The notes beneath the pieces are model-generated. The model saw only the letters and a program-made list of their open reading frames with translations. It had not been told where the DNA came from and made no database searches. Of a DNA stretch of 64,000 nt, positions 1 to 64,000 are shown one piece after another. The DNA is taken from IMG/VR virus record IMGVR_UViG_3300035670_000022, positions 1 to 64,000 of that record; one strand, written 5' to 3'. Origin of the DNA: a virus. The position numbers were made by a program, and so were the translations under genes. Every line of letters begins with the position of its first letter. The stretch's first letter is position 1.

Positions 1-586
1 GTTGTACAACAACTTCAAACACGGGACCCGCATCGGGGCAGGAACTTGTTATCCAGTCGAAGGGAGCTACTGGTAAGGAATCTCCTTTAACGATGACTCC
101 CATCTGAAAACTTTCTTCGTTAGCCCAAGACATTGTGTCTGTATTTTCTACTGCCGTAGGCGTCCAGCTGCTGCGCTGATATAGAACAACGTTGCCGTCC
201 CAGGTTAGCGGGGCGTCTAACGTACCGACAAGATTGATCAGTTCTTTGTTGTTAAGCCCTGCTTCTGTACACTTACGAATAAAACGGAAGAAAGGTTCCA
301 CCGGCATATTCGCATCTTCTAACTCTTTGGCTCGCGTTGTTACATGCTCAAGCCCTTTAAGATTGTCTTTTACGCCTTTAACAATAAACTCTGCTAGTTG
401 GTTGGGCGTGTTGGTATCTAGAACATCAAGGTATTCCTCAAATTGAAGAATACCTTCTTGTTGATCTAAGACGCTGCGGAGACAGTCATATAGGATAGAG
501 TCATCTTTATGTAAGAATCGGACGCTCTTGTTTCGATAGAACGTAATATTCTTATCGCTGATTAGATATTTGATGTCTGTAGGCAT
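1..586 (-). CDS. rIIB-like protein (3'-truncated by window edge; absent from ORF track)
   Basis: Manual translation from ATG at 586 is open to base 1 (MPTDIKYLISDKNITF...APLTWDGNVVLYQR...GPVFEVVVQ). PLTWDGxVVLY resembles the rIIB LPITxDGxFxAYK motif. The 14-bp motif lies just upstream at 611-624. Confidence 0.55.
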   Translation of the reverse strand, partial: MPTDIKYLISDKNITFYRNKSVRFLHKDDSILYDCLRSVLDQQEGILQFEEYLDVLDTNTPNQLAEFIVKGVKDNLKGLEHVTTRAKELEDANMPVEPFFRFIRKCTEAGLNNKELINLVGTLDAPLTWDGNVVLYQRSSWTPTAVENTDTMSWANEESFQMGVIVKGDSLPVAPFDWITSSCPDAGPVFEVVVQ

Positions 587-610
587 ACTGGTTACGTGTT
601 TTGATTCTTT

Positions 611-624
611 TACTCTTCTCTGTT
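611..624 (-). promoter_or_regulatory. Conserved motif A (AACAGAGAAGAGTA), copy 1
   Basis: Exact 14-mer about 25 bp upstream of the ATG at 586. Confidence 0.65.
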
Positions 625-955
625 ATCCTTGTTGCTTTTCCAAGGATTTCTGGATATTAAAGTTATCCAGGATGAACGTGGTCAACTCTGCGATCTGTTT
701 TGGGTCGAGTTGAGACCCTTGTTGTTCTGCTATTTCTGGTAGGCATACTTCCATTAGCCAGTCCTTCATTGAATCTAGTCCTAGCTGATAGTGAGCAGGC
801 AACCACTCTTTGTCTAAGCGGTCATAGACTGCAGAGGCATATTTCAAAAGAAGTTCTTTCCCTACTTTAGTAGCGACCGGTTCTATAACTGCTTTCATGA
901 AGGCAAGACTCATGAAACCAATAAGAGTACCGCTGGCGAAAACTAGAATGTCCAT
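623..955 (-). CDS. Hypothetical protein with N-terminal transmembrane helix
   Basis: 110 aa with hydrophobic N-terminus ILVFASGTLIGFMSLAF. Confidence 0.7.
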   Translation of the reverse strand: MDILVFASGTLIGFMSLAFMKAVIEPVATKVGKELLLKYASAVYDRLDKEWLPAHYQLGLDSMKDWLMEVCLPEIAEQQGSQLDPKQIAELTTFILDNFNIQKSLEKQQG

Positions 956-1012
956 GGTTAAAAAAGAGCAGCTTTAGCTGCCCCTGGTTATGTACGTATA
1001 TCTGCTTCCAGT

Positions 1013-1321
1013 TTACTGGGGCGCTACATCGTACTCGACTTGTACAGTCTTGTTCTTTGGGTGGGGTTTATGGGTTATAAAGTACCCTTTAGAAACATTT
1101 GGATGCATACCTGCAATGATAAGAGGTATATCTCCTTTACCCGTCAGTGTCCAAATTCTTTCTTCTGGGTGATTCTCTACAAAAGTGAGATCCAGTCCGG
1201 TGACGTCGTACATAAACGTCTTTCGCACTTTACGGAAAGGGTTCCGTATAGGGTTGTATTTTTTCTTCCATTCTAGAAAACCTAGTTTCTGGATTATTGT
1301 CATTAGGGCTGAGTAATACAT
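1013..1321 (-). CDS. Hypothetical phage protein
   Basis: 102 aa, co-oriented with neighbours. Confidence 0.65.
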   Translation of the reverse strand: MYYSALMTIIQKLGFLEWKKKYNPIRNPFRKVRKTFMYDVTGLDLTFVENHPEERIWTLTGKGDIPLIIAGMHPNVSKGYFITHKPHPKNKTVQVEYDVAPQ

Positions 1322-1341
1322 TTCGCGTTATTTTAGCAAAT

Positions 1342-2202
1342 TCAAGATTTGGGTGAAATAGGTTTGACTGAGATGTAGTCTGCATATAGATCCTCGGCGG
1401 TGTAGTTATCAAGGTTCTTGATCAGGCACTTTCTAAATATGTTTAGTCCTGAGAGAATGGCGAAGTCTTGATTCTTGCGGCTATATCTCCCGTAAGGATC
1501 TATGGAAGATGTCGCCTGGTCGTTAAAACTAAATTGGGAGTGCCCAAAGTCAATCGCTTCTGGGATGGCTGACATGTTATCTGTGTTTAAGCAGCCATGC
1601 ACAAAACCAACGTCTTCCCATTGCTTCTGTAAAGCAGCGTAGTCAAGGACAATCTGTCTAAAAGACTCTAAGCGATTTTGACAGACCGGATAGTAAACAC
1701 TGAGACTATGCCACAGTTTATCAATGTCTTGGGGGTTGTGTCTGTAAACGTATTCAAACGTCCCAATACGAAAAGGACAGCTTCGACGAATGATGCTGGT
1801 TGCGTTATCTTCTCCGTGTTTATAGACTGCTATTGTGTTTTGCGTACGGATACCTAAACGCTGTAACTCTAGAGAGGTTCGAGCCTCGTTAATTGCAGAG
1901 GTAACTGAGTAGTTTCCCCTACCAAACTTTGTATAAGGTGTAGTAAAACCACCCTTCGCAATGTATACAGATTGGGCATCGTCTGCCACAGGATCTAGAC
2001 TGCAGTCATGGATGATAGCGGATCTGCCATCTCCTAAATCTTGATACTCTCCAAACTGTGTTCCACCATAGTTTAGACTCACCCCTGCTTTTAGCTGAGG
2101 GATAAAGGCAGGAGGTGGTTGGAGGTACACTAAGTTGTCCGTAGGGACGTCGAGCGTGGTTGACGTGGCAAGATTGCCGGGATAAAGACTCGGATACAGC
2201 AT
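1342..2202 (-). CDS. ydiU: SelO/YdiU-family pseudokinase (protein AMPylase), compact form
   Basis: YGGTQFGEYQDLGDGR, KGGFTTPY, FRIGTFE, GFVHGCLNTDNMS..IDFG and DPYGRYS match the YdiU/SelO motifs in order. Confidence 0.9.
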   Translation of the reverse strand: MLYPSLYPGNLATSTTLDVPTDNLVYLQPPPAFIPQLKAGVSLNYGGTQFGEYQDLGDGRSAIIHDCSLDPVADDAQSVYIAKGGFTTPYTKFGRGNYSVTSAINEARTSLELQRLGIRTQNTIAVYKHGEDNATSIIRRSCPFRIGTFEYVYRHNPQDIDKLWHSLSVYYPVCQNRLESFRQIVLDYAALQKQWEDVGFVHGCLNTDNMSAIPEAIDFGHSQFSFNDQATSSIDPYGRYSRKNQDFAILSGLNIFRKCLIKNLDNYTAEDLYADYISVKPISPKS

Positions 2203-2224
2203 TTATGCTTTCTTCTTTTTCATG

Positions 2225-2238
2225 TACTCTTCTCTGTT
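2225..2238 (-). promoter_or_regulatory. Conserved motif A, copy 2
   Basis: Exact 14-mer about 23 bp upstream of the SelO ATG. Confidence 0.65.
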
Positions 2239-2265
2239 TTTTTTGAAACCGACTTGGACTTTTAG

Positions 2266-2284
2266 ATTCTGAACCGTTCAGAAT
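2266..2284. promoter_or_regulatory. 19-bp palindromic operator-like site ATTCTGAAC-C-GTTCAGAAT
   Basis: Perfect 9-1-9 inverted repeat that recurs at 25123-25141. Confidence 0.6.
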
Positions 2285-2496
2285 GTCTTTTTCTTTTTGA
2301 ATTTGGCAACGTATTTTTGTAACTGCTTACCGTCCTTCAAATTATCCTTGACGCTGAATTCTTCGTTATTGAGTTTTCCGTACAGGTCTATAGACCTGTT
2401 GTTATGGATAATTGCTATCACATACCAGTTCTTTCTATAGTGCCATTCCATTTTGACACTGTCAAAATCCAGCGTAACTTCCACTAGCTTATTCAT
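2278..2496 (-). CDS. Small basic hypothetical protein
   Basis: 72 aa with ATG start and upstream purine-rich leader. Confidence 0.6.
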   Translation of the reverse strand: MNKLVEVTLDFDSVKMEWHYRKNWYVIAIIHNNRSIDLYGKLNNEEFSVKDNLKDGKQLQKYVAKFKKKKTF

Positions 2497-2510
2497 AGGA
2501 GTCTCTCTTC

Positions 2511-2699
2511 TTAGAACGGTATTTCTTCCCAGCGGTCGTAGTGGTCATCAAAATATTGATCTCTGTAGCTATAGTGTTTTGTTGGGCAGTGTCCCATATC
2601 AAACCAGCCATGTCCAATCTCATCGTAGAAGAGGTTACGCCCCCACTTCTCCATCATTAGACCCGTCCAGAGATGTAGCGCCCAGATTAACTTGTTCAT
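2511..2699 (-). CDS. Small hypothetical protein
   Basis: 62 aa; fills the gap in the minus-strand gene string and overlaps the upstream gene end. Confidence 0.4.
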   Translation of the reverse strand: MNKLIWALHLWTGLMMEKWGRNLFYDEIGHGWFDMGHCPTKHYSYRDQYFDDHYDRWEEIPF

Positions 2700-3084
2700 T
2701 GTTAGATTCCAGCTTAAGTTTTGTCAATAAGTGTTGGATTTTTTCTGCCGCTTCTAGGTCTATAAAGACTAAGGGCACGTCGTTAGGGATACGAGGTCCG
2801 AAGATCTGCGCAGCCAGTTCGCGGCTGATAGACACGGATTTACCTAATCTGTAAGCCTCGTCAAGTTCAACGTAGGACTTCTTCTGTGGGAAAGAAGCCA
2901 CGACTAGATGTAAAAAGCCTCTATCTGTTAGCTTCTGATGGTCTGAACATAAAGCAAAACCGGTGACCACTTCGCCACCTACATCTGGGACCATTTTTGA
3001 ATCATACATCCACCCAGTTTCGTGGGTTACACCACACACAGGGCAGGCCTGTTTCTCTATAACTGCGTCTATTTTGTTATTCAT
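2635..3084 (-). CDS. Zn-finger-like hypothetical protein
   Basis: CPVCG...LCSDH motif. Confidence 0.7.
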   Translation of the reverse strand: MNNKIDAVIEKQACPVCGVTHETGWMYDSKMVPDVGGEVVTGFALCSDHQKLTDRGFLHLVVASFPQKKSYVELDEAYRLGKSVSISRELAAQIFGPRIPNDVPLVFIDLEAAEKIQHLLTKLKLESNNEQVNLGATSLDGSNDGEVGA

Positions 3085-3120
3085 GGTTTAGTTAAACGAA
3101 TACAATACTTCTAGCTTAGG

Positions 3121-3300
3121 TCAACTGCTTCGACGCTTTAGCTCTTCTTCAATCAACTGCTCGAGTTTAAGTTGTTGGACTGTTTTTGCTGCCAGGTTGA
3201 GAAGATGTTGATACTCTCTAAGTAGATCAGCATACTCTTTCCTACGCAGTCTAGAAATAACGGATGTCCAATCTGGTTTAGTCAGGTTGAAGTTTTTCAT
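3121..3300 (-). CDS. 59-aa helical hypothetical protein (absent from ORF track)
   Basis: MKNFNLTKPDWTSVISRLRRKEY...EEELKRRSS*; its ATG overlaps the TGA of the dNMP kinase gene (ATGA). Confidence 0.65.
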   Translation of the reverse strand: MKNFNLTKPDWTSVISRLRRKEYADLLREYQHLLNLAAKTVQQLKLEQLIEEELKRRSS

Positions 3301-3902
3301 CTACTCTCTGAGTTGAATATTATAGGTAGCGATTGTTTTAAAACTGAAATAGACTCTTCTATAAAATCTTCTGGGGTGTTCGCCTGATTGACTAACTTAA
3401 TGAATTTTACCCCTCTGGACTGAAAGCGCTCTACATTGAAGTAGTTTCTGCTGTCACCTTCAAAGGAGCAGTTCTTTCTGTATAGCTGTACAACGCTGAT
3501 TAGACTTGGATCGAAGTTATGTAATAGCGGCTCTAACTCTTCGTCGAAGCCACCGTCACTTACTAGAAAGACATCGTCTTCTTTCGTGTTACGTCTTTTA
3601 ATTGTCAGAATGAGTTGTAGTCCAAAGAAGTCTTTGCCGTGATTCTTCTTGATATAGTCTTCTGACATTGAGATGTATGCTTGGCGGGGGGTTAACCCTA
3701 TGAACTCACTTAGGGGCTGGTCTTTATATTTTTCGTATGCCTCTGGGTGTTTCTCTGGGGTGTCGTAAACCCGATGCACCATCTGTTTTAGGCTGTAGGC
3801 ATACTTTACGTGTTGCATATTGCCGTAGTTCTTGATCAGATAGTCGGTAAGAGTGTCTTTTCCACTCTTTGGAGGTCCATTAAAGATGACAATCTGTTTC
3901 AT
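3297..3902 (-). CDS. Deoxynucleoside monophosphate kinase
   Basis: P-loop NGPPKSGKDT, TPRQAYI and VSDGGF..E motifs typical of phage dNMP kinases. Confidence 0.85.
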   Translation of the reverse strand: MKQIVIFNGPPKSGKDTLTDYLIKNYGNMQHVKYAYSLKQMVHRVYDTPEKHPEAYEKYKDQPLSEFIGLTPRQAYISMSEDYIKKNHGKDFFGLQLILTIKRRNTKEDDVFLVSDGGFDEELEPLLHNFDPSLISVVQLYRKNCSFEGDSRNYFNVERFQSRGVKFIKLVNQANTPEDFIEESISVLKQSLPIIFNSESR

Positions 3903-3920
3903 CGAAAAATCTGGTAGTTG

Positions 3921-3940
3921 AAAAGCCTGCCGAAGCAGGC
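3921..3940 (-). terminator. Rho-independent terminator closing the Ubl operon
   Basis: Minus strand GCCTGC-TTCG-GCAGGC-TTTT directly after the E1 gene. Confidence 0.75.
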
Positions 3941-3950
3941 GACATGTCCC

Positions 3951-4679
3951 TTAAAAAATTCGCGGTGGAGTCCCACACTCGTACAGCTTACCAGTCTTTG
4001 CCATAGACCAAGATGCCCCGTCATAGTCAAAGAATAGAGGTGCGGTGCCTTCTTTTAAAAGTTGATAGGCAATTTCTAGCGCCATTAAGGCTCCGGCAAA
4101 GTTAGCGTTTAATAACTGAGGTGTAGACACAGCCTCGACCCCACAGTTACCCCGGTTCTCATCTGTAGGTTCAGCATAGTTTTGGATGACATCAAAGGGA
4201 TGACACGGCGCAATTTTACCGGATATCCGCGTATACCATGAGCAGGTTGCTGTGTGATAGTCATTCCCGGGTAGAATCACGGCGTAGTTTAAGTGTGTAG
4301 GCAGGTTATCCAAAGCACGAATGATATCGTGTCGTGCTGCCTCTGAATCAACCCCTGGGATGATTAGAGAATCATAAGGAGAGTCTAAGGCGGCGGATAA
4401 CACGAAAGAGCCGAAGTTATCTTCTCGAACGTATAGCGGATAGGCTGTGGTTTTACACAGACAGCTAAGCCGCTCAGCCAACGCAACTGCTTTGTTTACG
4501 CCTAAATATTTAGGGTCAAACAGTTGTCGAGAGCTATTACTATCTTCGTACACATCACCATCGTAGATATGAACAGCGGGTTTGAATCCTTGGCTGTAGG
4601 TAACCAGTCGGATAATAGGCTCTGCCAGAATTGTGTCTAATCCACCGGCACCACAGAAAAAGATATTAGAGAATTTCAT
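3951..4679 (-). CDS. E1/ThiF-family ubiquitin-like activating enzyme
   Basis: CGAGG Rossmann loop, IYDGDVYEDSNSSRQ, GVNKA, GVDSEAARHDI, candidate catalytic Cys in RGNCG, then PQLLNAN. Confidence 0.9.
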   Translation of the reverse strand: MKFSNIFFCGAGGLDTILAEPIIRLVTYSQGFKPAVHIYDGDVYEDSNSSRQLFDPKYLGVNKAVALAERLSCLCKTTAYPLYVREDNFGSFVLSAALDSPYDSLIIPGVDSEAARHDIIRALDNLPTHLNYAVILPGNDYHTATCSWYTRISGKIAPCHPFDVIQNYAEPTDENRGNCGVEAVSTPQLLNANFAGALMALEIAYQLLKEGTAPLFFDYDGASWSMAKTGKLYECGTPPRIF

Positions 4680-5883
4680 TTGGACTCCTGAGTGAGTTGT
4701 ATAGGTTTAATGCGCTTTGGGGAAGATGCATCTCTAGGTCAAGTTCTTCTGCTAAAGCAGATGCGACTAGAGATACACCAGAAGGGTGACTTAACACGTC
4801 TTTTAATGCCATTTCGAAGTAGCTAAAGTCTTCACACAGTTCCATCATGTACTCTTCGTCGCCTGGCACAAGATCGTAGCAGTGGTCGACGGTAAGGTCT
4901 TTTTGACTTAGTTGTTGTTCAAGACTTTTCTTATACTTACTAACGTCGACATCTGCATTCACCGCCCAGTCAGGGTTGGCATACCAGTCAGCGTAGTCAT
5001 ACCCATCGTCCCAGTAATCAAAGTTCTTATAGGCGTGACTGCGGCGAGATACGTCACTTTGATTTGGTTTTGCAGTGTAATTGGCATAGTTGCCGTATAC
5101 ACCATAAGGGTAAGTGACTTGTCGTGCCGGCTCTTGTAATTTGATGTAGCTAAATACTTTCTCATTTAGCACGACGTCGCTAGTGTCTATATGAATGGTT
5201 TGAGCTTTAAGTTCTTTTTTGTCTACCGTCTTTAAAGAACTTAAGTCAACAATGCGACTGGGGGAGAAAACGTATCTATTCTTGTTTTGGACAATGGAGG
5301 CACATAGGTCTACGGTGTCTTCAGAGATACATCCCATGGTGCAATGGGCTCCTGAGATGTCGGTCTCATCTTTGGTATCTGTTGCAGACCAGAAAGCAGC
5401 CATAGTGTTGTGACTGTGCATTGTGCCACTTACGACCCAGTCTTCAATATCGTAGCTGTCGAATTCCTCCCCTGTAAGAATGTCTACACAGGGTACTCCT
5501 CCTGACTTAGTCCGCGCGGTGCGAACCGTTGCTGCTTGAATGATTTGCATAGGGGCTAATGCCCGCCAACGGTCAATGTGTTCTGTGTGTCGCATCAATA
5601 CGACTAGAACTTCATAGTCGGGTTCTTTAAGCGCAAAAGGCAGTTGAGTACTCTGCGCTCGATCATTACAGTAGTGTCGAAATAGGGAGACTATACCCTT
5701 AAAAAGAGTCAGCGGTATCTTTTCGAAATCTGGTTTAAGGGTAAAGTTGCTTAGCTCTTGAGGCTCATCTTCGCCTTTAGGGTCATCTACTTTTGCGTAG
5801 TAGCTCCCCCAGTAGCGGTTCTCTTTAAGAACATAGAAGCCTTTTTTACCCCGGAAGAATGGTTTTTTTTGCATAATGTTCAC
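4666..5883 (-). CDS. JAB/JAMM metallopeptidase (Prok-JAB-like)
   Basis: Upstream E (YEVLV) and HSHNTMAAFWSATDTKDE = HxH-x7-S-x2-D JAMM motif. Confidence 0.9.
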   Translation of the reverse strand: MNIMQKKPFFRGKKGFYVLKENRYWGSYYAKVDDPKGEDEPQELSNFTLKPDFEKIPLTLFKGIVSLFRHYCNDRAQSTQLPFALKEPDYEVLVVLMRHTEHIDRWRALAPMQIIQAATVRTARTKSGGVPCVDILTGEEFDSYDIEDWVVSGTMHSHNTMAAFWSATDTKDETDISGAHCTMGCISEDTVDLCASIVQNKNRYVFSPSRIVDLSSLKTVDKKELKAQTIHIDTSDVVLNEKVFSYIKLQEPARQVTYPYGVYGNYANYTAKPNQSDVSRRSHAYKNFDYWDDGYDYADWYANPDWAVNADVDVSKYKKSLEQQLSQKDLTVDHCYDLVPGDEEYMMELCEDFSYFEMALKDVLSHPSGVSLVASALAEELDLEMHLPQSALNLYNSLRSPNEIL

Positions 5884-7427
5884 TCCTCGAAGTATGCGTC
5901 ATCGTCTTCGTCATCGTCGTCATCGTCGTCTTCGTCATCGTCGTTCTCTTCGTCATAGTCTTCGTCATAGTCGTCATCATCTTCCTCTTCCACATTTTCA
6001 GCGGAGGTTAGAATGTCTTCGTAAATAGGAGAGTAAAAGCAGCCAGTAGCTTCTCTTAGTTCTTCTAGGTCGACGTAGACTATTTCTCCCTTACTCAAAG
6101 GACTATCGATTGTTGGGAGCTTAATTGCTTTTGTCTTGGTGTTTTGTTTAGGGTATTCTAAAAGCCACAGAATATTGACTTTACTTGTTCTTTCTAGCCT
6201 GTATAGCACCAAACCGCGTAAGCATACGTCTTCGTTACCTGTGACGATGACATTCAGCGGCTCATTCACGTTCTCTAAACAAAGGTGTTTCTCTTGTGCG
6301 GTTTGCAGTCTCTGTTTGGATACGTCGGATATATCGCTGTAGTCTTTGTAGTCTAAGTAATATGCTGTTAATTCTGTTTGGGCTACATTGCACCCAAATA
6401 AGTGTTGGTGATAGTCGTACAATGGATAGGGTATCGGACACCTACTGACTTTAGAGCCATCTTCAAAGACATATTCTTTAAGTGCTTTATTTCTAGCAAC
6501 TTGGTCTTCACCAAAGACTGGATATTGAAGAAGGTTGTTGGCATTTAAGTCTATGTACTTTGTGACCTTGTTCTCTTCATGGCGAATGTCAGCATTAAAA
6601 GGAAGGCTAAAGAACAACTCAGATGCTTCTGACAACATGGTAGGGGGGTACATTGTCCCCCAACATATAGTGGCATCGCTAAACACGTTGGTGATGCGCA
6701 TTCCTTTAAGCTTTCTTTCTGACCGCGCGTCCAAAAGTCCGTAGCATTTACGTGTACATGCTTTTGGTATTGTAATATGTAAGCACGAATACCACGCATG
6801 CTTGGGTAGAGTTATCTTTGTGTATCTTGGCACAGATCTTTCTAATTTGCAGTTATCAGAAGTATATCCGGTACACCAGGGAACAGAATCTAAAATTCGT
6901 TTAACGTCCTGTCTGGTAGCAAGATGGATAGCTAGAATAACTGAGATCTTTTTTCTTATGCGGTCGGATATACCAGACTCCTGTAATGCTCTATGTAGTG
7001 GGAAGTTTGCTTTGATTTCAGGAATCATTAAACTGGCGGCGCAGCACAGCTCTTCATCTGACTTATCCTGCAACGCTGTAATAACAGCGTAATAGAGTTT
7101 ATCGAAGTAGCAATCGTATTCCTTTGGCGGGTCTATCTCTTTTTCTAGATTTATTTCGTCCCATTTTATGGATACAAAATGATAACGGATTTTTTCTGCG
7201 TAACTTAGTGTGGACTTCTTATCTAAGGTTCCACTGTATAACGGACAGTGAACGCATTCATGCTCTATAAACATTTTCTCACTCGTTTCGTCAGTGAGCT
7301 CCACCTCGATAGTTTTTTCTGGGCAAAGTGCGTAGAGGTTTAAATTTACATTCTCAGAGTCGGATGTAGGATTAATCTGTAGGTAGACTTTCTGAGTCTC
7401 TTTTGGAAGTAATTCGACTGTAAACAT
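5880..7427 (-). CDS. Prokaryotic E2-like protein (Prok-E2_D / PRTRC-B-like) with acidic tail
   Basis: TNVFSDATICWG...FFSLPFNAD motif; lies between the Ubl and JAB genes; D/E-rich C-terminus. Confidence 0.7.
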   Translation of the reverse strand: MFTVELLPKETQKVYLQINPTSDSENVNLNLYALCPEKTIEVELTDETSEKMFIEHECVHCPLYSGTLDKKSTLSYAEKIRYHFVSIKWDEINLEKEIDPPKEYDCYFDKLYYAVITALQDKSDEELCCAASLMIPEIKANFPLHRALQESGISDRIRKKISVILAIHLATRQDVKRILDSVPWCTGYTSDNCKLERSVPRYTKITLPKHAWYSCLHITIPKACTRKCYGLLDARSERKLKGMRITNVFSDATICWGTMYPPTMLSEASELFFSLPFNADIRHEENKVTKYIDLNANNLLQYPVFGEDQVARNKALKEYVFEDGSKVSRCPIPYPLYDYHQHLFGCNVAQTELTAYYLDYKDYSDISDVSKQRLQTAQEKHLCLENVNEPLNVIVTGNEDVCLRGLVLYRLERTSKVNILWLLEYPKQNTKTKAIKLPTIDSPLSKGEIVYVDLEELREATGCFYSPIYEDILTSAENVEEEDDDDYDEDYDEENDDDEDDDDDDDEDDDAYFEE

Positions 7428-7438
7428 AAAATATAAAA

Positions 7439-7474
7439 TTCAAGCTGTGTCTCCAAGTAGAGACACAGCTTGAA
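7439..7474. terminator. Perfect 15-bp stem-loop between Ubl and E2 genes
   Basis: TTCAAGCTGTGTCTC-CAAGTA-GAGACACAGCTTGAA, followed on the minus strand by a T-rich tract. Confidence 0.65.
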
Positions 7475-7494
7475 CTGTGAACGGTGGATAAGGA

Positions 7495-7869
7495 TTAGGC
7501 TTTAGAGTTACCTGTAACGAGCAGGTTGTATACCTCTCCTGCTTGGGGGATCGTCGTTGAGTCTACGTATTGACCGCTGTGGCGAAAACGAATACGGGAA
7601 ACGTCGTTGATCCCGAGAGAGTCTGCGGCGCTGGAAAGAATGGAGTGTAGCTCAGTATTGTCGGCTGCAACAACGACCTCTTCGGTACCGAAGATAAGAG
7701 TTACCCCTTCTAGAGGATCAATGCTAGAAACAGCTTCTACATCGTCGCTGAAGTCTTCTTCAAACACTTCTTGGGTAACAGCAACTTCTTCTGCGGCGGG
7801 CTGCTCAACAGGGATATTGCTCAAAATAACTTGGTCTTCTGCGGAAGCGGTTTCGAAAATCGTACTCAT
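7495..7869 (-). CDS. Ubiquitin-like (beta-grasp) protein with acidic N-terminal extension
   Basis: C-terminal ~70 aa pattern VTLIFG/EEVVV/helix/RIRFRHSG/QYVD..TIPQAG/EVYNLLV; first gene of an E2-JAB-E1 operon. Confidence 0.7.
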   Translation of the reverse strand: MSTIFETASAEDQVILSNIPVEQPAAEEVAVTQEVFEEDFSDDVEAVSSIDPLEGVTLIFGTEEVVVAADNTELHSILSSAADSLGINDVSRIRFRHSGQYVDSTTIPQAGEVYNLLVTGNSKA

Positions 7870-7912
7870 AGTTGTAAACCTGGGAATAGTGTAAATACTT
7901 GGTTGATTCTTT

Positions 7913-7967
7913 TACTCTTCTCTGTTTTTACTCTGACTCAGTCAAGCCTTAGAAACAGAGAAGAGTA
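7913..7967. promoter_or_regulatory. Two back-to-back copies of motif A (7913-7926 minus, 7954-7967 plus)
   Basis: Exact 14-mers in inverted orientation, 27 bp apart. Confidence 0.65.
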
Positions 7968-7979
7968 CAAGGGACTGGG

Positions 7980-8738
7980 TTATACAGCTTTTTGTAGCAT
8001 CTGCTTTAGGTCTTCGGCAGTTACATACTTGCTGTTGACGCTGTGACCAATCTCGACTTGGTCGGCTTGAATATCTAAAATGTGTTTTTCTTCGAGCAGG
8101 CTCAATATATCGTCTATGTTTTCTTTTACCTGTGTAGGGCTATAGCTTCCACAATTATCAATAAAATAGGCGCATAGATCATCTACCGTATAGACAGGAT
8201 AATACTGATTCTCTTTAAGCAGCCCTGGTAGCACATTCAGTTGAAAGAACTGTGCCATCTCGGTAAGATTGACGCTAAGTTTATTGTTTAGGTCATTATT
8301 TAGGTACTGTTCTGAGAAGCGTAAGAAGCACCCTTCCGGTTCTTCTAGAATGTTCAACTCTACCAACTCTTGTCTTAGACAATAGCCGATCCAGTTCTTT
8401 TCTTTTTCAGTAAGTATCGTGTCTTTTTCAATTTCGTCTACGACTTGTTGTCTTTTGAACTGATTGCTGCCTACTTTAGCCCTAACTTGGGGCATCACTT
8501 GGTTAATCAAGTAAGTAATAATTTCGGTGCGCCCCATAGGCTCAAACCCTAACACAGACCCTATACCTACAGGGCGGGGGTCTACTTCAGCAGCAGGAAC
8601 CAAAGACAGCTTGGGGGAGTCGTCTGTTGCCTGCATGCTTTGAATAATTCTGGTTGCTTCTTGCACTAAGGACATGTCTCTTAGCTTGGCAGCTTCTTCT
8701 AGTGCTTCCCAGAGTTTGTCCTTGATTAAATTTGACAT
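7980..8738 (-). CDS. Hypothetical protein
   Basis: 252 aa ORF. Confidence 0.75.
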   Translation of the reverse strand: MSNLIKDKLWEALEEAAKLRDMSLVQEATRIIQSMQATDDSPKLSLVPAAEVDPRPVGIGSVLGFEPMGRTEIITYLINQVMPQVRAKVGSNQFKRQQVVDEIEKDTILTEKEKNWIGYCLRQELVELNILEEPEGCFLRFSEQYLNNDLNNKLSVNLTEMAQFFQLNVLPGLLKENQYYPVYTVDDLCAYFIDNCGSYSPTQVKENIDDILSLLEEKHILDIQADQVEIGHSVNSKYVTAEDLKQMLQKAV

Positions 8739-8775
8739 CGCTTTATCGACCCCTAACTGTGTATATTTGCGTGTG

Positions 8776-8797
8776 AAAGGGGAGCCATGCCCCCTTT
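8776..8797 (-). terminator. Putative terminator hairpin
   Basis: AAAGGGG...CCCCTTT inverted repeat after gene 8805-9200. Confidence 0.45.
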
Positions 8798-8804
8798 ATG
8801 AGTG

Positions 8805-9200
8805 TTAGTTTACAAACGGGTTTGCTTCTTCGTATGAGGTTCCTTTTGGAATTGTAGGTAGTTGAACGACTTCAGGGCAATTACTCATAACATAGCTCTT
8901 ACCTGTCTGGATATAGGTCTTTCGAGCCGCCCGTCGACTAGGATCTTTGAGCAGGATTTTGCCGACAGTTGTAGCCTGACCGACATTGTTAATCAAATAG
9001 TTCCAAGAGGCTTCTTCAAATACCTCTTCTTTTGTCGCTGCTCCGTTTTCATGGGCTGTACAAATAGAAGCCCCTAGGTTTTCAGCAGAGTTTATGACAA
9101 TGTTCTGAGCATCAGGTTCCGCTTTGACTAAGAAGGCAGTAGCACTCAGACCAATAACAGCAGCAGTAGCAGCGGAAGTGTATACGAGAAATTTCTTCAT
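8805..9200 (-). CDS. Secreted or periplasmic protein
   Basis: MKKFLVYTSAATAAVIGLSATAFLVKA signal peptide; two Cys. Confidence 0.75.
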   Translation of the reverse strand: MKKFLVYTSAATAAVIGLSATAFLVKAEPDAQNIVINSAENLGASICTAHENGAATKEEVFEEASWNYLINNVGQATTVGKILLKDPSRRAARKTYIQTGKSYVMSNCPEVVQLPTIPKGTSYEEANPFVN

Positions 9201-9247
9201 AGATTTGTAATCAAGGAGAAGTGTTTTTTGACTTTTTGTTTGTCTTT

Positions 9248-9261
9248 TACTCTTCTCTGTT
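9248..9261 (-). promoter_or_regulatory. Conserved motif A
   Basis: Exact 14-mer about 48 bp upstream of ATG 9200. Confidence 0.65.
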
Positions 9262-9294
9262 TTTGCTTGACGTATTTCTTGCCGTTAAGTTCCC

Positions 9295-10422
9295 TTAGAT
9301 TATCGGGGGAACGTAGTCACGGGTAACGCCTGCATATTCAGAGAGAATAGTCTGGGGGGAGTTGCCACAGTATTTAGCAATATCAGTTAGACTCTCTCCA
9401 GATCGCATCAATAGAGTAATGCAACAATGTCTCATTTGATAGGGATTGCGATACCGGATATCCGGCAACTCCGCGAGGACGTTCTTCCAGGCGTTGGAGT
9501 TAAAGCTATCCCAGTTGAGTCTTGCTCCCCTAGAGCTATAAAAGACATAGGGGCGGGAGCCGGTCAACCGACGTTGTTCTTCTAGCGCTTCTTTAACCTT
9601 TTGGTTAATTAGGATATGTCGGCTTGCTTGAGTCTTGAGCCGTTTTGTATCTTTTCGTTGAACATACGAGTTACGAAAAGTGATGGAATCCTCACTAACG
9701 TCAGACCACTTTAGTCCTGCTGCCTCCGACGGTCGACAACCGACAAAGAACAAGAACGTGACTAAAGGAGCATATTTGCTGTAAGTCTTGCTATTCTTGA
9801 ATGCCTCTATTATTCTATCCCTCTCCTCTTTAGTAAACGGATCGGGCTCTTCATGCTCTTGGGTACGTCTAACATTTCTGCTGACCTCTGTGCTGATCTG
9901 CTTAAAGACGTTGGTCTCTATTAAGTTAGACCCTACAGCCCATTCGCAGCATTCGCTAAGGCGCATTAATATCTTTCGCGCTTGTTTAGGAGGCTTGTGT
10001 TCAAGCAGCCAGTCTCTTATCTCTAAAGCTGAATCTAACGAGGTAGATGGCAATAAAGGAAGCACGTTACCGACTCTACGCTTATAGTCAAGCTCTAGAC
10101 TGACTTTAGCCAAACCCAGTCTTGACTTATACTCAAAGAATTTTTTCCAGAGATCTATTAATGTCGGATTGGGTTTCTCTTTTTTGTTATTCTTAGCAGT
10201 GTTTTTCTTGTTGCTTTTGGGTTTGTATCTTTCTAGGGTATGATCAAAGTCTCCTTTTTCTAAGTCAAGATCGATCTGGCGTATCACGAACTCCGCGTGA
10301 CGCATGTGGGCACGATCACCATATTTACCGTTTTTTACAGGGGAAAACACATAGCGTTTTCCGTCGACTTGAATGCGGATGCGAATGCCGCCACTGTTAT
10401 TCTCCAGTTTAGGGAGAGACAT
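9295..10422 (-). CDS. Tyrosine recombinase/integrase with N-terminal arm-binding domain
   Basis: GCRPSEA (R), LKT (K), YQMRH, KYCGNS and EYA (Y); adjacent to a tRNA fragment. Confidence 0.95.
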   Translation of the reverse strand: MSLPKLENNSGGIRIRIQVDGKRYVFSPVKNGKYGDRAHMRHAEFVIRQIDLDLEKGDFDHTLERYKPKSNKKNTAKNNKKEKPNPTLIDLWKKFFEYKSRLGLAKVSLELDYKRRVGNVLPLLPSTSLDSALEIRDWLLEHKPPKQARKILMRLSECCEWAVGSNLIETNVFKQISTEVSRNVRRTQEHEEPDPFTKEERDRIIEAFKNSKTYSKYAPLVTFLFFVGCRPSEAAGLKWSDVSEDSITFRNSYVQRKDTKRLKTQASRHILINQKVKEALEEQRRLTGSRPYVFYSSRGARLNWDSFNSNAWKNVLAELPDIRYRNPYQMRHCCITLLMRSGESLTDIAKYCGNSPQTILSEYAGVTRDYVPPII

Positions 10423-10761
10423 GGTCTGAAACTGGTCTAGAATTTTTCCGATCTTAGACCGTTAACGTTAAAGATGCAACCCTATTTTTTAATTTTTTAT
10501 TAAGCTGGACTCCTTTGCTAGTAGGCGTTTGACACACTTTAATAAGTGAGGGCGAACGATGGGATTCGAACCCACGAGTGGAGGAACCACAATCCTCTGA
10601 TGTAATTCTTTTCCTACCTAGACTAGAGGCCTATCTCAATAATCTACAAAAATCGAGCTTTATCAGTTGCTGTGTTTAGAGTGCCAGATAAGCTGCAAAT
10701 GATGTAGGTGACTTTTTAAATTTGTGCACGCTTTTTTAAGATGGTCTAAAAATGGTCTAAA
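10422..10761. mobile_element. attP region: tRNA-His core flanked by arm-type TGGTCT repeats
   Basis: TGGTCT pairs with 11-bp period at 10422/10433 and 10742/10753, on both sides of the tRNA fragment. Confidence 0.7.
10550..10599 (-). other. 3' half of tRNA-His(GTG), att core (not a full tRNA)
   Basis: Minus strand CAGAGGATTGTGGTTCCTCCACTCGTGGGTTCGAATCCCATCGTTCGCCC has the anticodon arm, T-arm and 3' acceptor strand; no D-arm or 5' acceptor strand upstream. Confidence 0.85.
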
Positions 10762-10782
10762 TTTTAGGTGTACACATATAAG

Positions 10783-12342
10783 CTAATTGGATTTATCTTG
10801 GGCAAAAGGCTGCCCAGTGTTGCTGCATTGAACAGCCCGTTCTAACTCCAAGGCTAAGTAAGCTAAATGCACGGCTTTTATGGTGGGATGCATAAGAGCT
10901 ATTTCTCGACATATTTGTAGAGGGTTACAGAAATTAAGTGGATAAAATTTCTGATCGAGGTAACTACCTTTTGGGCAAGTGTGAGTAACTTCTATGCCGT
11001 TTTCTTTTAAAGATATGACAAAGTTACCAACGTCATCATGTAAGACGTGTTTAAATTGATACTGCTCGTTGATTGTTTTTTTAGCTTTCTCTAAACTCCA
11101 CTCATAAATATGAGCCGCTTGAGAAATGCAGACTAGGTCACCACAAGAGAGGTAAATATTTTTATTGAGTGTTCTTATCTGTTGACATACTGTTTCTTGT
11201 ACATAACGAAGCGCTGTCAGATTACTGCAGTAGGCTGTGTATATGTCGTGGCTGCGAAAGGTAGCTGTCAATATTAATTTGCCTTTAAAGATCTTTAGGT
11301 TAATTTGGGTTAGACAGGGAGGCTGCGCTGACCCAGCGTCGTTCTGCGGAATCCATAGAGAGACGACTGCTCGGTTGCTATCAGGGTCTTCAATCAAGGT
11401 TCGAACAGCACTTTCTACTTGATTTATCGGATTAAATATTCTTTCGCCATAGGTATACTCAACATCTTTATCTTCTTTGGGGTGCAGCATATCGTAACAA
11501 TACTCTAAGATACTCTCTCGACTAGTCACAAGCCAATCAGGAGTGTATAGCTCTTCAGGCTCTGCCTTAATAACAGAAATAAGATTTAGCAACTCCCGCC
11601 GCTTGCCGACGTTTTGTCCTGTGTAGTATACGGCGTGCATCGCCTTAACCCACGTATGGGCTATTGTTTCTGCCTCTACTCTGACTCCGTTGTCCTGTCC
11701 TGTAAATACCTGAGGGCTAGACTTTTTAATCAAATAAACCTTCGGGGCTTGCTCTTTTGGTTTAGACTCTTCTTGTGGATTAGCTTCGATATGCTCGTAA
11801 AAACTTTTTAGGTCAGTCCAGTAATGAAAGCTGCTGCATAAACTTTGAAGGTCTTGTTCGGTAAAGATGCCATCTACCTCTCCTATTACTTGTTTAGAGG
11901 AGAGGATATCCCACCGCTGTTCATACTCACTCACTTTACTATATACATAATATCCCCTCAATAGCTGTTTCAGCGCCTCACTGCCTTTAGCTAGCCGATC
12001 CTGTTTAGTGCAATTCAGAATATGAATTGGGTACAAGACTGGATTGGCAACTAGGTTAGCTACCAGAGGGCTTAATCCACAGAACGGGTTGTAGAGACTA
12101 CCAATGCAACCGTAGTCTATATTGCTAGACTCTAGCTTTGTTTGCACTCTTTCTTTAGGTGTCCAGCCTGTAACAATGATGGTGTTGCCTTTGCCTAAAA
12201 GCAGATCTTCTTTGCGGTATAGCGGTTGGTAAGACATTAGAGGTGAATAATATGAACACTTGGGGGAAAGGTCGGGATGTTCTCTGCCTTGTCCGACGTT
12301 TGGACAGCCTGTAACATCGTAGGAGTTACCCACAGTAAACAC
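10783..12342 (-). CDS. thyA: Thymidylate synthase-family fusion protein (MtrA-like N-terminus, DUF4346-like C-terminus)
   Basis: YTYGER, SNRAVVSLW, PPCL and FRSHD...N motifs; C-terminal HLAYLALELERA; likely start at ATG 12237. Confidence 0.8.
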   Translation of the reverse strand: MFTVGNSYDVTGCPNVGQGREHPDLSPKCSYYSPLMSYQPLYRKEDLLLGKGNTIIVTGWTPKERVQTKLESSNIDYGCIGSLYNPFCGLSPLVANLVANPVLYPIHILNCTKQDRLAKGSEALKQLLRGYYVYSKVSEYEQRWDILSSKQVIGEVDGIFTEQDLQSLCSSFHYWTDLKSFYEHIEANPQEESKPKEQAPKVYLIKKSSPQVFTGQDNGVRVEAETIAHTWVKAMHAVYYTGQNVGKRRELLNLISVIKAEPEELYTPDWLVTSRESILEYCYDMLHPKEDKDVEYTYGERIFNPINQVESAVRTLIEDPDSNRAVVSLWIPQNDAGSAQPPCLTQINLKIFKGKLILTATFRSHDIYTAYCSNLTALRYVQETVCQQIRTLNKNIYLSCGDLVCISQAAHIYEWSLEKAKKTINEQYQFKHVLHDDVGNFVISLKENGIEVTHTCPKGSYLDQKFYPLNFCNPLQICREIALMHPTIKAVHLAYLALELERAVQCSNTGQPFAQDKSN

Positions 12343-12372
12343 TGAAACAGAGCAGACCAGATTAAGATGTCT

Positions 12373-12900
12373 CTAATATTCTTTTTCATTAAAAGCTCCT
12401 TCGGCTATATTGCCTTGTTTGTTAATTACTAGTTTCGTAACCAAATAGTCATCGTAGGCAGCAACTAATCTGCCTTGTAGGTCTAAATACTTATCCATAC
12501 ACATTATTGTCCAGAGGGCATCTGGGGGAGTTTTTGGTAGTCGTCTTACGGTTTTGTACATTGCTTCTTCTATGGAGTCTTTCTGATGTAGGTAAGCGGC
12601 GACGCAAAAGCAAAAACTCAATATCTTTTCTGTTCTGTCTTCCACCAGTAGTAATTCGTGCTCTGGTTTTGTACAGGACAGCACGTTAAAGAAAGTCTCA
12701 ATATCTAGGAGTGTCGCTTGCTGTCCTTCTTCTCCTGGAAAAGAGTTATCTAATGACAGCACTAGTCCAAAGGGGCGGGCTTTACTATTGCGGATGAAGT
12801 TATCTATGGCTTCTTGATCAATGCTCAAGAACACGTAGCACTTTAATGAAGTAGGAATCTCTTCTCTTAAGGAAACACTGTCAAGAAAATTTATTTGCAT
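12373..12900 (-). CDS. Protein-tyrosine-phosphatase-fold protein, catalytic loop degenerate
   Basis: Layout resembles phage PTP-like proteins, but LLVEDRTEKILS replaces HCxxGxSRS. Confidence 0.4.
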   Translation of the reverse strand: MQINFLDSVSLREEIPTSLKCYVFLSIDQEAIDNFIRNSKARPFGLVLSLDNSFPGEEGQQATLLDIETFFNVLSCTKPEHELLLVEDRTEKILSFCFCVAAYLHQKDSIEEAMYKTVRRLPKTPPDALWTIMCMDKYLDLQGRLVAAYDDYLVTKLVINKQGNIAEGAFNEKEY

Positions 12901-12910
12901 CTATCTATAG

Positions 12911-12934
12911 AGAGGGAGTATCACTCCCTCTTTT
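12911..12934. terminator. Hairpin/terminator after nrdB
   Basis: AGAGGGAGT-ATC-ACTCCCTCT-TTT. Confidence 0.55.
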
Positions 12935-12944
12935 GAGTATTGTT

Positions 12945-13694
12945 CTAGCTGTAGGCTGGTAGGTCTACTGCAGATATTTCAAAGAAAGCGGGCATACGGC
13001 TGCGTCGAGTCGGGTTTAACTCTTCTGACACACCGTTGTAAATTAGATTGTCTGATTGACGTATCCAAAAGTCTTTATCACCCCAGCGGTTATCCGGGAT
13101 GTTAAAGTCCTGAACGACCCAGCTAACAGTTGCTCGGCGTAACTTATCAACATGTTGGGTCAACTCAATACCAAGTTCTTCACAGAAGCGAGAGTTACAG
13201 GCGACATGAGTCTGTTCATCCCGGGAAATGTCAGCAGAACATGTGCGCATACCTACGTTACCTAAGAAACGGAACATCGGTAGGATCACAAAAAAAATAC
13301 CCCTCTCTAGCACCATTGCTTTAAGAATAGGGTGTTCTGTGGCTTCTTCCCAAGTTTTAACGATTTTCTTAGCTTCTTCAGTATAGTCCGGTAAGTACCC
13401 TTTGACAGAGTCTGCAACGTAGCTTAACGCTAAGTCATGTCGTTCTTCATCTACTATGTTGGATTCTAAGAGCTCCCTAGATCCGTCTGGGATGTCTTTA
13501 CGGCAGGCATCCTTAATGAACTCTCCAACCGGGATCTCCAGTAGTCGCAGAGAAAGAGCTCGAGCAAGAGCGTCTTCAGCACCTTCTACAACTAACCCAT
13601 TAGAGGGTTTTACTGGTGTCCACGATCTTTTTCTTTGGAGAAGTCTAGTATAGTATTCTTGTGACATCTTACTTAATTGATAACTAGAGAACAT
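12945..13694 (-). CDS. nrdB: Ribonucleotide reductase small (ferritin-like) subunit, cyanophage type
   Basis: DEERHD and DISRDEQTH di-metal motifs, LERGIFFVILPMFRF; directly follows nrdA. Confidence 0.85.
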   Translation of the reverse strand: MFSSYQLSKMSQEYYTRLLQRKRSWTPVKPSNGLVVEGAEDALARALSLRLLEIPVGEFIKDACRKDIPDGSRELLESNIVDEERHDLALSYVADSVKGYLPDYTEEAKKIVKTWEEATEHPILKAMVLERGIFFVILPMFRFLGNVGMRTCSADISRDEQTHVACNSRFCEELGIELTQHVDKLRRATVSWVVQDFNIPDNRWGDKDFWIRQSDNLIYNGVSEELNPTRRSRMPAFFEISAVDLPAYS

Positions 13695-13722
13695 AATGGG
13701 CAGGCTAGCCTGCCCATTTTAT

Positions 13723-16143
13723 TTACTCGGCACAAGCGGAGCAGAACCCCTTGGTTTCGGAAGGAGATTCGTCTTCGGCGGTCGAGCCTAAACCCAGAAT
13801 AGAGAAGTCTTCGTCAATAAAAACGGAACTTTTATCTTGAGTTGCTGGCATTACCTGCAGACTGTAATAAAGACTCAATAGGGGAGAGTCTAACCAGCGC
13901 TCGATGAAGGCTTTATCCATCTGCACCATGTCACTCCACCAATTCATTGAAATGCTGTGAGCGAGTCCGGTGGTATTCATAAGACGTTGCCAAGCAGCAT
14001 TTAACCGGAATTGAATATCCCAACCTACCTCCGACGCGATTTCAACTTTAGGGTTGTAGTCATAGGATTGGACGCCAAAGGTGTCGCTGTCCCGGTCAAC
14101 TTGGCGATCGACAGGGGGAGCAATCTCAGGAGTAGTGGTATATCCCTCTATGTCCTGGTAGTTATAGGAGCATGAAGCAGTGGGAGCAATGGTAAATGCA
14201 CGCTGCATTTTGTATTGTCGGGCGACTTCAGCAGATTGCTTGAAGCCAGTGAACAGCATGTTAACGATAGTTTTAGCTGTGCTAGTCTCCTCTTGCAGTT
14301 CTCCTTCAGACTCCCATATGTCAAGACTGTCTTCTAGAGTTTCAACAAATTCTTTATAGGTGACCCCCGCAATGGCTAAGTGGTTGGCTAAGCCAAGAAC
14401 ACCGAGACCGACTTGTCGATCCTTTGAACTTGGGAGGTAGATACCGCTGTCGTCAGTACCGGTTTGGGCATGTAACTCACAGAGAAACTTCATACCTTCG
14501 GTGAAAGCAGTAGGGATCTCCGACGGGGAACATTCTCCCATGTTGATATGACTAAGCAGGCAGGTGCCCCGGGATTCTAAGAGAATCTCCAAGCAGTTAT
14601 GTACCCGCAGTCCATTACCATCGAACTCGTTAACTTTTGGTATGGTGCAGTCATAAACTTCTTGAACACCAGCAGACTCAATAGAGCTGACTTGAGCCTC
14701 TACATAGCGAGGGGTTTGTTTGTTGTCGCCTTTAGGTTTATAGGAGTCAGTTAACTTTTCCAATAAATACGCTTTGTTCTCCAAGCAGAATCCAATCTTG
14801 TTCTTGAAGACAAGTAGGTCTTCTCGCCCAGAGATTTCTAGCTGCGTGGTGCTCTTTCCTGCTTGAGATAAACGACAGCGGATGCCGAGGCGGGTTAACA
14901 TCTGCATGACCACTCGGGTAATGCTATAAGTTTCCCGAAAACAAATGCGTTTAGTCGCCCGTCCAATACGGTAGGCGGCGGGTAGGGTACAGCACTCTGA
15001 AAAGATGGCTTGAACAAATCCTTTATAGAACTGTGACGATGTGAAGAGCAGTTCTGTGGGAGCCTCCTTTTTGCCTGGCTCTAACCCATAGCTACTGGCA
15101 AGTTCTGTGAGTTTCGTGCTTAAGAAGAAGTTGAAGCCTTCTTTAACATCAAGTCCCAATTCCTTAGCGTATTCAACAGCCATAGGCATGGCGCTTTTTT
15201 TATTACCAGGAAAAGCAAGTCGTGTGATCTGCGGGGTAAATTGAATCCCTAAACAACACATCCAGCCTAATAACCAGCCTTCTTTGAAAGACCCTTTACC
15301 TTCCCAGTCTTTAGCATTTTGGTGACTTACGTGGAGAATGGTGTCTTTAGGGTAGAGATTCTTAATCGGCTTCCATCCTTCTGGAGTCAGCAGCTGGTGG
15401 TCTGGAGTAGCACAGAGACTATAACCTTGAGTCGTATTAAGAGTGACGGTCTCTTTGACGCCGCTCAACCACATTCCTTCTTCTGTAGACGGGTATTCTT
15501 TCCCCTCTACGATGGCTACAAATGCAGTACCTACTAAGTCTTTTGCGTATTTAGGTCCTTTATTGGTGTGCACCACAGTGTCCCCTGCTACGCAGACGTT
15601 GTGGTATAGCCGTGAACCAGACTCGCTGTGAGTCTTTTTCACTAACCATAGATCCCCTCGACGACAAGCAGCTAAAGCCGCTTCTAAATGTTTCCAGTTT
15701 AGGAAGTCATTGTCTACGTTCAGACATCGTTTAACCCAGGGTAGTTGTGCCCGATCTGCAGAGATGAACTCTAAGGCATCTGGGTGGTCGTAGTCGAGGT
15801 GGATTGTGATGGCTCCGTTTTTAAACGTGCCTCCTCGGCGCAGTACTTCATTGATCTTTGAGTAGATCGTAGAGAAAGACACCGGACCACTAGACACTAC
15901 ACCGCTCTTACTTTCTGTTCCTTTAGGACGCAACTTAGAGAGGTGGATAGCAACTCCTGCTGCGTTTCGTAGCGCTTTTGAAGCAAACAGCCAGGAGTCT
16001 TCTATCGCACTCACACCTTCCATGGAGTCCTCTACGGACAACACAGTGCAAGAGACGGGTAAGCGATTGTTTTTATCTTGTAGCCAGCTTTTAATACGCC
16101 CCGTCAGTGCTAGGTACTTTGGGACTTCAAGATTTGCAGACAT
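13723..16143 (-). CDS. nrdA: Ribonucleotide reductase large subunit (cyanophage short type) containing an intein
   Basis: PVSC, LRRGG, NV|CLE active site, TIAPTASCS and C-terminal CSAC. Confidence 0.9.
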   Translation of the reverse strand: MSANLEVPKYLALTGRIKSWLQDKNNRLPVSCTVLSVEDSMEGVSAIEDSWLFASKALRNAAGVAIHLSKLRPKGTESKSGVVSSGPVSFSTIYSKINEVLRRGGTFKNGAITIHLDYDHPDALEFISADRAQLPWVKRCLNVDNDFLNWKHLEAALAACRRGDLWLVKKTHSESGSRLYHNVCVAGDTVVHTNKGPKYAKDLVGTAFVAIVEGKEYPSTEEGMWLSGVKETVTLNTTQGYSLCATPDHQLLTPEGWKPIKNLYPKDTILHVSHQNAKDWEGKGSFKEGWLLGWMCCLGIQFTPQITRLAFPGNKKSAMPMAVEYAKELGLDVKEGFNFFLSTKLTELASSYGLEPGKKEAPTELLFTSSQFYKGFVQAIFSECCTLPAAYRIGRATKRICFRETYSITRVVMQMLTRLGIRCRLSQAGKSTTQLEISGREDLLVFKNKIGFCLENKAYLLEKLTDSYKPKGDNKQTPRYVEAQVSSIESAGVQEVYDCTIPKVNEFDGNGLRVHNCLEILLESRGTCLLSHINMGECSPSEIPTAFTEGMKFLCELHAQTGTDDSGIYLPSSKDRQVGLGVLGLANHLAIAGVTYKEFVETLEDSLDIWESEGELQEETSTAKTIVNMLFTGFKQSAEVARQYKMQRAFTIAPTASCSYNYQDIEGYTTTPEIAPPVDRQVDRDSDTFGVQSYDYNPKVEIASEVGWDIQFRLNAAWQRLMNTTGLAHSISMNWWSDMVQMDKAFIERWLDSPLLSLYYSLQVMPATQDKSSVFIDEDFSILGLGSTAEDESPSETKGFCSACAE
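14596..15594 (-). mobile_element. 333-aa intein with LAGLIDADG-type endonuclease domain
   Basis: Starts CVAGDT, has ATPDHQLLT and VYDC, ends RVHN followed by Cys+1; internal WLLGW and FYKGFVQAIFSE blocks. Confidence 0.9.
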
Positions 16144-16173
16144 TAATGTCTCCTCTAAATTATGTATGTAGGT

Positions 16174-16923
16174 CTAGATAGCGTTTAGAACTTTACGTTC
16201 TGTCGGTCTTTCCGAAGGGATGGTATCGAAGAAACCAGAGAGACCTAGTCGTTGAAACTCAGCGACAATTTTGCTCCGTGCTTCTTTGTCACAGTATTCA
16301 AGCAAGATCTGCTCAATTAAGGCTGCGATCTGATTATATTTCTGAGCACTTTGATACTCTTTAAGTTGCTTGTTAGCCAAGGCTAATAGCTGACGGTACT
16401 CACTTAGGTTCTTGTTGTTAATGTCTCCGTCGAGTTCGAAGCGGGCGATCGTGCGCAGCAGCATTCCATGAAGGTTCTCCATGTTCTCCTGGATATCATA
16501 GACACTTGTTTTGGCTATGCGTGTCTTCTCTACAGGTTTAGCTTTGTCGTAGGCATCTAGGAAAGTCTTCACCGTCGGAGCGGAGATTCCGAACCGTTCA
16601 GAAATTTCTTTGATGGTGAACTTACCTTCCTCCCGCATGCTGATTATCTGAGAAGCGACCCCCATTCTTTGAATCTTGCTGGGTAGTTTCTTCGACAGAC
16701 TAGCAGAGGCTCCTAGGATGCTGGGATCAAACCCTTCATCGTCTAGCGCCTCCCGCAGCGTTTTGATTCTGGATAGGTAAAGAGTAGCTTCTATTTGATA
16801 CTCTGCTGGGAGGCAGTTGGTATACGCTGTAAAGTCTACTATTAAACTCTCGATAATTTCAATAAAGGAGAGTGCGTTAAGAGCGCTCTCTCGCGCTCTG
16901 TAGTCTTCGTTTTGATTGAGCAT
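16174..16923 (-). CDS. HTH-containing DNA-binding protein
   Basis: FTIKEISERFGISAPTVKTFL helix-turn-helix. Confidence 0.65.
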   Translation of the reverse strand: MLNQNEDYRARESALNALSFIEIIESLIVDFTAYTNCLPAEYQIEATLYLSRIKTLREALDDEGFDPSILGASASLSKKLPSKIQRMGVASQIISMREEGKFTIKEISERFGISAPTVKTFLDAYDKAKPVEKTRIAKTSVYDIQENMENLHGMLLRTIARFELDGDINNKNLSEYRQLLALANKQLKEYQSAQKYNQIAALIEQILLEYCDKEARSKIVAEFQRLGLSGFFDTIPSERPTERKVLNAI

Positions 16924-16932
16924 TTTAGATTA

Positions 16933-17697
16933 CTACTTGACGTTGATGTTGAGAATCCCCAACTGGTAGTACTCTCGAGCAGCTTCTGACTCCAAGTCAT
17001 CGTAGACGATCAGAATGATGAGGCAGTCTAGAACAATTCCCAGTCTTTTCTCAAATTCTTGAAGACTGAGTTTTTCTCTAACCAGTTTCATATTCCTGTC
17101 TTTGACACTTAACCACACTGCGAATAAGCAGTCGTAGCCTTGGGGGTCGATATGACGATACATCTTGACCTTGTTGGCTATGTGCGTGGCAGAGTAGACC
17201 TTCTCGGAAGTGGGATGAACCCAGTCTAAATCATACGGGAGCTCATTCTGCAAATATGCTAGAAGATCACTACGCACCGCATCGATATGCATCTGTCTAC
17301 GCACATAATTTGGTGATCTTAATTTCGCTCCGGCGTTACGGTACGTATAACGTCCAAAGCGTTCTAGTTCGGCTTGATATATCTTCTTCTTTTTCCGATC
17401 GATAAAGTCTCGATACTGGTTTAGGACTTCGGCGAAGTCCACTTCTTTATGGGTGTAGAGTATCTTTTTAAGCCGTTGGCTAGGTTTAAAGGAGACGGTG
17501 TTAGACTTTGTTCCTTCTTCAGGAGTAAGTATTCCAACTAGAAAGAGTCCGTGCTGACTTCCCCGGCTTAGCTGCAGCATCACAAAGGTAAAGTAGGCAC
17601 GGATCACTAGGCTGATGATAGTCCGGGGTAGACCTGTAACGTCGTGGATAAAGTCTACCGAGTCCTCTAAGCATCGTTTGTCTAGCGCTTTTGACAT
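16933..17697 (-). CDS. HU/IHF-like N-terminal domain fused to an unknown domain
   Basis: IHDVTGLPRTIISLVIRAYF..LQLSRG..LVGIL..VSFKPSQRLKKIL follows the HU pattern. Confidence 0.55.
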   Translation of the reverse strand: MSKALDKRCLEDSVDFIHDVTGLPRTIISLVIRAYFTFVMLQLSRGSQHGLFLVGILTPEEGTKSNTVSFKPSQRLKKILYTHKEVDFAEVLNQYRDFIDRKKKKIYQAELERFGRYTYRNAGAKLRSPNYVRRQMHIDAVRSDLLAYLQNELPYDLDWVHPTSEKVYSATHIANKVKMYRHIDPQGYDCLFAVWLSVKDRNMKLVREKLSLQEFEKRLGIVLDCLIILIVYDDLESEAAREYYQLGILNINVK

Positions 17698-17700
17698 TGA

Positions 17701-18906
17701 TTAATAACCTAGGTATTCAACTAGCTCGTCGTTGATGCATGCAGCATATTCTGGCCAGCAGCGGCGGATGTACGGACAAGCACTGGTTAACACATCGTTG
17801 TATCGACGTAAGCAGGGGCTGCCGTATTTGCTAGGCCATTTCTTCATCCAAGAGTTTTCTTGCCCCTTCCGCTCTATGTCGTTTTCTATTTCAGCTTGAA
17901 TCTGTTCCAGATATTCCATGCTCATCTGCATGATCTCTGGGTCTGTGTGGGCAACGATAAAACTGTTAGAAGCCAGGTGTGTGATAGAAATATATTCTGG
18001 CAGTCTGTTAGTCTGCTCATATCTTACTGCCGCGTAGGAGTTTAGCTGCAGATCAAAGGCTACATCTTCAGAGCGGCGGCGGGCTGACTCTGTTTTGTGG
18101 TCGTTGATCACCACCGCACCGTCTGAAGCACGGTAAATAGTATCAATGAAACCATTCCAGTAAAGGTCCTTCTTCGGTCCGAAATAAACTTTCTCGTTCT
18201 CTAAAGGCAGCTCGATTGCGTCAACATGACTTATCTCCTGGGGCAGTTCAAAGTTAAAGACGTAGCAGGCCCCCCAGGCAGCAATGTTAGCTAGACTCAT
18301 TCGCTTGAATGAGAGGTTGTTCCTGGTGGCTTGATTGTCGATTTCTAGACGTAGTGAGGCAAGCCCCGCATTCTCATACTCCTGCCGGAATTTAGTAGGG
18401 GGATAGTCTAAAGGACTCTTAGGTACGGTACCGTCTTTATTGCGAATTTTATCTTCAGCGTTATAGGTAGCAGAAGCGCGGTGTAAAAGATGTCCACAGG
18501 AGAGAGCATATTCAATCACCAGATCTACAGATACCCCTTCTCCTTCTCCTGGGTTATAGGCTTCGACACTGGTCGCTTCCTCTTCTTCGATCTTGTCTTC
18601 CAAGCAGTCATAGATGCTGCTGGCTTCCTGCATCTCTTCTTTGGTTTCTTTCTTTAGAGAGCCGTGTTGAATCTGTAATTTGCAGCAGTCCACTAGCCAG
18701 TTGGTAATTGCTATTTCAATGGCAACATCTTTAGGGGCGCCTTGTAAATACTCTTCTATACAAGAGTGTGCCAGACTTCCTTTAATAAGCGGCTCTTGAA
18801 GAGGAGCTGTATATCCAGACGGTTTTACGATATACCGTAATCTATACAATTCTGGACATTCTTGATAGGCGCTGAGTCTGCTGTAACTGACGGTTTTGCT
18901 GAGCAT
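17701..18906 (-). CDS. PD-(D/E)XK RecB/AddB-like exonuclease
   Basis: SYSRL..YQECP, GSLAH, GFIDTI, DHKT, QLNSYA and C-terminal Cys cluster. Confidence 0.85.
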   Translation of the reverse strand: MLSKTVSYSRLSAYQECPELYRLRYIVKPSGYTAPLQEPLIKGSLAHSCIEEYLQGAPKDVAIEIAITNWLVDCCKLQIQHGSLKKETKEEMQEASSIYDCLEDKIEEEEATSVEAYNPGEGEGVSVDLVIEYALSCGHLLHRASATYNAEDKIRNKDGTVPKSPLDYPPTKFRQEYENAGLASLRLEIDNQATRNNLSFKRMSLANIAAWGACYVFNFELPQEISHVDAIELPLENEKVYFGPKKDLYWNGFIDTIYRASDGAVVINDHKTESARRRSEDVAFDLQLNSYAAVRYEQTNRLPEYISITHLASNSFIVAHTDPEIMQMSMEYLEQIQAEIENDIERKGQENSWMKKWPSKYGSPCLRRYNDVLTSACPYIRRCWPEYAACINDELVEYLGY

Positions 18907-18948
18907 AATCTGAGTAAATTCAGTCCTTAGATTATACCAGCTTTAGCT

Positions 18949-19404
18949 TCACAGCAGGTTGTCTGTACAGTATACAGCTAGAGCAAAAGCCTGCCATGCG
19001 TGGGACTTAAGTCCGTAGGTAAAGCCTGGGTCTTGTTTTGTTCCTTTATCGCCGTATCTTGTCTTTAAGGCTTCAATAACCGTCTTGTCGTTAGCACGTT
19101 GTTTAGGGCATAAATAAGATTTAATGGCGGGGCGGTCGACTAGCATTATGGTATCGGCATTACGCCGTCCACTAAGCCAGGCTTGATAAAAACGCCCAAT
19201 CCAAATACACGTCTGATACGTGGTTCTTCCTACGGCAGAGCCGTAGTTAGTAATATTTTCTATTGCTAGATAGCTTATTCCTTCGGCGATGCCAACCTTC
19301 TGTATAAGGTTGTTGTTGTCAGTAACTCCACTTTCGAGAATGCTATTCCCGTCGTAGACTACATAACCGGACTCTGTTGTGCCGGGATCAATCGCTAGTA
19401 GCAT
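18949..19404 (-). CDS. RuvC-like Holliday junction resolvase
   Basis: LLAIDPGTTESG, AIE and HAWQAFALA. Confidence 0.8.
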   Translation of the reverse strand: MLLAIDPGTTESGYVVYDGNSILESGVTDNNNLIQKVGIAEGISYLAIENITNYGSAVGRTTYQTCIWIGRFYQAWLSGRRNADTIMLVDRPAIKSYLCPKQRANDKTVIEALKTRYGDKGTKQDPGFTYGLKSHAWQAFALAVYCTDNLL

Positions 19405-19762
19405 CAGCTATTTCCTCAAGAACTTCTTTGCGTGTCTCTACATAGCTGCATACCAACTCGCTAATCTTGTTGGGTGAAATCTTGTCTACTTTTTCAGAGC
19501 AGCTTAAAAGTCCATTATAGAGGAGCCCCTGTTTAAAAGACGCATTGTCTTTAAGGAAGGGATACTCTTTTAAGAAGTGATAATCAATGATGATGCAGAG
19601 TACACAAAACCAGTCAGGGGAGATGCTGTTGTTTACCTCAATCTCTGACTTCATCTCAAAGCAGGCAAAACGATCTATTCTTTTTAGGCATTCGATTAGG
19701 GTCAGGTCTTCTGGTTGACGGTCTAAGATGTCATTAAATTTCGTCGCTATCGGATCCATCAA
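19388..19762 (-). CDS. Hypothetical protein
   Basis: 124 aa in operon. Confidence 0.65.
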   Translation of the reverse strand: MMDPIATKFNDILDRQPEDLTLIECLKRIDRFACFEMKSEIEVNNSISPDWFCVLCIIIDYHFLKEYPFLKDNASFKQGLLYNGLLSCSEKVDKISPNKISELVCSYVETRKEVLEEIADATSD

Positions 19763-20522
19763 ATTTTAGGGGTTTGTAAAAGGAGTATATCGGGTGTGGT
19801 AGCGCGGTCTCTACGGTGTGAGTTGCTCGGCTTCGTTCTTCTGGAGTCATAAATATAAAGAAGTCTTTGGACTCAAAGAGTCTTTGCCACCAAAAGGGAG
19901 CCTGTCGACTGTAGTCAGAACCCCATAGGCACTCTTTCTCTCTTTGTTTAATTAACCTTACCCACTGAAACGGAATCTGTTTAAGTCCTTCTATATAGTG
20001 GTGGGTTAGAGTGATGCCATGTTCTAAACAAGCAAGGGTGTGGGTCTTATCCAGTCTGCCTAAGTTTCGTTTCCACCCGTATACCGGATGGAGCGGTTGC
20101 CAAATATCTTTGACTTCCCCTTTTTTAAGAGAAAGACCTATCAGCTTGGCAATGTTGTTTTCTTTAACTTTATGATTTTTTATGTAGGCACTAGGGTAAT
20201 AAAAAGACATAGGGGTGCCGTGGGGGGCTAACACTTCTGTCGGCAACACTTTTGCCTTAAGACTTAATTTTGGTAGAACTCTATCGACAACATGACGGCA
20301 GGCAGTTCTATATCCCATTTTGTTAACCATGCGGGGTGTAACCCAGTCATGTTCGAAGAGGATTTTGCCTTCGTCATATAGTTGGTCTATTAGGCTGAAG
20401 TTAGCTTGAGTATCGTAGATAGATACGTAGGGTGGTGGCTCTACAAAATAGACGGCTGTCACTGAGAGGGGCAGAGCAGCCGGCATCATTTCAACGTGCA
20501 GATAAAAGTTAGAGTTACTCAT
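19734..20522 (-). CDS. Hypothetical protein
   Basis: 262 aa in operon. Confidence 0.7.
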   Translation of the reverse strand: MSNSNFYLHVEMMPAALPLSVTAVYFVEPPPYVSIYDTQANFSLIDQLYDEGKILFEHDWVTPRMVNKMGYRTACRHVVDRVLPKLSLKAKVLPTEVLAPHGTPMSFYYPSAYIKNHKVKENNIAKLIGLSLKKGEVKDIWQPLHPVYGWKRNLGRLDKTHTLACLEHGITLTHHYIEGLKQIPFQWVRLIKQREKECLWGSDYSRQAPFWWQRLFESKDFFIFMTPEERSRATHTVETALPHPIYSFYKPLKFDGSDSDEI

Positions 20523-21714
20523 GGCACTTCAGTAGGTAGTTCTCTAGGCTGCCGTACTTGGCAACGAGTTTGTTCTTCCAAAGACTAATCTTTTCTTGGT
20601 CTTGGTCTACAGCAAGACAGCTCCATATGTAGTTATGGCTTTTGATATCCTGTTCGTAAAGTTCTATAGCAAGGTCTACTAGAGGCTTCAGGTGTTCTTT
20701 TCCATATTGGGCATAGACTACTTGAGAGTAGTCGATACTCACCAGCCAGTCATTAATGTCCGTGATCCCCTCTTCATCTGGCGGCATTAAATAATAAATC
20801 GGCGTTTTACTTAGGGACATCAAGTCAACTAGGTTAGGTAACATAGACCCCCACGATTTGTAGTCGTTAGACTTCTTTGAACCTATGGCGTGTTTATCAC
20901 AGTCATAGACAGCAATGATGCCATCGAAGTGTGAGAAGGCTTCTTGGTGTGGCACCAGGTTGACGTTGACACCAAACTGCCCAATAGCTGGGATGTCTAA
21001 CTGCAACAGCGATAGACAGTCACTAACCCCTTCGCAGATAACAATATAAGAAGATTGTCTTTGATACAGCGCCTTACTGTTGTAGAAATACCGATTGCTT
21101 CCTGGAGTGCCGCCAGAGGATAACCAACGGAGCGACGCATTTTTGTCTAGATTTCTGGCATGGAAATGGACTAGGTTACCCAGAGCGTCGTATATAGGGA
21201 AGATGATGTGATTGTTAAAGTACTCGTCCCCATTACGGGACAGTAGTCCTGCCTTGTCGAGTTGTGCTTCTGATAGTCGATTAGAGCGCAGAAAGTTTCC
21301 GTTAACAGATAGACCTATTTCCGGTACTCTCTTCCAGCCCCTAGACTGACAGTAGGACTCTACGATGGGGAGGTTGTTATGAGCGCAAGTCTGGTAGAGA
21401 TCCCATGCTTTTTGCTTTGTCTTCTGGGCACGGCTAAAGTCTTTTAGACCAACGGAAATGTCCAGGCTGCTAGAAATTAGAGATAAAGACTCACTTAGTC
21501 CTATACCCTTTTGCTCCATGACAAAGTCTAGAACACTGCCGTGGCGATCACATTTGTAGCAGCGATAATATCTATCGTTCCAGATTCTAAATTGCTTGTC
21601 GCTTTGGCAATCTGTAAACGGACACCGACCTCGACCGTTAGTGTTAATAGCAGGTAACTGCAGTAGGTTAGCAGCTTTAGATATCCCGACTAGTTCTTTG
21701 ATTTCATTAATCAT
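20515..21714 (-). CDS. dnaG: DnaG-type DNA primase
   Basis: CPF..C...CYKC zinc finger, IIFPI, Toprim EGVSD...YDCD. Confidence 0.9.
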   Translation of the reverse strand: MINEIKELVGISKAANLLQLPAINTNGRGRCPFTDCQSDKQFRIWNDRYYRCYKCDRHGSVLDFVMEQKGIGLSESLSLISSSLDISVGLKDFSRAQKTKQKAWDLYQTCAHNNLPIVESYCQSRGWKRVPEIGLSVNGNFLRSNRLSEAQLDKAGLLSRNGDEYFNNHIIFPIYDALGNLVHFHARNLDKNASLRWLSSGGTPGSNRYFYNSKALYQRQSSYIVICEGVSDCLSLLQLDIPAIGQFGVNVNLVPHQEAFSHFDGIIAVYDCDKHAIGSKKSNDYKSWGSMLPNLVDLMSLSKTPIYYLMPPDEEGITDINDWLVSIDYSQVVYAQYGKEHLKPLVDLAIELYEQDIKSHNYIWSCLAVDQDQEKISLWKNKLVAKYGSLENYLLKCHE

Positions 21715-21992
21715 TTTCTCCTCCCGCTTTTTGCTTGCAGGAGCCAGTCTGTGTCAAGTGATAAAAGAGCTTCGTTAGTGTTTGAGCAGGTGGGACTAAC
21801 TAATCCTGTTTCAATTAGCAGTTCTAATAACATCTGGTCGACCCCAGATGAGCTGACGTCTTTTATGTAAACAGCTTTGGGCGATATACTTGAGTCTGGC
21901 GCGTTTTTAGTCGTGGCTCCTTGAGATATCTTTTCTTGAGCCACTGAGCATACTGTTCCAAAGAACGGTAGGCTCTTTTTATAGTTACCCAA
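21711..21992 (-). CDS. Hypothetical protein (about 93 aa, TTG start)
   Basis: GGGAG SD-like sequence before TTG at 21992; this start avoids a long overlap with the helicase gene. Confidence 0.5.
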   Translation of the reverse strand: MGNYKKSLPFFGTVCSVAQEKISQGATTKNAPDSSISPKAVYIKDVSSSGVDQMLLELLIETGLVSPTCSNTNEALLSLDTDWLLQAKSGRRK

Positions 21993-23469
21993 CCACTCCC
22001 GCTTGGCTCTGCAGAATTCCGAAGGCTTCTTCTGGGGAGATGATTTCAACGGTTCCTGGGTGTCGTTCTGTGATGTTCTTGATTCTAGATCGGCTGTTAC
22101 TGGTGAGATAGTGTGTTTCATTGTCGTAAAAGTCAATGATGATTGCTTGTCGCTTTCTACCGCTAGCGTCTTTTCGGAGTCCCCGTCCTGTTTTCTGAAT
22201 AATTCCTCGTTTCCCACTACCCCCTGCGGCGTTAATGACGAGTTCGAGCATAGGAACGTCTTCCCCTTCGTTAAGAATCTTACTAGCTATTAGGCACTCT
22301 AGCTCCCCAGACTTGAATTTAGCGACTGCTTCTTCACGTTCTCTACCTGACTCCCCCCAGATAAACGGCACTTCCATCTTTCTGTCTTGAAAGAGTTTGT
22401 TTAGGATTCTACCGTGTTCAACTCTTTCTACTAACACCAACACAACTCCACGGGGACCGCTGCGGCGTAGGAAATGTTCGGCAAAGGAGACAATTAACTC
22501 ATTGCGATACTCATTGTATACAAGTCCCTCTTCGTAGACTTTATGGCGCTCTGGTTTTAACTCCCCTTTGGGGACAGGAATCTTTACTTTGATGCGCGGC
22601 AGTTTAACGAACAGTAGCTGGGGTCTATGGATAACTTTAAGATCCACCATCACTGTTTCTGAGATGCTTAGCGCCCTAGGACCAATAACACCCTCTAGAA
22701 CAATGTCTGATCCGTCTTCTCGGGTTAAAGTGGCGGAAACGCCGACTCGATAACTTGTGTTTTTACACGCAACACTAATACTGTTACCGGTTTTATTGCC
22801 GAAGTTATGACACTCGTCAAAGACGAGCACGTTAATAGACTCCATCTGCTCCTTATACTTGGTAGCTGCGTAAAGGGATAAGGATCGTCCAGTGGCAACA
22901 GTAATTCTCTCCCACGTTTCTTTTCCCCCTCCTATTCTGCCGATGGGTTCATCTAGTCCTTGGCTTAAACTTTTATGGAGGTTGTTAACTAAGTTGACAG
23001 AAGGGACGGCGACAAGGCACTTGGCTGTGGGAAACTGCTGCAAGATAAAGATAATAGAAGAGGTCTTACCGCTCGCTGTTGGAGACTCGATCAGACAACG
23101 TCGCCAATCTAAAACGGTTTTAACTATCTCGACTTGGTGATCCCATGCCCAATCTGGTAGGGGATACTTTGTAGGCGTCACCCAGTTGTCTACCCAACTG
23201 TCTTCTGGGTGTAGGGTGTAGTCTACTTTGTGGGTTTCTAAGGTTCTTAAAACATAGGGAAGTAGTCCTGTAGGGAAGGTTTTATCCTGCCGACTGTAAC
23301 AGTAGCGTCTAGAGTCTTGAGGTTGATACTGTCCTTTCCAACTATTCTTTACGTTTATATACTCAATGTTTCTGTCTCTCCAACTCAGTACCCGTTCTAT
23401 TTCTTCTTCTACAGTAGGAGAGATGGGAGCTTTTAGCTGGGCAAGGCCAGCATTGTATTTAATCTGCAT
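21985..23469 (-). CDS. SF2 DNA helicase (UvsW/ResIII-like)
   Basis: PTASGKT, DECH, SAT, EGEDVP and QKTGRGLR. Confidence 0.9.
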   Translation of the reverse strand: MQIKYNAGLAQLKAPISPTVEEEIERVLSWRDRNIEYINVKNSWKGQYQPQDSRRYCYSRQDKTFPTGLLPYVLRTLETHKVDYTLHPEDSWVDNWVTPTKYPLPDWAWDHQVEIVKTVLDWRRCLIESPTASGKTSSIIFILQQFPTAKCLVAVPSVNLVNNLHKSLSQGLDEPIGRIGGGKETWERITVATGRSLSLYAATKYKEQMESINVLVFDECHNFGNKTGNSISVACKNTSYRVGVSATLTREDGSDIVLEGVIGPRALSISETVMVDLKVIHRPQLLFVKLPRIKVKIPVPKGELKPERHKVYEEGLVYNEYRNELIVSFAEHFLRRSGPRGVVLVLVERVEHGRILNKLFQDRKMEVPFIWGESGREREEAVAKFKSGELECLIASKILNEGEDVPMLELVINAAGGSGKRGIIQKTGRGLRKDASGRKRQAIIIDFYDNETHYLTSNSRSRIKNITERHPGTVEIISPEEAFGILQSQAGVVG

Positions 23470-23481
23470 GGCGTGATGTAT

Positions 23482-23508
23482 AAAAAAGGCGGTCTTATTA
23501 AGACCGCC
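23482..23508 (-). terminator. Rho-independent terminator
   Basis: GGCGGTCTT-AAT-AAGACCGCC-TTTTTT on the minus strand. Confidence 0.75.
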
Positions 23509-23528
23509 ACTTATGGGTTAAGTATGTT

Positions 23529-25019
23529 CTACTCAGCTTCAACTTCTAGATCGTCTTCATCTGAGGCTGTTTTAGGTTTAACACTAAATGCTGCTTCAGA
23601 CAGATTCTTGAAAGTCGAAGTCGTTTTAGCTTCGGTAGCTGGTGCTGCAGGAGTTTCTTTACTCTCAGCTAACGCAGCGGAAGCGGGGGCACTTGGCATC
23701 GCTAAAGAACTAAAGTCGACCGGTTTTCCGTTAGCAGCTCTTGCTTCTTGTTGTGCTACAAGTAAAGCGGTGTTAACAAAGTAGTCAATGTGAACGCCAT
23801 TAAAGCAGCCATTGTCGTCTAACGGCATCGGATTAAACACAGGCGCATAGTCTTTTGAGTACTTGCTCTGCTTCAACTTAGCGCTGTATAACTCTGTCAT
23901 TACAGGATAGAGAGGGAAACCCATTTTATGCATGCGCACCCGCTCGTTACCTGTGCCTTTAGCGTGTAACCACTTGTAGTAGTCACCAGGGAGCATAACA
24001 GCATCGTTGGGTAAGTAGTAGGATTTCCGACGAGTACCACTGAAGTCTTTTGGTAACTTAACAGGAATATCCCATTTACCGTCACCGATACTGCTGAGTA
24101 GGGATTTAGTAATCCGATCAATTCGAACAATAAACGGACGATTCAGAGGACGACCCTGGTAGTCTGTAATTCCTGCATCGGCTACGTTGACCCAGTCAAT
24201 GTCGATGGGGTGTTCAAACTGTCCTTCGTTATGACGAGTGGGGTCTTTTCGTCCTAACTGGAAGACCGCCATCAAAATGTACCCTTTGGGGCTGCATTCG
24301 GTCTCTTCACTGTTCCCCTCAAAGGTGTGCTTGTAATCACGGTTCTTGATGCAGTCGAAGCAAGAACGGATTTCTGAAGACTTGTAATACTCTTTGTAGG
24401 GATTCTCGTTTGCAAGGTCAAAGTTGTTCAAATCATACCGCTTAGCATAAGGAGTGATATGCGGATTAGAAGTGAAGAAGTAACTGGGAGTCGTCGGCTC
24501 TTTTGCAGAGCGACTCATACGATTGAAGGGCTGTTTGATGGGAAACGCTCCCGACGTACGACGCTTCTTCGTAGGTAACTCTTCAACGATACTTTCTGTT
24601 TCACACAGCTTCACGAACTTGCCTTTATACATACCTTCAAGACTGGCTCCCCAGTTATAGCTGAGGATAATACCCCGGACAGCAACAAATTTATGCGCGT
24701 CGTTATTGAGGTTAAGCTCTTCTCCGGTTAGTCCTTGGGATTGTTCTTCTTTTGTAGGGGTGGCAAACCACTCTAAGTATTCTTTCTTGTCGATGCGTAG
24801 GGTTCGGTGGTAAGACCAACTCTTGTCAAAGGTGCTTTGTTCACCGGCGCCCTGCTTAAGCAGAAACTCCTGGCCAATCTGCCCCTCTTTAATGAGATTC
24901 TCTGCATCTTGCTTTGTTGCGTACAACTCGTTGATGTCTTCACTAACATCAATGTCGTACATGTTTAGCGCTGAAGATTCTTCAAACGCCTCGTTGTTGC
25001 CGTGAGTGATTTCGTCCAT
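23529..25019 (-). CDS. Hypothetical replication protein, possibly SSB-like
   Basis: 496 aa with its own promoter motif and terminator; Ala/Pro linker and acidic tail DEDDLEVEAE. Confidence 0.5.
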   Translation of the reverse strand: MDEITHGNNEAFEESSALNMYDIDVSEDINELYATKQDAENLIKEGQIGQEFLLKQGAGEQSTFDKSWSYHRTLRIDKKEYLEWFATPTKEEQSQGLTGEELNLNNDAHKFVAVRGIILSYNWGASLEGMYKGKFVKLCETESIVEELPTKKRRTSGAFPIKQPFNRMSRSAKEPTTPSYFFTSNPHITPYAKRYDLNNFDLANENPYKEYYKSSEIRSCFDCIKNRDYKHTFEGNSEETECSPKGYILMAVFQLGRKDPTRHNEGQFEHPIDIDWVNVADAGITDYQGRPLNRPFIVRIDRITKSLLSSIGDGKWDIPVKLPKDFSGTRRKSYYLPNDAVMLPGDYYKWLHAKGTGNERVRMHKMGFPLYPVMTELYSAKLKQSKYSKDYAPVFNPMPLDDNGCFNGVHIDYFVNTALLVAQQEARAANGKPVDFSSLAMPSAPASAALAESKETPAAPATEAKTTSTFKNLSEAAFSVKPKTASDEDDLEVEAE

Positions 25020-25069
25020 TTTGGTAACTTTAATTTTGGGCTGCTTTTTGAGATTTGTTTTTTTGCTTT

Positions 25070-25083
25070 TACTCTTCTCTGTT
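25070..25083 (-). promoter_or_regulatory. Conserved motif A
   Basis: Exact 14-mer about 51 bp upstream of ATG 25019. Confidence 0.65.
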
Positions 25084-25122
25084 TTTTTGCTCGGTGTTGT
25101 TCTTTGGCGGCCGGCTGGTCAG

Positions 25123-25141
25123 ATTCTGAACAGTTCAGAAT
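25123..25141. promoter_or_regulatory. 19-bp palindromic operator-like site ATTCTGAAC-A-GTTCAGAAT
   Basis: Arms identical to the site at 2266-2284. Confidence 0.6.
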
Positions 25142-25193
25142 GTGGGTCTTTGATTCGTCAGCGAACTATCATATCTGACCAGCCGTGTACTTA

Positions 25194-26138
25194 CTATAGC
25201 ACATTCCTCCCTCTAATCATATCTAGCCAGTGGCACTGAGCGAGATGTGAAGGCTTGAATATGTAGGCTTTCTTGACGTTACGGTCTTTCTTTTTCCCGC
25301 GTTTAGGGGTGTATGCCATAAGTCCACTGTGGGTGGTATCCGCCCAGTATCTATGTGTGAAGTAGCACCAAAGTGCGAATTGAGCCAAAGGAGACTTAAA
25401 GGCCAGAGACGTGCCAGCACTAAGTACTCGTTCAAGAAAGGGTTGAAGATACGTAGAGAGTCCAGACACCTCTCCTTTGTAGAAGAGGTGATACTCGCTA
25501 TAACTACGTCCGAAAAAGTCATACATATCAGAGTCGCTAATCTGACCCCAGCGTTTATAGCCTTCTGGTTCGTTTAAAGACTCTATCAAGTCTTTATGGA
25601 TAGAAGAGAAGGTCCACTCATCAGCGGTGACTAGAGGTAGATCCATGCGCACTTTGTAGTGGTATGACAGCGGAGCAGCTCGATAGAAGTTTTGGATGTT
25701 CTTTTCTTGCTGTGTGTCTGCTTCTGGGAAGCCGTAGTCTAACTTGGTTAGGTCTAGAATCACATAAGGCTTGCCAGAGAGTTTTTTAGCAACTTCTTTT
25801 TGGTCTTCTTTGGTGCCGTCCGTGAGTTCTAGTTTGACGTCCCCACAGGGGAGAGCACAAATAAAGAAGTAAAAGTGCATATCACTGATGACTAGGTTTT
25901 TATCCCTGGGGATACCGTATTCAGTGTTTACTTTGAAGTCTTTTAGGTGGATGATGTACGCCCTAGGGCTGTCGTCAAACGGATCCTCGAACTCTAAGGC
26001 GGTACGTATTTCATGGTTGGTAGGATGATAGAGGTGATGCAAGTTGTGCGGCACCTCTTTCAGAATCCATTGCACTTGTTGGACAGAACCTAAAGTTAAG
26101 TAGGGTACACCACTTGAGAAATTTAGGTTAGATTGCAT
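25194..26138 (-). CDS. Hypothetical protein (possible clamp-loader accessory subunit)
   Basis: 314 aa, overlaps the end of the DnaX-like gene; function inferred from context only. Confidence 0.55.
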   Translation of the reverse strand: MQSNLNFSSGVPYLTLGSVQQVQWILKEVPHNLHHLYHPTNHEIRTALEFEDPFDDSPRAYIIHLKDFKVNTEYGIPRDKNLVISDMHFYFFICALPCGDVKLELTDGTKEDQKEVAKKLSGKPYVILDLTKLDYGFPEADTQQEKNIQNFYRAAPLSYHYKVRMDLPLVTADEWTFSSIHKDLIESLNEPEGYKRWGQISDSDMYDFFGRSYSEYHLFYKGEVSGLSTYLQPFLERVLSAGTSLAFKSPLAQFALWCYFTHRYWADTTHSGLMAYTPKRGKKKDRNVKKAYIFKPSHLAQCHWLDMIRGRNVL

Positions 26139-27249
26139 ACTTTAACGCTTTAGTTCGGTCGCTTATAGACTTGTTGTCTACAATGCGTTTACCGTACAGA
26201 GTAGAAAGATAGGAAAGCAGACTTAGCTGCCCGTAGTTCTGTAGGAACTGGTTGATTTTCTCTATGGCAAATAGCTGGTCTTCGGTTGGGGCTCCTTTAA
26301 TCGAGACAAGAATATCTTCAATAAACTGTGTAGCAAGGTTTAAAGGAGACGTATAAGACTGTATCGCCTTGATACTATCCATTAGGTTATAGAAGTCCAC
26401 CTCTTTTTCTAAACACTCCCAGATATGGAGTCGTTGGGTCGGGGAAGCCATCTGTAGAATATGTCCAGCAATATCTGGCAGCATACTCTCGTCTTCTTGT
26501 TTGATTCGCTCTAAATAGGCCAGCCCTAATCCAAGAGAGTTACGAGACGCTTTAGAAACCAGATCTATGGTCTCTTGGGGGGCGTCTGGATACTTGTTAG
26601 TTAGATAGTTGCTGATCTGCTCGACGGTAAACGGTAGAAACTGAATAGGACAGCCCCGGCGAATCAATGCGATTAGATCCTGCACATTGATCTTGTCTTC
26701 CCGCATACTGATAAAGACGAAGCAGACGTTGTTGTTTGGTGCTTCAACCTCTGACTTTAATAAAACCTGTTGACGGATAGCGGGACCAAACGCCTGAAAC
26801 TCATCGAAGACAATCCAGAGGACATCACGATCAGGTCTTCCAGTATGGGTATGTCCAGCCGCAGCCTGAGCTAACGCTTCATTAACCTGAGACTGGTCTG
26901 TCCCTTGTTCCCGACGCCCTGGCTGTAACCAGATGGTATCGCCATAGGCTCTTCCTCCCAGTCGTTCATCTTCAGTGCGGGTGCAATTCAAGCAGACACC
27001 ACATGGCTCATATTCTCCCTGTTTACGTCCTAGACAGCGGAAGGAGCGCATCAGCAGTCGCACAAATGCTGTCTTACCCACACCGCTGGGTCCGCTGATA
27101 TAGATTGATCGGGGCAGCCCCTTGTCTTCATCTAACCCATTAATAATGAACTTTTTTGCAAGGTTTACCGCTGCCTCTTGCCCGTAATACTCGTCCCAGC
27201 GCATGGGGTTAGATAGATAAGCAATATTTTTCATGGTTAATTGACTCAA
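26128..27249 (-). CDS. dnaX: DnaX (gamma/tau)-like clamp-loader AAA+ ATPase
   Basis: P.RWDEYYGQ, GPSGVGKT, C..EPCGVCLNC zinc module and Walker B VFDE. Confidence 0.85.
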   Translation of the reverse strand: MSQLTMKNIAYLSNPMRWDEYYGQEAAVNLAKKFIINGLDEDKGLPRSIYISGPSGVGKTAFVRLLMRSFRCLGRKQGEYEPCGVCLNCTRTEDERLGGRAYGDTIWLQPGRREQGTDQSQVNEALAQAAAGHTHTGRPDRDVLWIVFDEFQAFGPAIRQQVLLKSEVEAPNNNVCFVFISMREDKINVQDLIALIRRGCPIQFLPFTVEQISNYLTNKYPDAPQETIDLVSKASRNSLGLGLAYLERIKQEDESMLPDIAGHILQMASPTQRLHIWECLEKEVDFYNLMDSIKAIQSYTSPLNLATQFIEDILVSIKGAPTEDQLFAIEKINQFLQNYGQLSLLSYLSTLYGKRIVDNKSISDRTKALKYAI

Positions 27250-27261
27250 TTAACCTTGGGC

Positions 27262-27462
27262 TTAATAGTGAATCTTAACTGTTTGACCCAAGGTGTTTAC
27301 TCTAATTTCTGGAGGCTCGTCGCCTTCGGTTGTATTTGTTCTTTCACTCTTCTCTGTTTTCAGTATCTCTTCCAGGGCCTCCTTAGGGTCTTGTGGGTCT
27401 AGTCCTGGGATTTGGTAGTTCAGAGTTTGTTTAACAAACTCTGTTAGGATAGGGTCTGCCAT
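27262..27462 (-). CDS. Small hypothetical protein
   Basis: 66 aa in operon; contains a motif A variant at 27345-27358. Confidence 0.6.
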   Translation of the reverse strand: MADPILTEFVKQTLNYQIPGLDPQDPKEALEEILKTEKSERTNTTEGDEPPEIRVNTLGQTVKIHY

Positions 27463-27468
27463 TAGAAG

Positions 27469-27753
27469 TTAAACGCAAAGGGTCTCCATCAGGTTACCGT
27501 AGCGTTCCATCGTATCGCTGCATTTACCGTAGAGATCGAGCAGTTTCTCTTCGTTATTGAAGCCAAAAGTCTCCAGTAGTTGCTGTACCCATAGGGCGAA
27601 AATAGTTTCGTCCCAGTCAAATTCTTGAGACTCTAAAATACCTTCATGGATGCAATAGCCCGCTTCTTGGGGAAGACCTAGGGCCACTGCTTCTTGACCG
27701 CACATTAAAATGCAACGATCCGAAAAGTTTTTGACAAGGGTGTGATTAATCAT
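27469..27753 (-). CDS. Hypothetical protein
   Basis: 94 aa in operon. Confidence 0.6.
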   Translation of the reverse strand: MINHTLVKNFSDRCILMCGQEAVALGLPQEAGYCIHEGILESQEFDWDETIFALWVQQLLETFGFNNEEKLLDLYGKCSDTMERYGNLMETLCV

Positions 27754-27759
27754 TAGCTG

Positions 27760-29424
27760 TTAATGAAACATAAGGGATAGGGCGTCGGACGGCGTCAGAT
27801 CAGATTCTGTCTCTTCTGCTTCGAAGTCGACTTCGTAGTCTAGCATCAGCTTTGAGCAACGAATCTTTTCTAATGCCAGTTTAGTCTGGTATTCGTCAAT
27901 CATCCCAGTCTGATACAGATAATGTAGTTTGACTTCTGGATAGGTATTACCTGAGCGAACCACACGGCTGATAGACTGTTGGATCTTGATAGAGCTCCAG
28001 GGCAGACAATAGTAAATAACGTCACTTGCTTTCGTTAAGTCAATAGACTGTCCCGCCAGAGTGATAGAGAAGACTCCTGCTTTGATATTGGGATTGTATT
28101 GAAATTCTGTAACTGCTTCAATACGCTGTTCCATGTTCATCTCTGGGGGCTCGGCATTGGGGTCTTTTGAGTAGAGACGAATCGTCTCAACTTTCAAGGT
28201 ATTTCTTAGATGGTGCGTACATAACCAGGCAGAAGCGACTCGATCACAGAAGATAACCACTTTACCTTCAGCCCTTTGGACAAGGTCTAATAGATACTTG
28301 ATTTTAGGGGTAGGTCTAGTGCCGTCGCCTGGAAAGTTAGCGATTTTGATAAGCGGGTTAATTAGCTGAAGAGCCTCTGCTTGCTGCTGTTTTGTAATAC
28401 CGTCTGATACTCGTCGTAGTTGTTCTAAATGGGAGGCGACGTAGAGGTCATAGATATCTTTTTGTTCTTGATCTGGTTCAACAGCGTGCATTACGTGTTC
28501 TGCTTCGGGAAGCGTCATGCAGCGCCTGATTTGCGGCTCATCTATACGAACACGGTGGATAAACCGCCGCATCATATGATAGTAATCCGCCATCTTAGCT
28601 GGCTCAAGTCGTTGCAGATACTTCTCTGGGGCATCTTCCTTTTGGATATAGCTCGTAGATATCCGCTGCTTGCTGCCGAAGTCTTTACTAAAAGACTGAG
28701 CAGAACGGTATAGCCAGTTGTCGCCATATACAAAAGTAAGAATGCTGTGTAGTTCTTTAAGGTTCCCTTCGGAGGGTGTGCCTGTAAGGGCTAAGCACCG
28801 CCGACTCTTCTCTCTTATCTTCTTTAGGTGTGCTGTGCGGGCTGTATTAGATCGTAACCCATGAACTTCGTCTACCACAAGTAGAGTTGGTTTGAGTTTC
28901 CGAAGACGTTTAGACAGAGTCGTCTTCGAAGAATACTTTCTTCCGGATGCCCGCCTTTTGGGAAAGTCTTGAGAGTAAATGATGATTGGACATTGGGTCT
29001 TCTCTAAGTCAGCTAGGGAGTTTACAACTTGGTATAGTCCTTTGAACATCGAGATCTTAGAGAAGTCTTCTAGCCACCGCTCGGCGGCTAACAGGTTCAA
29101 CACAACAATGTGGATGCTACCCTTTCGTAATTGCTGTAGTCGCTCTTTGTATAGTCCTAGAATTGTCACAATGGTAGAAGTGGTTTTTCCTACCGACATT
29201 GACCAACCCATGATATTAAATCGGCGGCAGCACATTACCGCTGCATATTGATATTGATAGGGTCTATCGTCTGCATGGGGGTTTTCTTTCAGAAAAGAGT
29301 TAAATCCGTCTTTGGTTCGCTCTAGAAAGAACGAGTATGCTGACAGCCCCGCAAGTTGATTTACTTCTAGGGGGAGAAATGCGTCGAGCTCCTCTGCGGT
29401 AGAGAGGACAATCTTGTTAGTCAT
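27760..29424 (-). CDS. SNF2-family helicase/ATPase
   Basis: MSVGKT, VVDEVH, LTGTP, KVVIFC, GQSIDL and QSISRVVRSG. Confidence 0.9.
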   Translation of the reverse strand: MTNKIVLSTAEELDAFLPLEVNQLAGLSAYSFFLERTKDGFNSFLKENPHADDRPYQYQYAAVMCCRRFNIMGWSMSVGKTTSTIVTILGLYKERLQQLRKGSIHIVVLNLLAAERWLEDFSKISMFKGLYQVVNSLADLEKTQCPIIIYSQDFPKRRASGRKYSSKTTLSKRLRKLKPTLLVVDEVHGLRSNTARTAHLKKIREKSRRCLALTGTPSEGNLKELHSILTFVYGDNWLYRSAQSFSKDFGSKQRISTSYIQKEDAPEKYLQRLEPAKMADYYHMMRRFIHRVRIDEPQIRRCMTLPEAEHVMHAVEPDQEQKDIYDLYVASHLEQLRRVSDGITKQQQAEALQLINPLIKIANFPGDGTRPTPKIKYLLDLVQRAEGKVVIFCDRVASAWLCTHHLRNTLKVETIRLYSKDPNAEPPEMNMEQRIEAVTEFQYNPNIKAGVFSITLAGQSIDLTKASDVIYYCLPWSSIKIQQSISRVVRSGNTYPEVKLHYLYQTGMIDEYQTKLALEKIRCSKLMLDYEVDFEAEETESDLTPSDALSLMFH

Positions 29425-30205
29425 GAATATAATCTGCTAGAAGGCGTAGGTCTTTGATGAATTTATCAATAGGTGAACCGGGCAGCGGCGGGTAAAGCCA
29501 GTCTGTGGTAGATATATAGGTTCCTTTACTCGTTTGTTTAACAGCAGTCTCTATGCGCGGTTCGCTTCGGGCTGCTATGGCTGGGTTGAAGGAAAAGACA
29601 AACGGTCGACCATTGATTATATGAACCTTACGGCGACTACCTATAACTCCCTGAGCATCAAGCTGGGCGCTGGTTGATTTATATAGGTGCTTTATTGCTC
29701 GAAAGGCGTGAGTACCTACAACGAGTGTTGGAGCCTGGGGGCAGTGTAGGTCTAATAATTGAAACTCAGAGGTTAACCACTTATTCGTACAGGGTTTAAT
29801 GTGAGCTCCTTCTATAACACTGACTTTGTTTGGAGAACATTTAACAGCATTAGTTATCCAACAGTCTGTATATGTATCTAAGCCGTACATAAGGTGAAGT
29901 GCCCGTCGTAGGAAGTTACCTGCGTTTCTAGGTTGAACCTTACCCCGATAGACTTCCGGGCGGTCTCGAAATTTATCTACCATGGGATACCCTTCTTTGA
30001 CTTCGTAAGCACCCGGATAATCAGAAATAACAATCAGCTTTACCTTTGATAGATCTTCAGGACCATTCCCGTGGACACACCACTGCGGCGATTCTTCTCT
30101 AGCTATAGCCCGTACGTTATGTTCACGCCGCAGGTCCCCTAGGCTACAGGCAGCGCAATCTAAGTCACTTTCTATAATTGGGTGCGTTTTACAGGGGTAG
30201 GTCAT
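29417..30205 (-). CDS. Uracil-DNA glycosylase family-4-like protein (SPO1 polymerase N-domain-like)
   Basis: CAACSL, ISDYPG, TNAVKC.P, KPC and FNPA. Confidence 0.8.
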   Translation of the reverse strand: MTYPCKTHPIIESDLDCAACSLGDLRREHNVRAIAREESPQWCVHGNGPEDLSKVKLIVISDYPGAYEVKEGYPMVDKFRDRPEVYRGKVQPRNAGNFLRRALHLMYGLDTYTDCWITNAVKCSPNKVSVIEGAHIKPCTNKWLTSEFQLLDLHCPQAPTLVVGTHAFRAIKHLYKSTSAQLDAQGVIGSRRKVHIINGRPFVFSFNPAIAARSEPRIETAVKQTSKGTYISTTDWLYPPLPGSPIDKFIKDLRLLADYIHD

Positions 30206-30413
30206 GCTCGTCCTCGTTAAAATCTAACGGTTCTAGAACCAATCTTGGCTTTACGCCTTTAATAACAGGTCGTACAATTTGTACAACTTTGTAGACAGTG
30301 CCATTGCGTCTTAGAAGATCTCCTTCGCTAGTAACCCACTGTCGTGTATGGGACTGTAAATAGGAGGGGTACTCCAGACAGTAGCGGTTCTTATCTGTTG
30401 CTTTATTAGGCAT
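30189..30413 (-). CDS. Small hypothetical protein
   Basis: 74 aa, overlapping both neighbours. Confidence 0.6.
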   Translation of the reverse strand: MPNKATDKNRYCLEYPSYLQSHTRQWVTSEGDLLRRNGTVYKVVQIVRPVIKGVKPRLVLEPLDFNEDEHDLPL

Positions 30414-31731
30414 CGTCTTCCTCTTTATCCACAGATTTTTCTAGAGAATTACACATCAACATGATGCGGCAGTCGGCGTAGGTAGGGCTCTCAATAAAGA
30501 GAACTACCACTTCTCGCTTAACAACCTTAACGCTCACTAACTTCAACTCAACGATGTTAGGTTCGAAGTCTTCTGAGTCTTGGATCTTAGCAGAGATAAA
30601 CTTCTCGATTGTGGTTAACGACTGGGCTAATAACTCGTGCTTAACTACCACAGGTATCCAATCTCCTACACCCTCTAGCCCCCATACCGATACCAGAGAG
30701 CGCTCCTTTTTAGTATTGTCTTGACGCTTCGAGATGATCAGTTTATTCTTCTGCATCTCTAAAAGTATGTCTGGAGTCTGGTCCGGTCGGGGCGTTTGTA
30801 GGTCTACAAAGCCTCGTATAGTGCTGGTGATAAAGTGCCGGGTGCAAAGTTCGGTGTAACCCTGACGATTAATCCCGTAAAAATAACACAGGGCACCAAT
30901 GCTTAGGGCTGTACAACTGTATGTGGGGACAACAGGCATATCTATGTAACCTTCACAGCCGACAAACTTCACGCGATTGGGTTCTTCAGTGTTGTCCAAT
31001 AGGACTTGAATCATGCTGTTATCTTTGCCATAGACATCGGCGACTTTGTTTAAGTGTCTTCCTCGAATGGCTATGGTGAATGGATTTTGGAAGAAGCAGT
31101 CTACTTCTGTGACAATCATGTTGCTACCGTTTAGGGCACCTCCTTTTTCAGCGGAGATAATAGCGACCATGTTGTCTTCAAAGCGAAGTAGAACAGGAGC
31201 GCTTTCCTTTTCAGACACGTTTTTGTTTAGGTCGGATTGGTCTTGGTTAAGTCTGGCAGCCCGACGGAAAGCCCACCCATCAACAATTTGTGCTGCTAAC
31301 TGCCACTCTGTGGTTGGGGGGTTAAAGTCAGATATGTCACCTGCATAGACGGAGACTTCAGTGATTCCTTCATCGCTCGACTTTGTGTCTCCAGCTGCCA
31401 AGGAACGAAATCTAGCCTTTTGTCTTTTAGTGGTTGATAAGATAAGAGAGAAGTCATTAAAAAAGTCTAGAGTCCCTAGTGCGCAAACCTGATCACCCTT
31501 CAGGAGATATTCTGTGTCGATGACTCCAGTGCTAGGGCACCGCCGACTTAGCCAAATGTCTCCTTTACCGTAAGCAGTAGCAACTGCTTCTTCTGCTGTT
31601 ACTTGCTTAAAGTGAACGAAGGTGCGTGGAGAGCCCGCGGGCAATCCTTTTACGTCTTGTGTATTTAACGCTACCCACTTGATTGCTTCGACCAGTTCGG
31701 AGCCTTGTTGGAAATATATTTCGTTGTTCAT
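30406..31731 (-). CDS. Possible divergent beta-sliding-clamp-like protein
   Basis: 441 aa with alternating helix/strand pattern and DnaN-like N-terminus; next to polA and near dnaX. Confidence 0.4.
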   Translation of the reverse strand: MNNEIYFQQGSELVEAIKWVALNTQDVKGLPAGSPRTFVHFKQVTAEEAVATAYGKGDIWLSRRCPSTGVIDTEYLLKGDQVCALGTLDFFNDFSLILSTTKRQKARFRSLAAGDTKSSDEGITEVSVYAGDISDFNPPTTEWQLAAQIVDGWAFRRAARLNQDQSDLNKNVSEKESAPVLLRFEDNMVAIISAEKGGALNGSNMIVTEVDCFFQNPFTIAIRGRHLNKVADVYGKDNSMIQVLLDNTEEPNRVKFVGCEGYIDMPVVPTYSCTALSIGALCYFYGINRQGYTELCTRHFITSTIRGFVDLQTPRPDQTPDILLEMQKNKLIISKRQDNTKKERSLVSVWGLEGVGDWIPVVVKHELLAQSLTTIEKFISAKIQDSEDFEPNIVELKLVSVKVVKREVVVLFIESPTYADCRIMLMCNSLEKSVDKEEDDA

Positions 31732-31734
31732 ATT

Positions 31735-32643
31735 TTAGTGTGACCAATAAGGAGCAATATCAATACCGGCTCGACCCTTAACTTTGGAGCCAAACGTTTT
31801 ATATACCTCTGTCTCGACTTGGCACATGATTTGGCTAGCTTGTTCTAAAATGTTCATCGTTTCTGGTTGTGTCTGCCATACCAGCTTAGTCCAGCAGCCG
31901 TCTTTGTTCTTTTTACTCTTCTCTGTGTTAATTTCTAAAGATCCAGGCAGTTCTATCAAAATTTCGTCGTGAATGACACCCACAATAAAGATGTTAGTGT
32001 CTTTAAACGTCTTACGAATGCGGATAGCAGCGTCTTTAGTAATAGAAGAAGCCAATCCTTGTACAGCGTGGTTCACTGCGCTTCTAGCTGGAGACTCTCC
32101 GGACCCTTTTGCATTTGACTCATCTACGTAGCGCCAAGCACCGTAATAGGGAGTGATAGCATATCCTCTAGCAGCCGCGATGTTACCAAAGTTTTGAGCC
32201 CAGCCGTGGAAGTTAGCGTAGGTTTTTTTGTGGTTTTCGACCCAGCCTTTGGCGACCTCTTCTTTGACGTAGTTGTTCTGGGAGATGGCAAGAGCGGTTG
32301 CCATAAAAATGATAGAGAAGTTTAACCCCTTCGCAAGTTTTCTATCACCACTGTTATCCGCTAACTCTCGCCACTGGTCTTCAGGTACGTCTTTATATCG
32401 TTCTGGATTGATACAATATACGGCACTTAAAGTGTGCATATCTGAGTATGGGTTGACATACTTTGTGCCATCAGGGCGAGTTAGGGTACTTTTCACCAGA
32501 AACACTTCTGACATAGATTTGTCAGCAGATATGACAGAAGCAATCTGCGCTTCTTGGTTAGAGAAGTCTAGACTCGCAAGAATTTTACCCTTAGGTGCTA
32601 CAAGTCCCATCCTCGGGCTTGCTAGCATTTTGATGTATCCCAC
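31735..32643 (-). CDS. polA: Family A DNA polymerase, C-terminal (palm/fingers) half
   Basis: Motif A LDFSNQE, motif B RKLAKGLNF, NHAVQG, motif C IHDE; GTG start preceded by AAGGAG. Confidence 0.9.
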   Translation of the reverse strand: MGYIKMLASPRMGLVAPKGKILASLDFSNQEAQIASVISADKSMSEVFLVKSTLTRPDGTKYVNPYSDMHTLSAVYCINPERYKDVPEDQWRELADNSGDRKLAKGLNFSIIFMATALAISQNNYVKEEVAKGWVENHKKTYANFHGWAQNFGNIAAARGYAITPYYGAWRYVDESNAKGSGESPARSAVNHAVQGLASSITKDAAIRIRKTFKDTNIFIVGVIHDEILIELPGSLEINTEKSKKNKDGCWTKLVWQTQPETMNILEQASQIMCQVETEVYKTFGSKVKGRAGIDIAPYWSH

Positions 32644-32851
32644 GATTTAGCTCCTTTAGTCCTTTTTTTGTTAGTCGATAAGGCGCGCGTCCAACTATGC
32701 AGTCCTTGCGTCTCAGACTTTCTAGTAGAGCCACGGTCTTTTCATGGGAAAAGCCGCAGTCTACAGGAAAGCCTAGTTCTTTATCCTGGGGAAAGGCGCT
32801 AAGAACGAGATACTCTTCTTCACTTAGAGTGCTGAATCCGTATCCTTTCAA
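32591..32851 (-). CDS. Small winged-helix-like protein inserted between the polA halves
   Basis: TTG start overlaps the upstream TGA and is preceded by GGAGGT; LESLRRKDCI..YRLTKKGLKEL is a wHTH-like pattern. Confidence 0.6.
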   Translation of the reverse strand: MKGYGFSTLSEEEYLVLSAFPQDKELGFPVDCGFSHEKTVALLESLRRKDCIVGRAPYRLTKKGLKELNRGIHQNASKPEDGTCST

Positions 32852-34257
32852 AGCAGCACCTCCACACAAGTTGGATGCCAAGCATCCTCTTCTTTAATCT
32901 CTATCTCAACCGTGCTCCGTCCTGTGACCTGTTGAAGGTTCGGGCGCTGGCAGCTTGACCGCGAAGTAGCGGCTCCAATAGTCGTTAGAGAGTAATGAAT
33001 ACGACCAGTGACTGGATTGATATACTTCAGCAGATTCATTCCTTCTTGCTTGGTGTATTTTTTAAAGTCAACGATTTTAGCAATGATAGGAGATATCTCT
33101 TTAAGTCTTCCCATCTCAAACATCTCTAATTCGGAAAACAGGTCTTGTTCGTCTTCGTTAATCAGGATCTCTCCTAGACGTTCTTTACCAACGATGTTTC
33201 CTTCTTTATCTTCGCTTTGGTCTACGAAGAGTCTATCAATGATGTCTAGCAGTCGAGTTAGAGTCGCTTTCTGGGTGTTGTCAATTTGTTTCAGTTTAAG
33301 AGCGCGATTAACCGCTTCTAGGAGACCAGAGCTGCTTCTTAGCTTCTTTAGAGTATCAGGCGTAGGGACTAACTCTCCTGTCCAGTCTAAAATCGGCTCT
33401 TCAATCCCTAAGTCTATACAGAGTTCTGCGCCGAGTTGTTTAACTCGTTGGGATACTTCTTGTTGATAAGCCTCTAGCATCGGTTTAGAAACGCCGATGC
33501 CGCGATACTCTATCTCAGCGGCGACGACTACATACTGCAATTCTATCTCTAACAACCTTTCTGCCCCTAGCCCCCATTCTGCTTCGTTATTATTTGAACC
33601 TAGTAATGGGCTGTTAGGGAGCGGATTAGTAATGGCTGGGCGGAGAATGTTCTCTAAAGGGAACAGGTACTTTACGTCATTAGCGGCGTAGGTTACCTTC
33701 TCTGCCCACCACTCATTGTCTAGATTGCGGTGGCTTACAGGCAGATACCAGGTACTCTCCCTTAAGTCTTTTTTACCGCTAATGTGAACATTAAGATGTT
33801 CACGGCATAGGTCTGCGTAGGCATGCCCTGTAAACTGTGCCGCTTTCGACCCAGTCGCATTGCCTAACATCTTGCTATAAATCATCGTGTCTCGAATGTT
33901 CTCTGGCATAAAGCCGAAGGTTGATTGTAAAAACTTTAAATCATACCTGGCATTGTGCCAGAGAGTGTACTCGATGTTTAATAGCAGCTGCTTTAGCGGT
34001 TCAAAGTCAACTTGGTGCTCTTCGAGCCACAGAATGTCTAGCACATAGGGGATTGTCTTTTTTCCTTTTAGAATCAGAAGACTGATCTTAGCTGTGTGGG
34101 GGTCTAGAGCAGACCCCCCTTTACCCTCCCATTCAGGAAGACAATAAGTTTCGGTATCAGCAGCTAGGCAGGTTGACTGCCCTAAGACTCGCAGACAATC
34201 AAGATACTGTTGAGGTGTTGTTACATACTCAAACTTCAGTTTTTGATTAGTCGTCAT
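32848..34257 (-). CDS. polA: Family A DNA polymerase, N-terminal half (3'-5' exonuclease plus thumb)
   Basis: ExoI DTET, ExoII HNARYD, ExoIII YAAND, then GRIH..GAATSRSSC..PNLQ. Confidence 0.9.
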   Translation of the reverse strand: MTTNQKLKFEYVTTPQQYLDCLRVLGQSTCLAADTETYCLPEWEGKGGSALDPHTAKISLLILKGKKTIPYVLDILWLEEHQVDFEPLKQLLLNIEYTLWHNARYDLKFLQSTFGFMPENIRDTMIYSKMLGNATGSKAAQFTGHAYADLCREHLNVHISGKKDLRESTWYLPVSHRNLDNEWWAEKVTYAANDVKYLFPLENILRPAITNPLPNSPLLGSNNNEAEWGLGAERLLEIELQYVVVAAEIEYRGIGVSKPMLEAYQQEVSQRVKQLGAELCIDLGIEEPILDWTGELVPTPDTLKKLRSSSGLLEAVNRALKLKQIDNTQKATLTRLLDIIDRLFVDQSEDKEGNIVGKERLGEILINEDEQDLFSELEMFEMGRLKEISPIIAKIVDFKKYTKQEGMNLLKYINPVTGRIHYSLTTIGAATSRSSCQRPNLQQVTGRSTVEIEIKEEDAWHPTCVEVLL

Positions 34258-35290
34258 ACAAACTTGCTGCCTCCTCTTCTTCTTCTTTGTCTACGGTTTC
34301 GGCGCTATCTTTACCTAATTTGATACTTTCTAAGACTTGTTGATACAAGTACTCAAACAACGCAGCTTCTTCATTTAGATGCGCGGCGGACTTATCTAGG
34401 GTTCTTGGTAAAGCAGGTTCTATTTGTAGTGCCTCTGCCACTTCGGCTGCCAGCGTAAGATAGCCTCCAGCTTTCTGATGAATCAGACCCAGTTGAATAC
34501 AAGCATCTAAGAGAGACCGTCCGCGATCAACTTCTCTGTTATTTAGAATCAGAGAGGTTTTTTTAAGCGGGGTATAAGTCTTATTCTTGGATGTGATGAT
34601 GTTCTGCGTAATGCACTCTGGATTGTTCTTGTCTTTTTTAGCGCCGGTGACGTGTACAGAAATAGACTGCATAAACTTCAGAGCCGAACCACCTGGGTGG
34701 CTAGGAAGAGAATACATATCTTTAGAGGGGCGTTGTTGATTGATAAAGATGAGAACGCCTTCACACTGCTCTAATGTGATAATGATTTTTGACTGAAGTC
34801 TTTCTAACAGCCCGGCGATGCTAGAGACGTCTCTGTACGTAGAGTCTTTTAGCATTTCGTCTAGGACTTTCTTCGGGCGTAAATAGGGGACTGAATCAAT
34901 AACAGCAATTTCTGCACCTTCCATTAAGGCATCTAGGGCGGTGTCGATTGCATCTTCGCCTCCAACTGGACGATAGAAAACCAGTCGGTCTTTGTCTATT
35001 TGGTGGACATCTAGATCCTCTTGGGTGATAGTCATCTCCGCATCTACGTATAGATAATTTCCTTCTGGATTACGAAGTTGACGTCCTTTAATGATAGATA
35101 GACTTAGAGCTGACTTTCCTGTGGACTCAGGCCCCCAGATTTGCATAACTCGTCCAATGGGCAAACCGCCCCCTAGAATACTGTCTAATCCTGCGATACC
35201 TGTCGGTAGACGCTCTAAATACCCCAATTCAGCGCCAGAGACTAGACCTCTTTTACAGCGTTTCAGTAGACGTTTTTTGAATTCGCTCAT
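34247..35290 (-). CDS. recA: RecA/UvsX recombinase
   Basis: PTGIAGLDSILGGGLP.GR, GPESTGKS, VIDSV, FINQ and GGSALKF. Confidence 0.95.
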   Translation of the reverse strand: MSEFKKRLLKRCKRGLVSGAELGYLERLPTGIAGLDSILGGGLPIGRVMQIWGPESTGKSALSLSIIKGRQLRNPEGNYLYVDAEMTITQEDLDVHQIDKDRLVFYRPVGGEDAIDTALDALMEGAEIAVIDSVPYLRPKKVLDEMLKDSTYRDVSSIAGLLERLQSKIIITLEQCEGVLIFINQQRPSKDMYSLPSHPGGSALKFMQSISVHVTGAKKDKNNPECITQNIITSKNKTYTPLKKTSLILNNREVDRGRSLLDACIQLGLIHQKAGGYLTLAAEVAEALQIEPALPRTLDKSAAHLNEEAALFEYLYQQVLESIKLGKDSAETVDKEEEEEAASLYDD

Positions 35291-35780
35291 TTTTGTGTAG
35301 TGAAATTTTTAATCTGGCTAGTATGTCTGTGAATGTTCCTTCTTCAAGCATATAGACGGTTTGTCGTGTGCCTAAAGGGGTCTCTATCTCTATAGCGTAG
35401 ACGTCTATACCTTGTTTCTTACCTTTGGTTAGTTCTTCCCAAGTCAGGTTCCAGCTCTTTCTGCTGCCCCGACGTTTAACCTCTACTCGTAGATCTTCTA
35501 ACACGCATAGATCTCCGTCTCCCAGAGCGGCGCCGCTTCTTAATGTCTGTTTTGCGATTTGCCTCTCTACTGTTTTTTCTGTTTGTTTAGCTTGTCGCTG
35601 AAGACGCCGATTGGTTCTAACTCTGTCCTCACAGGGATGGGTAGCCAAGTGTTGCTCTTCGTTTATAGGGTCATAGTGTAACGTCTTTGCCCTAGGAACC
35701 ATAGCTTTGCACCGTCTACAACGGATCATAGCATGGGAACAATTATTGTAAAACTCATCGGGACAGGATGCTAACGACAT
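35253..35780 (-). CDS. PD-(D/E)XK nuclease, Hjc-like, with Cys-rich N-terminus
   Basis: E...RSGA..GDGD...VEVK. Confidence 0.6.
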   Translation of the reverse strand: MSLASCPDEFYNNCSHAMIRCRRCKAMVPRAKTLHYDPINEEQHLATHPCEDRVRTNRRLQRQAKQTEKTVERQIAKQTLRSGAALGDGDLCVLEDLRVEVKRRGSRKSWNLTWEELTKGKKQGIDVYAIEIETPLGTRQTVYMLEEGTFTDILARLKISLHKNERIQKTSTETL

Positions 35781-35810
35781 TAGACTTGGTTTAGAATTTG
35801 GAGTTTGTAA

Positions 35811-36239
35811 ATGACTTACACTGTTGTAGCTTCATCTCGGATTTATAGCTCCGATGATATCAATACGCAAAGAACAGACTTTAAGCTACCGTTGACGGAG
35901 TTTAGAGACGTTAGGACTGTTCAGCTGCCTAACGTTTTAAACTTTAACCTCGAAGAGAATACTACGTTTACGGTGGACTTGACGCAACACGGAACCTATC
36001 TGCGGATTCTAGCTTTGAAGTCCACTCGTCCAGTCGGATTGGAGTTGGTAACTGCTCAGGCTACCTACACTTATCCACCTATGACGTATTTTCAACAACT
36101 TTATGACAGTCCAGAACCTATGAGTGTCTCTCCTACTGCTTTGAACATTATTGTTCCGGCAGCGGCGACTGCTTCCATAAGTCCAGCCCCACCGAGATAC
36201 CCTAGGGCGCTGGTGGAGCTGTTTGTCTTTGCGGAGTAG
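35811..36239 (+). CDS. Hypothetical, possibly virion protein
   Basis: 142 aa, beta-rich, lone plus-strand gene in this block. Confidence 0.65.
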   Translation: MTYTVVASSRIYSSDDINTQRTDFKLPLTEFRDVRTVQLPNVLNFNLEENTTFTVDLTQHGTYLRILALKSTRPVGLELVTAQATYTYPPMTYFQQLYDSPEPMSVSPTALNIIVPAAATASISPAPPRYPRALVELFVFAE

Positions 36240-36818
36240 TTACCACTTAAACTTCATCACCATATCGAAGACGTCGTCTTTCGTTAGGTTTAAGAATCTT
36301 AGGTGCTTAAGTTGCTCGTAAGTGTCTTCGACAGCGGAGATGCCTGCTTCGTTTAAAACATCGGCGGGGATGTAGTCTCTTTCCTCATCATAGGTAAATC
36401 CTGATAGGAAACAAGTCATTCTCATTACTGGTTGGTAATACTGAAGCACAAGTCCGTAAGCAAGATCGTCAGGCAGCGTTTTATCTTTAGGGTAAAGAAG
36501 ATCTAACCTGTCTTTATCTCCTTCTGTACACAGCCAACTATACGCAGCTGCTTCTAGAAATACTCGGTTCCAATCTTCCTCGATAGTGTGACCAAAATAC
36601 TCATTAAAATCCTCCTTTAGACCTAAAATCTCAAATTGGTGTTCAGCCATACGGTACATTACAGTCTTGTACCAGTTTCTTTTTGCAACATACTCCACGT
36701 TAGGAAGATACTTGTCAAAAGGTAGCCCTGATTTTTTGTGTTCTACGCAAACTTTAAGAAGTCGTTCTTTAATTAAAGATACAGGGATTTTAACGTAGGA
36801 AAAGTCGAGTGTCTGCAT
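36240..36818 (-). CDS. Hypothetical protein
   Basis: 192 aa. Confidence 0.7.
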   Translation of the reverse strand: MQTLDFSYVKIPVSLIKERLLKVCVEHKKSGLPFDKYLPNVEYVAKRNWYKTVMYRMAEHQFEILGLKEDFNEYFGHTIEEDWNRVFLEAAAYSWLCTEGDKDRLDLLYPKDKTLPDDLAYGLVLQYYQPVMRMTCFLSGFTYDEERDYIPADVLNEAGISAVEDTYEQLKHLRFLNLTKDDVFDMVMKFKW

Positions 36819-36833
36819 ATGTGTCCGCCACCC

Positions 36834-37241
36834 TTAGTAATTGATAGCAGCGTAACACAGATCGTACACCTTCTTCAATGTATGCAGACTCAACTCTAAC
36901 CGTTCAATTTCATGTCTTACAGTAGGCAGCTCTTTGTTATTAAGCTGTCGCCATTCTTCACTTTCAATCTTTAATGAATTGATAGCAGCTTTTCTTTGAG
37001 TTTCATTAGTAAGTCGTTTATCTTGAACTACTAATAGCTGCATAGAATTCTCTATTTCTGTGAGTTCTTGTTCTAAATCAACCTGCTGGCGCTTCATCTC
37101 TTGTTGTTCATGCTGCAGTTCTATCATTTTCTTTAGGCTTATAGCAGCTTGCTTCCAGTAGTATTCTTTCTTTAGAAGAGAGTCAGTCTCGCTTAGCTTC
37201 AGACTCTCTTCTATAAACGTCTGCATGTCTTCGTAACCCAT
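36834..37241 (-). CDS. Coiled-coil protein
   Basis: 135 aa, heptad-rich. Confidence 0.7.
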   Translation of the reverse strand: MGYEDMQTFIEESLKLSETDSLLKKEYYWKQAAISLKKMIELQHEQQEMKRQQVDLEQELTEIENSMQLLVVQDKRLTNETQRKAAINSLKIESEEWRQLNNKELPTVRHEIERLELSLHTLKKVYDLCYAAINY

Positions 37242-37243
37242 AG

Positions 37244-37633
37244 TTAGTCGGATAGTAAAGTGGATACTTGACTAAGGACGGCACTAAGACTTTCAAGAGT
37301 GTCTTTATATTCTCCCAACTCTTCGAAACTACTAAACAGCGCAGTGCGCTTCTTCAGTAACTGTTCGAGGTTGTACTCTATACCTTCAGCGGATTCTTTT
37401 TCAGCTTCTAGTTGCTCTTTTAAACCCGGAAGGGAGTTGGTCAACTCTTGAATTTGGCGTTCAGTGTCGCTTAGTTTAGCCTCGATACCTTCAACTACTT
37501 GTAGTTGCTCTTCGTAGGCTGCCTCAAACGACGCGATGGATGTGTCTATCTCCTCTCTTTCTGGACTAGACAGGACTTTCTGCTGTATCTCAAGCAGTTT
37601 TTGAACAGCTTCTAAGGTTTTGGTTGTTTCCAT
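37244..37633 (-). CDS. Coiled-coil protein
   Basis: 129 aa, E/L/Q-rich. Confidence 0.7.
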   Translation of the reverse strand: METTKTLEAVQKLLEIQQKVLSSPEREEIDTSIASFEAAYEEQLQVVEGIEAKLSDTERQIQELTNSLPGLKEQLEAEKESAEGIEYNLEQLLKKRTALFSSFEELGEYKDTLESLSAVLSQVSTLLSD

Positions 37634-37655
37634 AGTTAAGTGTTTTTTTGTCTTT

Positions 37656-37669
37656 TACTCTTCTCTGTT
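37656..37669 (-). promoter_or_regulatory. Conserved motif A at the head of the minus-strand block
   Basis: Exact 14-mer about 23 bp upstream of ATG 37633, at the strand switch. Confidence 0.65.
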
Positions 37670-37771
37670 TTGTCTAAACACAGTATTGCCCATAGAAGAG
37701 AGAATGTATTCGCTGATAGCACAGCGAACTATGCCAAGCTAGGCTTAGGTTCCAAGCAGCGGCAATAGCGA

Positions 37772-38314
37772 ATGTTTAGAAATCCAATTCCCCAACCTAA
37801 CGGTTTGGAGCTGGTCTACAAAGGAGAGTTCGAGCAGGATCCAGCGTCTGATTTTGTCGTCGACTTTGTTGATAAGCATAACCACAACATGGAGCATCTC
37901 GATAATGCTCTAGGGGACATCGCTGTTTTGAGAGCAGAGATGGCAATACTCGCTGCTCGGGGGTTGTTAAGTGGCTTCGTTAATGGCGGGTTAGCTGGAA
38001 CACCGCCTTCTGTAGAGGAAGAAAATCCGTTGAGTATTTCAAAGATGTATGTCACGCCGATTACTTACAAGGATACGTTGCCGGTTTTATCAGATGGCGA
38101 CTCAGACCCTGGGCTGCCTTCCGATCCCTGTCGCTCTTCTGTTAATCCTTATATGGTTCTTTATGGTGGCATAGACCCACCTCATTTACAGTTTGAAGAC
38201 CTAGACACTTCTAGTGATCCAGAAGACCCGTGTCCACATGGAGATGACTTTGCTGATCCTAATGACCAACCTGTTGAGGATGAAGGACATAATCCGGATG
38301 GGGGTGTTTACTAA
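37772..38314 (+). CDS. Acidic hypothetical virion-associated protein
   Basis: 180 aa preceding the giant tail gene. Confidence 0.65.
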   Translation: MFRNPIPQPNGLELVYKGEFEQDPASDFVVDFVDKHNHNMEHLDNALGDIAVLRAEMAILAARGLLSGFVNGGLAGTPPSVEEENPLSISKMYVTPITYKDTLPVLSDGDSDPGLPSDPCRSSVNPYMVLYGGIDPPHLQFEDLDTSSDPEDPCPHGDDFADPNDQPVEDEGHNPDGGVY

Positions 38315-38381
38315 TAGGTTGATAAAGACGTAGTCAGAATAGTGCGACACTTGATTTAGATTTCAAATCCGTTTTTGCGAT

Positions 38382-41300
38382 ATGAACTGCCCTACAGGAT
38401 TTCTTTGGTATCAGAAAGAAGAGAATCGGTTCCTTCTTAACGAGTCACAAACGCCAGATGGCTGGGCGCCTCTACCAGTCTCTGTTCATCCTAAGGACTT
38501 GAGTAAGGAAGATTTAGAGGCGTTAGCGGAGTCTATCAGCCGAGGAAGTCAATATACTATCCACGTTGACAAGAATTGTCCGTACGCTTCAGACGCTAAG
38601 GACAATAGAGGCAACTCTAGGTTTAGACCTTTTCGCTCTATTGAGCGGGCTTTAATAGAAGCGGCGCGGCGATCGTTCGTCGTCGGTAACACTGCTTCTG
38701 GTGGAGCGGATATAACCCAACGAATTTCTATTCATGTAGCTGCTGGAGAATATGAAGTTGAGAATGGCTACGGCGGACAAATATTTCAATCTGACTTTGA
38801 TCAACGCCAGGACGCAGCGAAGCTGTTAATTGCTAACCGCGACTATCTGGTAGAAGTTGCTTACACTTCCTATCAATCTGACCCGTTGTTTGCCCAAGTG
38901 TTGACAGAGGCTGAAGTGCTAGCCTGCAAGCGGGATTTAAGCTTCTTTGTTGATGCAGTCGCTAAAGACATTGCCGACACTGGCAACTTCTTTATGGTTC
39001 AGGCGGCTCGGACTCTTTTTACCACGCCGGGTGCGTTCATTCCTGCTTACTCTTCTTCTCCTAAACGGCAGAGTACTTTGGAGGCTATTCGGGTATTAAG
39101 AGAAGTATCTCGAGTTGTTATTAAGAATCAAGCGGAAGAGAGTAAAGGTGGGATTAGACTGCGGCATATCACTCCTGACCCGACTTCACTTACGAATCCG
39201 TATCAGGAGATTCAACTAGTCTCAGACAGTCTTTATGACATTCTGATTGATACTTTAAGTGGCTCAGTTGACCCGTTTGCTCTAGAGGTTAATCCAGGAA
39301 GCGATACAGCGAACTTCCCTAATGAGGGAGAGCCTGACGACAGAACACTGCGAGCATACAACAGCGTATACACCCCAGGAATTATTCTTCCTAGAGGTGT
39401 CTCTATTATTGGCTCTGACTTACGTAAAGTCATCATCCGTCCCAAGTATGTGCCTGCGGCCCATGATACGACAGTTGGTCGATCAGCAATCTTTAGGATG
39501 ACTGGCGGGAACTTCATATCTGGGCTCACTATCATGGATAAGAGTGGGCTATCGGAGTCGCATCACAAACTTTCCTGTTTTGAGTTCTGCACTAACGGTG
39601 ATCTTGTTTCCTATTACAACAAGGTTGCTTTAGCCTTCCAAGATAGCTCTAAGTTTAACCGTCTTCAAGATGCTGCTGGCTTGATCAAGGCAAACATCAG
39701 TTGGATTCAGAAGAAGACGTTTAAGTCTTTTGTGGCAGAGACTAGTAATCAGAAGAAATATCTAAACATATTTGAGGCTGAGATACCTGGGTTGTTAGCA
39801 GCTATTGCTATTAACTGCACCAAATTCGGTAACGAAGCAGTCTTAGACTTTGCTGACCGCTTTAAGAGATATCATATCGATCCTATTGAAGATCAGGCTG
39901 CTCTAGACAATGCTTTGGTCTTTTACTCTTCTCTGTTTTCACAGTTAGAGTTATATCTGCGTAAGGCTGTGACTAATGAGGCTAATCCGGCAGAGGGTGG
40001 TTATATCGACGAACGCATTAAAACCGACGCGGCTAGTCCGTCTAACCCATGTCAGGATGTGCAGTCTATTATTAACACCTTTATAGATATCATCCTTAAT
40101 ACTCTTAGAGGGGCAACTATTCCCAGAGTTGGTTTCTTTCCTTGGACGGTATTTGATGTTGGTCCTACGGCTTCTGAAAACCAAATTGTAGGTGCTGCTG
40201 GTCAGAATCCGATTGAAGGCGCTTCTCCTTATGTCTACTCAGTCACCCTCCGCAGCCGCTGGGGGATGTGCGGCATCGATGGGGATGGGAGTATTGTCAC
40301 CGGGCTTAAGTCTTTTCTTGCGGCTCAGTTTACTGTTATCTCGATGCAGTCTGATACTCGGTGTTTCACTGCGCTAGACGTTTTAGGAGAGGTAGAAAAA
40401 CGTTATATAGGGACTCGCGCTGCGGATGCGTCTGACTATCGCCACTTTGGCTATAGAGCGACCAATGGAGCCTACGCGCAGTTGGTTAGTTGCTTCTGTA
40501 TTGCTCCTGCAATCCATTTTTGGACAGCTAGTGGTGGTGAGATGTCCATTACAAATAGCACCAGTAACTTTGGGGATGTAGCTCTCTATGCTGAAGGGTT
40601 CTTAAAGAACGGAGAGGGCGGGGGAGCCTATCCTCAAGACCAGGGACACCGTCTTCTGGGTATTAAGAAGCCTAAGGCAGTTAGCCTCATTGAACGGATT
40701 TTTGTCCTGGGTTATCTAAAAGCAGGGGGCACTACGGTAGACCCTTCTGATAGCGCCAAGGGGACGATTACTATTACAGGCGAGGCTAATACCCACGGTT
40801 ATAACATTACTAACCCTGAGTACCCAACTCGTATTTACGCTCGGGTCTCTGGGGGTGTAGTAGCCGCAGAAGTTATTTCTCACAGTCTTAATTCTAATAA
40901 TGAGACAGTCTTTGAAGTAAAGTATATCGATAACTACGCGCTGAACTGGGTGGCTTCTGAGTACGACGTTAATTACCGTCGTGGATTAATTGGGTCTGCC
41001 ATCTATTTTGAGCGCTATGTCGATGTCCGCAGCTATGAAGATACTCTTTATCATTTAATTATTGAAAAGGCACAATCTTCTACAGAGAAGCGTCGGGAGC
41101 CTGTTTCAAAATACATTTTGCGGCTTTCTAGCGTAGCTAGTGCTCTTGACCAGCCTTTTCGCTCTATGTGGGATCCTACTAGAGGGCGGGCTCCGCTGTA
41201 TTTTATTAATAGTGCGACTGAGACTACTGCGATTCAGCCCTTCGAAGGCAAGACGAACTACGAGTTAACACCTTTATCTGCTTACTCTAATATTGAGCGG

Positions 41301-44300
41301 CAAATGGAGTCTATTGAAGATGCATATGTTACTGCTTCCTTAGACACAATGCTTGATCGGGATCCTCGCCACGGCGTTGTTGTTGATCGAGCCGACAACG
41401 TGACCCGCATTGCTGTCGAGCACATACTTGAACTTTTAGGGCTGTCTACCTACATAAGCTCTCTTAGTTTATCGACCAATAACGTTATTTCTTTTACTCC
41501 TTCTGATCGAAAACTGGTTGATTTTAACAAACCTAGTTTGATTCGCTGCTCCGGACATACTTGGGAGTATGTTGGCTATTACAACTATGACACCGCCATT
41601 CCTTCTGTACAGCCTAAGCAGTTAGGCGAAGGGTTATCTGCGGTTAGACGTGAACAGATGCGTTTCAGCAAGCTACAGACTCAAGTCGATGGAGGGCGTA
41701 TTTACGCCACTGGGATGGACGAAGAGGGAAATCTGTATGCAGGCAGCCGTGTTACAGACTTGAAAAATGGCAATCAGCGTCGGGTAAACTTAGGCACCAC
41801 CCCAGAGGTGGATGAGATGTTTCCCACAGACTTTGACATCTTACGCGTGCGTCTTCTCTACGCAGGTGACGTTTTTGTCTCTGGGGATCTCACTGTAGGA
41901 GGAACAATTTATTGCACTAACCTGATCGCGTCAGACCTGGTACGGGGCTATACCGGAGAGTTTGACATTCTCAAAACGCGAGGGGATTGCATCACCTTAA
42001 ACTCAGATGCTCTAGAAGCCAACAACGACTGGCTCTTCCGACTGTGCCGCTCTTTACTTCAAACACAGAATATTACAATTACCTTCCCGCCTAATAACGG
42101 TTTACCCGGACAGACTTTAATCACTGACGGTACCGGAGTCCTTTCCTGGGGAGACGTATCAAATGTGCCAGAAGGATATATTGCCTTTCCAGGTATTAGC
42201 CCACTAATTCCCATCAACGTGCTGCCTAGGGAGACTCCTGGCTGGAATAACGGAGCAATGAATTTAACGTCTAATGGCTGTTTAGAGATAAGTGTTAATG
42301 CAGCTGAAGGACCTTACAGTCTGGGGCCTGTTGCAATTGAAAATGGAGATAGCCTGTGGGTAAATTGGGCTCCGGGCGTATCCTGCGCTGGGGCTGCTCA
42401 TAATACTCCTATTGTGGGAGAGATTATTAGTGACGGCAATCATAAAGTAGACGGCTTGTTGTTGTTGGATAAACTCCCTTATACATTCACGTTCAACAAC
42501 CTAGGGGATCAAGTTAGAAGCAGTGTTGTTACTTCTAATATTGTCACTCTTGGCGGTATAAACGCACACACTCAACTCTGGGCAACAGGGGCTAACACTT
42601 CTAGCCTTGAGGTCAAAATTAACGGAGGCGACTGGACACCCTTGCCTAACGATGGCGAGACGGTTTTAGATATTCTGTTAATCGCCTCTGGGTCCACGTT
42701 GCAATTACGCATGACTAACAGCAGTAGTTATGCCACGGCTACTAATGTTGATATCGCCGTAGGCGATCGGGCGCTTAACCAATATGTCCCTGCTTCTTGG
42801 ACGTCGACTACGCAACAGGAGCTTATTAACGGACCTGCTATTACTAAACAGCCTGTATCTCAAACTGTTGTAGAAGGACAAAGTGCTACTTTTACCATCG
42901 AAGCTACTGGAACAGACATCACGTATCAGTGGCGTCGAGATAATCAGAATATAGCTGGAGCCACTGCTGACTCGTATACGGTATTCGATGCTACTTTGGA
43001 TTCAGCAGCTGCTTATACATGTACGGTTAGCAATGTTGCGGGAAGTGTTACCTCCAGCTCAGCAACGCTAACAGTAACTCTACGCGCTCCTGTAATAACT
43101 TCTCATCCACAAAGTGCCTTTGTGGTAGAGGGAGACCCAGCCAGCTTTAACGTCGCTGCTACCGGAACTAATCTTTCCTATCAGTGGCAGAAGAACTCAG
43201 TCAATATTTCTGGTGCTACAGCGACTTCTTACTCTATTACTGAGACTACACGACTCGATCAAGCTTCTTACCGTGTCATTGTCAGTAACTCTGGAGGCGC
43301 CGTCACCAGTTTAGGGGCTAACTTGACTGTTGAGCCAGCTTTACCTGACCCTCCGGTTATTGTTCAGCACCCGCAGTCTTTGAGTCTTGCAGAAGGAACT
43401 AATGCGACCTTTAGCGTCGTTGCTACTGGCTCCAACTTAAACTATCAGTGGCAGAAAAACAGCAGTAATATTTCAGGAGCTACTAACTCTACCCTTGATA
43501 TTTATAGTATTGATACCGGTGATGCTGCTAATTATCGTGTTGTCGTAAGTAATACAGGGGGTTCTGTCACTAGTAATCAAGCCTCGCTGTCTGTTACTCT
43601 AGCGGCTCCTGTCATTACTCAGCAGCCTCAAAGTATATCTATTAATGAAGGACAGAGCGCTACGTTTACTGTTGTCGCGGTCGGGGCGAGTCTAACCTAT
43701 CAGTGGCAAAGAAACAACACTCCCATTTCTGGAGCGACTTCGTCGTCGTATACCATTTCAAATGCAACCACGTCTTCTGCCGCGAACTATCGAGTTGTGG
43801 TAACCAACGCAGGTGGCGCTGTCACCAGTAATAATGCTACCTTGACGGTTACTATTCCAGCTCCTGTCATTACACAACATCCAGTGTCTCAAAACGTTGA
43901 GCTGGGTAATTCTGCTACTTTCTCTGTAACAGCTACAGGAGCCGCGCTTACGTATCAATGGCAAAAAGACGGAGCGAATATTAGTGGGGCGACATCTTCT
44001 TCGTACAGTATTCCTAGCACTACTAATGGTAATAGCGGATCTTACCGAGTACGGGTTCAAAACTCTGGAGGAAGTGTCTTTAGTAACTATGCAGAGCTGA
44101 GTGTTTATGAGGCGTATATTCCTTTACGAATAGTTACTCAGCCACAGGATGTGTCTGGTGACCCTAATACTCTTGTCACACTTTCTGTTGTAGTAGCCGA
44201 TGGAGATCAACCCTACTCTTATAAATGGTACAAAGTCGGCAGCTCTACTGTATTAGGTACTCAGCCATCGTTTAGCGTCTCTATTACCCCGCAAAACGTG

Positions 44301-45272
44301 GGTGAGTACCAATGCCGAATCGTGGACTATTATCAACAAGGCAACGTACTCACTCGAAGAGCTGTCGTTTCAGTAACTCCTAGGTTAAAACCTGAAGTTC
44401 TTTATAGTGGACCCTCTGTCATTTATAGTGATCTAAATACTGTCAATACTATTGGGTTTGCTGTCTACGATGAGAGCCCAGGAGGCAGTGGTCCGTATAC
44501 TGCACAATTAAGGCGAGTAACAACAACTTTACCTTATCCTATTATTGCGACTTCTGTAGATACTGGGCTTCTTACGTTTACTACGCAAAGTGCCCACTAC
44601 GGACAAACTTTTCAAATTGTTGTTACTAGCGCGTGGGGCGATAGCAATGTCTTCATACCTACTTTTCGCTTAGAGCCCCCACTACCGACTATCACTCAGC
44701 AACCTGCTGATATTGAGGCGTATTATGGAGGTACAGCGACGTTTAACGTAGTCGCTACTGGATCTAATCTTAGCTATCAATGGCTTAAAGGCACAACTCC
44801 TATTGCTGGTAAAACCAGTCCTACTTTATCTCTTTCTAATCTGGAGGCAGACGACGCGGCCTTCTATCAAGTCAGAGTAAGTAATCCATATGGTGAAGTA
44901 GTCAGTCGAAGCGCAAAGCTTACTCTTGTTTACGGACCTCCTATTGTTCTTACCCTAATTACGAATAAAAGTTTGCAGATAGGAAGTGGAGCTCTCATTC
45001 AGGTCAGCATCTCAGCTCTAGGACAGCAACCATTAAGCTACCAGTGGTATGAAAATTTGAATACTACCACTGCTAACGATACGTCTAAGTATGTAGCGAG
45101 TACGCAAATTTATGCTCCGACTTTAGTCCCTAGTGCTACCAGTACCGGAGGTCCTCGTTCTCCTGTTTACTACTTAGTTGACGTTCCCTCTGACCGTGCC
45201 TACAGGTGCAAAGTCTCCAATAGTTTAGGGACTGCATGGAGTGATCCCATCTTCCTCGACGTATATACTTAG
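38382..45272 (+). CDS. Giant tail/virion protein: beta-helix-type core, two phycobiliprotein-like helical inserts, C-terminal Ig-like array
   Basis: PFRSIERALIEAA and GIILPRGVSIIGSDLRK cyanophage fibre motifs; at least 7 ITxQPxS..TYQW..Y.V.VSN Ig repeats. Confidence 0.85.
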   Translation: MNCPTGFLWYQKEENRFLLNESQTPDGWAPLPVSVHPKDLSKEDLEALAESISRGSQYTIHVDKNCPYASDAKDNRGNSRFRPFRSIERALIEAARRSFVVGNTASGGADITQRISIHVAAGEYEVENGYGGQIFQSDFDQRQDAAKLLIANRDYLVEVAYTSYQSDPLFAQVLTEAEVLACKRDLSFFVDAVAKDIADTGNFFMVQAARTLFTTPGAFIPAYSSSPKRQSTLEAIRVLREVSRVVIKNQAEESKGGIRLRHITPDPTSLTNPYQEIQLVSDSLYDILIDTLSGSVDPFALEVNPGSDTANFPNEGEPDDRTLRAYNSVYTPGIILPRGVSIIGSDLRKVIIRPKYVPAAHDTTVGRSAIFRMTGGNFISGLTIMDKSGLSESHHKLSCFEFCTNGDLVSYYNKVALAFQDSSKFNRLQDAAGLIKANISWIQKKTFKSFVAETSNQKKYLNIFEAEIPGLLAAIAINCTKFGNEAVLDFADRFKRYHIDPIEDQAALDNALVFYSSLFSQLELYLRKAVTNEANPAEGGYIDERIKTDAASPSNPCQDVQSIINTFIDIILNTLRGATIPRVGFFPWTVFDVGPTASENQIVGAAGQNPIEGASPYVYSVTLRSRWGMCGIDGDGSIVTGLKSFLAAQFTVISMQSDTRCFTALDVLGEVEKRYIGTRAADASDYRHFGYRATNGAYAQLVSCFCIAPAIHFWTASGGEMSITNSTSNFGDVALYAEGFLKNGEGGGAYPQDQGHRLLGIKKPKAVSLIERIFVLGYLKAGGTTVDPSDSAKGTITITGEANTHGYNITNPEYPTRIYARVSGGVVAAEVISHSLNSNNETVFEVKYIDNYALNWVASEYDVNYRRGLIGSAIYFERYVDVRSYEDTLYHLIIEKAQSSTEKRREPVSKYILRLSSVASALDQPFRSMWDPTRGRAPLYFINSATETTAIQPFEGKTNYELTPLSAYSNIERQMESIEDAYVTASLDTMLDRDPRHGVVVDRADNVTRIAVEHILELLGLSTYISSLSLSTNNVISFTPSDRKLVDFNKPSLIRCSGHTWEYVGYYNYDTAIPSVQPKQLGEGLSAVRREQMRFSKLQTQVDGGRIYATGMDEEGNLYAGSRVTDLKNGNQRRVNLGTTPEVDEMFPTDFDILRVRLLYAGDVFVSGDLTVGGTIYCTNLIASDLVRGYTGEFDILKTRGDCITLNSDALEANNDWLFRLCRSLLQTQNITITFPPNNGLPGQTLITDGTGVLSWGDVSNVPEGYIAFPGISPLIPINVLPRETPGWNNGAMNLTSNGCLEISVNAAEGPYSLGPVAIENGDSLWVNWAPGVSCAGAAHNTPIVGEIISDGNHKVDGLLLLDKLPYTFTFNNLGDQVRSSVVTSNIVTLGGINAHTQLWATGANTSSLEVKINGGDWTPLPNDGETVLDILLIASGSTLQLRMTNSSSYATATNVDIAVGDRALNQYVPASWTSTTQQELINGPAITKQPVSQTVVEGQSATFTIEATGTDITYQWRRDNQNIAGATADSYTVFDATLDSAAAYTCTVSNVAGSVTSSSATLTVTLRAPVITSHPQSAFVVEGDPASFNVAATGTNLSYQWQKNSVNISGATATSYSITETTRLDQASYRVIVSNSGGAVTSLGANLTVEPALPDPPVIVQHPQSLSLAEGTNATFSVVATGSNLNYQWQKNSSNISGATNSTLDIYSIDTGDAANYRVVVSNTGGSVTSNQASLSVTLAAPVITQQPQSISINEGQSATFTVVAVGASLTYQWQRNNTPISGATSSSYTISNATTSSAANYRVVVTNAGGAVTSNNATLTVTIPAPVITQHPVSQNVELGNSATFSVTATGAALTYQWQKDGANISGATSSSYSIPSTTNGNSGSYRVRVQNSGGSVFSNYAELSVYEAYIPLRIVTQPQDVSGDPNTLVTLSVVVADGDQPYSYKWYKVGSSTVLGTQPSFSVSITPQNVGEYQCRIVDYYQQGNVLTRRAVVSVTPRLKPEVLYSGPSVIYSDLNTVNTIGFAVYDESPGGSGPYTAQLRRVTTTLPYPIIATSVDTGLLTFTTQSAHYGQTFQIVVTSAWGDSNVFIPTFRLEPPLPTITQQPADIEAYYGGTATFNVVATGSNLSYQWLKGTTPIAGKTSPTLSLSNLEADDAAFYQVRVSNPYGEVVSRSAKLTLVYGPPIVLTLITNKSLQIGSGALIQVSISALGQQPLSYQWYENLNTTTANDTSKYVASTQIYAPTLVPSATSTGGPRSPVYYLVDVPSDRAYRCKVSNSLGTAWSDPIFLDVYT
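42830..44930 (+). repeat. Tandem Ig-like (I-set) domain repeats of about 85 aa
   Basis: Repeated PVITQxPQS.....G..ATF.V.A.G..L.YQWQK. Confidence 0.85.
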
Positions 45273-45459
45273 TGAAACAGCGACAAAATAAACAATTTGC
45301 GCTAAGTAGGCGGTATAATTTTTGGACACTCTTTGCACATAAACATAGCTAATCCCTGTATTTATACGGATTTTAGGTGTTTTAAATACCTTTTCTTCAT
45401 TGCTTTGGCAATAAGCTATTTCTTGCTGTAACAGATCACTGAAACCCCTTCTTACTTTA

Positions 45460-45696
45460 ATGCTTAGCTCTACTTCTACTCTTGAAATTCAGCCTTCGGT
45501 TCTAGACGAGGACAAAGCTCTGCTACGTATGTATACCTACGAGTTATCAGAAGGGTTTATTTATCAGACCAAGTCACAAGCTAGAGATGTTGTTAAGAGC
45601 TACTTACGACTTTTGGGGGCAGATATTCTCTATGACCCTGAGTTTCTAGCTATATTCAATCTCTTAGGTAAGCTTATATCAACACTTGATGACTAA
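45460..45696 (+). CDS. Small hypothetical protein
   Basis: 78 aa. Confidence 0.55.
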   Translation: MLSSTSTLEIQPSVLDEDKALLRMYTYELSEGFIYQTKSQARDVVKSYLRLLGADILYDPEFLAIFNLLGKLISTLDD

Positions 45697-45805
45697 ACTA
45701 AGCTAAATCCTTCTTTAAATCCTGCTTAAGTTCGATATCCTACTTACGCATTCGGGATTTTAGTGCTAATTTAGGCATATTCCCTATGCAGGTTTTAATA
45801 AAGGT

Positions 45806-47086
45806 ATGAGTCAAGTAACTGAAGTCACTCAAGTTGAGAAGGAACTTACTCTAGACCAATTTCAGAAGCTAGACAGCTATGCTTCTGAAATAAATGGTTT
45901 ATTGCGCTCTACGCTTCTGTCAGCGGTGCGCATAGGTGAAATTCTCAAAGATGTCCGGGATAACATCTTACCGTATGGTGAGTGGATTCCTTGGGTAGAA
46001 TCCCAATTTGAGAGTTCTATCACCTGTAACACGGCTACCAACTTTATCAATCTATACAACTTACACAGTAAGTATGCAGACAAGTATGCTCGGGGATTAG
46101 AGGCTCTCTCGTTGAGTTCTCTTTATATTATTTCTCGGCACAACGTAGATGAAGAAATACAACAGGCTGTGCTTGAGATAGCTGAAGAGCAAGAGGAAGC
46201 CCCCCCATCTCGGGAAGAAGTTCGTAATCTTGTGCAGTCTTACCGCCAAATTAAGATGTCTGAGGCGGGACTGTCTGATGAGATTCAAACGGCGCTGTTA
46301 GAGTCACCTGTAGTAGAAGACCCTAAAGAGGTCAATGCTCTAAAGCGATTGTCAAAGGCAAGACAACTAGAGGTAGCTGAACGGTTAGCAGTTGGTGTAG
46401 CATCAACCACAAAAGAGGCCGTGAAGCAGATCTACCAAGAAAAGAAAGCAGCATCTGATGTAAGTGAGTCTACAAAAAAAGAGCAGTCTGTCGAAGTCGT
46501 CTATGAAAAGATGAAACGACAGACCTTTCGGCAACTTTCAGACGTTCCATCTGAGTCCGTTGACCTAGCTTTCGTAGAGGCACCTTTAAAACTAGCTTAT
46601 ACACAAAATGATCTGCACTCTCTTTGTATAGAGCTGGAAAGAGTCCTTGTCCCTAGCGCCTTTGCTGTCATTACAGTGGGGCATAAAGCAGCTATGTTTG
46701 CTGGTCCCCTGATAGACCCACTAAAACCGGTTCATCTGCTTTGCCTTAGACGCCAGCCGGGGCAGACCCGTTCTATTGTCGGGTTAAATATAATGTCTGC
46801 CTCTGTCTTCGCTCTTTTTTGCTACAAGGCTCCCTATTCTCCTCCTGGAAAGATGTTAGCCGACTTACATACATACGAAGTGACCACTAACAGCGAGGCG
46901 ATCGCTGGATTAGACGAAGTCTATTCTGGATTGGAGAAGTGTATCGAGCGGATCTTTACTCCGCTAATTGCCCCGGGCGGCACGTTATTACACGCTTTAG
47001 TTAGTCCCATGCACTTCAATCTGTCTTCTAGTGTTCACGAAACAGCTGAAAAATTAAGTGTGGGCACTGTCTATACAGTGCGCTAA
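45806..47086 (+). CDS. DUF3102-like domain fused to a degenerate DNA methyltransferase-like domain
   Basis: IGEILKDVR..LPYGEWIPWVESQF..TATNFI; LSDVPSESVDLAFVEAPL at the DPPY position. Confidence 0.6.
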   Translation: MSQVTEVTQVEKELTLDQFQKLDSYASEINGLLRSTLLSAVRIGEILKDVRDNILPYGEWIPWVESQFESSITCNTATNFINLYNLHSKYADKYARGLEALSLSSLYIISRHNVDEEIQQAVLEIAEEQEEAPPSREEVRNLVQSYRQIKMSEAGLSDEIQTALLESPVVEDPKEVNALKRLSKARQLEVAERLAVGVASTTKEAVKQIYQEKKAASDVSESTKKEQSVEVVYEKMKRQTFRQLSDVPSESVDLAFVEAPLKLAYTQNDLHSLCIELERVLVPSAFAVITVGHKAAMFAGPLIDPLKPVHLLCLRRQPGQTRSIVGLNIMSASVFALFCYKAPYSPPGKMLADLHTYEVTTNSEAIAGLDEVYSGLEKCIERIFTPLIAPGGTLLHALVSPMHFNLSSSVHETAEKLSVGTVYTVR

Positions 47087-47206
47087 ACAGCTTACTCTTA
47101 CTGGCTGCAGTCGTTGCTTGTCTAATTTCTGAACCGTTTACAATTTGAAGCAGTGGATTCCCCTCCACTGCTTTATTATTTTTTTGTGTCGTTTGGTATT
47201 TCAACT

Positions 47207-48154
47207 ATGAGCAGCTACTACATCACCTCTAAGCGCGATGGATTTGGACAGTATCTTAATGAGATAGGTATGTATCCGACTCTAACTAAAGAGCAGGAGC
47301 AAGAGTACGGCAAGAAAATTCAAAAGATGATGCTTTTTAATAAGCTGCTAGAGTCAATACCTCTAGATAGCGCAGTGCAGCTAAAGGCTCAAGCCTGTGC
47401 GTGCTCTGTGCAGGAGTTTAATCTTGTTTATCGACATGGTGCTATCTCTCGAGACCGGATGTTAAAACACAACCTAAAGCTGGTTGTGCATATTGCTCGT
47501 CGGTATAACAACAGGGGTGTTGATTTGGAGGATCTTGTGCAAGAAGGTAGCGTTGGGCTGATGCGGGCGGTAGAGAAGTTTAACCCAGACCTAGGGTTTA
47601 AGTTTAGTACCTACGCTGGGTGGTGGATAAAACAATCAATTATTCGAGCTATTGCTAATACCTGTCGATCTATTCGTCTTCCTGTTCATATACATGATCT
47701 TCTAAATAAGATTCGTCGAGTTGAGCGGGATTTTTTTCAACAAACAGGAAGGACGCCTAAGTTGTCAGAAGTTGCTGACATCATTGGTGTACCTGCGGGT
47801 AAGATCAGTCGAGTCCAGCAACATTCTAAAAATGTGTGGAGTTTAGATATAGAGAGTTATGACTCAGATGACTCACCTTCGATTGAGGAGTCGTTTGTTA
47901 ATACGGTTGCTACTCAACAAGCTGAATATCTATTTGATATCCAGCATCTTACTGAGTCGATGTTACAGGAGTTGGACGAGTTGGAGCTGGCAGTAATGGT
48001 TCGTCGTTACGGATTAAACACCGGAATTAATCTGTCTTACCAGTCCATAGCTGATGAATTGGGTTTAAATACCCAAACAGTCAGAAAGATCAGTCTTGGC
48101 GCCTTTGAAAAGTTAAAGAACCACGTGGTTCAGTCTGGTATCTCCATGTTCTAA
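47207..48154 (+). CDS. RpoD/SigA-like sigma-70 factor
   Basis: YLNEIG.YP.LT, NLKLVVHIARRY, DLVQEGSVGLMRAVEKF, KFSTYAGWWIKQSI, IRLPVH and region-4 HTH. Confidence 0.95.
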   Translation: MSSYYITSKRDGFGQYLNEIGMYPTLTKEQEQEYGKKIQKMMLFNKLLESIPLDSAVQLKAQACACSVQEFNLVYRHGAISRDRMLKHNLKLVVHIARRYNNRGVDLEDLVQEGSVGLMRAVEKFNPDLGFKFSTYAGWWIKQSIIRAIANTCRSIRLPVHIHDLLNKIRRVERDFFQQTGRTPKLSEVADIIGVPAGKISRVQQHSKNVWSLDIESYDSDDSPSIEESFVNTVATQQAEYLFDIQHLTESMLQELDELELAVMVRRYGLNTGINLSYQSIADELGLNTQTVRKISLGAFEKLKNHVVQSGISMF

Positions 48155-51100
48155 TTATGCATAGCGCATAATATAGGCTAATGCATAGTAGGGAGGAAGG
48201 TTAGTTATCGGCTCATTCTCCCCTTCAGTCTCAGTTATGACTGTGACCGCTTCTTCTGTATCTAAGCTAGGTACTTGTAGACTTGCCACCAGCGCTAAGG
48301 TCTGTCCTGCGGGAACTTGCGATAAATCTCCCGGCGCGAATGACTCTGGATACTTGACGCCTACAACGTACTCTTGAGCGATATCCAGTTCATGCCCATG
48401 GGAAGGTAGGTGTGACTTTGTTAATCTGGTCTCTTGCTCTCCTCCTGTTGCTGTCAGTCCGTATGATCCGCCAGCACCGATAATAAAGCGATTTCTTAAG
48501 TCTGGAGTGTTGTTTTCTCCATCGCATAAGTAATACCCTACGGGGATCGCGTCGATATCACCACTCCACATGATGATCCCCCCAATAGGTACGGCACCTC
48601 CTGTGCTAACTTGACTCTCAGGGAGTCCGCCAACACCAACTAGCTCATCAATACGGGCGCTTAACGCTTGAAGTAACTCTTCTGCATAGAGATGTCTCTG
48701 TTCCGCTAACTCTGTGTAAAGGTCTTTAATTGTTTTTACCTGCGCCGGAGTCGCTGCCAGGTTACTAGAGTCGAAGTCGGTTGGCTCTGCTATTTGGATA
48801 AACCCAGGTTGAGTAACGGAAGCGTAGGTCTGTGCAGTCTTTGGAATTGGATAGGAGAATCGCGTCTCATTATCTATTAATATTGTTGACCGAGACAGAT
48901 CTAGAGTCGCATTAGCGGCAACATCTAGTCCACTAGAGACCACCATTTTGTTGAAGCGCTGCGTGGCAATCGATCCATCATTAGATAGTGACTCCTCTTC
49001 CCCGGTCAATAGGTTGATGTATTTATCTCCCATGATGTACGTACCGTTATGGTTCATACCTGTGTGATAAATCTTGCCACCCTTAGTCTCTCGTTTTAAT
49101 TTGACTCTTTCTTCTTCTTTTGTCAGAGATACGTCTTGATACTTGAGCAGCCCAGTGTCGTAGTTACCGTAGCCTATCCACTCCGTAGTGGTATTAAATG
49201 CTCGAATGGTAGACGGTTTTGTAAAAGATACCCGTAGAGTAACACTCTCTCCCTGTAAGTTTTTAATCGTTTGTGGCTCTGTCTGAGGAGTCGTATAGGT
49301 AACAGATGTCTCTTCATTGACACCGATCGCCTGCAGAATGGCTTTTACAGCTAAATACGTCAGACTATTCGGAGGGTTGTCATCTGGCTCGTTTGGGTCT
49401 GAGTTTGGATAAAGACTAACCGGCTTCTCTACTATGCTGGAGGCTTTCATTACCCCCAGATAGCAACTGCCACTTGGAGCTGCACTTCCGTCGGGGGCTG
49501 TGCTGGTAACCTCTACTATTGAAATAGGCTCTAAGTTGCTGTAATCGTCCAATCTTAAAACATAACTTTGCGGCGGCAGTCTTTTTGAAGATGTAATACC
49601 AGATAGTTCAAGCCAGAAGATTTTTTGCTGGTTGTTACGCTGATCTGGGAGTCGTTTAAAGTAGACCCGTTTACCCGCCAGGTTTTGAATTTGGCCTGCA
49701 ATCAGATTTTCTTCTGTTTCTACTTGAGCGTAATGAGTGCCGTCAGACTCTACACCAAAGTTTCCTGTCGCTGTGGCTGTGTAAACTGCGCCGTCATCTC
49801 CGTCTACGTATAATTTATCTCCACTCTCTACGATATAGGGAGATAAAGAGGATAGATTAAGTGCTTCAGAGAACAGCAGGCGGAGAGTCCCGTTTACTCC
49901 AGCTAAGGTGCCTAACGTATATTTCACCTCGTTTGTGTCTAGAGGGAGTGGGGGTATAAACCTGGAGATGGTGAACCCAGTATCCTGGGGCATCGGGTTA
50001 AGGCTATGACCCTCTGCACTAAAAGCCGTTTCTCCAAAGTTGGTAAAGCAGTTGGCTAAAGATAATTCCCCGCCTGATTTAACTCTGTAGTGTTCAGCAG
50101 CGCAAACAGTAAACGAGGATAGAATCTGTCCAAAGCCATCATTGGTTGCTTCTATACCTGTATGTCGCCAAGCCTCTTTATAGATGCGAATATCCTGTGC
50201 GGTGGTAGCTTCTAGAAAGGCCCTTTCATCTTCTTGAGTAGAGATGTTGGTGTATTTCTCTATCGTCATTGACTTAAAGCCTTCGACCAAGGCGCCATCT
50301 ATCTTTAGTCCACAGGCGCCAAATCTTGATACCAGAGAGCAGTTAGATAAATAAGGACTTGTGCCAACTATGTTATTTACGTTTAAGAATCCGTCTGAGT
50401 CTCTGTCTTCTTTACCTGCTTCTAAAACAGCAATGCTGGTCTCTAACGCTACAGATGTAAAAGAGGCAGCATCAAAGTCTGGAGAAATCGTTCTTCCTAA
50501 ACCCGCTCCTACTTTGGAGTAGTAACCGTAGTCTGGGTTGCTCAAGTCGGAGGTAGAAGCAAAACTAAAGCCGACACAGAGGTGGTGAGTTTCTCTTTTT
50601 AGAGGATTGTCTTTGAGCGTTATGTTAGCAATGTAGCTAGACCCCGTTAGTTTAAACCGCGACGTAGTTCCCTCTTCGCTACAAGAGCATGGTCCTAAAC
50701 TCTCTTCCCATTTCTCAAAGTCTCCTAGATAACGGGGGCGGACACTACACTTGGCTAAGTCTTGTCCAATAATAGATACACCACGAGGGACTATAACACC
50801 CCCTGTTGGTGGATTAAAAACAGAGTAGTCACTGTAAATAACTGCATCGCCGTTACCCCAGGCTCCTCTAACGCTGCGAACAATGATGACGTTATCTTCT
50901 TCAAAGGCATCAATAATTGCAGAGCCTCCGCTGGTGTTATATATCTGAGTATGACGAAAGACTTGCCCAACGACACTCGTGCTCAAAGTGACTCGCCCCG
51001 TCTGCGGTTCGATCGCCGTGACTGTCGCTTCGCTATCTATAGGATTAATAGGACCTACATTACCAAAATCATGTTTAAAGAGATTCTCTAAGTTAGGAGC

Positions 51101-51871
51101 CCCAGGGCGATTATCTAAGAAGTAATCTCCTGGACGCAGCAGTATAGAGACTTCTTGAAACCGGTCATTATCTTCGTCTTCTTGAGTATCAGCAACATAG
51201 GAGCTAAGAGCCGCTTCGAGGAGCGCACGTTCAATAGTCAAGAAAGGATATCTGGGATCTCTTCCGTCGTTCTCTAGACTGTCGTCACCAATAGCTTGAT
51301 CCACATAGATGGTCGTGCCACTGTGATTCCGAGAGACAAGTTCTCGTTCGTTCTTCCAACTTTCTAGGTAGGACGGAGTCACCGCTGTTAGTTTGCTGGT
51401 CGCACTTAAGACTTCATTCTCTGTAGCGATGCGAATAGTTCCGTCTACTTCTTCTGTTGCCTCTAGCGGCGTTACTCTTAAATACTTGGTGCCATCATGG
51501 ACAAAGAAGGCCTGATCCGTGGTCCGTAACCACATCTCTCCTGTCTCTAGGAGCTTAGCCCGACCTGGACCTTGTCTATGGGGAACAGTGGGAGATGTTG
51601 TCCCCGACGTGTCGTTGGTGACGATTACTTTACCGATACGAATAACTTCGTCTTCCAACGCTTCTTTAGACTCTTCTCCGACGCGGAGATAGATACCCGG
51701 CGCGCTGTTCAATCCTCCCTGTTTACTAAACGAGTTAACTGTAATCTCATTTTTATACATCGCATCGTCGCCGGCGGATCGTGGGATGCCCACGGCGGGG
51801 ACGACATCCTCTTCGGAGGTGCGGCGGAGGATAATTCGCGTCGTATCGTATTCTTGAGGATGCTGCGCCAT
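48155..51871 (-). CDS. Tail fibre/virion protein with C-terminal tail-collar domain; paralogue of 38382-45272
   Basis: PFLTIERALLEAA, GGVIVPRGVSIIG, VPIGGIIMWSG..LCDG..TPDLRNRFIIGAG and NLPPYYALAYIM. Confidence 0.85.
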   Translation of the reverse strand: MAQHPQEYDTTRIILRRTSEEDVVPAVGIPRSAGDDAMYKNEITVNSFSKQGGLNSAPGIYLRVGEESKEALEDEVIRIGKVIVTNDTSGTTSPTVPHRQGPGRAKLLETGEMWLRTTDQAFFVHDGTKYLRVTPLEATEEVDGTIRIATENEVLSATSKLTAVTPSYLESWKNERELVSRNHSGTTIYVDQAIGDDSLENDGRDPRYPFLTIERALLEAALSSYVADTQEDEDNDRFQEVSILLRPGDYFLDNRPGAPNLENLFKHDFGNVGPINPIDSEATVTAIEPQTGRVTLSTSVVGQVFRHTQIYNTSGGSAIIDAFEEDNVIIVRSVRGAWGNGDAVIYSDYSVFNPPTGGVIVPRGVSIIGQDLAKCSVRPRYLGDFEKWEESLGPCSCSEEGTTSRFKLTGSSYIANITLKDNPLKRETHHLCVGFSFASTSDLSNPDYGYYSKVGAGLGRTISPDFDAASFTSVALETSIAVLEAGKEDRDSDGFLNVNNIVGTSPYLSNCSLVSRFGACGLKIDGALVEGFKSMTIEKYTNISTQEDERAFLEATTAQDIRIYKEAWRHTGIEATNDGFGQILSSFTVCAAEHYRVKSGGELSLANCFTNFGETAFSAEGHSLNPMPQDTGFTISRFIPPLPLDTNEVKYTLGTLAGVNGTLRLLFSEALNLSSLSPYIVESGDKLYVDGDDGAVYTATATGNFGVESDGTHYAQVETEENLIAGQIQNLAGKRVYFKRLPDQRNNQQKIFWLELSGITSSKRLPPQSYVLRLDDYSNLEPISIVEVTSTAPDGSAAPSGSCYLGVMKASSIVEKPVSLYPNSDPNEPDDNPPNSLTYLAVKAILQAIGVNEETSVTYTTPQTEPQTIKNLQGESVTLRVSFTKPSTIRAFNTTTEWIGYGNYDTGLLKYQDVSLTKEEERVKLKRETKGGKIYHTGMNHNGTYIMGDKYINLLTGEEESLSNDGSIATQRFNKMVVSSGLDVAANATLDLSRSTILIDNETRFSYPIPKTAQTYASVTQPGFIQIAEPTDFDSSNLAATPAQVKTIKDLYTELAEQRHLYAEELLQALSARIDELVGVGGLPESQVSTGGAVPIGGIIMWSGDIDAIPVGYYLCDGENNTPDLRNRFIIGAGGSYGLTATGGEQETRLTKSHLPSHGHELDIAQEYVVGVKYPESFAPGDLSQVPAGQTLALVASLQVPSLDTEEAVTVITETEGENEPITNLPPYYALAYIMRYA

Positions 51872-51901
51872 AATAAAAAGTTAGATTAAGTCTAAGTTGT
51901 C

Positions 51902-52264
51902 TTAAGCGGTGAATTGAAAGTCTAAGAAGCTATTGTCGTCTAAATACCAGGATGGATAGCCTTGTATAAAGGACACCACGACATCTCCATCTGATTCCAC
52001 ACTTTCCGGCTTAAGAATACTGTTAAAGGTAGCTAACACCCAACTATTGTTAATATACTGCCACCACTCTCCTGTAGCTCTTACATAAACTAATGGCTCT
52101 CCATTGCCGAGTCGAAGAGCTGACAAGGATGAAAGACTCTCTACTGTGTCAACTGCTAGAAGTCCCCCCGCACCGTATTGGGAGAAATGAGTTGGGTAGG
52201 TATCTCGATCATCTAGAGGCGCGATGGGGCCTGTTAGTCCAATGGAGTTAGGTATATTAGCCAT
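51902..52264 (-). CDS. Small virion/tail-associated protein
   Basis: PIAPLD.RDTYPTH..YG.GG motif seen in tail-associated proteins. Confidence 0.6.
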   Translation of the reverse strand: MANIPNSIGLTGPIAPLDDRDTYPTHFSQYGAGGLLAVDTVESLSSLSALRLGNGEPLVYVRATGEWWQYINNSWVLATFNSILKPESVESDGDVVVSFIQGYPSWYLDDNSFLDFQFTA

Positions 52265-52353
52265 TACTCATTTGCTTCAGTTCTTAATCTAGCTTAGTCG
52301 AGCTATTGGATAAGCTGAGTTTAGGTTCCCTGCTGTTGTTAAATGGTACTTTT

Positions 52354-54792
52354 ATGACTGACTACACTTCATACAAGATAGAGATTATTGAAGGAATCAA
52401 TGATGATCCGGTTCCTGCCAATTTTAACAATAACGGTCGGGGACCTAATGGCTCATACTTTATCCAGAAGTACAACGCATTCCTAGATGCAGCTAGTGCC
52501 ACAGTTGATGCGGATGAAACTGTTAAAACCTCAGCGACTGACACCACAGCTGGCTTTTTACAGGACAAGTTAGTTGCTGGCGATAATATTACGATTACAC
52601 TGACTGCTCCGGGAGAGAACGAGTCTTTAACTATTGCTGGGGCTGAACCCCATGCTATTAAGAATGGATTAAGTGAAGCCGGCTTTTTTACGGTGGATGG
52701 GTTGTTTGAAGTGACTATCGCCGGAGCAACCTATGCACGCTGGGATTTAGGTAATCCAGTAGGATCTACCGGCTGTATAGCTATTGGTGAAGATGCTCTC
52801 TTAACACCAGATGTTGCTGCCTATAACATTGCTATTGGTACCGAGTGCTTAAGATTAACGACTGAGGGAACAGATAATGTAGCCCTTGGGAGTTATGCTT
52901 TATCGGCTAATACTACAGGCTGGCAGAATACTGCCGTAGGATCCTACTCGCTTTTACTCAACACCTCTGGTAGTGATAATGTGGCGATCGGTTGCTTTAG
53001 CCTATGGAATAATACTGTGGGCGTAAAGAATATCGCTTTGGGCGACTATGCTCTGCGGGACGCAGTAAGTGCCAGCGCTAACGTGTGTGTCGGACACTCT
53101 ACAGGATTAAAAACAACTGGTGAGACAAACACTTATGTTGGGTCTGAGTGTGCGATGGCGAATACATCAGGAGGAGCCAACACTGCTCTTGGTTATTATG
53201 CTTTAGCTAACAGCGAAACAGGCAATTGGAATGTAGCTGTTGGTAGGGACGCAGCGTTTGGAACGGCAGGCGTAAGTGTCGGCGGGCTTGTTGCTGTCGG
53301 TGCGCAAGCTCTTAAAGTTACAGCTGCTTCCGACAACACTGCAGTGGGGTATCAAGCACTAACAGATACCACTACTGGGGTTAATAATGTGGCTGTTGGG
53401 CACACCGCTGCTTCAACTTTGACCACAGGCAGCAATGTTATATGTATCGGACAAAACGCTCAGCCCTCAGCGACTACGGTTTCTAACGAGATAACGTTAG
53501 GTAACGCGTCTATCGCTTCTTTAAGAGTGCCTGGACTTGGCTTTGAATTAGGGAATTGCTCTGCTGCTACAGATGGGCAGATTTTAACTTACGATGACGT
53601 GTCTGGTAATTGGATTCCAGGGACAGCAGCGAGCGGTGGAGGAACAGCGGTGCCTCCTGGTTATCTGCAAGTTTACGCTGCAGGTGATGTTATAGGTCTG
53701 ACTAGTAGTAACGAGTGGTACGGTGGAATAGTTGAGCTTGGCTATAACGCATCATTCGAAAGTAACGTATTTTTTGGGCACAATTCTCTAAAAGAAGCGT
53801 ATAACAACATAGATGGTCCGCTTTTCACGTCTGTTGTTAATAGTGTGTCTATTGGACGTGATTGCAATACTCAACCTCTAGCTGATGGATACATCGCTAA
53901 TAGCGTGTCTATTGGTTATTTAGCTGGTACTAGCTACAGTATGCTTAACGGTTGTGTATTTGTAGGTAACACTGTTGGACCGCAGCAAACGGCTGAAGAA
54001 AACGGAATCTGGCTTCAGGGTTCTGTAGTAATCGGTGCAGGCAGTGCTACTAATGCGACTGCGTTGGATGGTTCAGTTATTATTGGCAAATCCGCTGCAA
54101 ACTATTTAACAGACGGTTTAAGTTGGAATACTGTCGCAATAGGCTCTTCTGCTCTTCAAAATACAACAAGTTCAGCAGATGCAGTAGCTATTGGGTCTGC
54201 AGCCGGACAGTATACAACCTCAGGTACCCAAAATGTTTTTGTTGGACGCTGGGCTGGACAAAGATGCACCACAGGTTCTTACAACGTCTATGTAGGTCCA
54301 GAGTCGGGACTTTATGCTTTAGGCACAACTACGAATACAACAGGAAGCAACAATATCTGTATAGGTAGACGAGCCTATTTATCGGCTGCTGATGTCAGTA
54401 ACGAGATAACTTTGGGTAACACATCTATTACTTCTTTACGCTGCGCTGTTACTTCTATTACGTCTCTCTCTGATGTTAGAGATAAAAAGGATATACAAAC
54501 GCTGCCTGTAGGGCTTGACTTTGTTAATACTTTGAATCCCGTCCAATTTACCTGGAACACTCGTGACGGGGCTAAAGTCGGACAGCAGGCAGCTGGGTTT
54601 ATTGCTCAAGATTTACAAGAGGCTCAATCAGGCAATGAGTATCTCAATCTTGTTCTTGATAACAACCCTGATCGGTTAGAAGCCACACCCGGTAACCTGA
54701 TTCCTGTCTTAGTCAAAGCAATACAAGAGCTGGCTGAAAAGGTCGAGCAGCAGTCTTTAGAGATCGAAGCGCTAAAAGCACAAGTTGCTTAG
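52354..54792 (+). CDS. Trimeric tail fibre with NTAVG/NVAIG repeats and peptidase S74 chaperone
   Basis: YadA-like 14-residue repeats; SDVRDKKDI..GLDFVNTLNPV..GFIAQD..LVKAIQEL. Confidence 0.9.
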   Translation: MTDYTSYKIEIIEGINDDPVPANFNNNGRGPNGSYFIQKYNAFLDAASATVDADETVKTSATDTTAGFLQDKLVAGDNITITLTAPGENESLTIAGAEPHAIKNGLSEAGFFTVDGLFEVTIAGATYARWDLGNPVGSTGCIAIGEDALLTPDVAAYNIAIGTECLRLTTEGTDNVALGSYALSANTTGWQNTAVGSYSLLLNTSGSDNVAIGCFSLWNNTVGVKNIALGDYALRDAVSASANVCVGHSTGLKTTGETNTYVGSECAMANTSGGANTALGYYALANSETGNWNVAVGRDAAFGTAGVSVGGLVAVGAQALKVTAASDNTAVGYQALTDTTTGVNNVAVGHTAASTLTTGSNVICIGQNAQPSATTVSNEITLGNASIASLRVPGLGFELGNCSAATDGQILTYDDVSGNWIPGTAASGGGTAVPPGYLQVYAAGDVIGLTSSNEWYGGIVELGYNASFESNVFFGHNSLKEAYNNIDGPLFTSVVNSVSIGRDCNTQPLADGYIANSVSIGYLAGTSYSMLNGCVFVGNTVGPQQTAEENGIWLQGSVVIGAGSATNATALDGSVIIGKSAANYLTDGLSWNTVAIGSSALQNTTSSADAVAIGSAAGQYTTSGTQNVFVGRWAGQRCTTGSYNVYVGPESGLYALGTTTNTTGSNNICIGRRAYLSAADVSNEITLGNTSITSLRCAVTSITSLSDVRDKKDIQTLPVGLDFVNTLNPVQFTWNTRDGAKVGQQAAGFIAQDLQEAQSGNEYLNLVLDNNPDRLEATPGNLIPVLVKAIQELAEKVEQQSLEIEALKAQVA

Positions 54793-54844
54793 GCTTAGGA
54801 CATAGCTAAACTGTATTTATTCCCGTAGGTAAAACTATTATCTT

Positions 54845-55111
54845 ATGCCTCTACATAGCGAACGAACCCCGGAAGAGATTTTGGCGCAAGACATTGCTGG
54901 CATGGACGACAGCAAACTGCTTCTTGAGCAGCTCTTAGCAAATTCAGTAACTGAACAGGACGACTTAGACACTATTTACCGCAATTATAGACATCTTGAG
55001 ATTCTATTACAGCGTGAGAATATTGTCGCTAGTGCCTTAGACGCTGCGCCTTACCAAGTTGTTATTGATTCATCGTCTGCCTATTTGACTTCTCTTAACT
55101 ATGCACCTTAA
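54845..55111 (+). CDS. Small tail-associated protein
   Basis: 88 aa after the tail fibre gene. Confidence 0.65.
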   Translation: MPLHSERTPEEILAQDIAGMDDSKLLLEQLLANSVTEQDDLDTIYRNYRHLEILLQRENIVASALDAAPYQVVIDSSSAYLTSLNYAP

Positions 55112-55218
55112 TGTGGAAACAGAGAGTAGTACAAAAGCAAACGACCCAGTTCTCGCCTCTGTTACTCTGGGTTTAGGCGTGCTCACAGCCATACCAAGTC
55201 GAGGCGGGAATAAATAAA

Positions 55219-55977
55219 ATGCCTACTGTGTGGAAAGACTTAGCAGGTACTCTGCAGACGATGTTGAAGTTTGGCTCTCATCGTCTGTTTTCGAATGCGG
55301 ATAATAACGCCGTCGAGGTACAGAGCCGCTTTGGGACACAGACTTTGATGACAGTGGGAGTAGACAGCTATGTTTTAGCTGGGGTTAACTTCTACGCAGC
55401 AACTGAACCTCCGACGACTGGAGACTACACAGAAGGTTCTATTGTCTGGAATAAAGAACCAAGTGCTACAGGAATTATTGCTTGGTATTGTCAGGCATCT
55501 GGGACCCCAGGTAGTTGGCTGCCTATCAACTCTTCAGGGCAGTTGTCTGTACAGACTCACGCAGACTTATTAGCTATTAATCCGCTGCTACTTAAGCAAG
55601 GGTACATCGCCTACGTTATAGACGAGGGGCTGCGCTACGAGTATTTAGACGGTAATTGGGTAGTTTTAAATACTGCTGGGAACTTAATCAACTATCAAGT
55701 TATTACGACGGCGAGCATCACCTTAGGTGCTAACTCTTCTTATATTCATCATTTAGACCCTAACGGAGAATCTAGAGATATTTTGATAGATACCGGCTCG
55801 AGCAGAGAGTTTAAGATACTGAATTTAGACGGAGCATATCCTTTAAGAATTATGGATGGAGAGACTGCGGTTTTTGAACTCAGTACTTTATCAAACGTCC
55901 TAGAGGCAACAGTTAGTTTCTCTAATAACACAATACGAGTCTCAACCTATCCAGGGGCGCTATTAACCCTGGGCTAA
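55219..55977 (+). CDS. Tail-associated protein
   Basis: PPTTGDYTEGSIVWN..P..G...W.C..SGTPGSW motif common in tail proteins. Confidence 0.7.
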   Translation: MPTVWKDLAGTLQTMLKFGSHRLFSNADNNAVEVQSRFGTQTLMTVGVDSYVLAGVNFYAATEPPTTGDYTEGSIVWNKEPSATGIIAWYCQASGTPGSWLPINSSGQLSVQTHADLLAINPLLLKQGYIAYVIDEGLRYEYLDGNWVVLNTAGNLINYQVITTASITLGANSSYIHHLDPNGESRDILIDTGSSREFKILNLDGAYPLRIMDGETAVFELSTLSNVLEATVSFSNNTIRVSTYPGALLTLG

Positions 55978-56003
55978 GCTAGTTTTATCTGAACCCTAAT
56001 TGT

Positions 56004-56588
56004 ATGCCTCTAGTTGCTGTCTTATCACCTGACGACGAGAACCGTATCCTACGCTTTAGTGATACGGACGAAGTGTTGTTTAATGTGCCACTAAACGAGG
56101 GTCTATTTCCTATGGGCTTCACTGTATTTTTGGTCTCTTCTGGAGCAACTACGATCGACGTTGTTCCTGAAGAACCTGGCGTTAGTCTTCCTGTTTATAC
56201 GCCTCAACTGAATAACCCTAATGACTTAGGCGTGCTTCGCAATGTAGACGGCTCAAACTCATGGTCTTACGTGGTAGCCAGACCGTATACCGGGGGTGAT
56301 ATCAACGAAGAGTCTATGACTGGAAACTTAGTCCTCGATGATAGTGCTTCTATGTGGCAGGTGCTTAAGTGTAATGGCAGCAGCCGCGTTGTTAATATTA
56401 CAGCTACGATTCGGAGCAAAGAGTTCTTAATCATCAACGACGATGATAGCGGCGATAACACCTTAACTCTTCAAGACGCGGGAGTCCCGTTTGATACGTT
56501 ACGCCCCGGAGAATCTCTCTGGTGTAAGCGGTTGACCACTAAATGGATAGCATTGAGGTTTGCACAGCATGGCATTTCAAGTACTTGA
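56004..56588 (+). CDS. Tail-associated beta-rich protein
   Basis: 194 aa in structural operon. Confidence 0.65.
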   Translation: MPLVAVLSPDDENRILRFSDTDEVLFNVPLNEGLFPMGFTVFLVSSGATTIDVVPEEPGVSLPVYTPQLNNPNDLGVLRNVDGSNSWSYVVARPYTGGDINEESMTGNLVLDDSASMWQVLKCNGSSRVVNITATIRSKEFLIINDDDSGDNTLTLQDAGVPFDTLRPGESLWCKRLTTKWIALRFAQHGISST

Positions 56589-57318
56589 TCGCAGGATTAC
56601 TTACCGAACTAAAGAGATAGCCTATTCAGATACAGTGGGTGGGACTTACGTGTTGACCCAAGAGGATTACGCGTATTGGCTAAAAGTTGATACTTCCTTA
56701 GGGCAGATCAACCTGAGTCTCCCCTCAGATTTACAGTCCGGCTATTACAACATTGTCGAAAATGTTGGTCCTTATTATGTCATGTTTGTCACTGATGCCG
56801 GGCAGACTCTACAAGCCACTCATAACTACATAGGCGTTACAAATTGCACGGGTCACGTCTTCTATGAAGGAGACAATATGTGGCGGCTGCAGGGAGCGTT
56901 AGGAAATCTTGATAGCAGTTCTCTAACAGACGTTGTTATTCCTGTTGGGGCTAGACAGGACCGGTCAGTAATGACCTATAACCAGACCGTCGACAAAATT
57001 ATTTTATCTTCTGGTGTACCCCGGCGTTTTCACCGCTTTGAATATAATAACTACACTACAGCGAACAACGACTTCGGCTATGTCTTGTTATTTGACTCTA
57101 CGTCAGCGGGGTCAGATATCACTGTATATCTAGAAGACGGTCTTGAATTTCTGATTGACTATAATATTACCTTTCATAACCTAGGACCCCATAACGTTCT
57201 GATCACTACCAGCGGCTTAATCTTGGGAAGTTCTTCTACTACTATTCCAGTAAACGGACGGGTAGAAGCGGAGCTAGTAGACACAGGTAAATGGGTCATT
57301 TGGGGGGATCTAGTGTAA
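56569..57318 (+). CDS. Tail-associated protein with two internal repeats
   Basis: Two related halves ending W.LQGAL and WVIWGDL. Confidence 0.65.
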   Translation: MAFQVLDRRITYRTKEIAYSDTVGGTYVLTQEDYAYWLKVDTSLGQINLSLPSDLQSGYYNIVENVGPYYVMFVTDAGQTLQATHNYIGVTNCTGHVFYEGDNMWRLQGALGNLDSSSLTDVVIPVGARQDRSVMTYNQTVDKIILSSGVPRRFHRFEYNNYTTANNDFGYVLLFDSTSAGSDITVYLEDGLEFLIDYNITFHNLGPHNVLITTSGLILGSSSTTIPVNGRVEAELVDTGKWVIWGDLV

Positions 57319-58196
57319 TGTTCTCCTTTCCTACAGTATTTAAGCAAGGATCCGTTGGGGACCCTGAAGTTTACATCTGGTTCTATGACGGTGAAGGTGG
57401 TTGGTCCTATGGTTATACCTTTGATGGTGTTAACTACACTCCGGCCAGTGAGACCGTTCCTAAGCTGTCAGACTATAATCCTGTGCCTAAACGCCCAGTT
57501 ATAAAACCGCGTAACGTCACAGGAGGCGGAGGCGGAGGCGGAGGCGGAGGGGCGCCCACCAGCACGTTTTCTCCATCTATATCTGTTCCAGATGGGACTA
57601 TAGTTTCTTACTTTCCTCCTGTCAGCTATACCGTTACCTGTGAGGAAGTAACTGTATCCGGAGGGCAAGAAGAGACTCTATATAACTTAGACTTCATTGT
57701 CTCGATGAAAGTTATAGATCCAAACACCCCTAACTACACGAACCCAACTCTGAATGGGCAGGTCATATTAGACGCTTACTCTTCTATAAGAATGTCTTGT
57801 GCTGGACCTATTTGGGGGTACGGTGTCTTTGCAGATAACACAACGCATCCCAGTAGAGTTTATCTCTTCGCTAAACACCAAACAGGAACAACAGTGGATG
57901 AAAACGGAGTAGAGTCTCCTGTGTTGGCGGAGCAAAGAACTTACGTTACCAGCCCTTTTTTAACATCTGATCCTAGGGACGGTGTTAGTCCTGTCGCCTT
58001 TCTTTCTGGAGACTATGAGATATACGACGTTAAGGTCCTTTCTAGTTCTATAAAACGTGCCGATGGACTTGAAGATCCAGTAGGTGTAACTCTCACGGCT
58101 AAAATATGCACTCTAATTATTCGAGATCGAAGCGGTGTGCTCTTTGAAAGGCAATACTACGGTGAGCCCCGTGTAGGATTTGGCTCTTGGCTGTAA
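57318..58196 (+). CDS. Tail-associated protein with poly-Gly linker
   Basis: ATG overlaps upstream TAA; GGCGGA repeat encodes G10. Confidence 0.65.
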   Translation: MFSFPTVFKQGSVGDPEVYIWFYDGEGGWSYGYTFDGVNYTPASETVPKLSDYNPVPKRPVIKPRNVTGGGGGGGGGGAPTSTFSPSISVPDGTIVSYFPPVSYTVTCEEVTVSGGQEETLYNLDFIVSMKVIDPNTPNYTNPTLNGQVILDAYSSIRMSCAGPIWGYGVFADNTTHPSRVYLFAKHQTGTTVDENGVESPVLAEQRTYVTSPFLTSDPRDGVSPVAFLSGDYEIYDVKVLSSSIKRADGLEDPVGVTLTAKICTLIIRDRSGVLFERQYYGEPRVGFGSWL

Positions 58197-58254
58197 GCGA
58201 TTAAGCTTGGTGTAGGTCCGGTTCAGGTTGTATTCGAACAAAAAAAAAAAAACA

Positions 58255-58593
58255 ATGACTACTAAAGTTATCCAAGCGTCCTCCGGCGACTTACCCTACG
58301 GGGGTTTTATTGAGTCTATAGCTAATCGGACCTACCCACTTTTTAAACCAGATAAAACCTATATCATTAAGTCTCTACGCGTAAAAAGTGGGAGCGGCAC
58401 TTGTACATGGTCGATTCAAATTGATGACGTTGATGTAACTGGCTTAAGCGCTATTGCTGTTTCAAGTGTTGAGCAGGTATTAACTGCAACAGCAGCCAAC
58501 CTGATCTCCCCTGGACAAAGAGTCACTATTGTCTCCATCAACAACGATAAAGCAATCGATGTTGAGTTCACCATTATGTTAGAGACAGCGTGA
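58255..58593 (+). CDS. Small beta-sandwich virion protein
   Basis: ATG follows an A13 run; in-frame TTG at 58228 is also possible. Confidence 0.65.
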   Translation: MTTKVIQASSGDLPYGGFIESIANRTYPLFKPDKTYIIKSLRVKSGSGTCTWSIQIDDVDVTGLSAIAVSSVEQVLTATAANLISPGQRVTIVSINNDKAIDVEFTIMLETA

Positions 58594-59021
58594 TGCGATG
58601 GTACTTTATCCAAAATCTGATCCAACCTGATTGGCCTTTTTACTGCCCTCAGGAAATTCCTGATTACTTAGTAGACTTTAATATAGTCTATAGTTTTACA
58701 GACACTAATTATTGTCTGCAAACACTGCCTGACTATGAGATTTCTGGTGTAGGGGTTATTCAGACTCAAACCGATACAGATTATTGTCCACAGGATACGA
58801 CTGGGTTTTTTGATATTGATTACGAACTTATAACAGAAGTGCAAGCAGATACAGACTACTGTCCACAAAACACTAATCTATTCTTTAATATAGACTTAAC
58901 TTATTGTGCTCAGGACTTAACGGTATTAAATCGGGACATCATAGGTGCGCCGCCTTACAATATGGCTAGTGAATTGGTCTATTGTCAACAAGATTTAACT
59001 GTATTAAATAGGACTCCTTAA
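58590..59021 (+). CDS. YCxQ-repeat protein
   Basis: Six YC(P/L/A/Q)Q motifs. Confidence 0.7.
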   Translation: MMRWYFIQNLIQPDWPFYCPQEIPDYLVDFNIVYSFTDTNYCLQTLPDYEISGVGVIQTQTDTDYCPQDTTGFFDIDYELITEVQADTDYCPQNTNLFFNIDLTYCAQDLTVLNRDIIGAPPYNMASELVYCQQDLTVLNRTP

Positions 59022-59023
59022 TT

Positions 59024-59956
59024 ATGCCTTTACCTGATTATTCTCCCCGTTCCGACAGCTTTGGCAATTGGTATTTTGGTGGGTTCCAACTGGATAGTCA
59101 GGTGGAAGCTGGTTATGGGGCAAATATAAATTTAGTTGCAACCGTATCCGATTGGGAAACTTATCTGGATGCTGCTTTAGGATCAACCAATTGGACAAAT
59201 ATTGCTCCTACGACTACTACTGCTAATTGGTATTTCAGGTTTGCTAACCCGTGGGAACCATCTACTGATACAATGAGCCATCTTAATTACAGGTTTTGGC
59301 ATAGTGTCCAGTACAATAGAAACTATTTGAATACCAAACTGTCAGGAACGCCCAATGGAGGCACTTATGGAGGGTCTGGGTTTGCTCCTTATGGGACTGG
59401 CTTTTGTATATTTGCTGTGGCTAACCTGTATGGCCTGTGGATAGTCCGCGCCCAAAATTCAACCAATTTAGGACAGTTGACCTCCAGCGTAAATTCCACT
59501 TACTATGGGTGGGTAAAAGATCCTGTATTCCCCACAAATACCAGCGACAGAATTAGAAACTGCGTGACAGGGCAAGGAATTGGTAACTCAGGCGGAGTCA
59601 GCAGTTCATTTTTAAGCTGCAGCGGTGAAGGCACAGTCGCACTTACACCTGTAGTGACAAACTCAGTAATTACCTGTCAAACATCGACGCCTAACGCAAA
59701 CGTCACTGACCTTTGTGTTCTTGATCCTGCCGTTTCTTACCTAAATATAGGGTCTTTACACAACTCTCTATTCTATCCTGGCACCGGCTTAACCGTTGGG
59801 CAGATTTATCGTATCCCCCCAGCGTCAGACCCCGACGGAAATACCGAACAAAATATATGGCTTTGTGCTGGACAGGTTTATGGATGGAATGGTAGTGCGG
59901 GGACCACTAATGCTGGTTATAAGCTAATCCGTGTCTGGTCTAATAACATCACTTAG
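59024..59956 (+). CDS. Putative adhesin/tail-tip paralogue 1 (divergent)
   Basis: SD..GN.Y.G start and C-terminal IG.L.N.L..PD..W...G...L.R..S shared with the next two genes. Confidence 0.6.
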   Translation: MPLPDYSPRSDSFGNWYFGGFQLDSQVEAGYGANINLVATVSDWETYLDAALGSTNWTNIAPTTTTANWYFRFANPWEPSTDTMSHLNYRFWHSVQYNRNYLNTKLSGTPNGGTYGGSGFAPYGTGFCIFAVANLYGLWIVRAQNSTNLGQLTSSVNSTYYGWVKDPVFPTNTSDRIRNCVTGQGIGNSGGVSSSFLSCSGEGTVALTPVVTNSVITCQTSTPNANVTDLCVLDPAVSYLNIGSLHNSLFYPGTGLTVGQIYRIPPASDPDGNTEQNIWLCAGQVYGWNGSAGTTNAGYKLIRVWSNNIT

Positions 59957-59969
59957 GAGGTAACTAACC

Positions 59970-60893
59970 ATGACCGTGTATTCCGACGCACTCAACAATA
60001 AGTTTCTGGGTAATTGTAAGTGGGGTAATCATGATATTAATTACTCCACTGCGAACTACCCAAAATTCGTATCTGAAAGGGTTTGGTACACAGATTGGTA
60101 TCAAGATATGATAGACTTATTTTCAGCGGCGAGTTATACAAATATATCTTCTATTGTTCCTACGAGTCGAAATGGGTCTGGTGAATGGAGAGCGACACCT
60201 CCCGACGTCTCTAGCGAGTATTTTTACTACGGTCAAAGTAGTTACAATCTCACAACACTAGGTATTTCAAATAAGTTGATAAAAACTGGACATTACCATT
60301 TTTATGAGAATGGTGGCGGTTCTCCAGGTATTGACTACGCTGCTTGTATTAACAGTAAGTCTTTAGCTTTACAGACACTAACTGTTTCAGACAACAGAAG
60401 TAACACTTTAAGTGCTAGTGCCCGGTTTACTTATATGGGAAAGCTGGAAGACGTCAATAACAATTTTAATTACTATTCTGCAGGTGTTATAAATCATTGT
60501 ATTCTTATTTATCTATACATGAATAATAACCTGTCGTTTTCGTCGGCATCTCTAGTCGGCATCGACTCAAGTCGTAGTAAGCAGAGCCATTATATTGTTA
60601 GTGCCCAAAAAGAGCTACTTCAAACAGGCGATGCCATCTACCCCATAGCTTGTTCTAACGGTGCTACCCCCACAGGGCAATGGGCAACAGATATGTACGT
60701 CTTCGACAATAACCCCGACTTAGGTTATCCCTGTATCGGTCGTGTTCCTAATATGCTATTAGGGGTCGGGACGTTTACTTACCTCAAACCTGTTGAGTTG
60801 ATTACCGCACCCGATGCCGGTAGTAACCTGTGGTTGCCTGTGGGAAGCTGGGGTGGGAGTCGTACATTATTAATGCGCTGTTATTCCGAATAA
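59970..60893 (+). CDS. Putative adhesin/tail-tip paralogue 2
   Basis: MTVYSDA..WGNHDINY...QWATDM..IGRVPNMLLGVG..LLMRCYS. Confidence 0.65.
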   Translation: MTVYSDALNNKFLGNCKWGNHDINYSTANYPKFVSERVWYTDWYQDMIDLFSAASYTNISSIVPTSRNGSGEWRATPPDVSSEYFYYGQSSYNLTTLGISNKLIKTGHYHFYENGGGSPGIDYAACINSKSLALQTLTVSDNRSNTLSASARFTYMGKLEDVNNNFNYYSAGVINHCILIYLYMNNNLSFSSASLVGIDSSRSKQSHYIVSAQKELLQTGDAIYPIACSNGATPTGQWATDMYVFDNNPDLGYPCIGRVPNMLLGVGTFTYLKPVELITAPDAGSNLWLPVGSWGGSRTLLMRCYSE

Positions 60894-60906
60894 GAGGTAA
60901 CTAACT

Positions 60907-61866
60907 ATGACCGTGTATTCCGATGCCGCTGGAAACAAATACCTGGGCGATTGCCGCTGGGGTAATCATGATATTAATTATCCGACGACTAATTGGTTGA
61001 AGTCTAGAGAATATGAAGTTGGAGATGAATTGTGGTTAACAGAGTTGACTCAATTGGTTATGGCAGCAGGATTTACCAACACAACATATACTATGCCCTA
61101 TATACATGGTAGTCCTAGTAGCTCTTCTATTACGCCTTTCTTTACCTCTACTCCTCCGTTTGTTGGAGCTACTTCTTTTACTTTAGGAAGAGGATGGGCT
61201 CAACGTGCTGTTACTTTTCAGAATAGTATTATAGGCAGTTTTCCAAACACATCACAAAATGATGCTTCGGCTTTTTTAGGGACTCATTTTTACTTTAGTG
61301 GTTGCGCTAGTGAGTATGGGCTTCATTTTATATTGCATTCAATAAATACAAATAAAACCCCTAGAACTTTAGGGATTATGACTTTTACTAAATTATTGGA
61401 TGTCAACCCTAACTTTAATTACTATAATGCCACTGTCAACAATCATATTATTTGGATAAGTTTTACGCATGGAACTACTTATGGCGGAATTTTAAGAGAT
61501 ATATCTCTTGACGTAGGAGGAGGTGGGGGTACAGGAACTCTTGGTTATTATCGTCATTACATAGTAAATACCTCAAAAAGTTTATTGCTGACGGATGCAG
61601 CCGCATACACCATTTCTTGTTCCGATGGACAAACCCCTGGCAGTCAATGGGCGACAGATATGTGGGTATATGACAACAACGTCACTTTTGGTTATCCGGT
61701 AATCGGTAGGGTTCCTAACATGCTGTTGGGAGTTGGAGACTATACCTACTTAAAGCCAGTTAAGATTCAAGGAACTGCGTTCCCAGACAACGGTAGCCCT
61801 TGGTATCTCCCGGTAGGCACCTTTAGTGGTAAAGTATTATTGATGCGCTGTTATTCTTCGATGTAG
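60907..61866 (+). CDS. Putative adhesin/tail-tip paralogue 3
   Basis: Same termini as 59970-60893 with a different centre. Confidence 0.65.
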   Translation: MTVYSDAAGNKYLGDCRWGNHDINYPTTNWLKSREYEVGDELWLTELTQLVMAAGFTNTTYTMPYIHGSPSSSSITPFFTSTPPFVGATSFTLGRGWAQRAVTFQNSIIGSFPNTSQNDASAFLGTHFYFSGCASEYGLHFILHSINTNKTPRTLGIMTFTKLLDVNPNFNYYNATVNNHIIWISFTHGTTYGGILRDISLDVGGGGGTGTLGYYRHYIVNTSKSLLLTDAAAYTISCSDGQTPGSQWATDMWVYDNNVTFGYPVIGRVPNMLLGVGDYTYLKPVKIQGTAFPDNGSPWYLPVGTFSGKVLLMRCYSSM

Positions 61867-61879
61867 CTGAAGCTATTGT

Positions 61880-62449
61880 TTAGCTCTTGTCATTCTTGTT
61901 AGCCCGGCAAAATAGATTCACTCTAACTGGGTCTTTTAGATACGCAGTCAAGATGGAAGACACTTCTGCGTTGATACTTTCTATGATTGACTCTAACTTT
62001 GTCTCTTGAACTTCAATGCGCGTGTTGATTTTTCCTATCTCTTCTGTAATATAATCTAGCTCCTGTTTTAGTTCTTTGTCTTCTAACTTACCCTGCTTCA
62101 GCTCGTTTACTAGGGTCTGCAGCGCGTATTGAAGTGGCTTTAGACGCTCGTCTATCATTTCTCGACGTTCTAGCTCTATCTCTCTAATTGTGTTGTTTAA
62201 TGAGTCGACGATCTCTTCTTTGAAGAGTCTTCTGCCTAGTTCTTGGTCTTTACGCACGTAGTCTTTTAAAATCCAGGCTAACGCCCCTCCTATGGGAATA
62301 CCTAAAGTGACTATAACTTCCGGCGTATTGAATCTGTTTAACCAGCTGTTCTGGCTGCTTTTAGACTCTTGAGAAAGAATAACGGTCGGGAAGATTAGCG
62401 CTAAAACAATAGACAGTAGCAGGATACGCATTGTAAGAGTCCTTAGCAA
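61880..62449 (-). CDS. Membrane protein with coiled coil (possible lysis accessory)
   Basis: Two hydrophobic segments followed by heptad repeats. Confidence 0.6.
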   Translation of the reverse strand: MLRTLTMRILLLSIVLALIFPTVILSQESKSSQNSWLNRFNTPEVIVTLGIPIGGALAWILKDYVRKDQELGRRLFKEEIVDSLNNTIREIELERREMIDERLKPLQYALQTLVNELKQGKLEDKELKQELDYITEEIGKINTRIEVQETKLESIIESINAEVSSILTAYLKDPVRVNLFCRANKNDKS

Positions 62450-62484
62450 GATGTTCTTAATCCAGCTTAGGTGTTTAGCGACTA

Positions 62485-63639
62485 TTAGCTGAGAGTCAGA
62501 GTAAAGGCTCCGCTGGTGGCAAACTGCATTCTATAGATTCTGTACGTAACAGACGCCCCTAAACGTGTCTCTGTCGTCTCTGTAACCGATGCCATTACTG
62601 CGTCAATGTTGTTGACTTTGAAGGTGTTGTAGGCGCTGTAAGATGTGGGTAGAAAAATGTGTAAGTACGCGTCGTTATCCGTGATAGGTTTTGTCACTGA
62701 TGTAGGTCTATATAAACCATCTCCTATAAGAGTCAACTCAGCAACAGATGTGACAGGAGCGTCCGCCCAACCCCAAAACGCTCTATGGGCCCACTTCACA
62801 GTGTGAGTATCCCCCAGGTATTCATCCCCGTTAGTGTTTCTTACCACTGCAGACCACGTGCGGGTGGCAGGTGTCAAATAAATATTCGGCTCGGCTGTGT
62901 AGGAAGAGAGTTGATACGCAAAAGTCGTTCCTAACGTTATCTGCGAAGACACTGCTACATTGTCTTCTTCGAAGACACAATAAGATAGATTGTTTGAGAA
63001 CGTAGAGGTGAAACTTAACTCCACATCTGTGTCTACTTCTAGAGCAGCGGCGCCTACTTCTACTGTTGTCGGTAGATTCGTTATCAGCGTGACAACTGGG
63101 TTCACATACGGATAAAGCAGTTTATCTAACACTTCCGTAATCGGAATGTTGTCGAAGGTCTCCCCTGCGCTTATACCCCCTACAGGTAAAGGTACCTCGT
63201 CCGTATTATTATACGTCTCCTGGACAAGTTCGAATAAAGCAGTCCAGGTGCCACTTTGTCTGTTATTAGAGACGTATATGCCTCCCTTGCGGAGACTTAG
63301 TCCTTCAATGTTAAGAGTGAGTTCGTGCCCGTCAGGCGTGGTTAAACTCTCACTGATTCCCGTGTTGTCTTGAATGTGTATCTTGTAGTCTTTTGTCGTA
63401 AACGCTGTGGCAAACGGTACTTCTCTGTTTAGACGCGCTTTTATCTGCGTGTACAACACATCTAGCAACTCTAGAAATTCAGATACAGTCTCTACCCGTA
63501 GGTACTCCTCCGCTTCTAGGGCAGATTCGACAATATCTAACAGCAGCGTCTGCATTACGCTGGCAGTAATCAGATGTTTCTTATTGTCTAAAACCTGCCG
63601 AACGATGGTCAGCTGTAGGTCATTAAGCGGTCTAAGCAT
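62485..63639 (-). CDS. Virion structural protein
   Basis: VGGISAGETF....EVLDKLLYPY..P motif and beta-rich C-terminus. Confidence 0.65.
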   Translation of the reverse strand: MLRPLNDLQLTIVRQVLDNKKHLITASVMQTLLLDIVESALEAEEYLRVETVSEFLELLDVLYTQIKARLNREVPFATAFTTKDYKIHIQDNTGISESLTTPDGHELTLNIEGLSLRKGGIYVSNNRQSGTWTALFELVQETYNNTDEVPLPVGGISAGETFDNIPITEVLDKLLYPYVNPVVTLITNLPTTVEVGAAALEVDTDVELSFTSTFSNNLSYCVFEEDNVAVSSQITLGTTFAYQLSSYTAEPNIYLTPATRTWSAVVRNTNGDEYLGDTHTVKWAHRAFWGWADAPVTSVAELTLIGDGLYRPTSVTKPITDNDAYLHIFLPTSYSAYNTFKVNNIDAVMASVTETTETRLGASVTYRIYRMQFATSGAFTLTLS

Positions 63640-63661
63640 AAGAGTAAAAGAGAGGGCTAAG

Positions 63662-63988
63662 TTAGATTCTGTGTCGTTTACGCATCAGACCTGTTAATTC
63701 TTTGTCCCATAGATACTCCAATAGACGTTTGGAGAGCTCCGGCGACAGGGGAATCTTATCTAGGCTGCGATAAGTCACAATTTCATACAGATCCTGGAAG
63801 GTATAACTGGGTGACTTATCTTCGTAAATTATCTCTTCTGTCTCCGGTAGCCCCTCAAAAGATACCTCGTCTAAGTCCTCTTTAGTGTCCTCGACGTAAC
63901 ACTCTAAATAGTCGATCGTGTCGTCGATGGTCTCTTGACTGAGATGCTCCCCATTTACAGCAACGAAAAATAGATAGTTAGCTCCCAA
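63662..63988 (-). CDS. Acidic hypothetical protein (may start beyond the window)
   Basis: 108 aa at window edge. Confidence 0.55.
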   Translation of the reverse strand: MGANYLFFVAVNGEHLSQETIDDTIDYLECYVEDTKEDLDEVSFEGLPETEEIIYEDKSPSYTFQDLYEIVTYRSLDKIPLSPELSKRLLEYLWDKELTGLMRKRHRI

Positions 63989-64000
63989 GGCATAGCGCGC

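Follow-up and report, generated by a model that had tools for sequence, protein, structure and literature searches.

Family A DNA polymerases are textbook single-chain polymerases. In Aeromonas phage Aeh1 (nrdA-a/mobE/nrdA-b) and in T4 (gene 39/mobA/60), genes have reportedly been cut by mobile elements, and an essential enzyme is made as two functional chains, the cut being occupied by a small homing endonuclease gene. A split family A polymerase (PolA) has been described for S-SBP1-like T7-like cyanophages, where the break separates the exonuclease from the polymerase (Czernecki et al., 2023, PMC10201439), and a "split DNA polymerase" is also mentioned for uncultured T7-like cyanophages (bioRxiv 10.1101/325100). 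In the accessible text of these sources the two genes have a gene fission origin, with neither intein nor frameshift, and their products are presumed to assemble non-covalently; a conserved third gene is not described there for the S-SBP1-type split. In the B-family polymerase of PhiKZ, DNAP-N and DNAP-C form a stable 1:1 complex, and a third protein, Rhc, boosts its activity according to the accessible text (PMC13648687).

The nearest named phages to the one studied here are Ma-LMM01-like and not T7-like. The Microcystis phage Ma-LMM01 has gp180 ("3'-5' exonuclease", 427 aa), gp179 (51 aa) and gp178 ("DNA polymerase", 320 aa), and its split polymerase is not named as such in the record annotation or in the accessible text of the papers. 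Our locus belongs to a large uncultured phage and is part of the IMG/VR virus record IMGVR_UViG_3300035670_000022 (155.9 kb), of which positions 1 to 64,000 make up the analyzed stretch of DNA (the window). Ma-LMM01 and its MaMV relatives share with this locus a family A polymerase that is cut at the identical place (between gp180 and gp178) and has a conserved tail after NxQQ. The C-terminus YWSH and a uracil-DNA glycosylase downstream are also found in both Ma-LMM01 and this phage, which nevertheless show only ~26% identity. The small gp179 is unrelated to the small protein encoded at our locus (hhalign probability 0.07%). The 441-aa ORF downstream was also considered as a possible relative of the clamp-like gp176 of Ma-LMM01, and was rejected as BLASTP found no similarity.

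The locus consists of three genes on the minus strand. The PolA N-half gene (32848–34257, 469 aa) and the PolA C-half gene for the palm and fingers (31735–32643, 302 aa, GTG start) were both assigned from Pfam and from relatives. The mini-gene (32591–32851), which encodes a winged-helix-like product of 86 aa, was assigned from the homologue alignment, AF2 and Foldseek. It is preceded by a Shine-Dalgarno-like GGAGGT inside the N-half coding sequence (32858–32863, minus strand), as judged from the sequence, with a spacer of 6 nt to the TTG start. This start overlaps the N-half stop (cTTTGA), whose TGA is at 32848–32850. The 3' end of the mini-gene overlaps the start of the C-half gene by 53 nt, and a second Shine-Dalgarno-like sequence, AAGGAG, lies inside the mini-gene (32651–32656, minus strand) with a spacer of 7 nt to the C-half GTG. 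Promoter and terminator scans gave counts at chance level.

Two of the starts could be supported by homologues. The program-made ORF list gives the mini-ORF as 96 aa (32591–32881), but homologues align only from residue 11/12 of this ORF, and the start is therefore placed at the TTG at 32851–32849, which gives 86 aa. The C-half GTG start is supported because relatives conserve residues upstream of Met12. The N-half and C-half ORFs are in one common frame with a gap of 204 nt between them. Read-through or an alternative genetic code can be rejected since the gap contains ∼10 in-frame stops, with TGA, TAA and TAG all present.

The N-half matches the 3'-5' exonuclease domain PF01612 (E 3e-16; score 60.2 bits, cut-off 23.6) and positions 28–143 of the 381 positions of the PF00476 profile, also above the cut-off. 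It thus comprises the exonuclease domain and the first third of the polymerase domain, as far as the TGR and PNLQQ motifs, and ends 26 residues past PNLQQ with a clade-specific tail. Among 21 N-halves, D34, E36, N102, F105, D106, Y190 and D194 show little or no variation; they are the residues of Exo I (DxE), Exo II (NxxFD) and Exo III (YxxxD). The C-half matches PF00476 positions 142–344 (E 2.7e-24, above the cut-off). In this half D26, Q30, E31, R101, K105, F109, H225 and D226 are invariant in all ten C-halves, and belong to motifs A (DxSxxE), B (RxxxKxxxF) and C (HDE) of the polymerase, with the motif A Asp at residue 26. The first-pass annotation had read these landmarks from the letters alone, and they were confirmed almost to the residue: an N-half that ends about 27 aa after PNLQ, an 86-aa ORF that starts on its stop codon (GGAGGT..TTGA), a C-half with its own AAGGAG..GTG about 25 aa before motif A, and catalytic motifs that are all intact, as now seen across the split clade.

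On the Klentaq chain (3po4_A) the conserved part of the N-half stops at about residue 299, and the C-half starts at about residue 302. The break is at PF00476 position 142/143, and the two chains share one polymerase domain. They give the only two PF00476 matches in the 155.9-kb record, and no PolB or PolIII-alpha match was found in it. As the record is estimated to be 88% complete, the missing part could carry another polymerase. The S-SBP1 type (T7-like cluster 5) was considered for this locus and rejected because of the position of the break and because the nearest phages are Ma-LMM01-like; going by the accessible text, the S-SBP1-type break falls where the exonuclease domain meets the polymerase domain, while the present one is inside the polymerase domain.

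The break sits in a linker that is specific for the clade, and fused relatives carry this linker too. In canonical PolA the segments that flank the break abut. An AF2 model of one fused relative (P0091, pLDDT 82.3) has a strand at 403–408, the linker at 409–435, a second strand at 436–441 and the motif A strand at 453–460, and the break of the split form maps into the linker. The linker has block pLDDT values of 47–57. For the strands on either side of it the values are 57 and 70, so that their prediction is of low to moderate confidence. One part of the first-pass annotation goes further than the data, namely that the gene had been split by an inserted wHTH mini-gene: the linker in which the break falls is present in fused relatives as well, and in the Ma-LMM01 branch an identical break occurs where there is no mini-gene.

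The same split was found throughout the relatives. At E ≤ 4e-51, 66 of 69 relatives of the N-half are N-half-only, one is fused and two are fragments, and all ten C-half relatives are stand-alone proteins of 212–316 aa. In the search for related loci the single C-half protein found no relatives, while the C-half alignment used as query did. The split clade comprises large phages (contigs of 97–217 kb) and cultured Microcystis phages. In the tree the two fused rows cluster with one split row (SH-aLRT 95). The tree, which gives no resolution at the clade's base, does not settle the polarity of fission and fusion.

Outside the Ma-LMM01 branch, all 13 split contigs have the mini-gene. Twelve of these have the order N-half, mini-gene, C-half, and in the remaining contig the mini-gene adjoins the C-half. 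Every copy with visible DNA around it adjoins a split PolA. The mini-gene was not found in the whole genome of Ma-LMM01 (E ≤ 0.1), nor in the 10.9-kb locus around one fused gene (L036); its absence beside a fused PolA thus refers to a single fused relative with 5 kb on each side.

Homologues of the mini-protein make up 13 clusters among 1.84 billion representatives, all of 71–118 aa. A smaller alignment of the mini-protein used as query found two related loci, and a tblastn search of 50,697 phage records with the mini-ORF gave no match at E ≤ 0.01. In three locus pairs pN is well below pS, which points to purifying selection. The AF2 model of the mini-protein (pLDDT 75.7) has helices at 11–17, 36–48 and 62–74 and a strand at 58–60. 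Nearly all of the top 50 Foldseek matches to this model are wHTH proteins with TM scores of 0.6–0.7, but their E values are 0.025–0.3. Structure rows of the Atlas gave TM scores (by query) of 0.68–0.82 to MarR, PadR and HTH_45 clusters. Of 14 members, 10 matched PF24409 and 8 matched HTH_45, all under the curated cut-offs. The predicted helix-helix-helix-wing layout is the same as in MarR/PadR proteins and in STIV F93 (PDB 2co5), with TM scores of 0.6–0.7. The mini-protein (∼75 aa in this comparison) differs in having no MarR dimerisation helices, and it belongs to none of these families at the sequence level. In the alignment the best-conserved part is the basic putative wing, G-R/K-A-P-Y-x-L-T-K-K-G. 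The mini-gene is thus a real and conserved gene, and its product is predicted to be winged-helix-like, a fold assignment that is statistically weak.

We estimate a probability of roughly 60% that this conserved three-gene module encodes a family A DNA polymerase built of separate chains. The N chain would hold the proofreading exonuclease together with the polymerase domain as far as TGR and PNLQQ, and the C chain would carry motifs A, B and C. The linker would be divided between the chains as a tail of ∼20–26 residues on N and a head of ∼20 residues on C, with one predicted β-strand each. We infer that the chains might be joined non-covalently into an active polymerase by these strands and by the ordinary surfaces between subdomains, with no splicing involved. 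The mini-protein would be made from the shared message, with its start coupled to the stop of the N-half, and may be an assembly or DNA-binding accessory subunit of the split enzyme and not an unrelated passenger.

As the mini-gene is real, conserved and in the main clade always located beside the split, a role for its product as third subunit or regulator is plausible. It is not required for split PolA in general, since the Ma-LMM01 branch is split without it. The three proteins might even form an obligate heterotrimer, in which the mini-protein clasps the N-tail and the C-head or adds a grip on duplex DNA that offsets the broken domain; it would then represent a new type of PolA subunit, which arose with the split and was lost on fusion. 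This extension is tentative, and we regard it as rather doubtful.

The proposed enzyme would resemble that of PhiKZ in having a two-chain replicative polymerase and a third DNA-binding protein. The PhiKZ polymerase differs in belonging to family B, and Rhc has an RNase H and a clamp-like domain and no winged helix. According to the accessible text that system was shown by cryo-EM and assays, whereas the one here is inferred from genes.

Another reading keeps the two-chain polymerase but makes the mini-protein a DNA-binding regulator, such as a replication-operon repressor or a phage transcription factor, that is held at the junction by expression coupling only. This would fit with MarR/PadR-type and other winged-helix DNA binders being its best structural matches, with the basic and highly conserved wing, and with the identical split in Ma-LMM01-type phages that have no mini-protein. 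A general regulator would however not be expected to remain between the halves, as it does in 12 of the 13 contigs, or to track either half once the halves separate. It would also hardly be limited to so few clusters, with all visible copies beside a split PolA. We therefore find this reading unlikely.

It is more improbable still that the mini-gene is a relic DNA-binding piece of a gene-cutting mobile element (a homing endonuclease cassette or intron ORF) with no role in the polymerase. This stretch of the gene is indeed a hot spot for mobile elements. At least 22 relatives have inteins at TGR|S, which precedes PNLQ by five residues, and in another PolA clade a group I intron is located exactly at PNLQQ (L020), with a LAGLIDADG ORF in L021. 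The C-half of one locus is interrupted by LAGLIDADG ORFs (L004), and another locus has an additional HTH ORF beside the mini-gene (L034). Yet neither the mini-protein nor its 13 homologues have a nuclease match in Pfam, and comparison with the LAGLIDADG ORFs of L021 and L004 gave hhalign probabilities below 1%. Kinship with the neighbouring endonuclease and HTH ORFs was rejected, as hhalign gave no sign of it. The inteins and LAGLIDADG ORFs are sporadic in these genes, unlike the mini-gene, which is universal in the main clade and under purifying selection. The same features set it apart from the genes inserted in Aeh1 and T4, which are homing endonucleases. A mobile-element origin would in any case be compatible with a present function.

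It is very improbable that a single polypeptide is restored, be it by splicing of the RNA, by ribosomes that bypass the 204-nt gap or by trans-splicing of the proteins. The common frame of the halves would allow it, and the RNA of the junction (301 nt) has a slightly better fold than shuffled sequences (z −2.55), but the gap codes for a conserved protein in a different frame. Rfam found no intron, including group I (RF00028), over 31000–35000 at E ≤ 1, although at gathering scores it does detect the L020 intron (95.8 bits). Likewise, a Pfam search of both halves and of two fused relatives gave no intein or Hint domain at E ≤ 10, while Pfam detects inteins in 22 of 91 N-half matches. The tails and heads at 13 loci show no conservation of intein junction residues (Cys/Ser at the N-junction, His-Asn and then Cys/Ser/Thr at the C-junction). 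These segments are shorter than known split-intein halves, and they are conserved as protein and retained in fused relatives. A dead intein that serves as a clasp is not supported either, given the missing Hint signal, although a very degenerate remnant might escape such a search. Finally, the halves are 1.7 kb (L120), 2.9 kb (L042) and 45 kb (G001) apart in some genomes, and a distance of 45 kb rules out cis-splicing or bypassing in that relative.

Errors of sequencing or assembly can be practically dismissed, and so can a pseudogene of recent origin, since a 798-nt contig from another sample of the same study is identical over the junction (32473–33270, 0 differences and 0 gaps; the runs compared were DNA contigs of low depth) and dozens of diverged relatives have the same break with intact motifs. 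An apparent read joint from 32574 to 33745 turned out to be noise, consisting of stretches of 26–42 nt that match an unrelated contig of 8.9 kb with several mismatches. With the break clade-wide, the motifs intact and the halves unlinked in one relative, the first-pass reading of a natural two-chain PolA, and not of damage, intron or intein, is thus well supported, including its remark that intein and group I signs are lacking.

The one printed family A split that we found (exo|pol) separates whole domains according to its accessible text, and a cut inside the polymerase domain differs from this. If the reading preferred here, that of a polymerase built of separate chains, is correct, a phage clade builds its only recognisable polymerase from chains that are cut within the polymerase domain. 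This would be a natural system for studying how a polymerase active site assembles from pieces. It may also provide natural split points for engineered split PolA as well as a candidate for a new accessory protein. For annotation, the separate "exonuclease" and "DNA polymerase" genes of this clade would be the halves of one enzyme, and the small ORF that separates them is a conserved gene.

The family A DNA polymerase (PolA) of the window is encoded by two genes with a small gene between them, as the first-pass annotation had concluded from the sequence alone; all three are arranged head to tail on the minus strand. In the N-half (32848–34257, minus, 469 aa), PF01612 marks the 3'-5' exonuclease domain of PolA (E 3e-16) and PF00476 matches over positions 28–143 of its 381, and the C-half (31735–32643, minus, 302 aa, GTG start) covers positions 142–344 (E 2.7e-24). 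The N-half ends 26 residues beyond PNLQQ, close to the ∼27 aa after PNLQ first estimated. The C-half has its own Shine-Dalgarno sequence (AAGGAG, 7 nt upstream of the GTG) and places the motif A Asp at residue 26, in line with the predicted ∼25 aa before motif A. The mini-gene is listed as a 96-aa ORF (32591–32881, minus), but because its homologues align only from residue 11/12 of that ORF we place the start at the TTG at 32851. This gives the 86-aa protein originally described, starting on the TGA of the N-half behind GGAGGT and a 6-nt spacer, and sharing 53 nt at its 3' end with the C-half. The two halves are the only PF00476 matches in the 155.9-kb record (88% complete by CheckV), in which no PolB or PolIII-alpha match was found.

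Directly downstream of the C-half lies a 441-aa ORF (30406–31731, minus) for which Pfam gave nothing and BLASTP found no resemblance to gp176, the clamp-like protein encoded near the same position in the Microcystis phage Ma-LMM01. Elsewhere the window encodes a 519-aa ORF with a thymidylate synthase domain and a C-terminal pterin-binding DUF4346 (10786–12342, minus), a SelO-like protein adenylyltransferase fragment (1345–2202, minus; PF02696, E 1.4e-33), a ThiF-family ORF (3954–4679, minus) and a sigma-70 family factor that is full-length (47153–48151, plus; regions 1.2, 2, 3, and 4).

Could the two halves be joined into a single polypeptide by splicing or by ribosomal bypassing? Rfam gave no intron in 31000–35000 at E ≤ 1, and Pfam, relaxed to E ≤ 10, detected neither an intein nor a Hint domain in the two halves, which supports the reported absence of intein and group I signals. 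The same Rfam library at gathering scores detects a group I intron in a related locus, and Pfam flagged inteins in 22 of the 91 N-half matches. Profiles of both halves and of the mini-protein were also run over the stop-to-stop ORFs of related loci. The polymerase ORFs are separated by 2.9 kb in L042, 1.7 kb in L120 and 0.7 kb in L126, and in the 97.5-kb viral record G001 they lie 45 kb apart on the same strand (N-half ∼88.7–90.4 kb, C-half 40.2–41.9 kb). Such unlinked halves (0.7–45 kb) exclude cis-splicing and ribosomal bypassing in these four genomes. At the level of gene arrangement, this shows that the two chains would be expressed independently wherever the halves are unlinked. The G001 N-half bears an intein, its C-half is itself in at least two pieces (41274–41909 and 40221–40448), and its mini-gene is found at 43134–43364.

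An assembly artefact, raised as a concern in the first-pass annotation, is contradicted by a second sample of the same study: one of its runs contains a 798-nt contig that spans the junction, matching 32473–33270 with no differences and no gaps. Read-through and an altered genetic code are excluded, since the 204-nt gap between the polymerase pieces, which are in the same frame, contains about ten stops of all three kinds (TGA, TAA, and TAG).

The same split is widespread among relatives. The N-half search returned 91 matches, 69 with E ≤ 4e-51 and 22 distant ordinary PolAs with E ≥ 1.5e-10. Counting the window's own protein, 66 of the 69 are N-half-only proteins of 421–496 aa, or 582–803 aa with an intein, and none contains motif A by pattern; the remainder are one fused full-length enzyme (P0091, 742 aa) and two fragments. 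The C-half search gave 10 other proteins, all stand-alone (212–316 aa, 36–71% identity). The catalytic motifs, first judged intact in the window alone, have residues that are invariant or nearly so across 21 N-halves (exonuclease) and invariant across 10 C-halves (polymerase). Judged by these comparisons, the PolA break is inherited.

A quick maximum-likelihood tree was built from 66 N-half rows (60 ingroup and 6 distant PolA outgroup rows), omitting 13 near-identical intein-bearing rows, 4 fragments and 14 of the 20 non-fragment distant PolA matches. All 60 ingroup rows fall on one side of a branch with SH-aLRT 98. The window sits in a 12-row group (SH-aLRT 96) within a 46-row clade (97) that includes every mini-gene locus placed on the tree; the mini-gene carriers L124 and L125 are not among the rows. 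Both fused rows cluster with a split one, P0089 (SH-aLRT 95), and gp180 of Ma-LMM01 forms a long basal branch. The split or fused state changed at least twice. The tree fits fission first or fusion first, giving no order because the base of the clade lacks resolution.

Aligned by profile to Klentaq (chain 3po4_A), the N-half is conserved up to about chain residue 299 and the C-half starts near 302 (roughly 590 and 594 in Taq, from the 3po4_A/1taq_A offset in the same tables), so the two pieces abut in canonical PolA. Exactly at this point the split clade has additional residues, an N-half tail with an alternating hydrophobic pattern and a C-half head terminating in a conserved (N/S)PR. Both are kept in the fused enzymes, P0091 and that of locus L036 (a 760-codon open frame, about 747 aa from the first Met), where a linker of 30–40 residues joins the two polymerase pieces. 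P0091 was modeled with AF2 (mean pLDDT 82.3; values below are ten-residue block means) from an alignment that combined fused rows with rows of the separate halves. PNLQN (394–398) is followed by a strand at 403–408 (pLDDT 57), an unstructured stretch at 409–435 (47–57), a second strand at 436–441 (70) and the motif A strand at 453–460 (above 90). The break of the split form falls in the low-confidence stretch, and the two strands flanking it may pair with each other in the predicted structure.

The mini-gene is genuine and conserved. Searched in full with HMMER (E ≤ 1e-3), 1.84 billion representative proteins yielded 13 homologues (best E 1.7e-25 at 69% identity), all of 71–118 aa and none part of a fusion. 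In the 14-sequence alignment the core is conserved, and the segment G-(R/K)-A-P-Y-x-L-T-K-K-G strongly so. Outside both overlaps with the polymerase halves, nonsynonymous change lies far below synonymous change, with pN and pS of 0.125 and 0.817, 0.284 and 0.675, and 0.298 and 0.610 in three pairs of loci. AF2 predicts helices and one short strand, ordered much as in a winged helix (pLDDT 75.7). In Foldseek, winged-helix proteins make up nearly all of the model's top matches (Rio2 N-terminal domain, MarR family, Sso10a, STIV F93, and PadR) with TM 0.6–0.7 and E of only 0.025–0.3, and an Atlas structure search gave the same result. Weak Pfam wHTH matches occur in 10 of the 14 members. As the Foldseek and Pfam statistics are weak, the wHTH assignment made at first is softened here: the protein is probably winged-helix-like, and is not assigned to any named family.

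All 13 distinct split-PolA contigs outside the Ma-LMM01 branch (L116–L126, L034, and L042, where L117, L118, and L120 are the contigs of L114, L004, and L115) carry the mini-gene, and in 12 of them the order is N-half, mini-gene, C-half. The thirteenth is G001, the record of L121, with the mini-gene 45 kb from the N-half and 1.2 kb upstream of the C-half. Where extra DNA is inserted it stays beside the N-half (L120, L042, L126, and L034) or the C-half (L122 and G001), and its start usually overlaps the N-half end. It was not found in the 10.9-kb L036 locus around the fused gene, nor at E ≤ 0.1 in the complete Ma-LMM01 genome or two related contigs; the same kind of search finds the G001 mini-gene at 3e-29. 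L034 has an extra 132-aa ORF between mini-gene and C-half (4579–4977) with two resolvase/homeodomain-like HTH motifs (PF02796 and PF13384). L126 (NBNH01000163.1, 9.5 kb), the only match among 185,579 species genomes, was binned in an Actinomycetales MAG; because it carries the whole three-gene module it is probably a binned phage contig and not evidence on the host.

Mobile elements are frequent around the break. At least 22 relatives of the N-half contain an intein, in some cases together with an HNH domain, and in the six that were aligned the site is TGR|S, five residues before PNLQ. Another PolA clade has fused genes (L012, L013, L026, and L056) but also close relatives of these that are interrupted exactly at PNLQQ (L011, L014, L020, and L021); the L020 interruption is a group I intron (4695–4932, Rfam 95.8 bits) at SSSNP|NLQQIP, and that of L021 carries a LAGLIDADG ORF. 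The C-half is broken again in L004, L116, L117, and L119, with cuts that fall in motif A (DYAG|QE), around position 108 of the profile, and at motif C. Within L004 (3149–5468 and 5605–6234), the first such break contains ORFs of 119 and 370 aa, the second of which resembles LAGLIDADG proteins weakly, and beyond the next C-half piece comes a 209-aa LAGLIDADG ORF; at these breaks every Rfam intron model stayed below the gathering score. It is plausible that the split arose from a mobile element. Whereas inteins, introns and LAGLIDADG ORFs are sporadic, the mini-gene is universal in its clade, and the mini-protein has no similarity to nearby endonuclease or HTH ORFs; today the gene does not behave as a selfish passenger would. 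Another replication-related gene of the phage also hosts a mobile element, an 806-aa ribonucleotide reductase large-subunit ORF (13726–16143, minus; PF02867 and PF14890) that includes an intein splicing domain.

Among named phages, the Microcystis phages of the Ma-LMM01 group come closest (about 26% identity). Ma-LMM01 is annotated with gp180 ("3'-5' exonuclease," 427 aa), gp179 (hypothetical, 51 aa) and gp178 ("DNA polymerase," 320 aa). The cut falls where it does in the window, the residues that follow the NxQQ motif form a conserved tail, and both phages encode a uracil-DNA glycosylase downstream; unlike the window, the whole Ma-LMM01 genome has no mini-gene at E ≤ 0.1, and gp179 is unrelated to the mini-protein. 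In the parts of the sources available, Kazlauskas and Venclovas (2011, 2016; PMC3201878, PMC4889955) assign Ma-LMM01 an A-family polymerase and mention no split, and the Mic1 paper (PMC7156551) describes two ORFs and a 298-bp "intron" for a Pol-gamma-like gene. A 2019 preprint (10.1101/325100) reports a split polymerase in T7-like cyanophages, and the PolA of Czernecki et al. (PMC10201439) is cut at a domain boundary, whereas the cut here is inside the polymerase domain. No description of the Ma-LMM01-type intra-domain split or of the mini-gene was found in the published literature searched.

The best explanation of these sequences is a conserved three-gene module that would encode a two-chain PolA, cut inside its polymerase domain. 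The N-half and C-half chains would assemble into one PolA, which would be active in this form, and the winged-helix-like mini-protein may be functionally tied to the split form. The nearest functional analogy is the B-family polymerase of PhiKZ, shown in a 2026 preprint (PMC13648687) to be a 1:1 two-chain complex aided by a third, DNA-binding protein.

Follow-up and report, generated by a model that had tools for sequence, protein, structure and literature searches.

The window analysed here is a stretch of 64,000 nucleotides (positions 1 to 64,000) of the IMG/VR record IMGVR_UViG_3300035670_000022, from an uncultured, cyanophage-like virus. The list of open reading frames and its translation give, at positions 38382–45272 of the plus strand, a tail-fibre-like protein of 2296 aa (P0001) that matched the PHROG tail-fibre families 529, 4527 and 5342. 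Its N-terminal part contains a fibre segment common to P0001 and a paralogue (residues 50–139; 38529–38798), followed by a six-helix globin domain of the phycobiliprotein (PBP) type whose CxRD motif is intact (module copy 1; residues 138–298; 38793–39275). A second segment common to the paralogue (residues 328–416; 39363–39629) separates it from a degenerate module copy 2 (residues 425–580; 39654–40121). The conserved tail-fibre core (residues 609–1136; 40206–41789) is common to the paralogue and to cyanophage fibres, and Pfam places Ig-like (Ig_3/I-set) and PKD domains in series at the C-terminus (residues about 1480–2290; 42819–45251), with Ig_3 matched in 7 stretches (E 8.7e-58). All of these features lie on the plus strand. 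In tblastn the core matched 451 phage records, 451/451 of them cyanophages, and it is about 40% identical to the fibre of S-TIM5; a megablast of the first 2 kb of the gene against phage isolates gave no match. A model of residues 40–640 (601 residues) reached a pLDDT of 60 and a pTM of 0.36, with beta parts below 50.

The paralogous fibre gene (P0002; 1238 aa; 48155–51871, minus strand), which ends in a tail-collar/fibre C-terminus, does not carry the module. P0002 aligned in BLASTP to residues 50–139, 328–416 and 609–1136 of P0001, and a profile of the module found no match in it even at E≤10. Because the alignment runs around, and not across, residues 140–327 and the profile found nothing, we conclude that the module is a discrete insert, as an earlier note on this DNA had proposed from the sequence. 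The paralogue does not show a simple gap at this place: it holds a different stretch of 80 residues where P0001 has the module.

The residues quoted in the earlier note are present in the 2296-aa frame, with residue 142 starting at 38805, and the bilin-type cysteine that it had pointed out is encoded by TGC at 38925–38927 (Cys182), followed by AAG CGG GAT for Lys-Arg-Asp. The motif Cys182-Lys183-Arg184-Asp185 (38925–38936, plus strand) aligned by HMM and hhalign on PBP Cys84-x-Arg86-Asp87; when chains of CpcA, PEC beta and R-phycocyanin were aligned by HMM, Cys182, Arg184 and Asp185 fell on Cys84, Arg86 and Asp87, of which Cys84 is the residue of bilin attachment. Copy 1 matched the profile of its own family at E 1.4e-56 and retains the near-invariant residues C182, R184, D185, D196, N152 and N202. 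At two positions it departs from the family. Leu212 replaces a Tyr that is 98% conserved, and this position is Leu or Ile across the whole sub-lineage; Tyr274 (39201–39203, plus strand) stands before the last helix where the family has a second Cys in an N-P-C-Q motif and where orthologues carry Cys. In the nearest orthologue (P0006), whose module is 49% identical, position 182 is occupied by Tyr in place of Cys. Across the sub-lineage the Arg, the Asp, Asp196 and both Asn are invariant, but the Cys is variable.

AlphaFold and Foldseek returned the globin/phycobiliprotein-like fold that the note had suggested checking for. The AF2 model of copy 1 had a pLDDT of 92.1 and a pTM of 0.88, and the Foldseek matches listed from the PDB were PBPs or proteins engineered from PBPs in 49 of 49 cases (TM 0.72 for the top matches and up to 0.73 in the list). 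The best match in VIA-align was phycoerythrin beta (Z 17.0, rmsd 2.2 Å, 145 residues), with far-red allophycocyanin at Z 15.6, the bilin domain of ApcE at Z 14.6 and heme-type sensor globins at Z 11–12. The N-terminal X-Y hairpin is missing from the module: model residues 1–156 align with PBP 31–184, and hhalign covers PBP 35–146. This hairpin is used for PBP assembly, and its absence speaks against a module that imitates a PBP subunit to dock on phycobilisome parts or lyases of the host during infection. PBP homology and a host range restricted to cyanobacteria would suit such mimicry, which we nevertheless regard as very improbable, the module being located in an extracellular virion fibre with Ig-like adhesion domains whereas phycobilisomes are cytoplasmic.

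After PBPs, sensor globins match the fold best (Z about 12), and the ESM Atlas gave a lead towards RsbR-type non-heme globins that stayed below threshold (nearest-cluster score 0.88, RsbRD_N in 20% of one cluster). Together with the acidic and amide-rich conserved set Asp185, Asp191, Asp196, Asn152 and Asn202, these matches would fit a pocket for a ligand other than bilin, such as a metal ion (calcium via the Asp/Asn cluster), heme or a host surface molecule. We consider such a ligand improbable. No His-dominated column was found in the alignment of 1495 family copies, so the proximal His of heme globins has no conserved counterpart there; Cys and Arg would be atypical calcium ligands; PBPs score well above heme globins in fold comparison (Z 17 vs 12); and a receptor-binding site with invariant residues repeated 30 times is unlikely.

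Copy 1 alone had no match to the PBP family PF00502 (gathering score 22.2 bits) at E≤1 or E≤10, PF00502 matched nothing in the whole phage record, and phmmer with copy 1 against the PDB retrieved no PBP at E≤10. Two relatives among the many-copy proteins exceeded the PF00502 cut-off (P0027 with 40 bits, P0025 with 32.3 bits), and 4 of 29 single modules matched PF00502 weakly. When the A1 module profile was run against the PDB, 37 of 40 matches were PBP chains, the best of them CpcA (E 0.0014), with C/R/D in register. Comparison of 1162 module copies with 26 PBPs by hhalign gave a probability of 94.5% and a P of 8.2e-8 over 107 columns, and it recovered, in local and in global mode, the four alignment blocks drawn in the earlier note. 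The full family profile had phycocyanin alpha as its best sequence match (27.5 bits); the best fold match was phycoerythrin beta. The parallel originally drawn was with allophycocyanin beta, and it holds as homology to PBPs, in profile and in fold, but not as a specific apcB-type pairing: BLASTP aligned 10 residues around CxRD only (E 0.051), and in Smith-Waterman alignment 51 of 300 shuffles scored at least as high (z 0.9). Pairwise comparison with a CpcA gave a z of 5.1, with 0 of 300 shuffles reaching the score.

The resemblance of the module to PBPs is homology, not chance. A fortuitous likeness of helical, Ala/Leu/Arg-rich sequences with no shared PBP ancestry would accommodate the chance-level score against allophycocyanin beta and the missing Pfam and PDB sequence matches of copy 1 alone, but profile, profile-profile and fold searches all point to PBPs, the triad being aligned in register, and the probability of such a likeness is close to nil. 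The family also differs from PBPs. The propionate-binding arginines upstream of the Cys in PBPs are not kept, and the near-invariant Asp196, Asn152 and Asn202 are the family's own and absent from PBPs.

The earlier remark on similar helical repeats in further structural proteins of cyanophages was borne out by tblastn, by the family profile, which was built from 1495 copies, and by PHROG matches (E-values of 1.6e-9, 4.9e-8 and 3.1e-5). A search of 50,697 phage isolates found the module in cyanophages only. In the family as a whole, a giant protein may hold as many as 34 copies. With single modules, tblastn matched 141 and 51 phage records, none of them from outside the cyanophages, and a single-module search of viral contigs gave no confirmed relative. 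Residue conservation was counted on 1453 copies. While the copies are otherwise about 20–30% identical, the complete C/R/D triad is present in 1368 of the 1453 (about 94%), and individually the three residues are conserved at 97%, 95% and 99%. The phage studied here is related to the Ma-LMM01 and S-TIM5 groups; isolates of those groups do not carry the module, and it is absent from S-TIM5. P-HM2 has 4 modules and S-PM2 has 9, and P-SSM2 and P-SSP7 have none. P-HM2 and S-PM2 adsorb in the light only and P-SSM2 and P-SSP7 adsorb in the dark (PMC6628666), and module presence matches light-only adsorption in these n=4 phages, a tiny sample that is confounded by relatedness. We are confident that copy 1 is a homologue of PBPs and bilin-binding globins that lacks the X-Y hairpin, is inserted in the N-terminal part of the fibre and belongs to a large cyanophage family of fibre and baseplate repeats.

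Copy 2, which the earlier note had not reported, matched the family profile at E 9.1e-14, and its C-terminal part is 33% identical to copy 1 (BLASTP, E 9e-9). In copy 2 the triad C/R/D reads F/A/E and there is no CxRD chromophore site; of the near-invariant family residues it retains the two Asn only. It keeps the Cys of the N-P-C-Q motif (Cys557, 40050–40052), is helical in the long model (pLDDT 75–89) and is present in 5 of 5 orthologues. Copy 2 may be an empty structural copy that has lost its site. Because degenerate copies such as this one are still predicted to fold, the triad is dispensable for the fold.

In a rival reading, a PBP-derived globin fold serves as a compact, rigid block or decoration of the fibre that carries no pigment, and the network of C-x-R-D, Asp196, Asn152 and Asn202 is maintained because it packs against adjacent domains or confers extracellular stability. 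We regard this as quite possible, if somewhat doubtful. As many as 34 modules, tandem or nested, in one giant protein resemble a building block, and the retention of the triad-less copy in all orthologues, the invariants not found in PBPs and a sub-lineage that keeps Arg, Asp, Asp196 and the two Asn but not the Cys all fit a structural role, as do the absence of bilin and lyase genes from the phage and of any report of pigmented cyanophage particles in the literature searched. A purely structural role leaves unexplained, however, why a lone unpaired Cys is found in 97% of the copies of an extracellular protein, and it does not account for the identity of the kept residues with the PBP bilin triad, given that the degenerate copies indicate a fold independent of it.

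In PBPs, the Cys forms a thioether with the bilin, and the Arg and Asp contact the pigment. Because exactly these three bilin-holding residues are kept, the module would most likely hold a linear tetrapyrrole, which could be drawn from the pool of the infected cyanobacterium. The phage record (155.9 kb, estimated to be 88% complete) contained no cpeT, heme oxygenase (PF01126), bilin reductase (PF05996), psbA or nblA gene. Since the phage has no lyase of its own, we propose that the pigment would attach itself to Cys182 autocatalytically, as in the BBAG-1/3 globins, or be attached by a host lyase. A pigmented fibre might then change its conformation, and hence its adsorption, in response to light; alternatively, the pigment might merely lock the fold.

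A pigment-loaded module is our best explanation overall, and we hold it tentatively. Bilin binding by the family has a little less than an even chance, and binding by copy 1 itself is possible but more doubtful. In favour of it, the fold and the profile matches are those of PBPs and the triad is under constraint throughout the family though the fold does not need it. The restriction to cyanophages, the precedent of CXRD globins that attach bilins themselves and the adsorption phenotypes of the four phages point in the same direction. Against it stand the missing pigment genes, Tyr182 in the nearest orthologue, Leu212, and the failure of copy 1 to reach PF00502 at E≤10. Three sequencing runs that contain the stretch come from one study and are labelled 'subsurface metagenome', which also counts against it; runs with a small share of the stretch (oyster, soil) are uninformative on habitat, and none of the runs listed for the stretch is recorded as RNA. 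The family's own invariants and the missing upstream arginines would also be compatible with a different ligand or with a network that is structural only.

A further step, that cyanophage fibres and baseplates with covalent bilins are virion photoreceptors that gate adsorption to light, we consider unlikely. If it were true, it would explain why S-PM2 and P-HM2 need light to adsorb, phage cpeT and bilin-synthesis genes would gain a structural target, and the single intact site in the phage of P0001 would be loaded from the pigment pool of the host. The known PBPs serve cyanobacteria and algae as antenna subunits in the cytoplasm, and their wider globin relatives, BBAGs and photoglobins, have been recognised recently; in the literature searched we found no description of PBP homologues in phage particles. 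The module family opens pigment binding by virus particles to test, may provide the still unexplained cpeT gene of phages with a target and represents an unusual route of domain capture from host to virus, into structural proteins. P0001 is a boundary case, with an intact and a decayed copy, no pigment genes and a natural Cys-to-Tyr variant in its nearest orthologue.

The module shares with the light-harvesting PBPs (PF00502: CpcA/B, CpeA/B, ApcA/B and the bilin domain of ApcE) the globin helices A, B, E, F', G and H and a Cys-x-Arg-Asp on helix E. Those PBPs are free alpha-beta subunits of 160–180 aa with an X-Y hairpin and a covalently bound bilin, whereas the module, a putative bilin binder, is embedded in a virion protein of 2296 aa. 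Globin-coupled sensor and RsbR-type globins, and photoglobins/photocobilins, share the fold class (Z 11–12) and are signalling domains fused to other modules, but their structural scores lie below those of PBPs, and the module family has neither the proximal His nor a B12 domain.

BBAG-1 and BBAG-3 (bilin biosynthesis-associated globins) are non-antenna PBP paralogues with CXRD to which bilins attach with no lyase involved (Rockwell, Martin and Lagarias 2023, PMC10151467). By their published description they resemble the module in having CXRD in a globin fold, and they would show by example how a bilin could attach itself in a phage that has no cpeT. They differ in being small cytoplasmic proteins whose genes cluster with those for heme oxygenase and bilin reductase (PMC10151467), neither of which is found in the phage, whereas the module is part of a fibre. 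Other counterparts are giant proteins of T4-like cyanophages (S-PM2 p091, the S-PM2 'short tail fiber' and P-HM2 gp7; PHROGs 4527, 5342 and 701), which have the same module family with its C-x-R-D...D...G-G-N signature, in a host protein of the same kind. These giants carry 4 to 34 consensus copies, whereas P0001 carries one intact copy, with Leu at the invariant Tyr, and one degenerate copy.

The codon TGC at 38925-38927 encodes Cys182 of P0001, a tail-fibre-like protein of 2296 aa (38382-45272, + strand; ORF list and translation), and is followed by Lys-Arg-Asp. Translation of the gene reproduced residues 142-294 as the earlier note had quoted them. PHROG tail-fibre families 529, 4527 and 5342 cover residues ~1-1150, and judged by its sequence P0001 is a virion protein of the tail-fibre type. 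Along its last ~800 residues, Ig-like domains (Ig_3/I-set) form a tandem array of seven or more, and PKD-like domains are present too (42819-45251, + strand, residues ~1480-2290; domain matches); Hoc-like decoration proteins show tandem Ig-like arrays of this kind. The paralogous fibre gene P0002 (48155-51871, - strand) aligns only with P0001 residues 50-139, 328-416 and 609-1136, which leaves two additional segments in P0001, 140-327 and 417-608. Both are skipped by the alignment, the first in agreement with the claim that the paralogue lacks the insert. The pair is flanked by genes for an 828-aa tail-spike/virion structural protein (52306-54792, + strand; PHROGs 23837 and 4636) and a 426-aa protein of function not known (45806-47086, + strand; PHROG 1733). 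Between both fibre genes lies a 333-aa ORF (47153-48154, + strand) matching PHROG 351, 'RNA polymerase sigma factor' (E 7e-64), which is odd beside structural genes.

A single-sequence Pfam scan of P0001 left PF00502 unmatched, a PF00502 search over the whole 155.9-kb virus record gave no match (the control genome was recovered), and phmmer of the window copy against PDB listed no phycobiliprotein (PBP) even at E<=10. Residues 138-300 of P0001 were used for an exhaustive phmmer search of 1.84 billion representative proteins, yielding 299 matches at E<=0.001. The 150 matches listed of these were all large proteins (468-6382 aa, up to 28 matched stretches each), and none was of PBP length. A family profile detected 1495 module copies in the 150 listed proteins, with a maximum of 34 per protein. 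In P0001 it found copy 1 (residues 138-298, + strand; E 1.4e-56) and a copy 2 absent from the earlier note (39654-40121, + strand, residues 425-580; E 9.1e-14); the module was not found by this profile in other ORFs of the window's phage. Over 1453 copies, the family residues were Cys at position 182 (97%), Arg at 184 (95%), Asp at 185 (99%) and 196 (98%), Tyr at 212 (98%; Leu in P0001) and Asn at 152 and 202 (81% each). The full C/R/D triad was kept in 1368 of the 1453; the CxRD Cys thus marks a large repeat family as a whole and is no oddity of the P0001 insert. From these profiles we assign the module to an unnamed repeat family of cyanophage fibres.

Two many-copy relatives passed the curated PF00502 cut-off (22.2 bits) in Pfam scans: P0027 (40 bits, E 4.9e-10) and P0025 (32.3 bits, E 1.1e-7). 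For P0027, a 'faint' PF00502 flag already stood in the stored Pfam table before the direct scan returned 40 bits; this module-rich protein (2743 aa; contig ENA ERZ27279932) adjoins a 2693-aa protein with DUF4815. When a profile of 29 module copies, with the window copy placed first (A1), was compared with all PDB sequences, 37 of 40 matches at E<=10 were PBP chains, the top match being CpcA (8iml_A, E 0.0014). This alignment placed module columns 5-59 on PBP residues ~39-103 and brought the module triad of Cys, Arg and Asp into register with its chromophore counterpart in PBPs, in agreement with the proposed bilin-type Cys at 38925. Using a DNA pattern derived from the alignment, we located cpcA loci in cyanobacterial genomes, and all PF00502-located PBP genes of three such genomes gave a set of 26 distinct PBPs. 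Alignment of 1162 module copies with this set by hhalign reached a probability of 94.5% (P 8.2e-8, 107 columns, module 4-115 on PBP 35-146). In global mode, the last module helix, S-L-Y-D-I-L-I-D-T-L-S, paired with the C-terminal helix of PBPs (Y-F-D-Y...S), in line with the earlier note's proposal. The specific pairing with allophycocyanin beta did not survive: it was at chance level both in BLASTP (10 aligned residues, E 0.051) and in Smith-Waterman alignment (z 0.9; score reached by 51 of 300 shuffles). Against CpcA, Smith-Waterman gave z 5.1, and the full family HMM scored 27.5 bits with CpcA versus 13 bits with ApcB.

With A1 as input, AlphaFold2 folded the window copy into six helices with high confidence (pLDDT 92.1, pTM 0.88). 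All 49 Foldseek matches listed from PDB were PBPs or proteins engineered from PBPs, with phycoerythrin beta chains as the best (E 3.6e-4, TM 0.72, ~164 columns). Independently of Foldseek, VIA-align over 48,161 representative chains returned phycoerythrin beta (Z 17.0, rmsd 2.2 Å, 145 residues), far-red allophycocyanin (Z 15.6), the ApcE bilin-binding domain (Z 14.6), globin-coupled sensor globins (Z ~12) and photocobilins (Z 11.7). The module falls within the PBP/bilin-binding globin fold class. Taken together, the A1 profile, hhalign, the PF00502-passing relatives and the fold matches bear out the phycobiliprotein-like domain, and we conclude that the window module is homologous to PBPs; chance, the level of the allophycocyanin beta pairing, is a scarcely credible account of the PBP likeness of copy 1. 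VIA-align matched residues 1-156 of the model with PBP residues 31-184, and the module is therefore a globin core without the X-Y hairpin, through which PBPs form alpha-beta pairs. Mimicry of the phycobilisome by copy 1 would draw on the shared fold and do without this hairpin; we consider it very improbable.

The fibre protein contains a globin module that is homologous to PBPs and bears the bilin triad. In PBPs, the triad (here Cys182, Arg184 and Asp185) makes the thioether and touches the pigment. We counted for bilin binding that the triad is kept in ~94% of copies otherwise only 20-30% identical. That a Cys without a partner is conserved at 97% in an extracellular protein suggests a chemical role. 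CXRD is a recognised bilin motif, and BBAG-1/3 globins with CXRD show bilin attachment without a lyase (PMC10151467). Also counted in favour was the distribution in single-module tblastn of 50,697 phage records, which reached 51 and 141 records, cyanophages only. P-HM2 (four modules) and S-PM2 (nine) have cpeT and adsorb only in light; P-SSM2 and P-SSP7 have neither modules nor cpeT and adsorb also in the dark (phenotypes from PMC6628666). This pattern fits the bilin reading and, coming from four phages with shared ancestry, is no more than a lead. P-SSM2 has no module, yet heme oxygenase and bilin reductase are present.

Against bilin binding we counted the module's own invariant Asp and Asn residues, the missing PBP arginines upstream of the Cys, a natural Tyr182 orthologue (P0006) and the lack of pigment genes in the phage. 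The genes cpeT, heme oxygenase, bilin reductase, psbA and nblA were not found in the 155.9-kb record, estimated to be 88% complete. The searchable literature holds no report of pigmented cyanophage particles. We infer, tentatively and at somewhat under an even chance, that copy 1 binds a bilin. Binding of another ligand would suit the module's own invariant residues; we regard it as unlikely.

Copy 1 reads C-K-R-D at 182-185 in P0001 and C-x-R-D in the orthologues P0062, P0068 and P0106 (module identity with P0001 37, 35 and 27%). In P0006, the closest orthologue (49%), the motif is nevertheless Y-K-R-D; this orthologue lies on a syntenic contig, where the RecA-like and polA genes recur. Arg184, Asp185, Asp196, Asn152 and Asn202 are invariant across the five orthologues (P0001 included), and the family's near-invariant Tyr at 212 is Leu or Ile throughout the P0001 sub-lineage. 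In copy 2 of P0001, C/R/D has become F/A/E; the copy 2 triad is lost in P0001 and all four other orthologues, and the copy itself is retained. Copy 2 is predicted as a six-helix unit (pLDDT 75-89), and since it is still predicted to fold, the fold would not need the triad. That copy 1 is likewise an empty structural module agrees with this retention and with Tyr182 of P0006, against the family-wide conservation of the triad; it is a substantial possibility, though clearly short of even. A second Cys, in an N-P-C-Q motif directly before the last helix, occurs in 25% of family copies extending that far; P0001 has Tyr274 there in copy 1 (39201-39203) and Cys557 in copy 2 (40050-40052). Cys and Tyr are reciprocal between the first copies of P0001 (Cys182, Tyr274) and P0006 (Tyr182, Cys274).

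The fibre core of P0001 matches 451 isolate records and its first 640 residues 209, cyanophages without exception, and the virus is most probably a cyanophage. With S-TIM5-group fibres the core shares ~40% identity; the polymerase-exonuclease is ~24% identical to its counterpart in the Microcystis phage Ma-LMM01 group. The virus belongs to a lineage without isolates. The module was not found in S-TIM5 or Ma-LMM01, the lake Synechococcus phage DSL-LC03 has four, and the module is an optional insert. The DNA is present in three sequencing runs, all from a single study, whose label 'subsurface metagenome' is hard to reconcile with a cyanobacterial host; despite this label, all relatives of the fibre and replication genes are in cyanophages. 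In S-PM2 (NC_006820.1, 166000-170500), fourteen tRNA features lie inside a 3792-codon 'short tail fiber protein' CDS bearing PBP-like modules and share one locus tag with it; this has the look of an error in the record's coordinates or annotation.

The fold and motif of the module are already known; virion fibres, tandem arrays and a cyanophage lineage without pigment genes are a setting for which the searchable literature offers no description. By score the window module is no member of the PF00502 PBPs, lying below that family's own score. PBPs are further distinguished by the X-Y hairpin and by assembly as free subunits, whereas the module is built without both.
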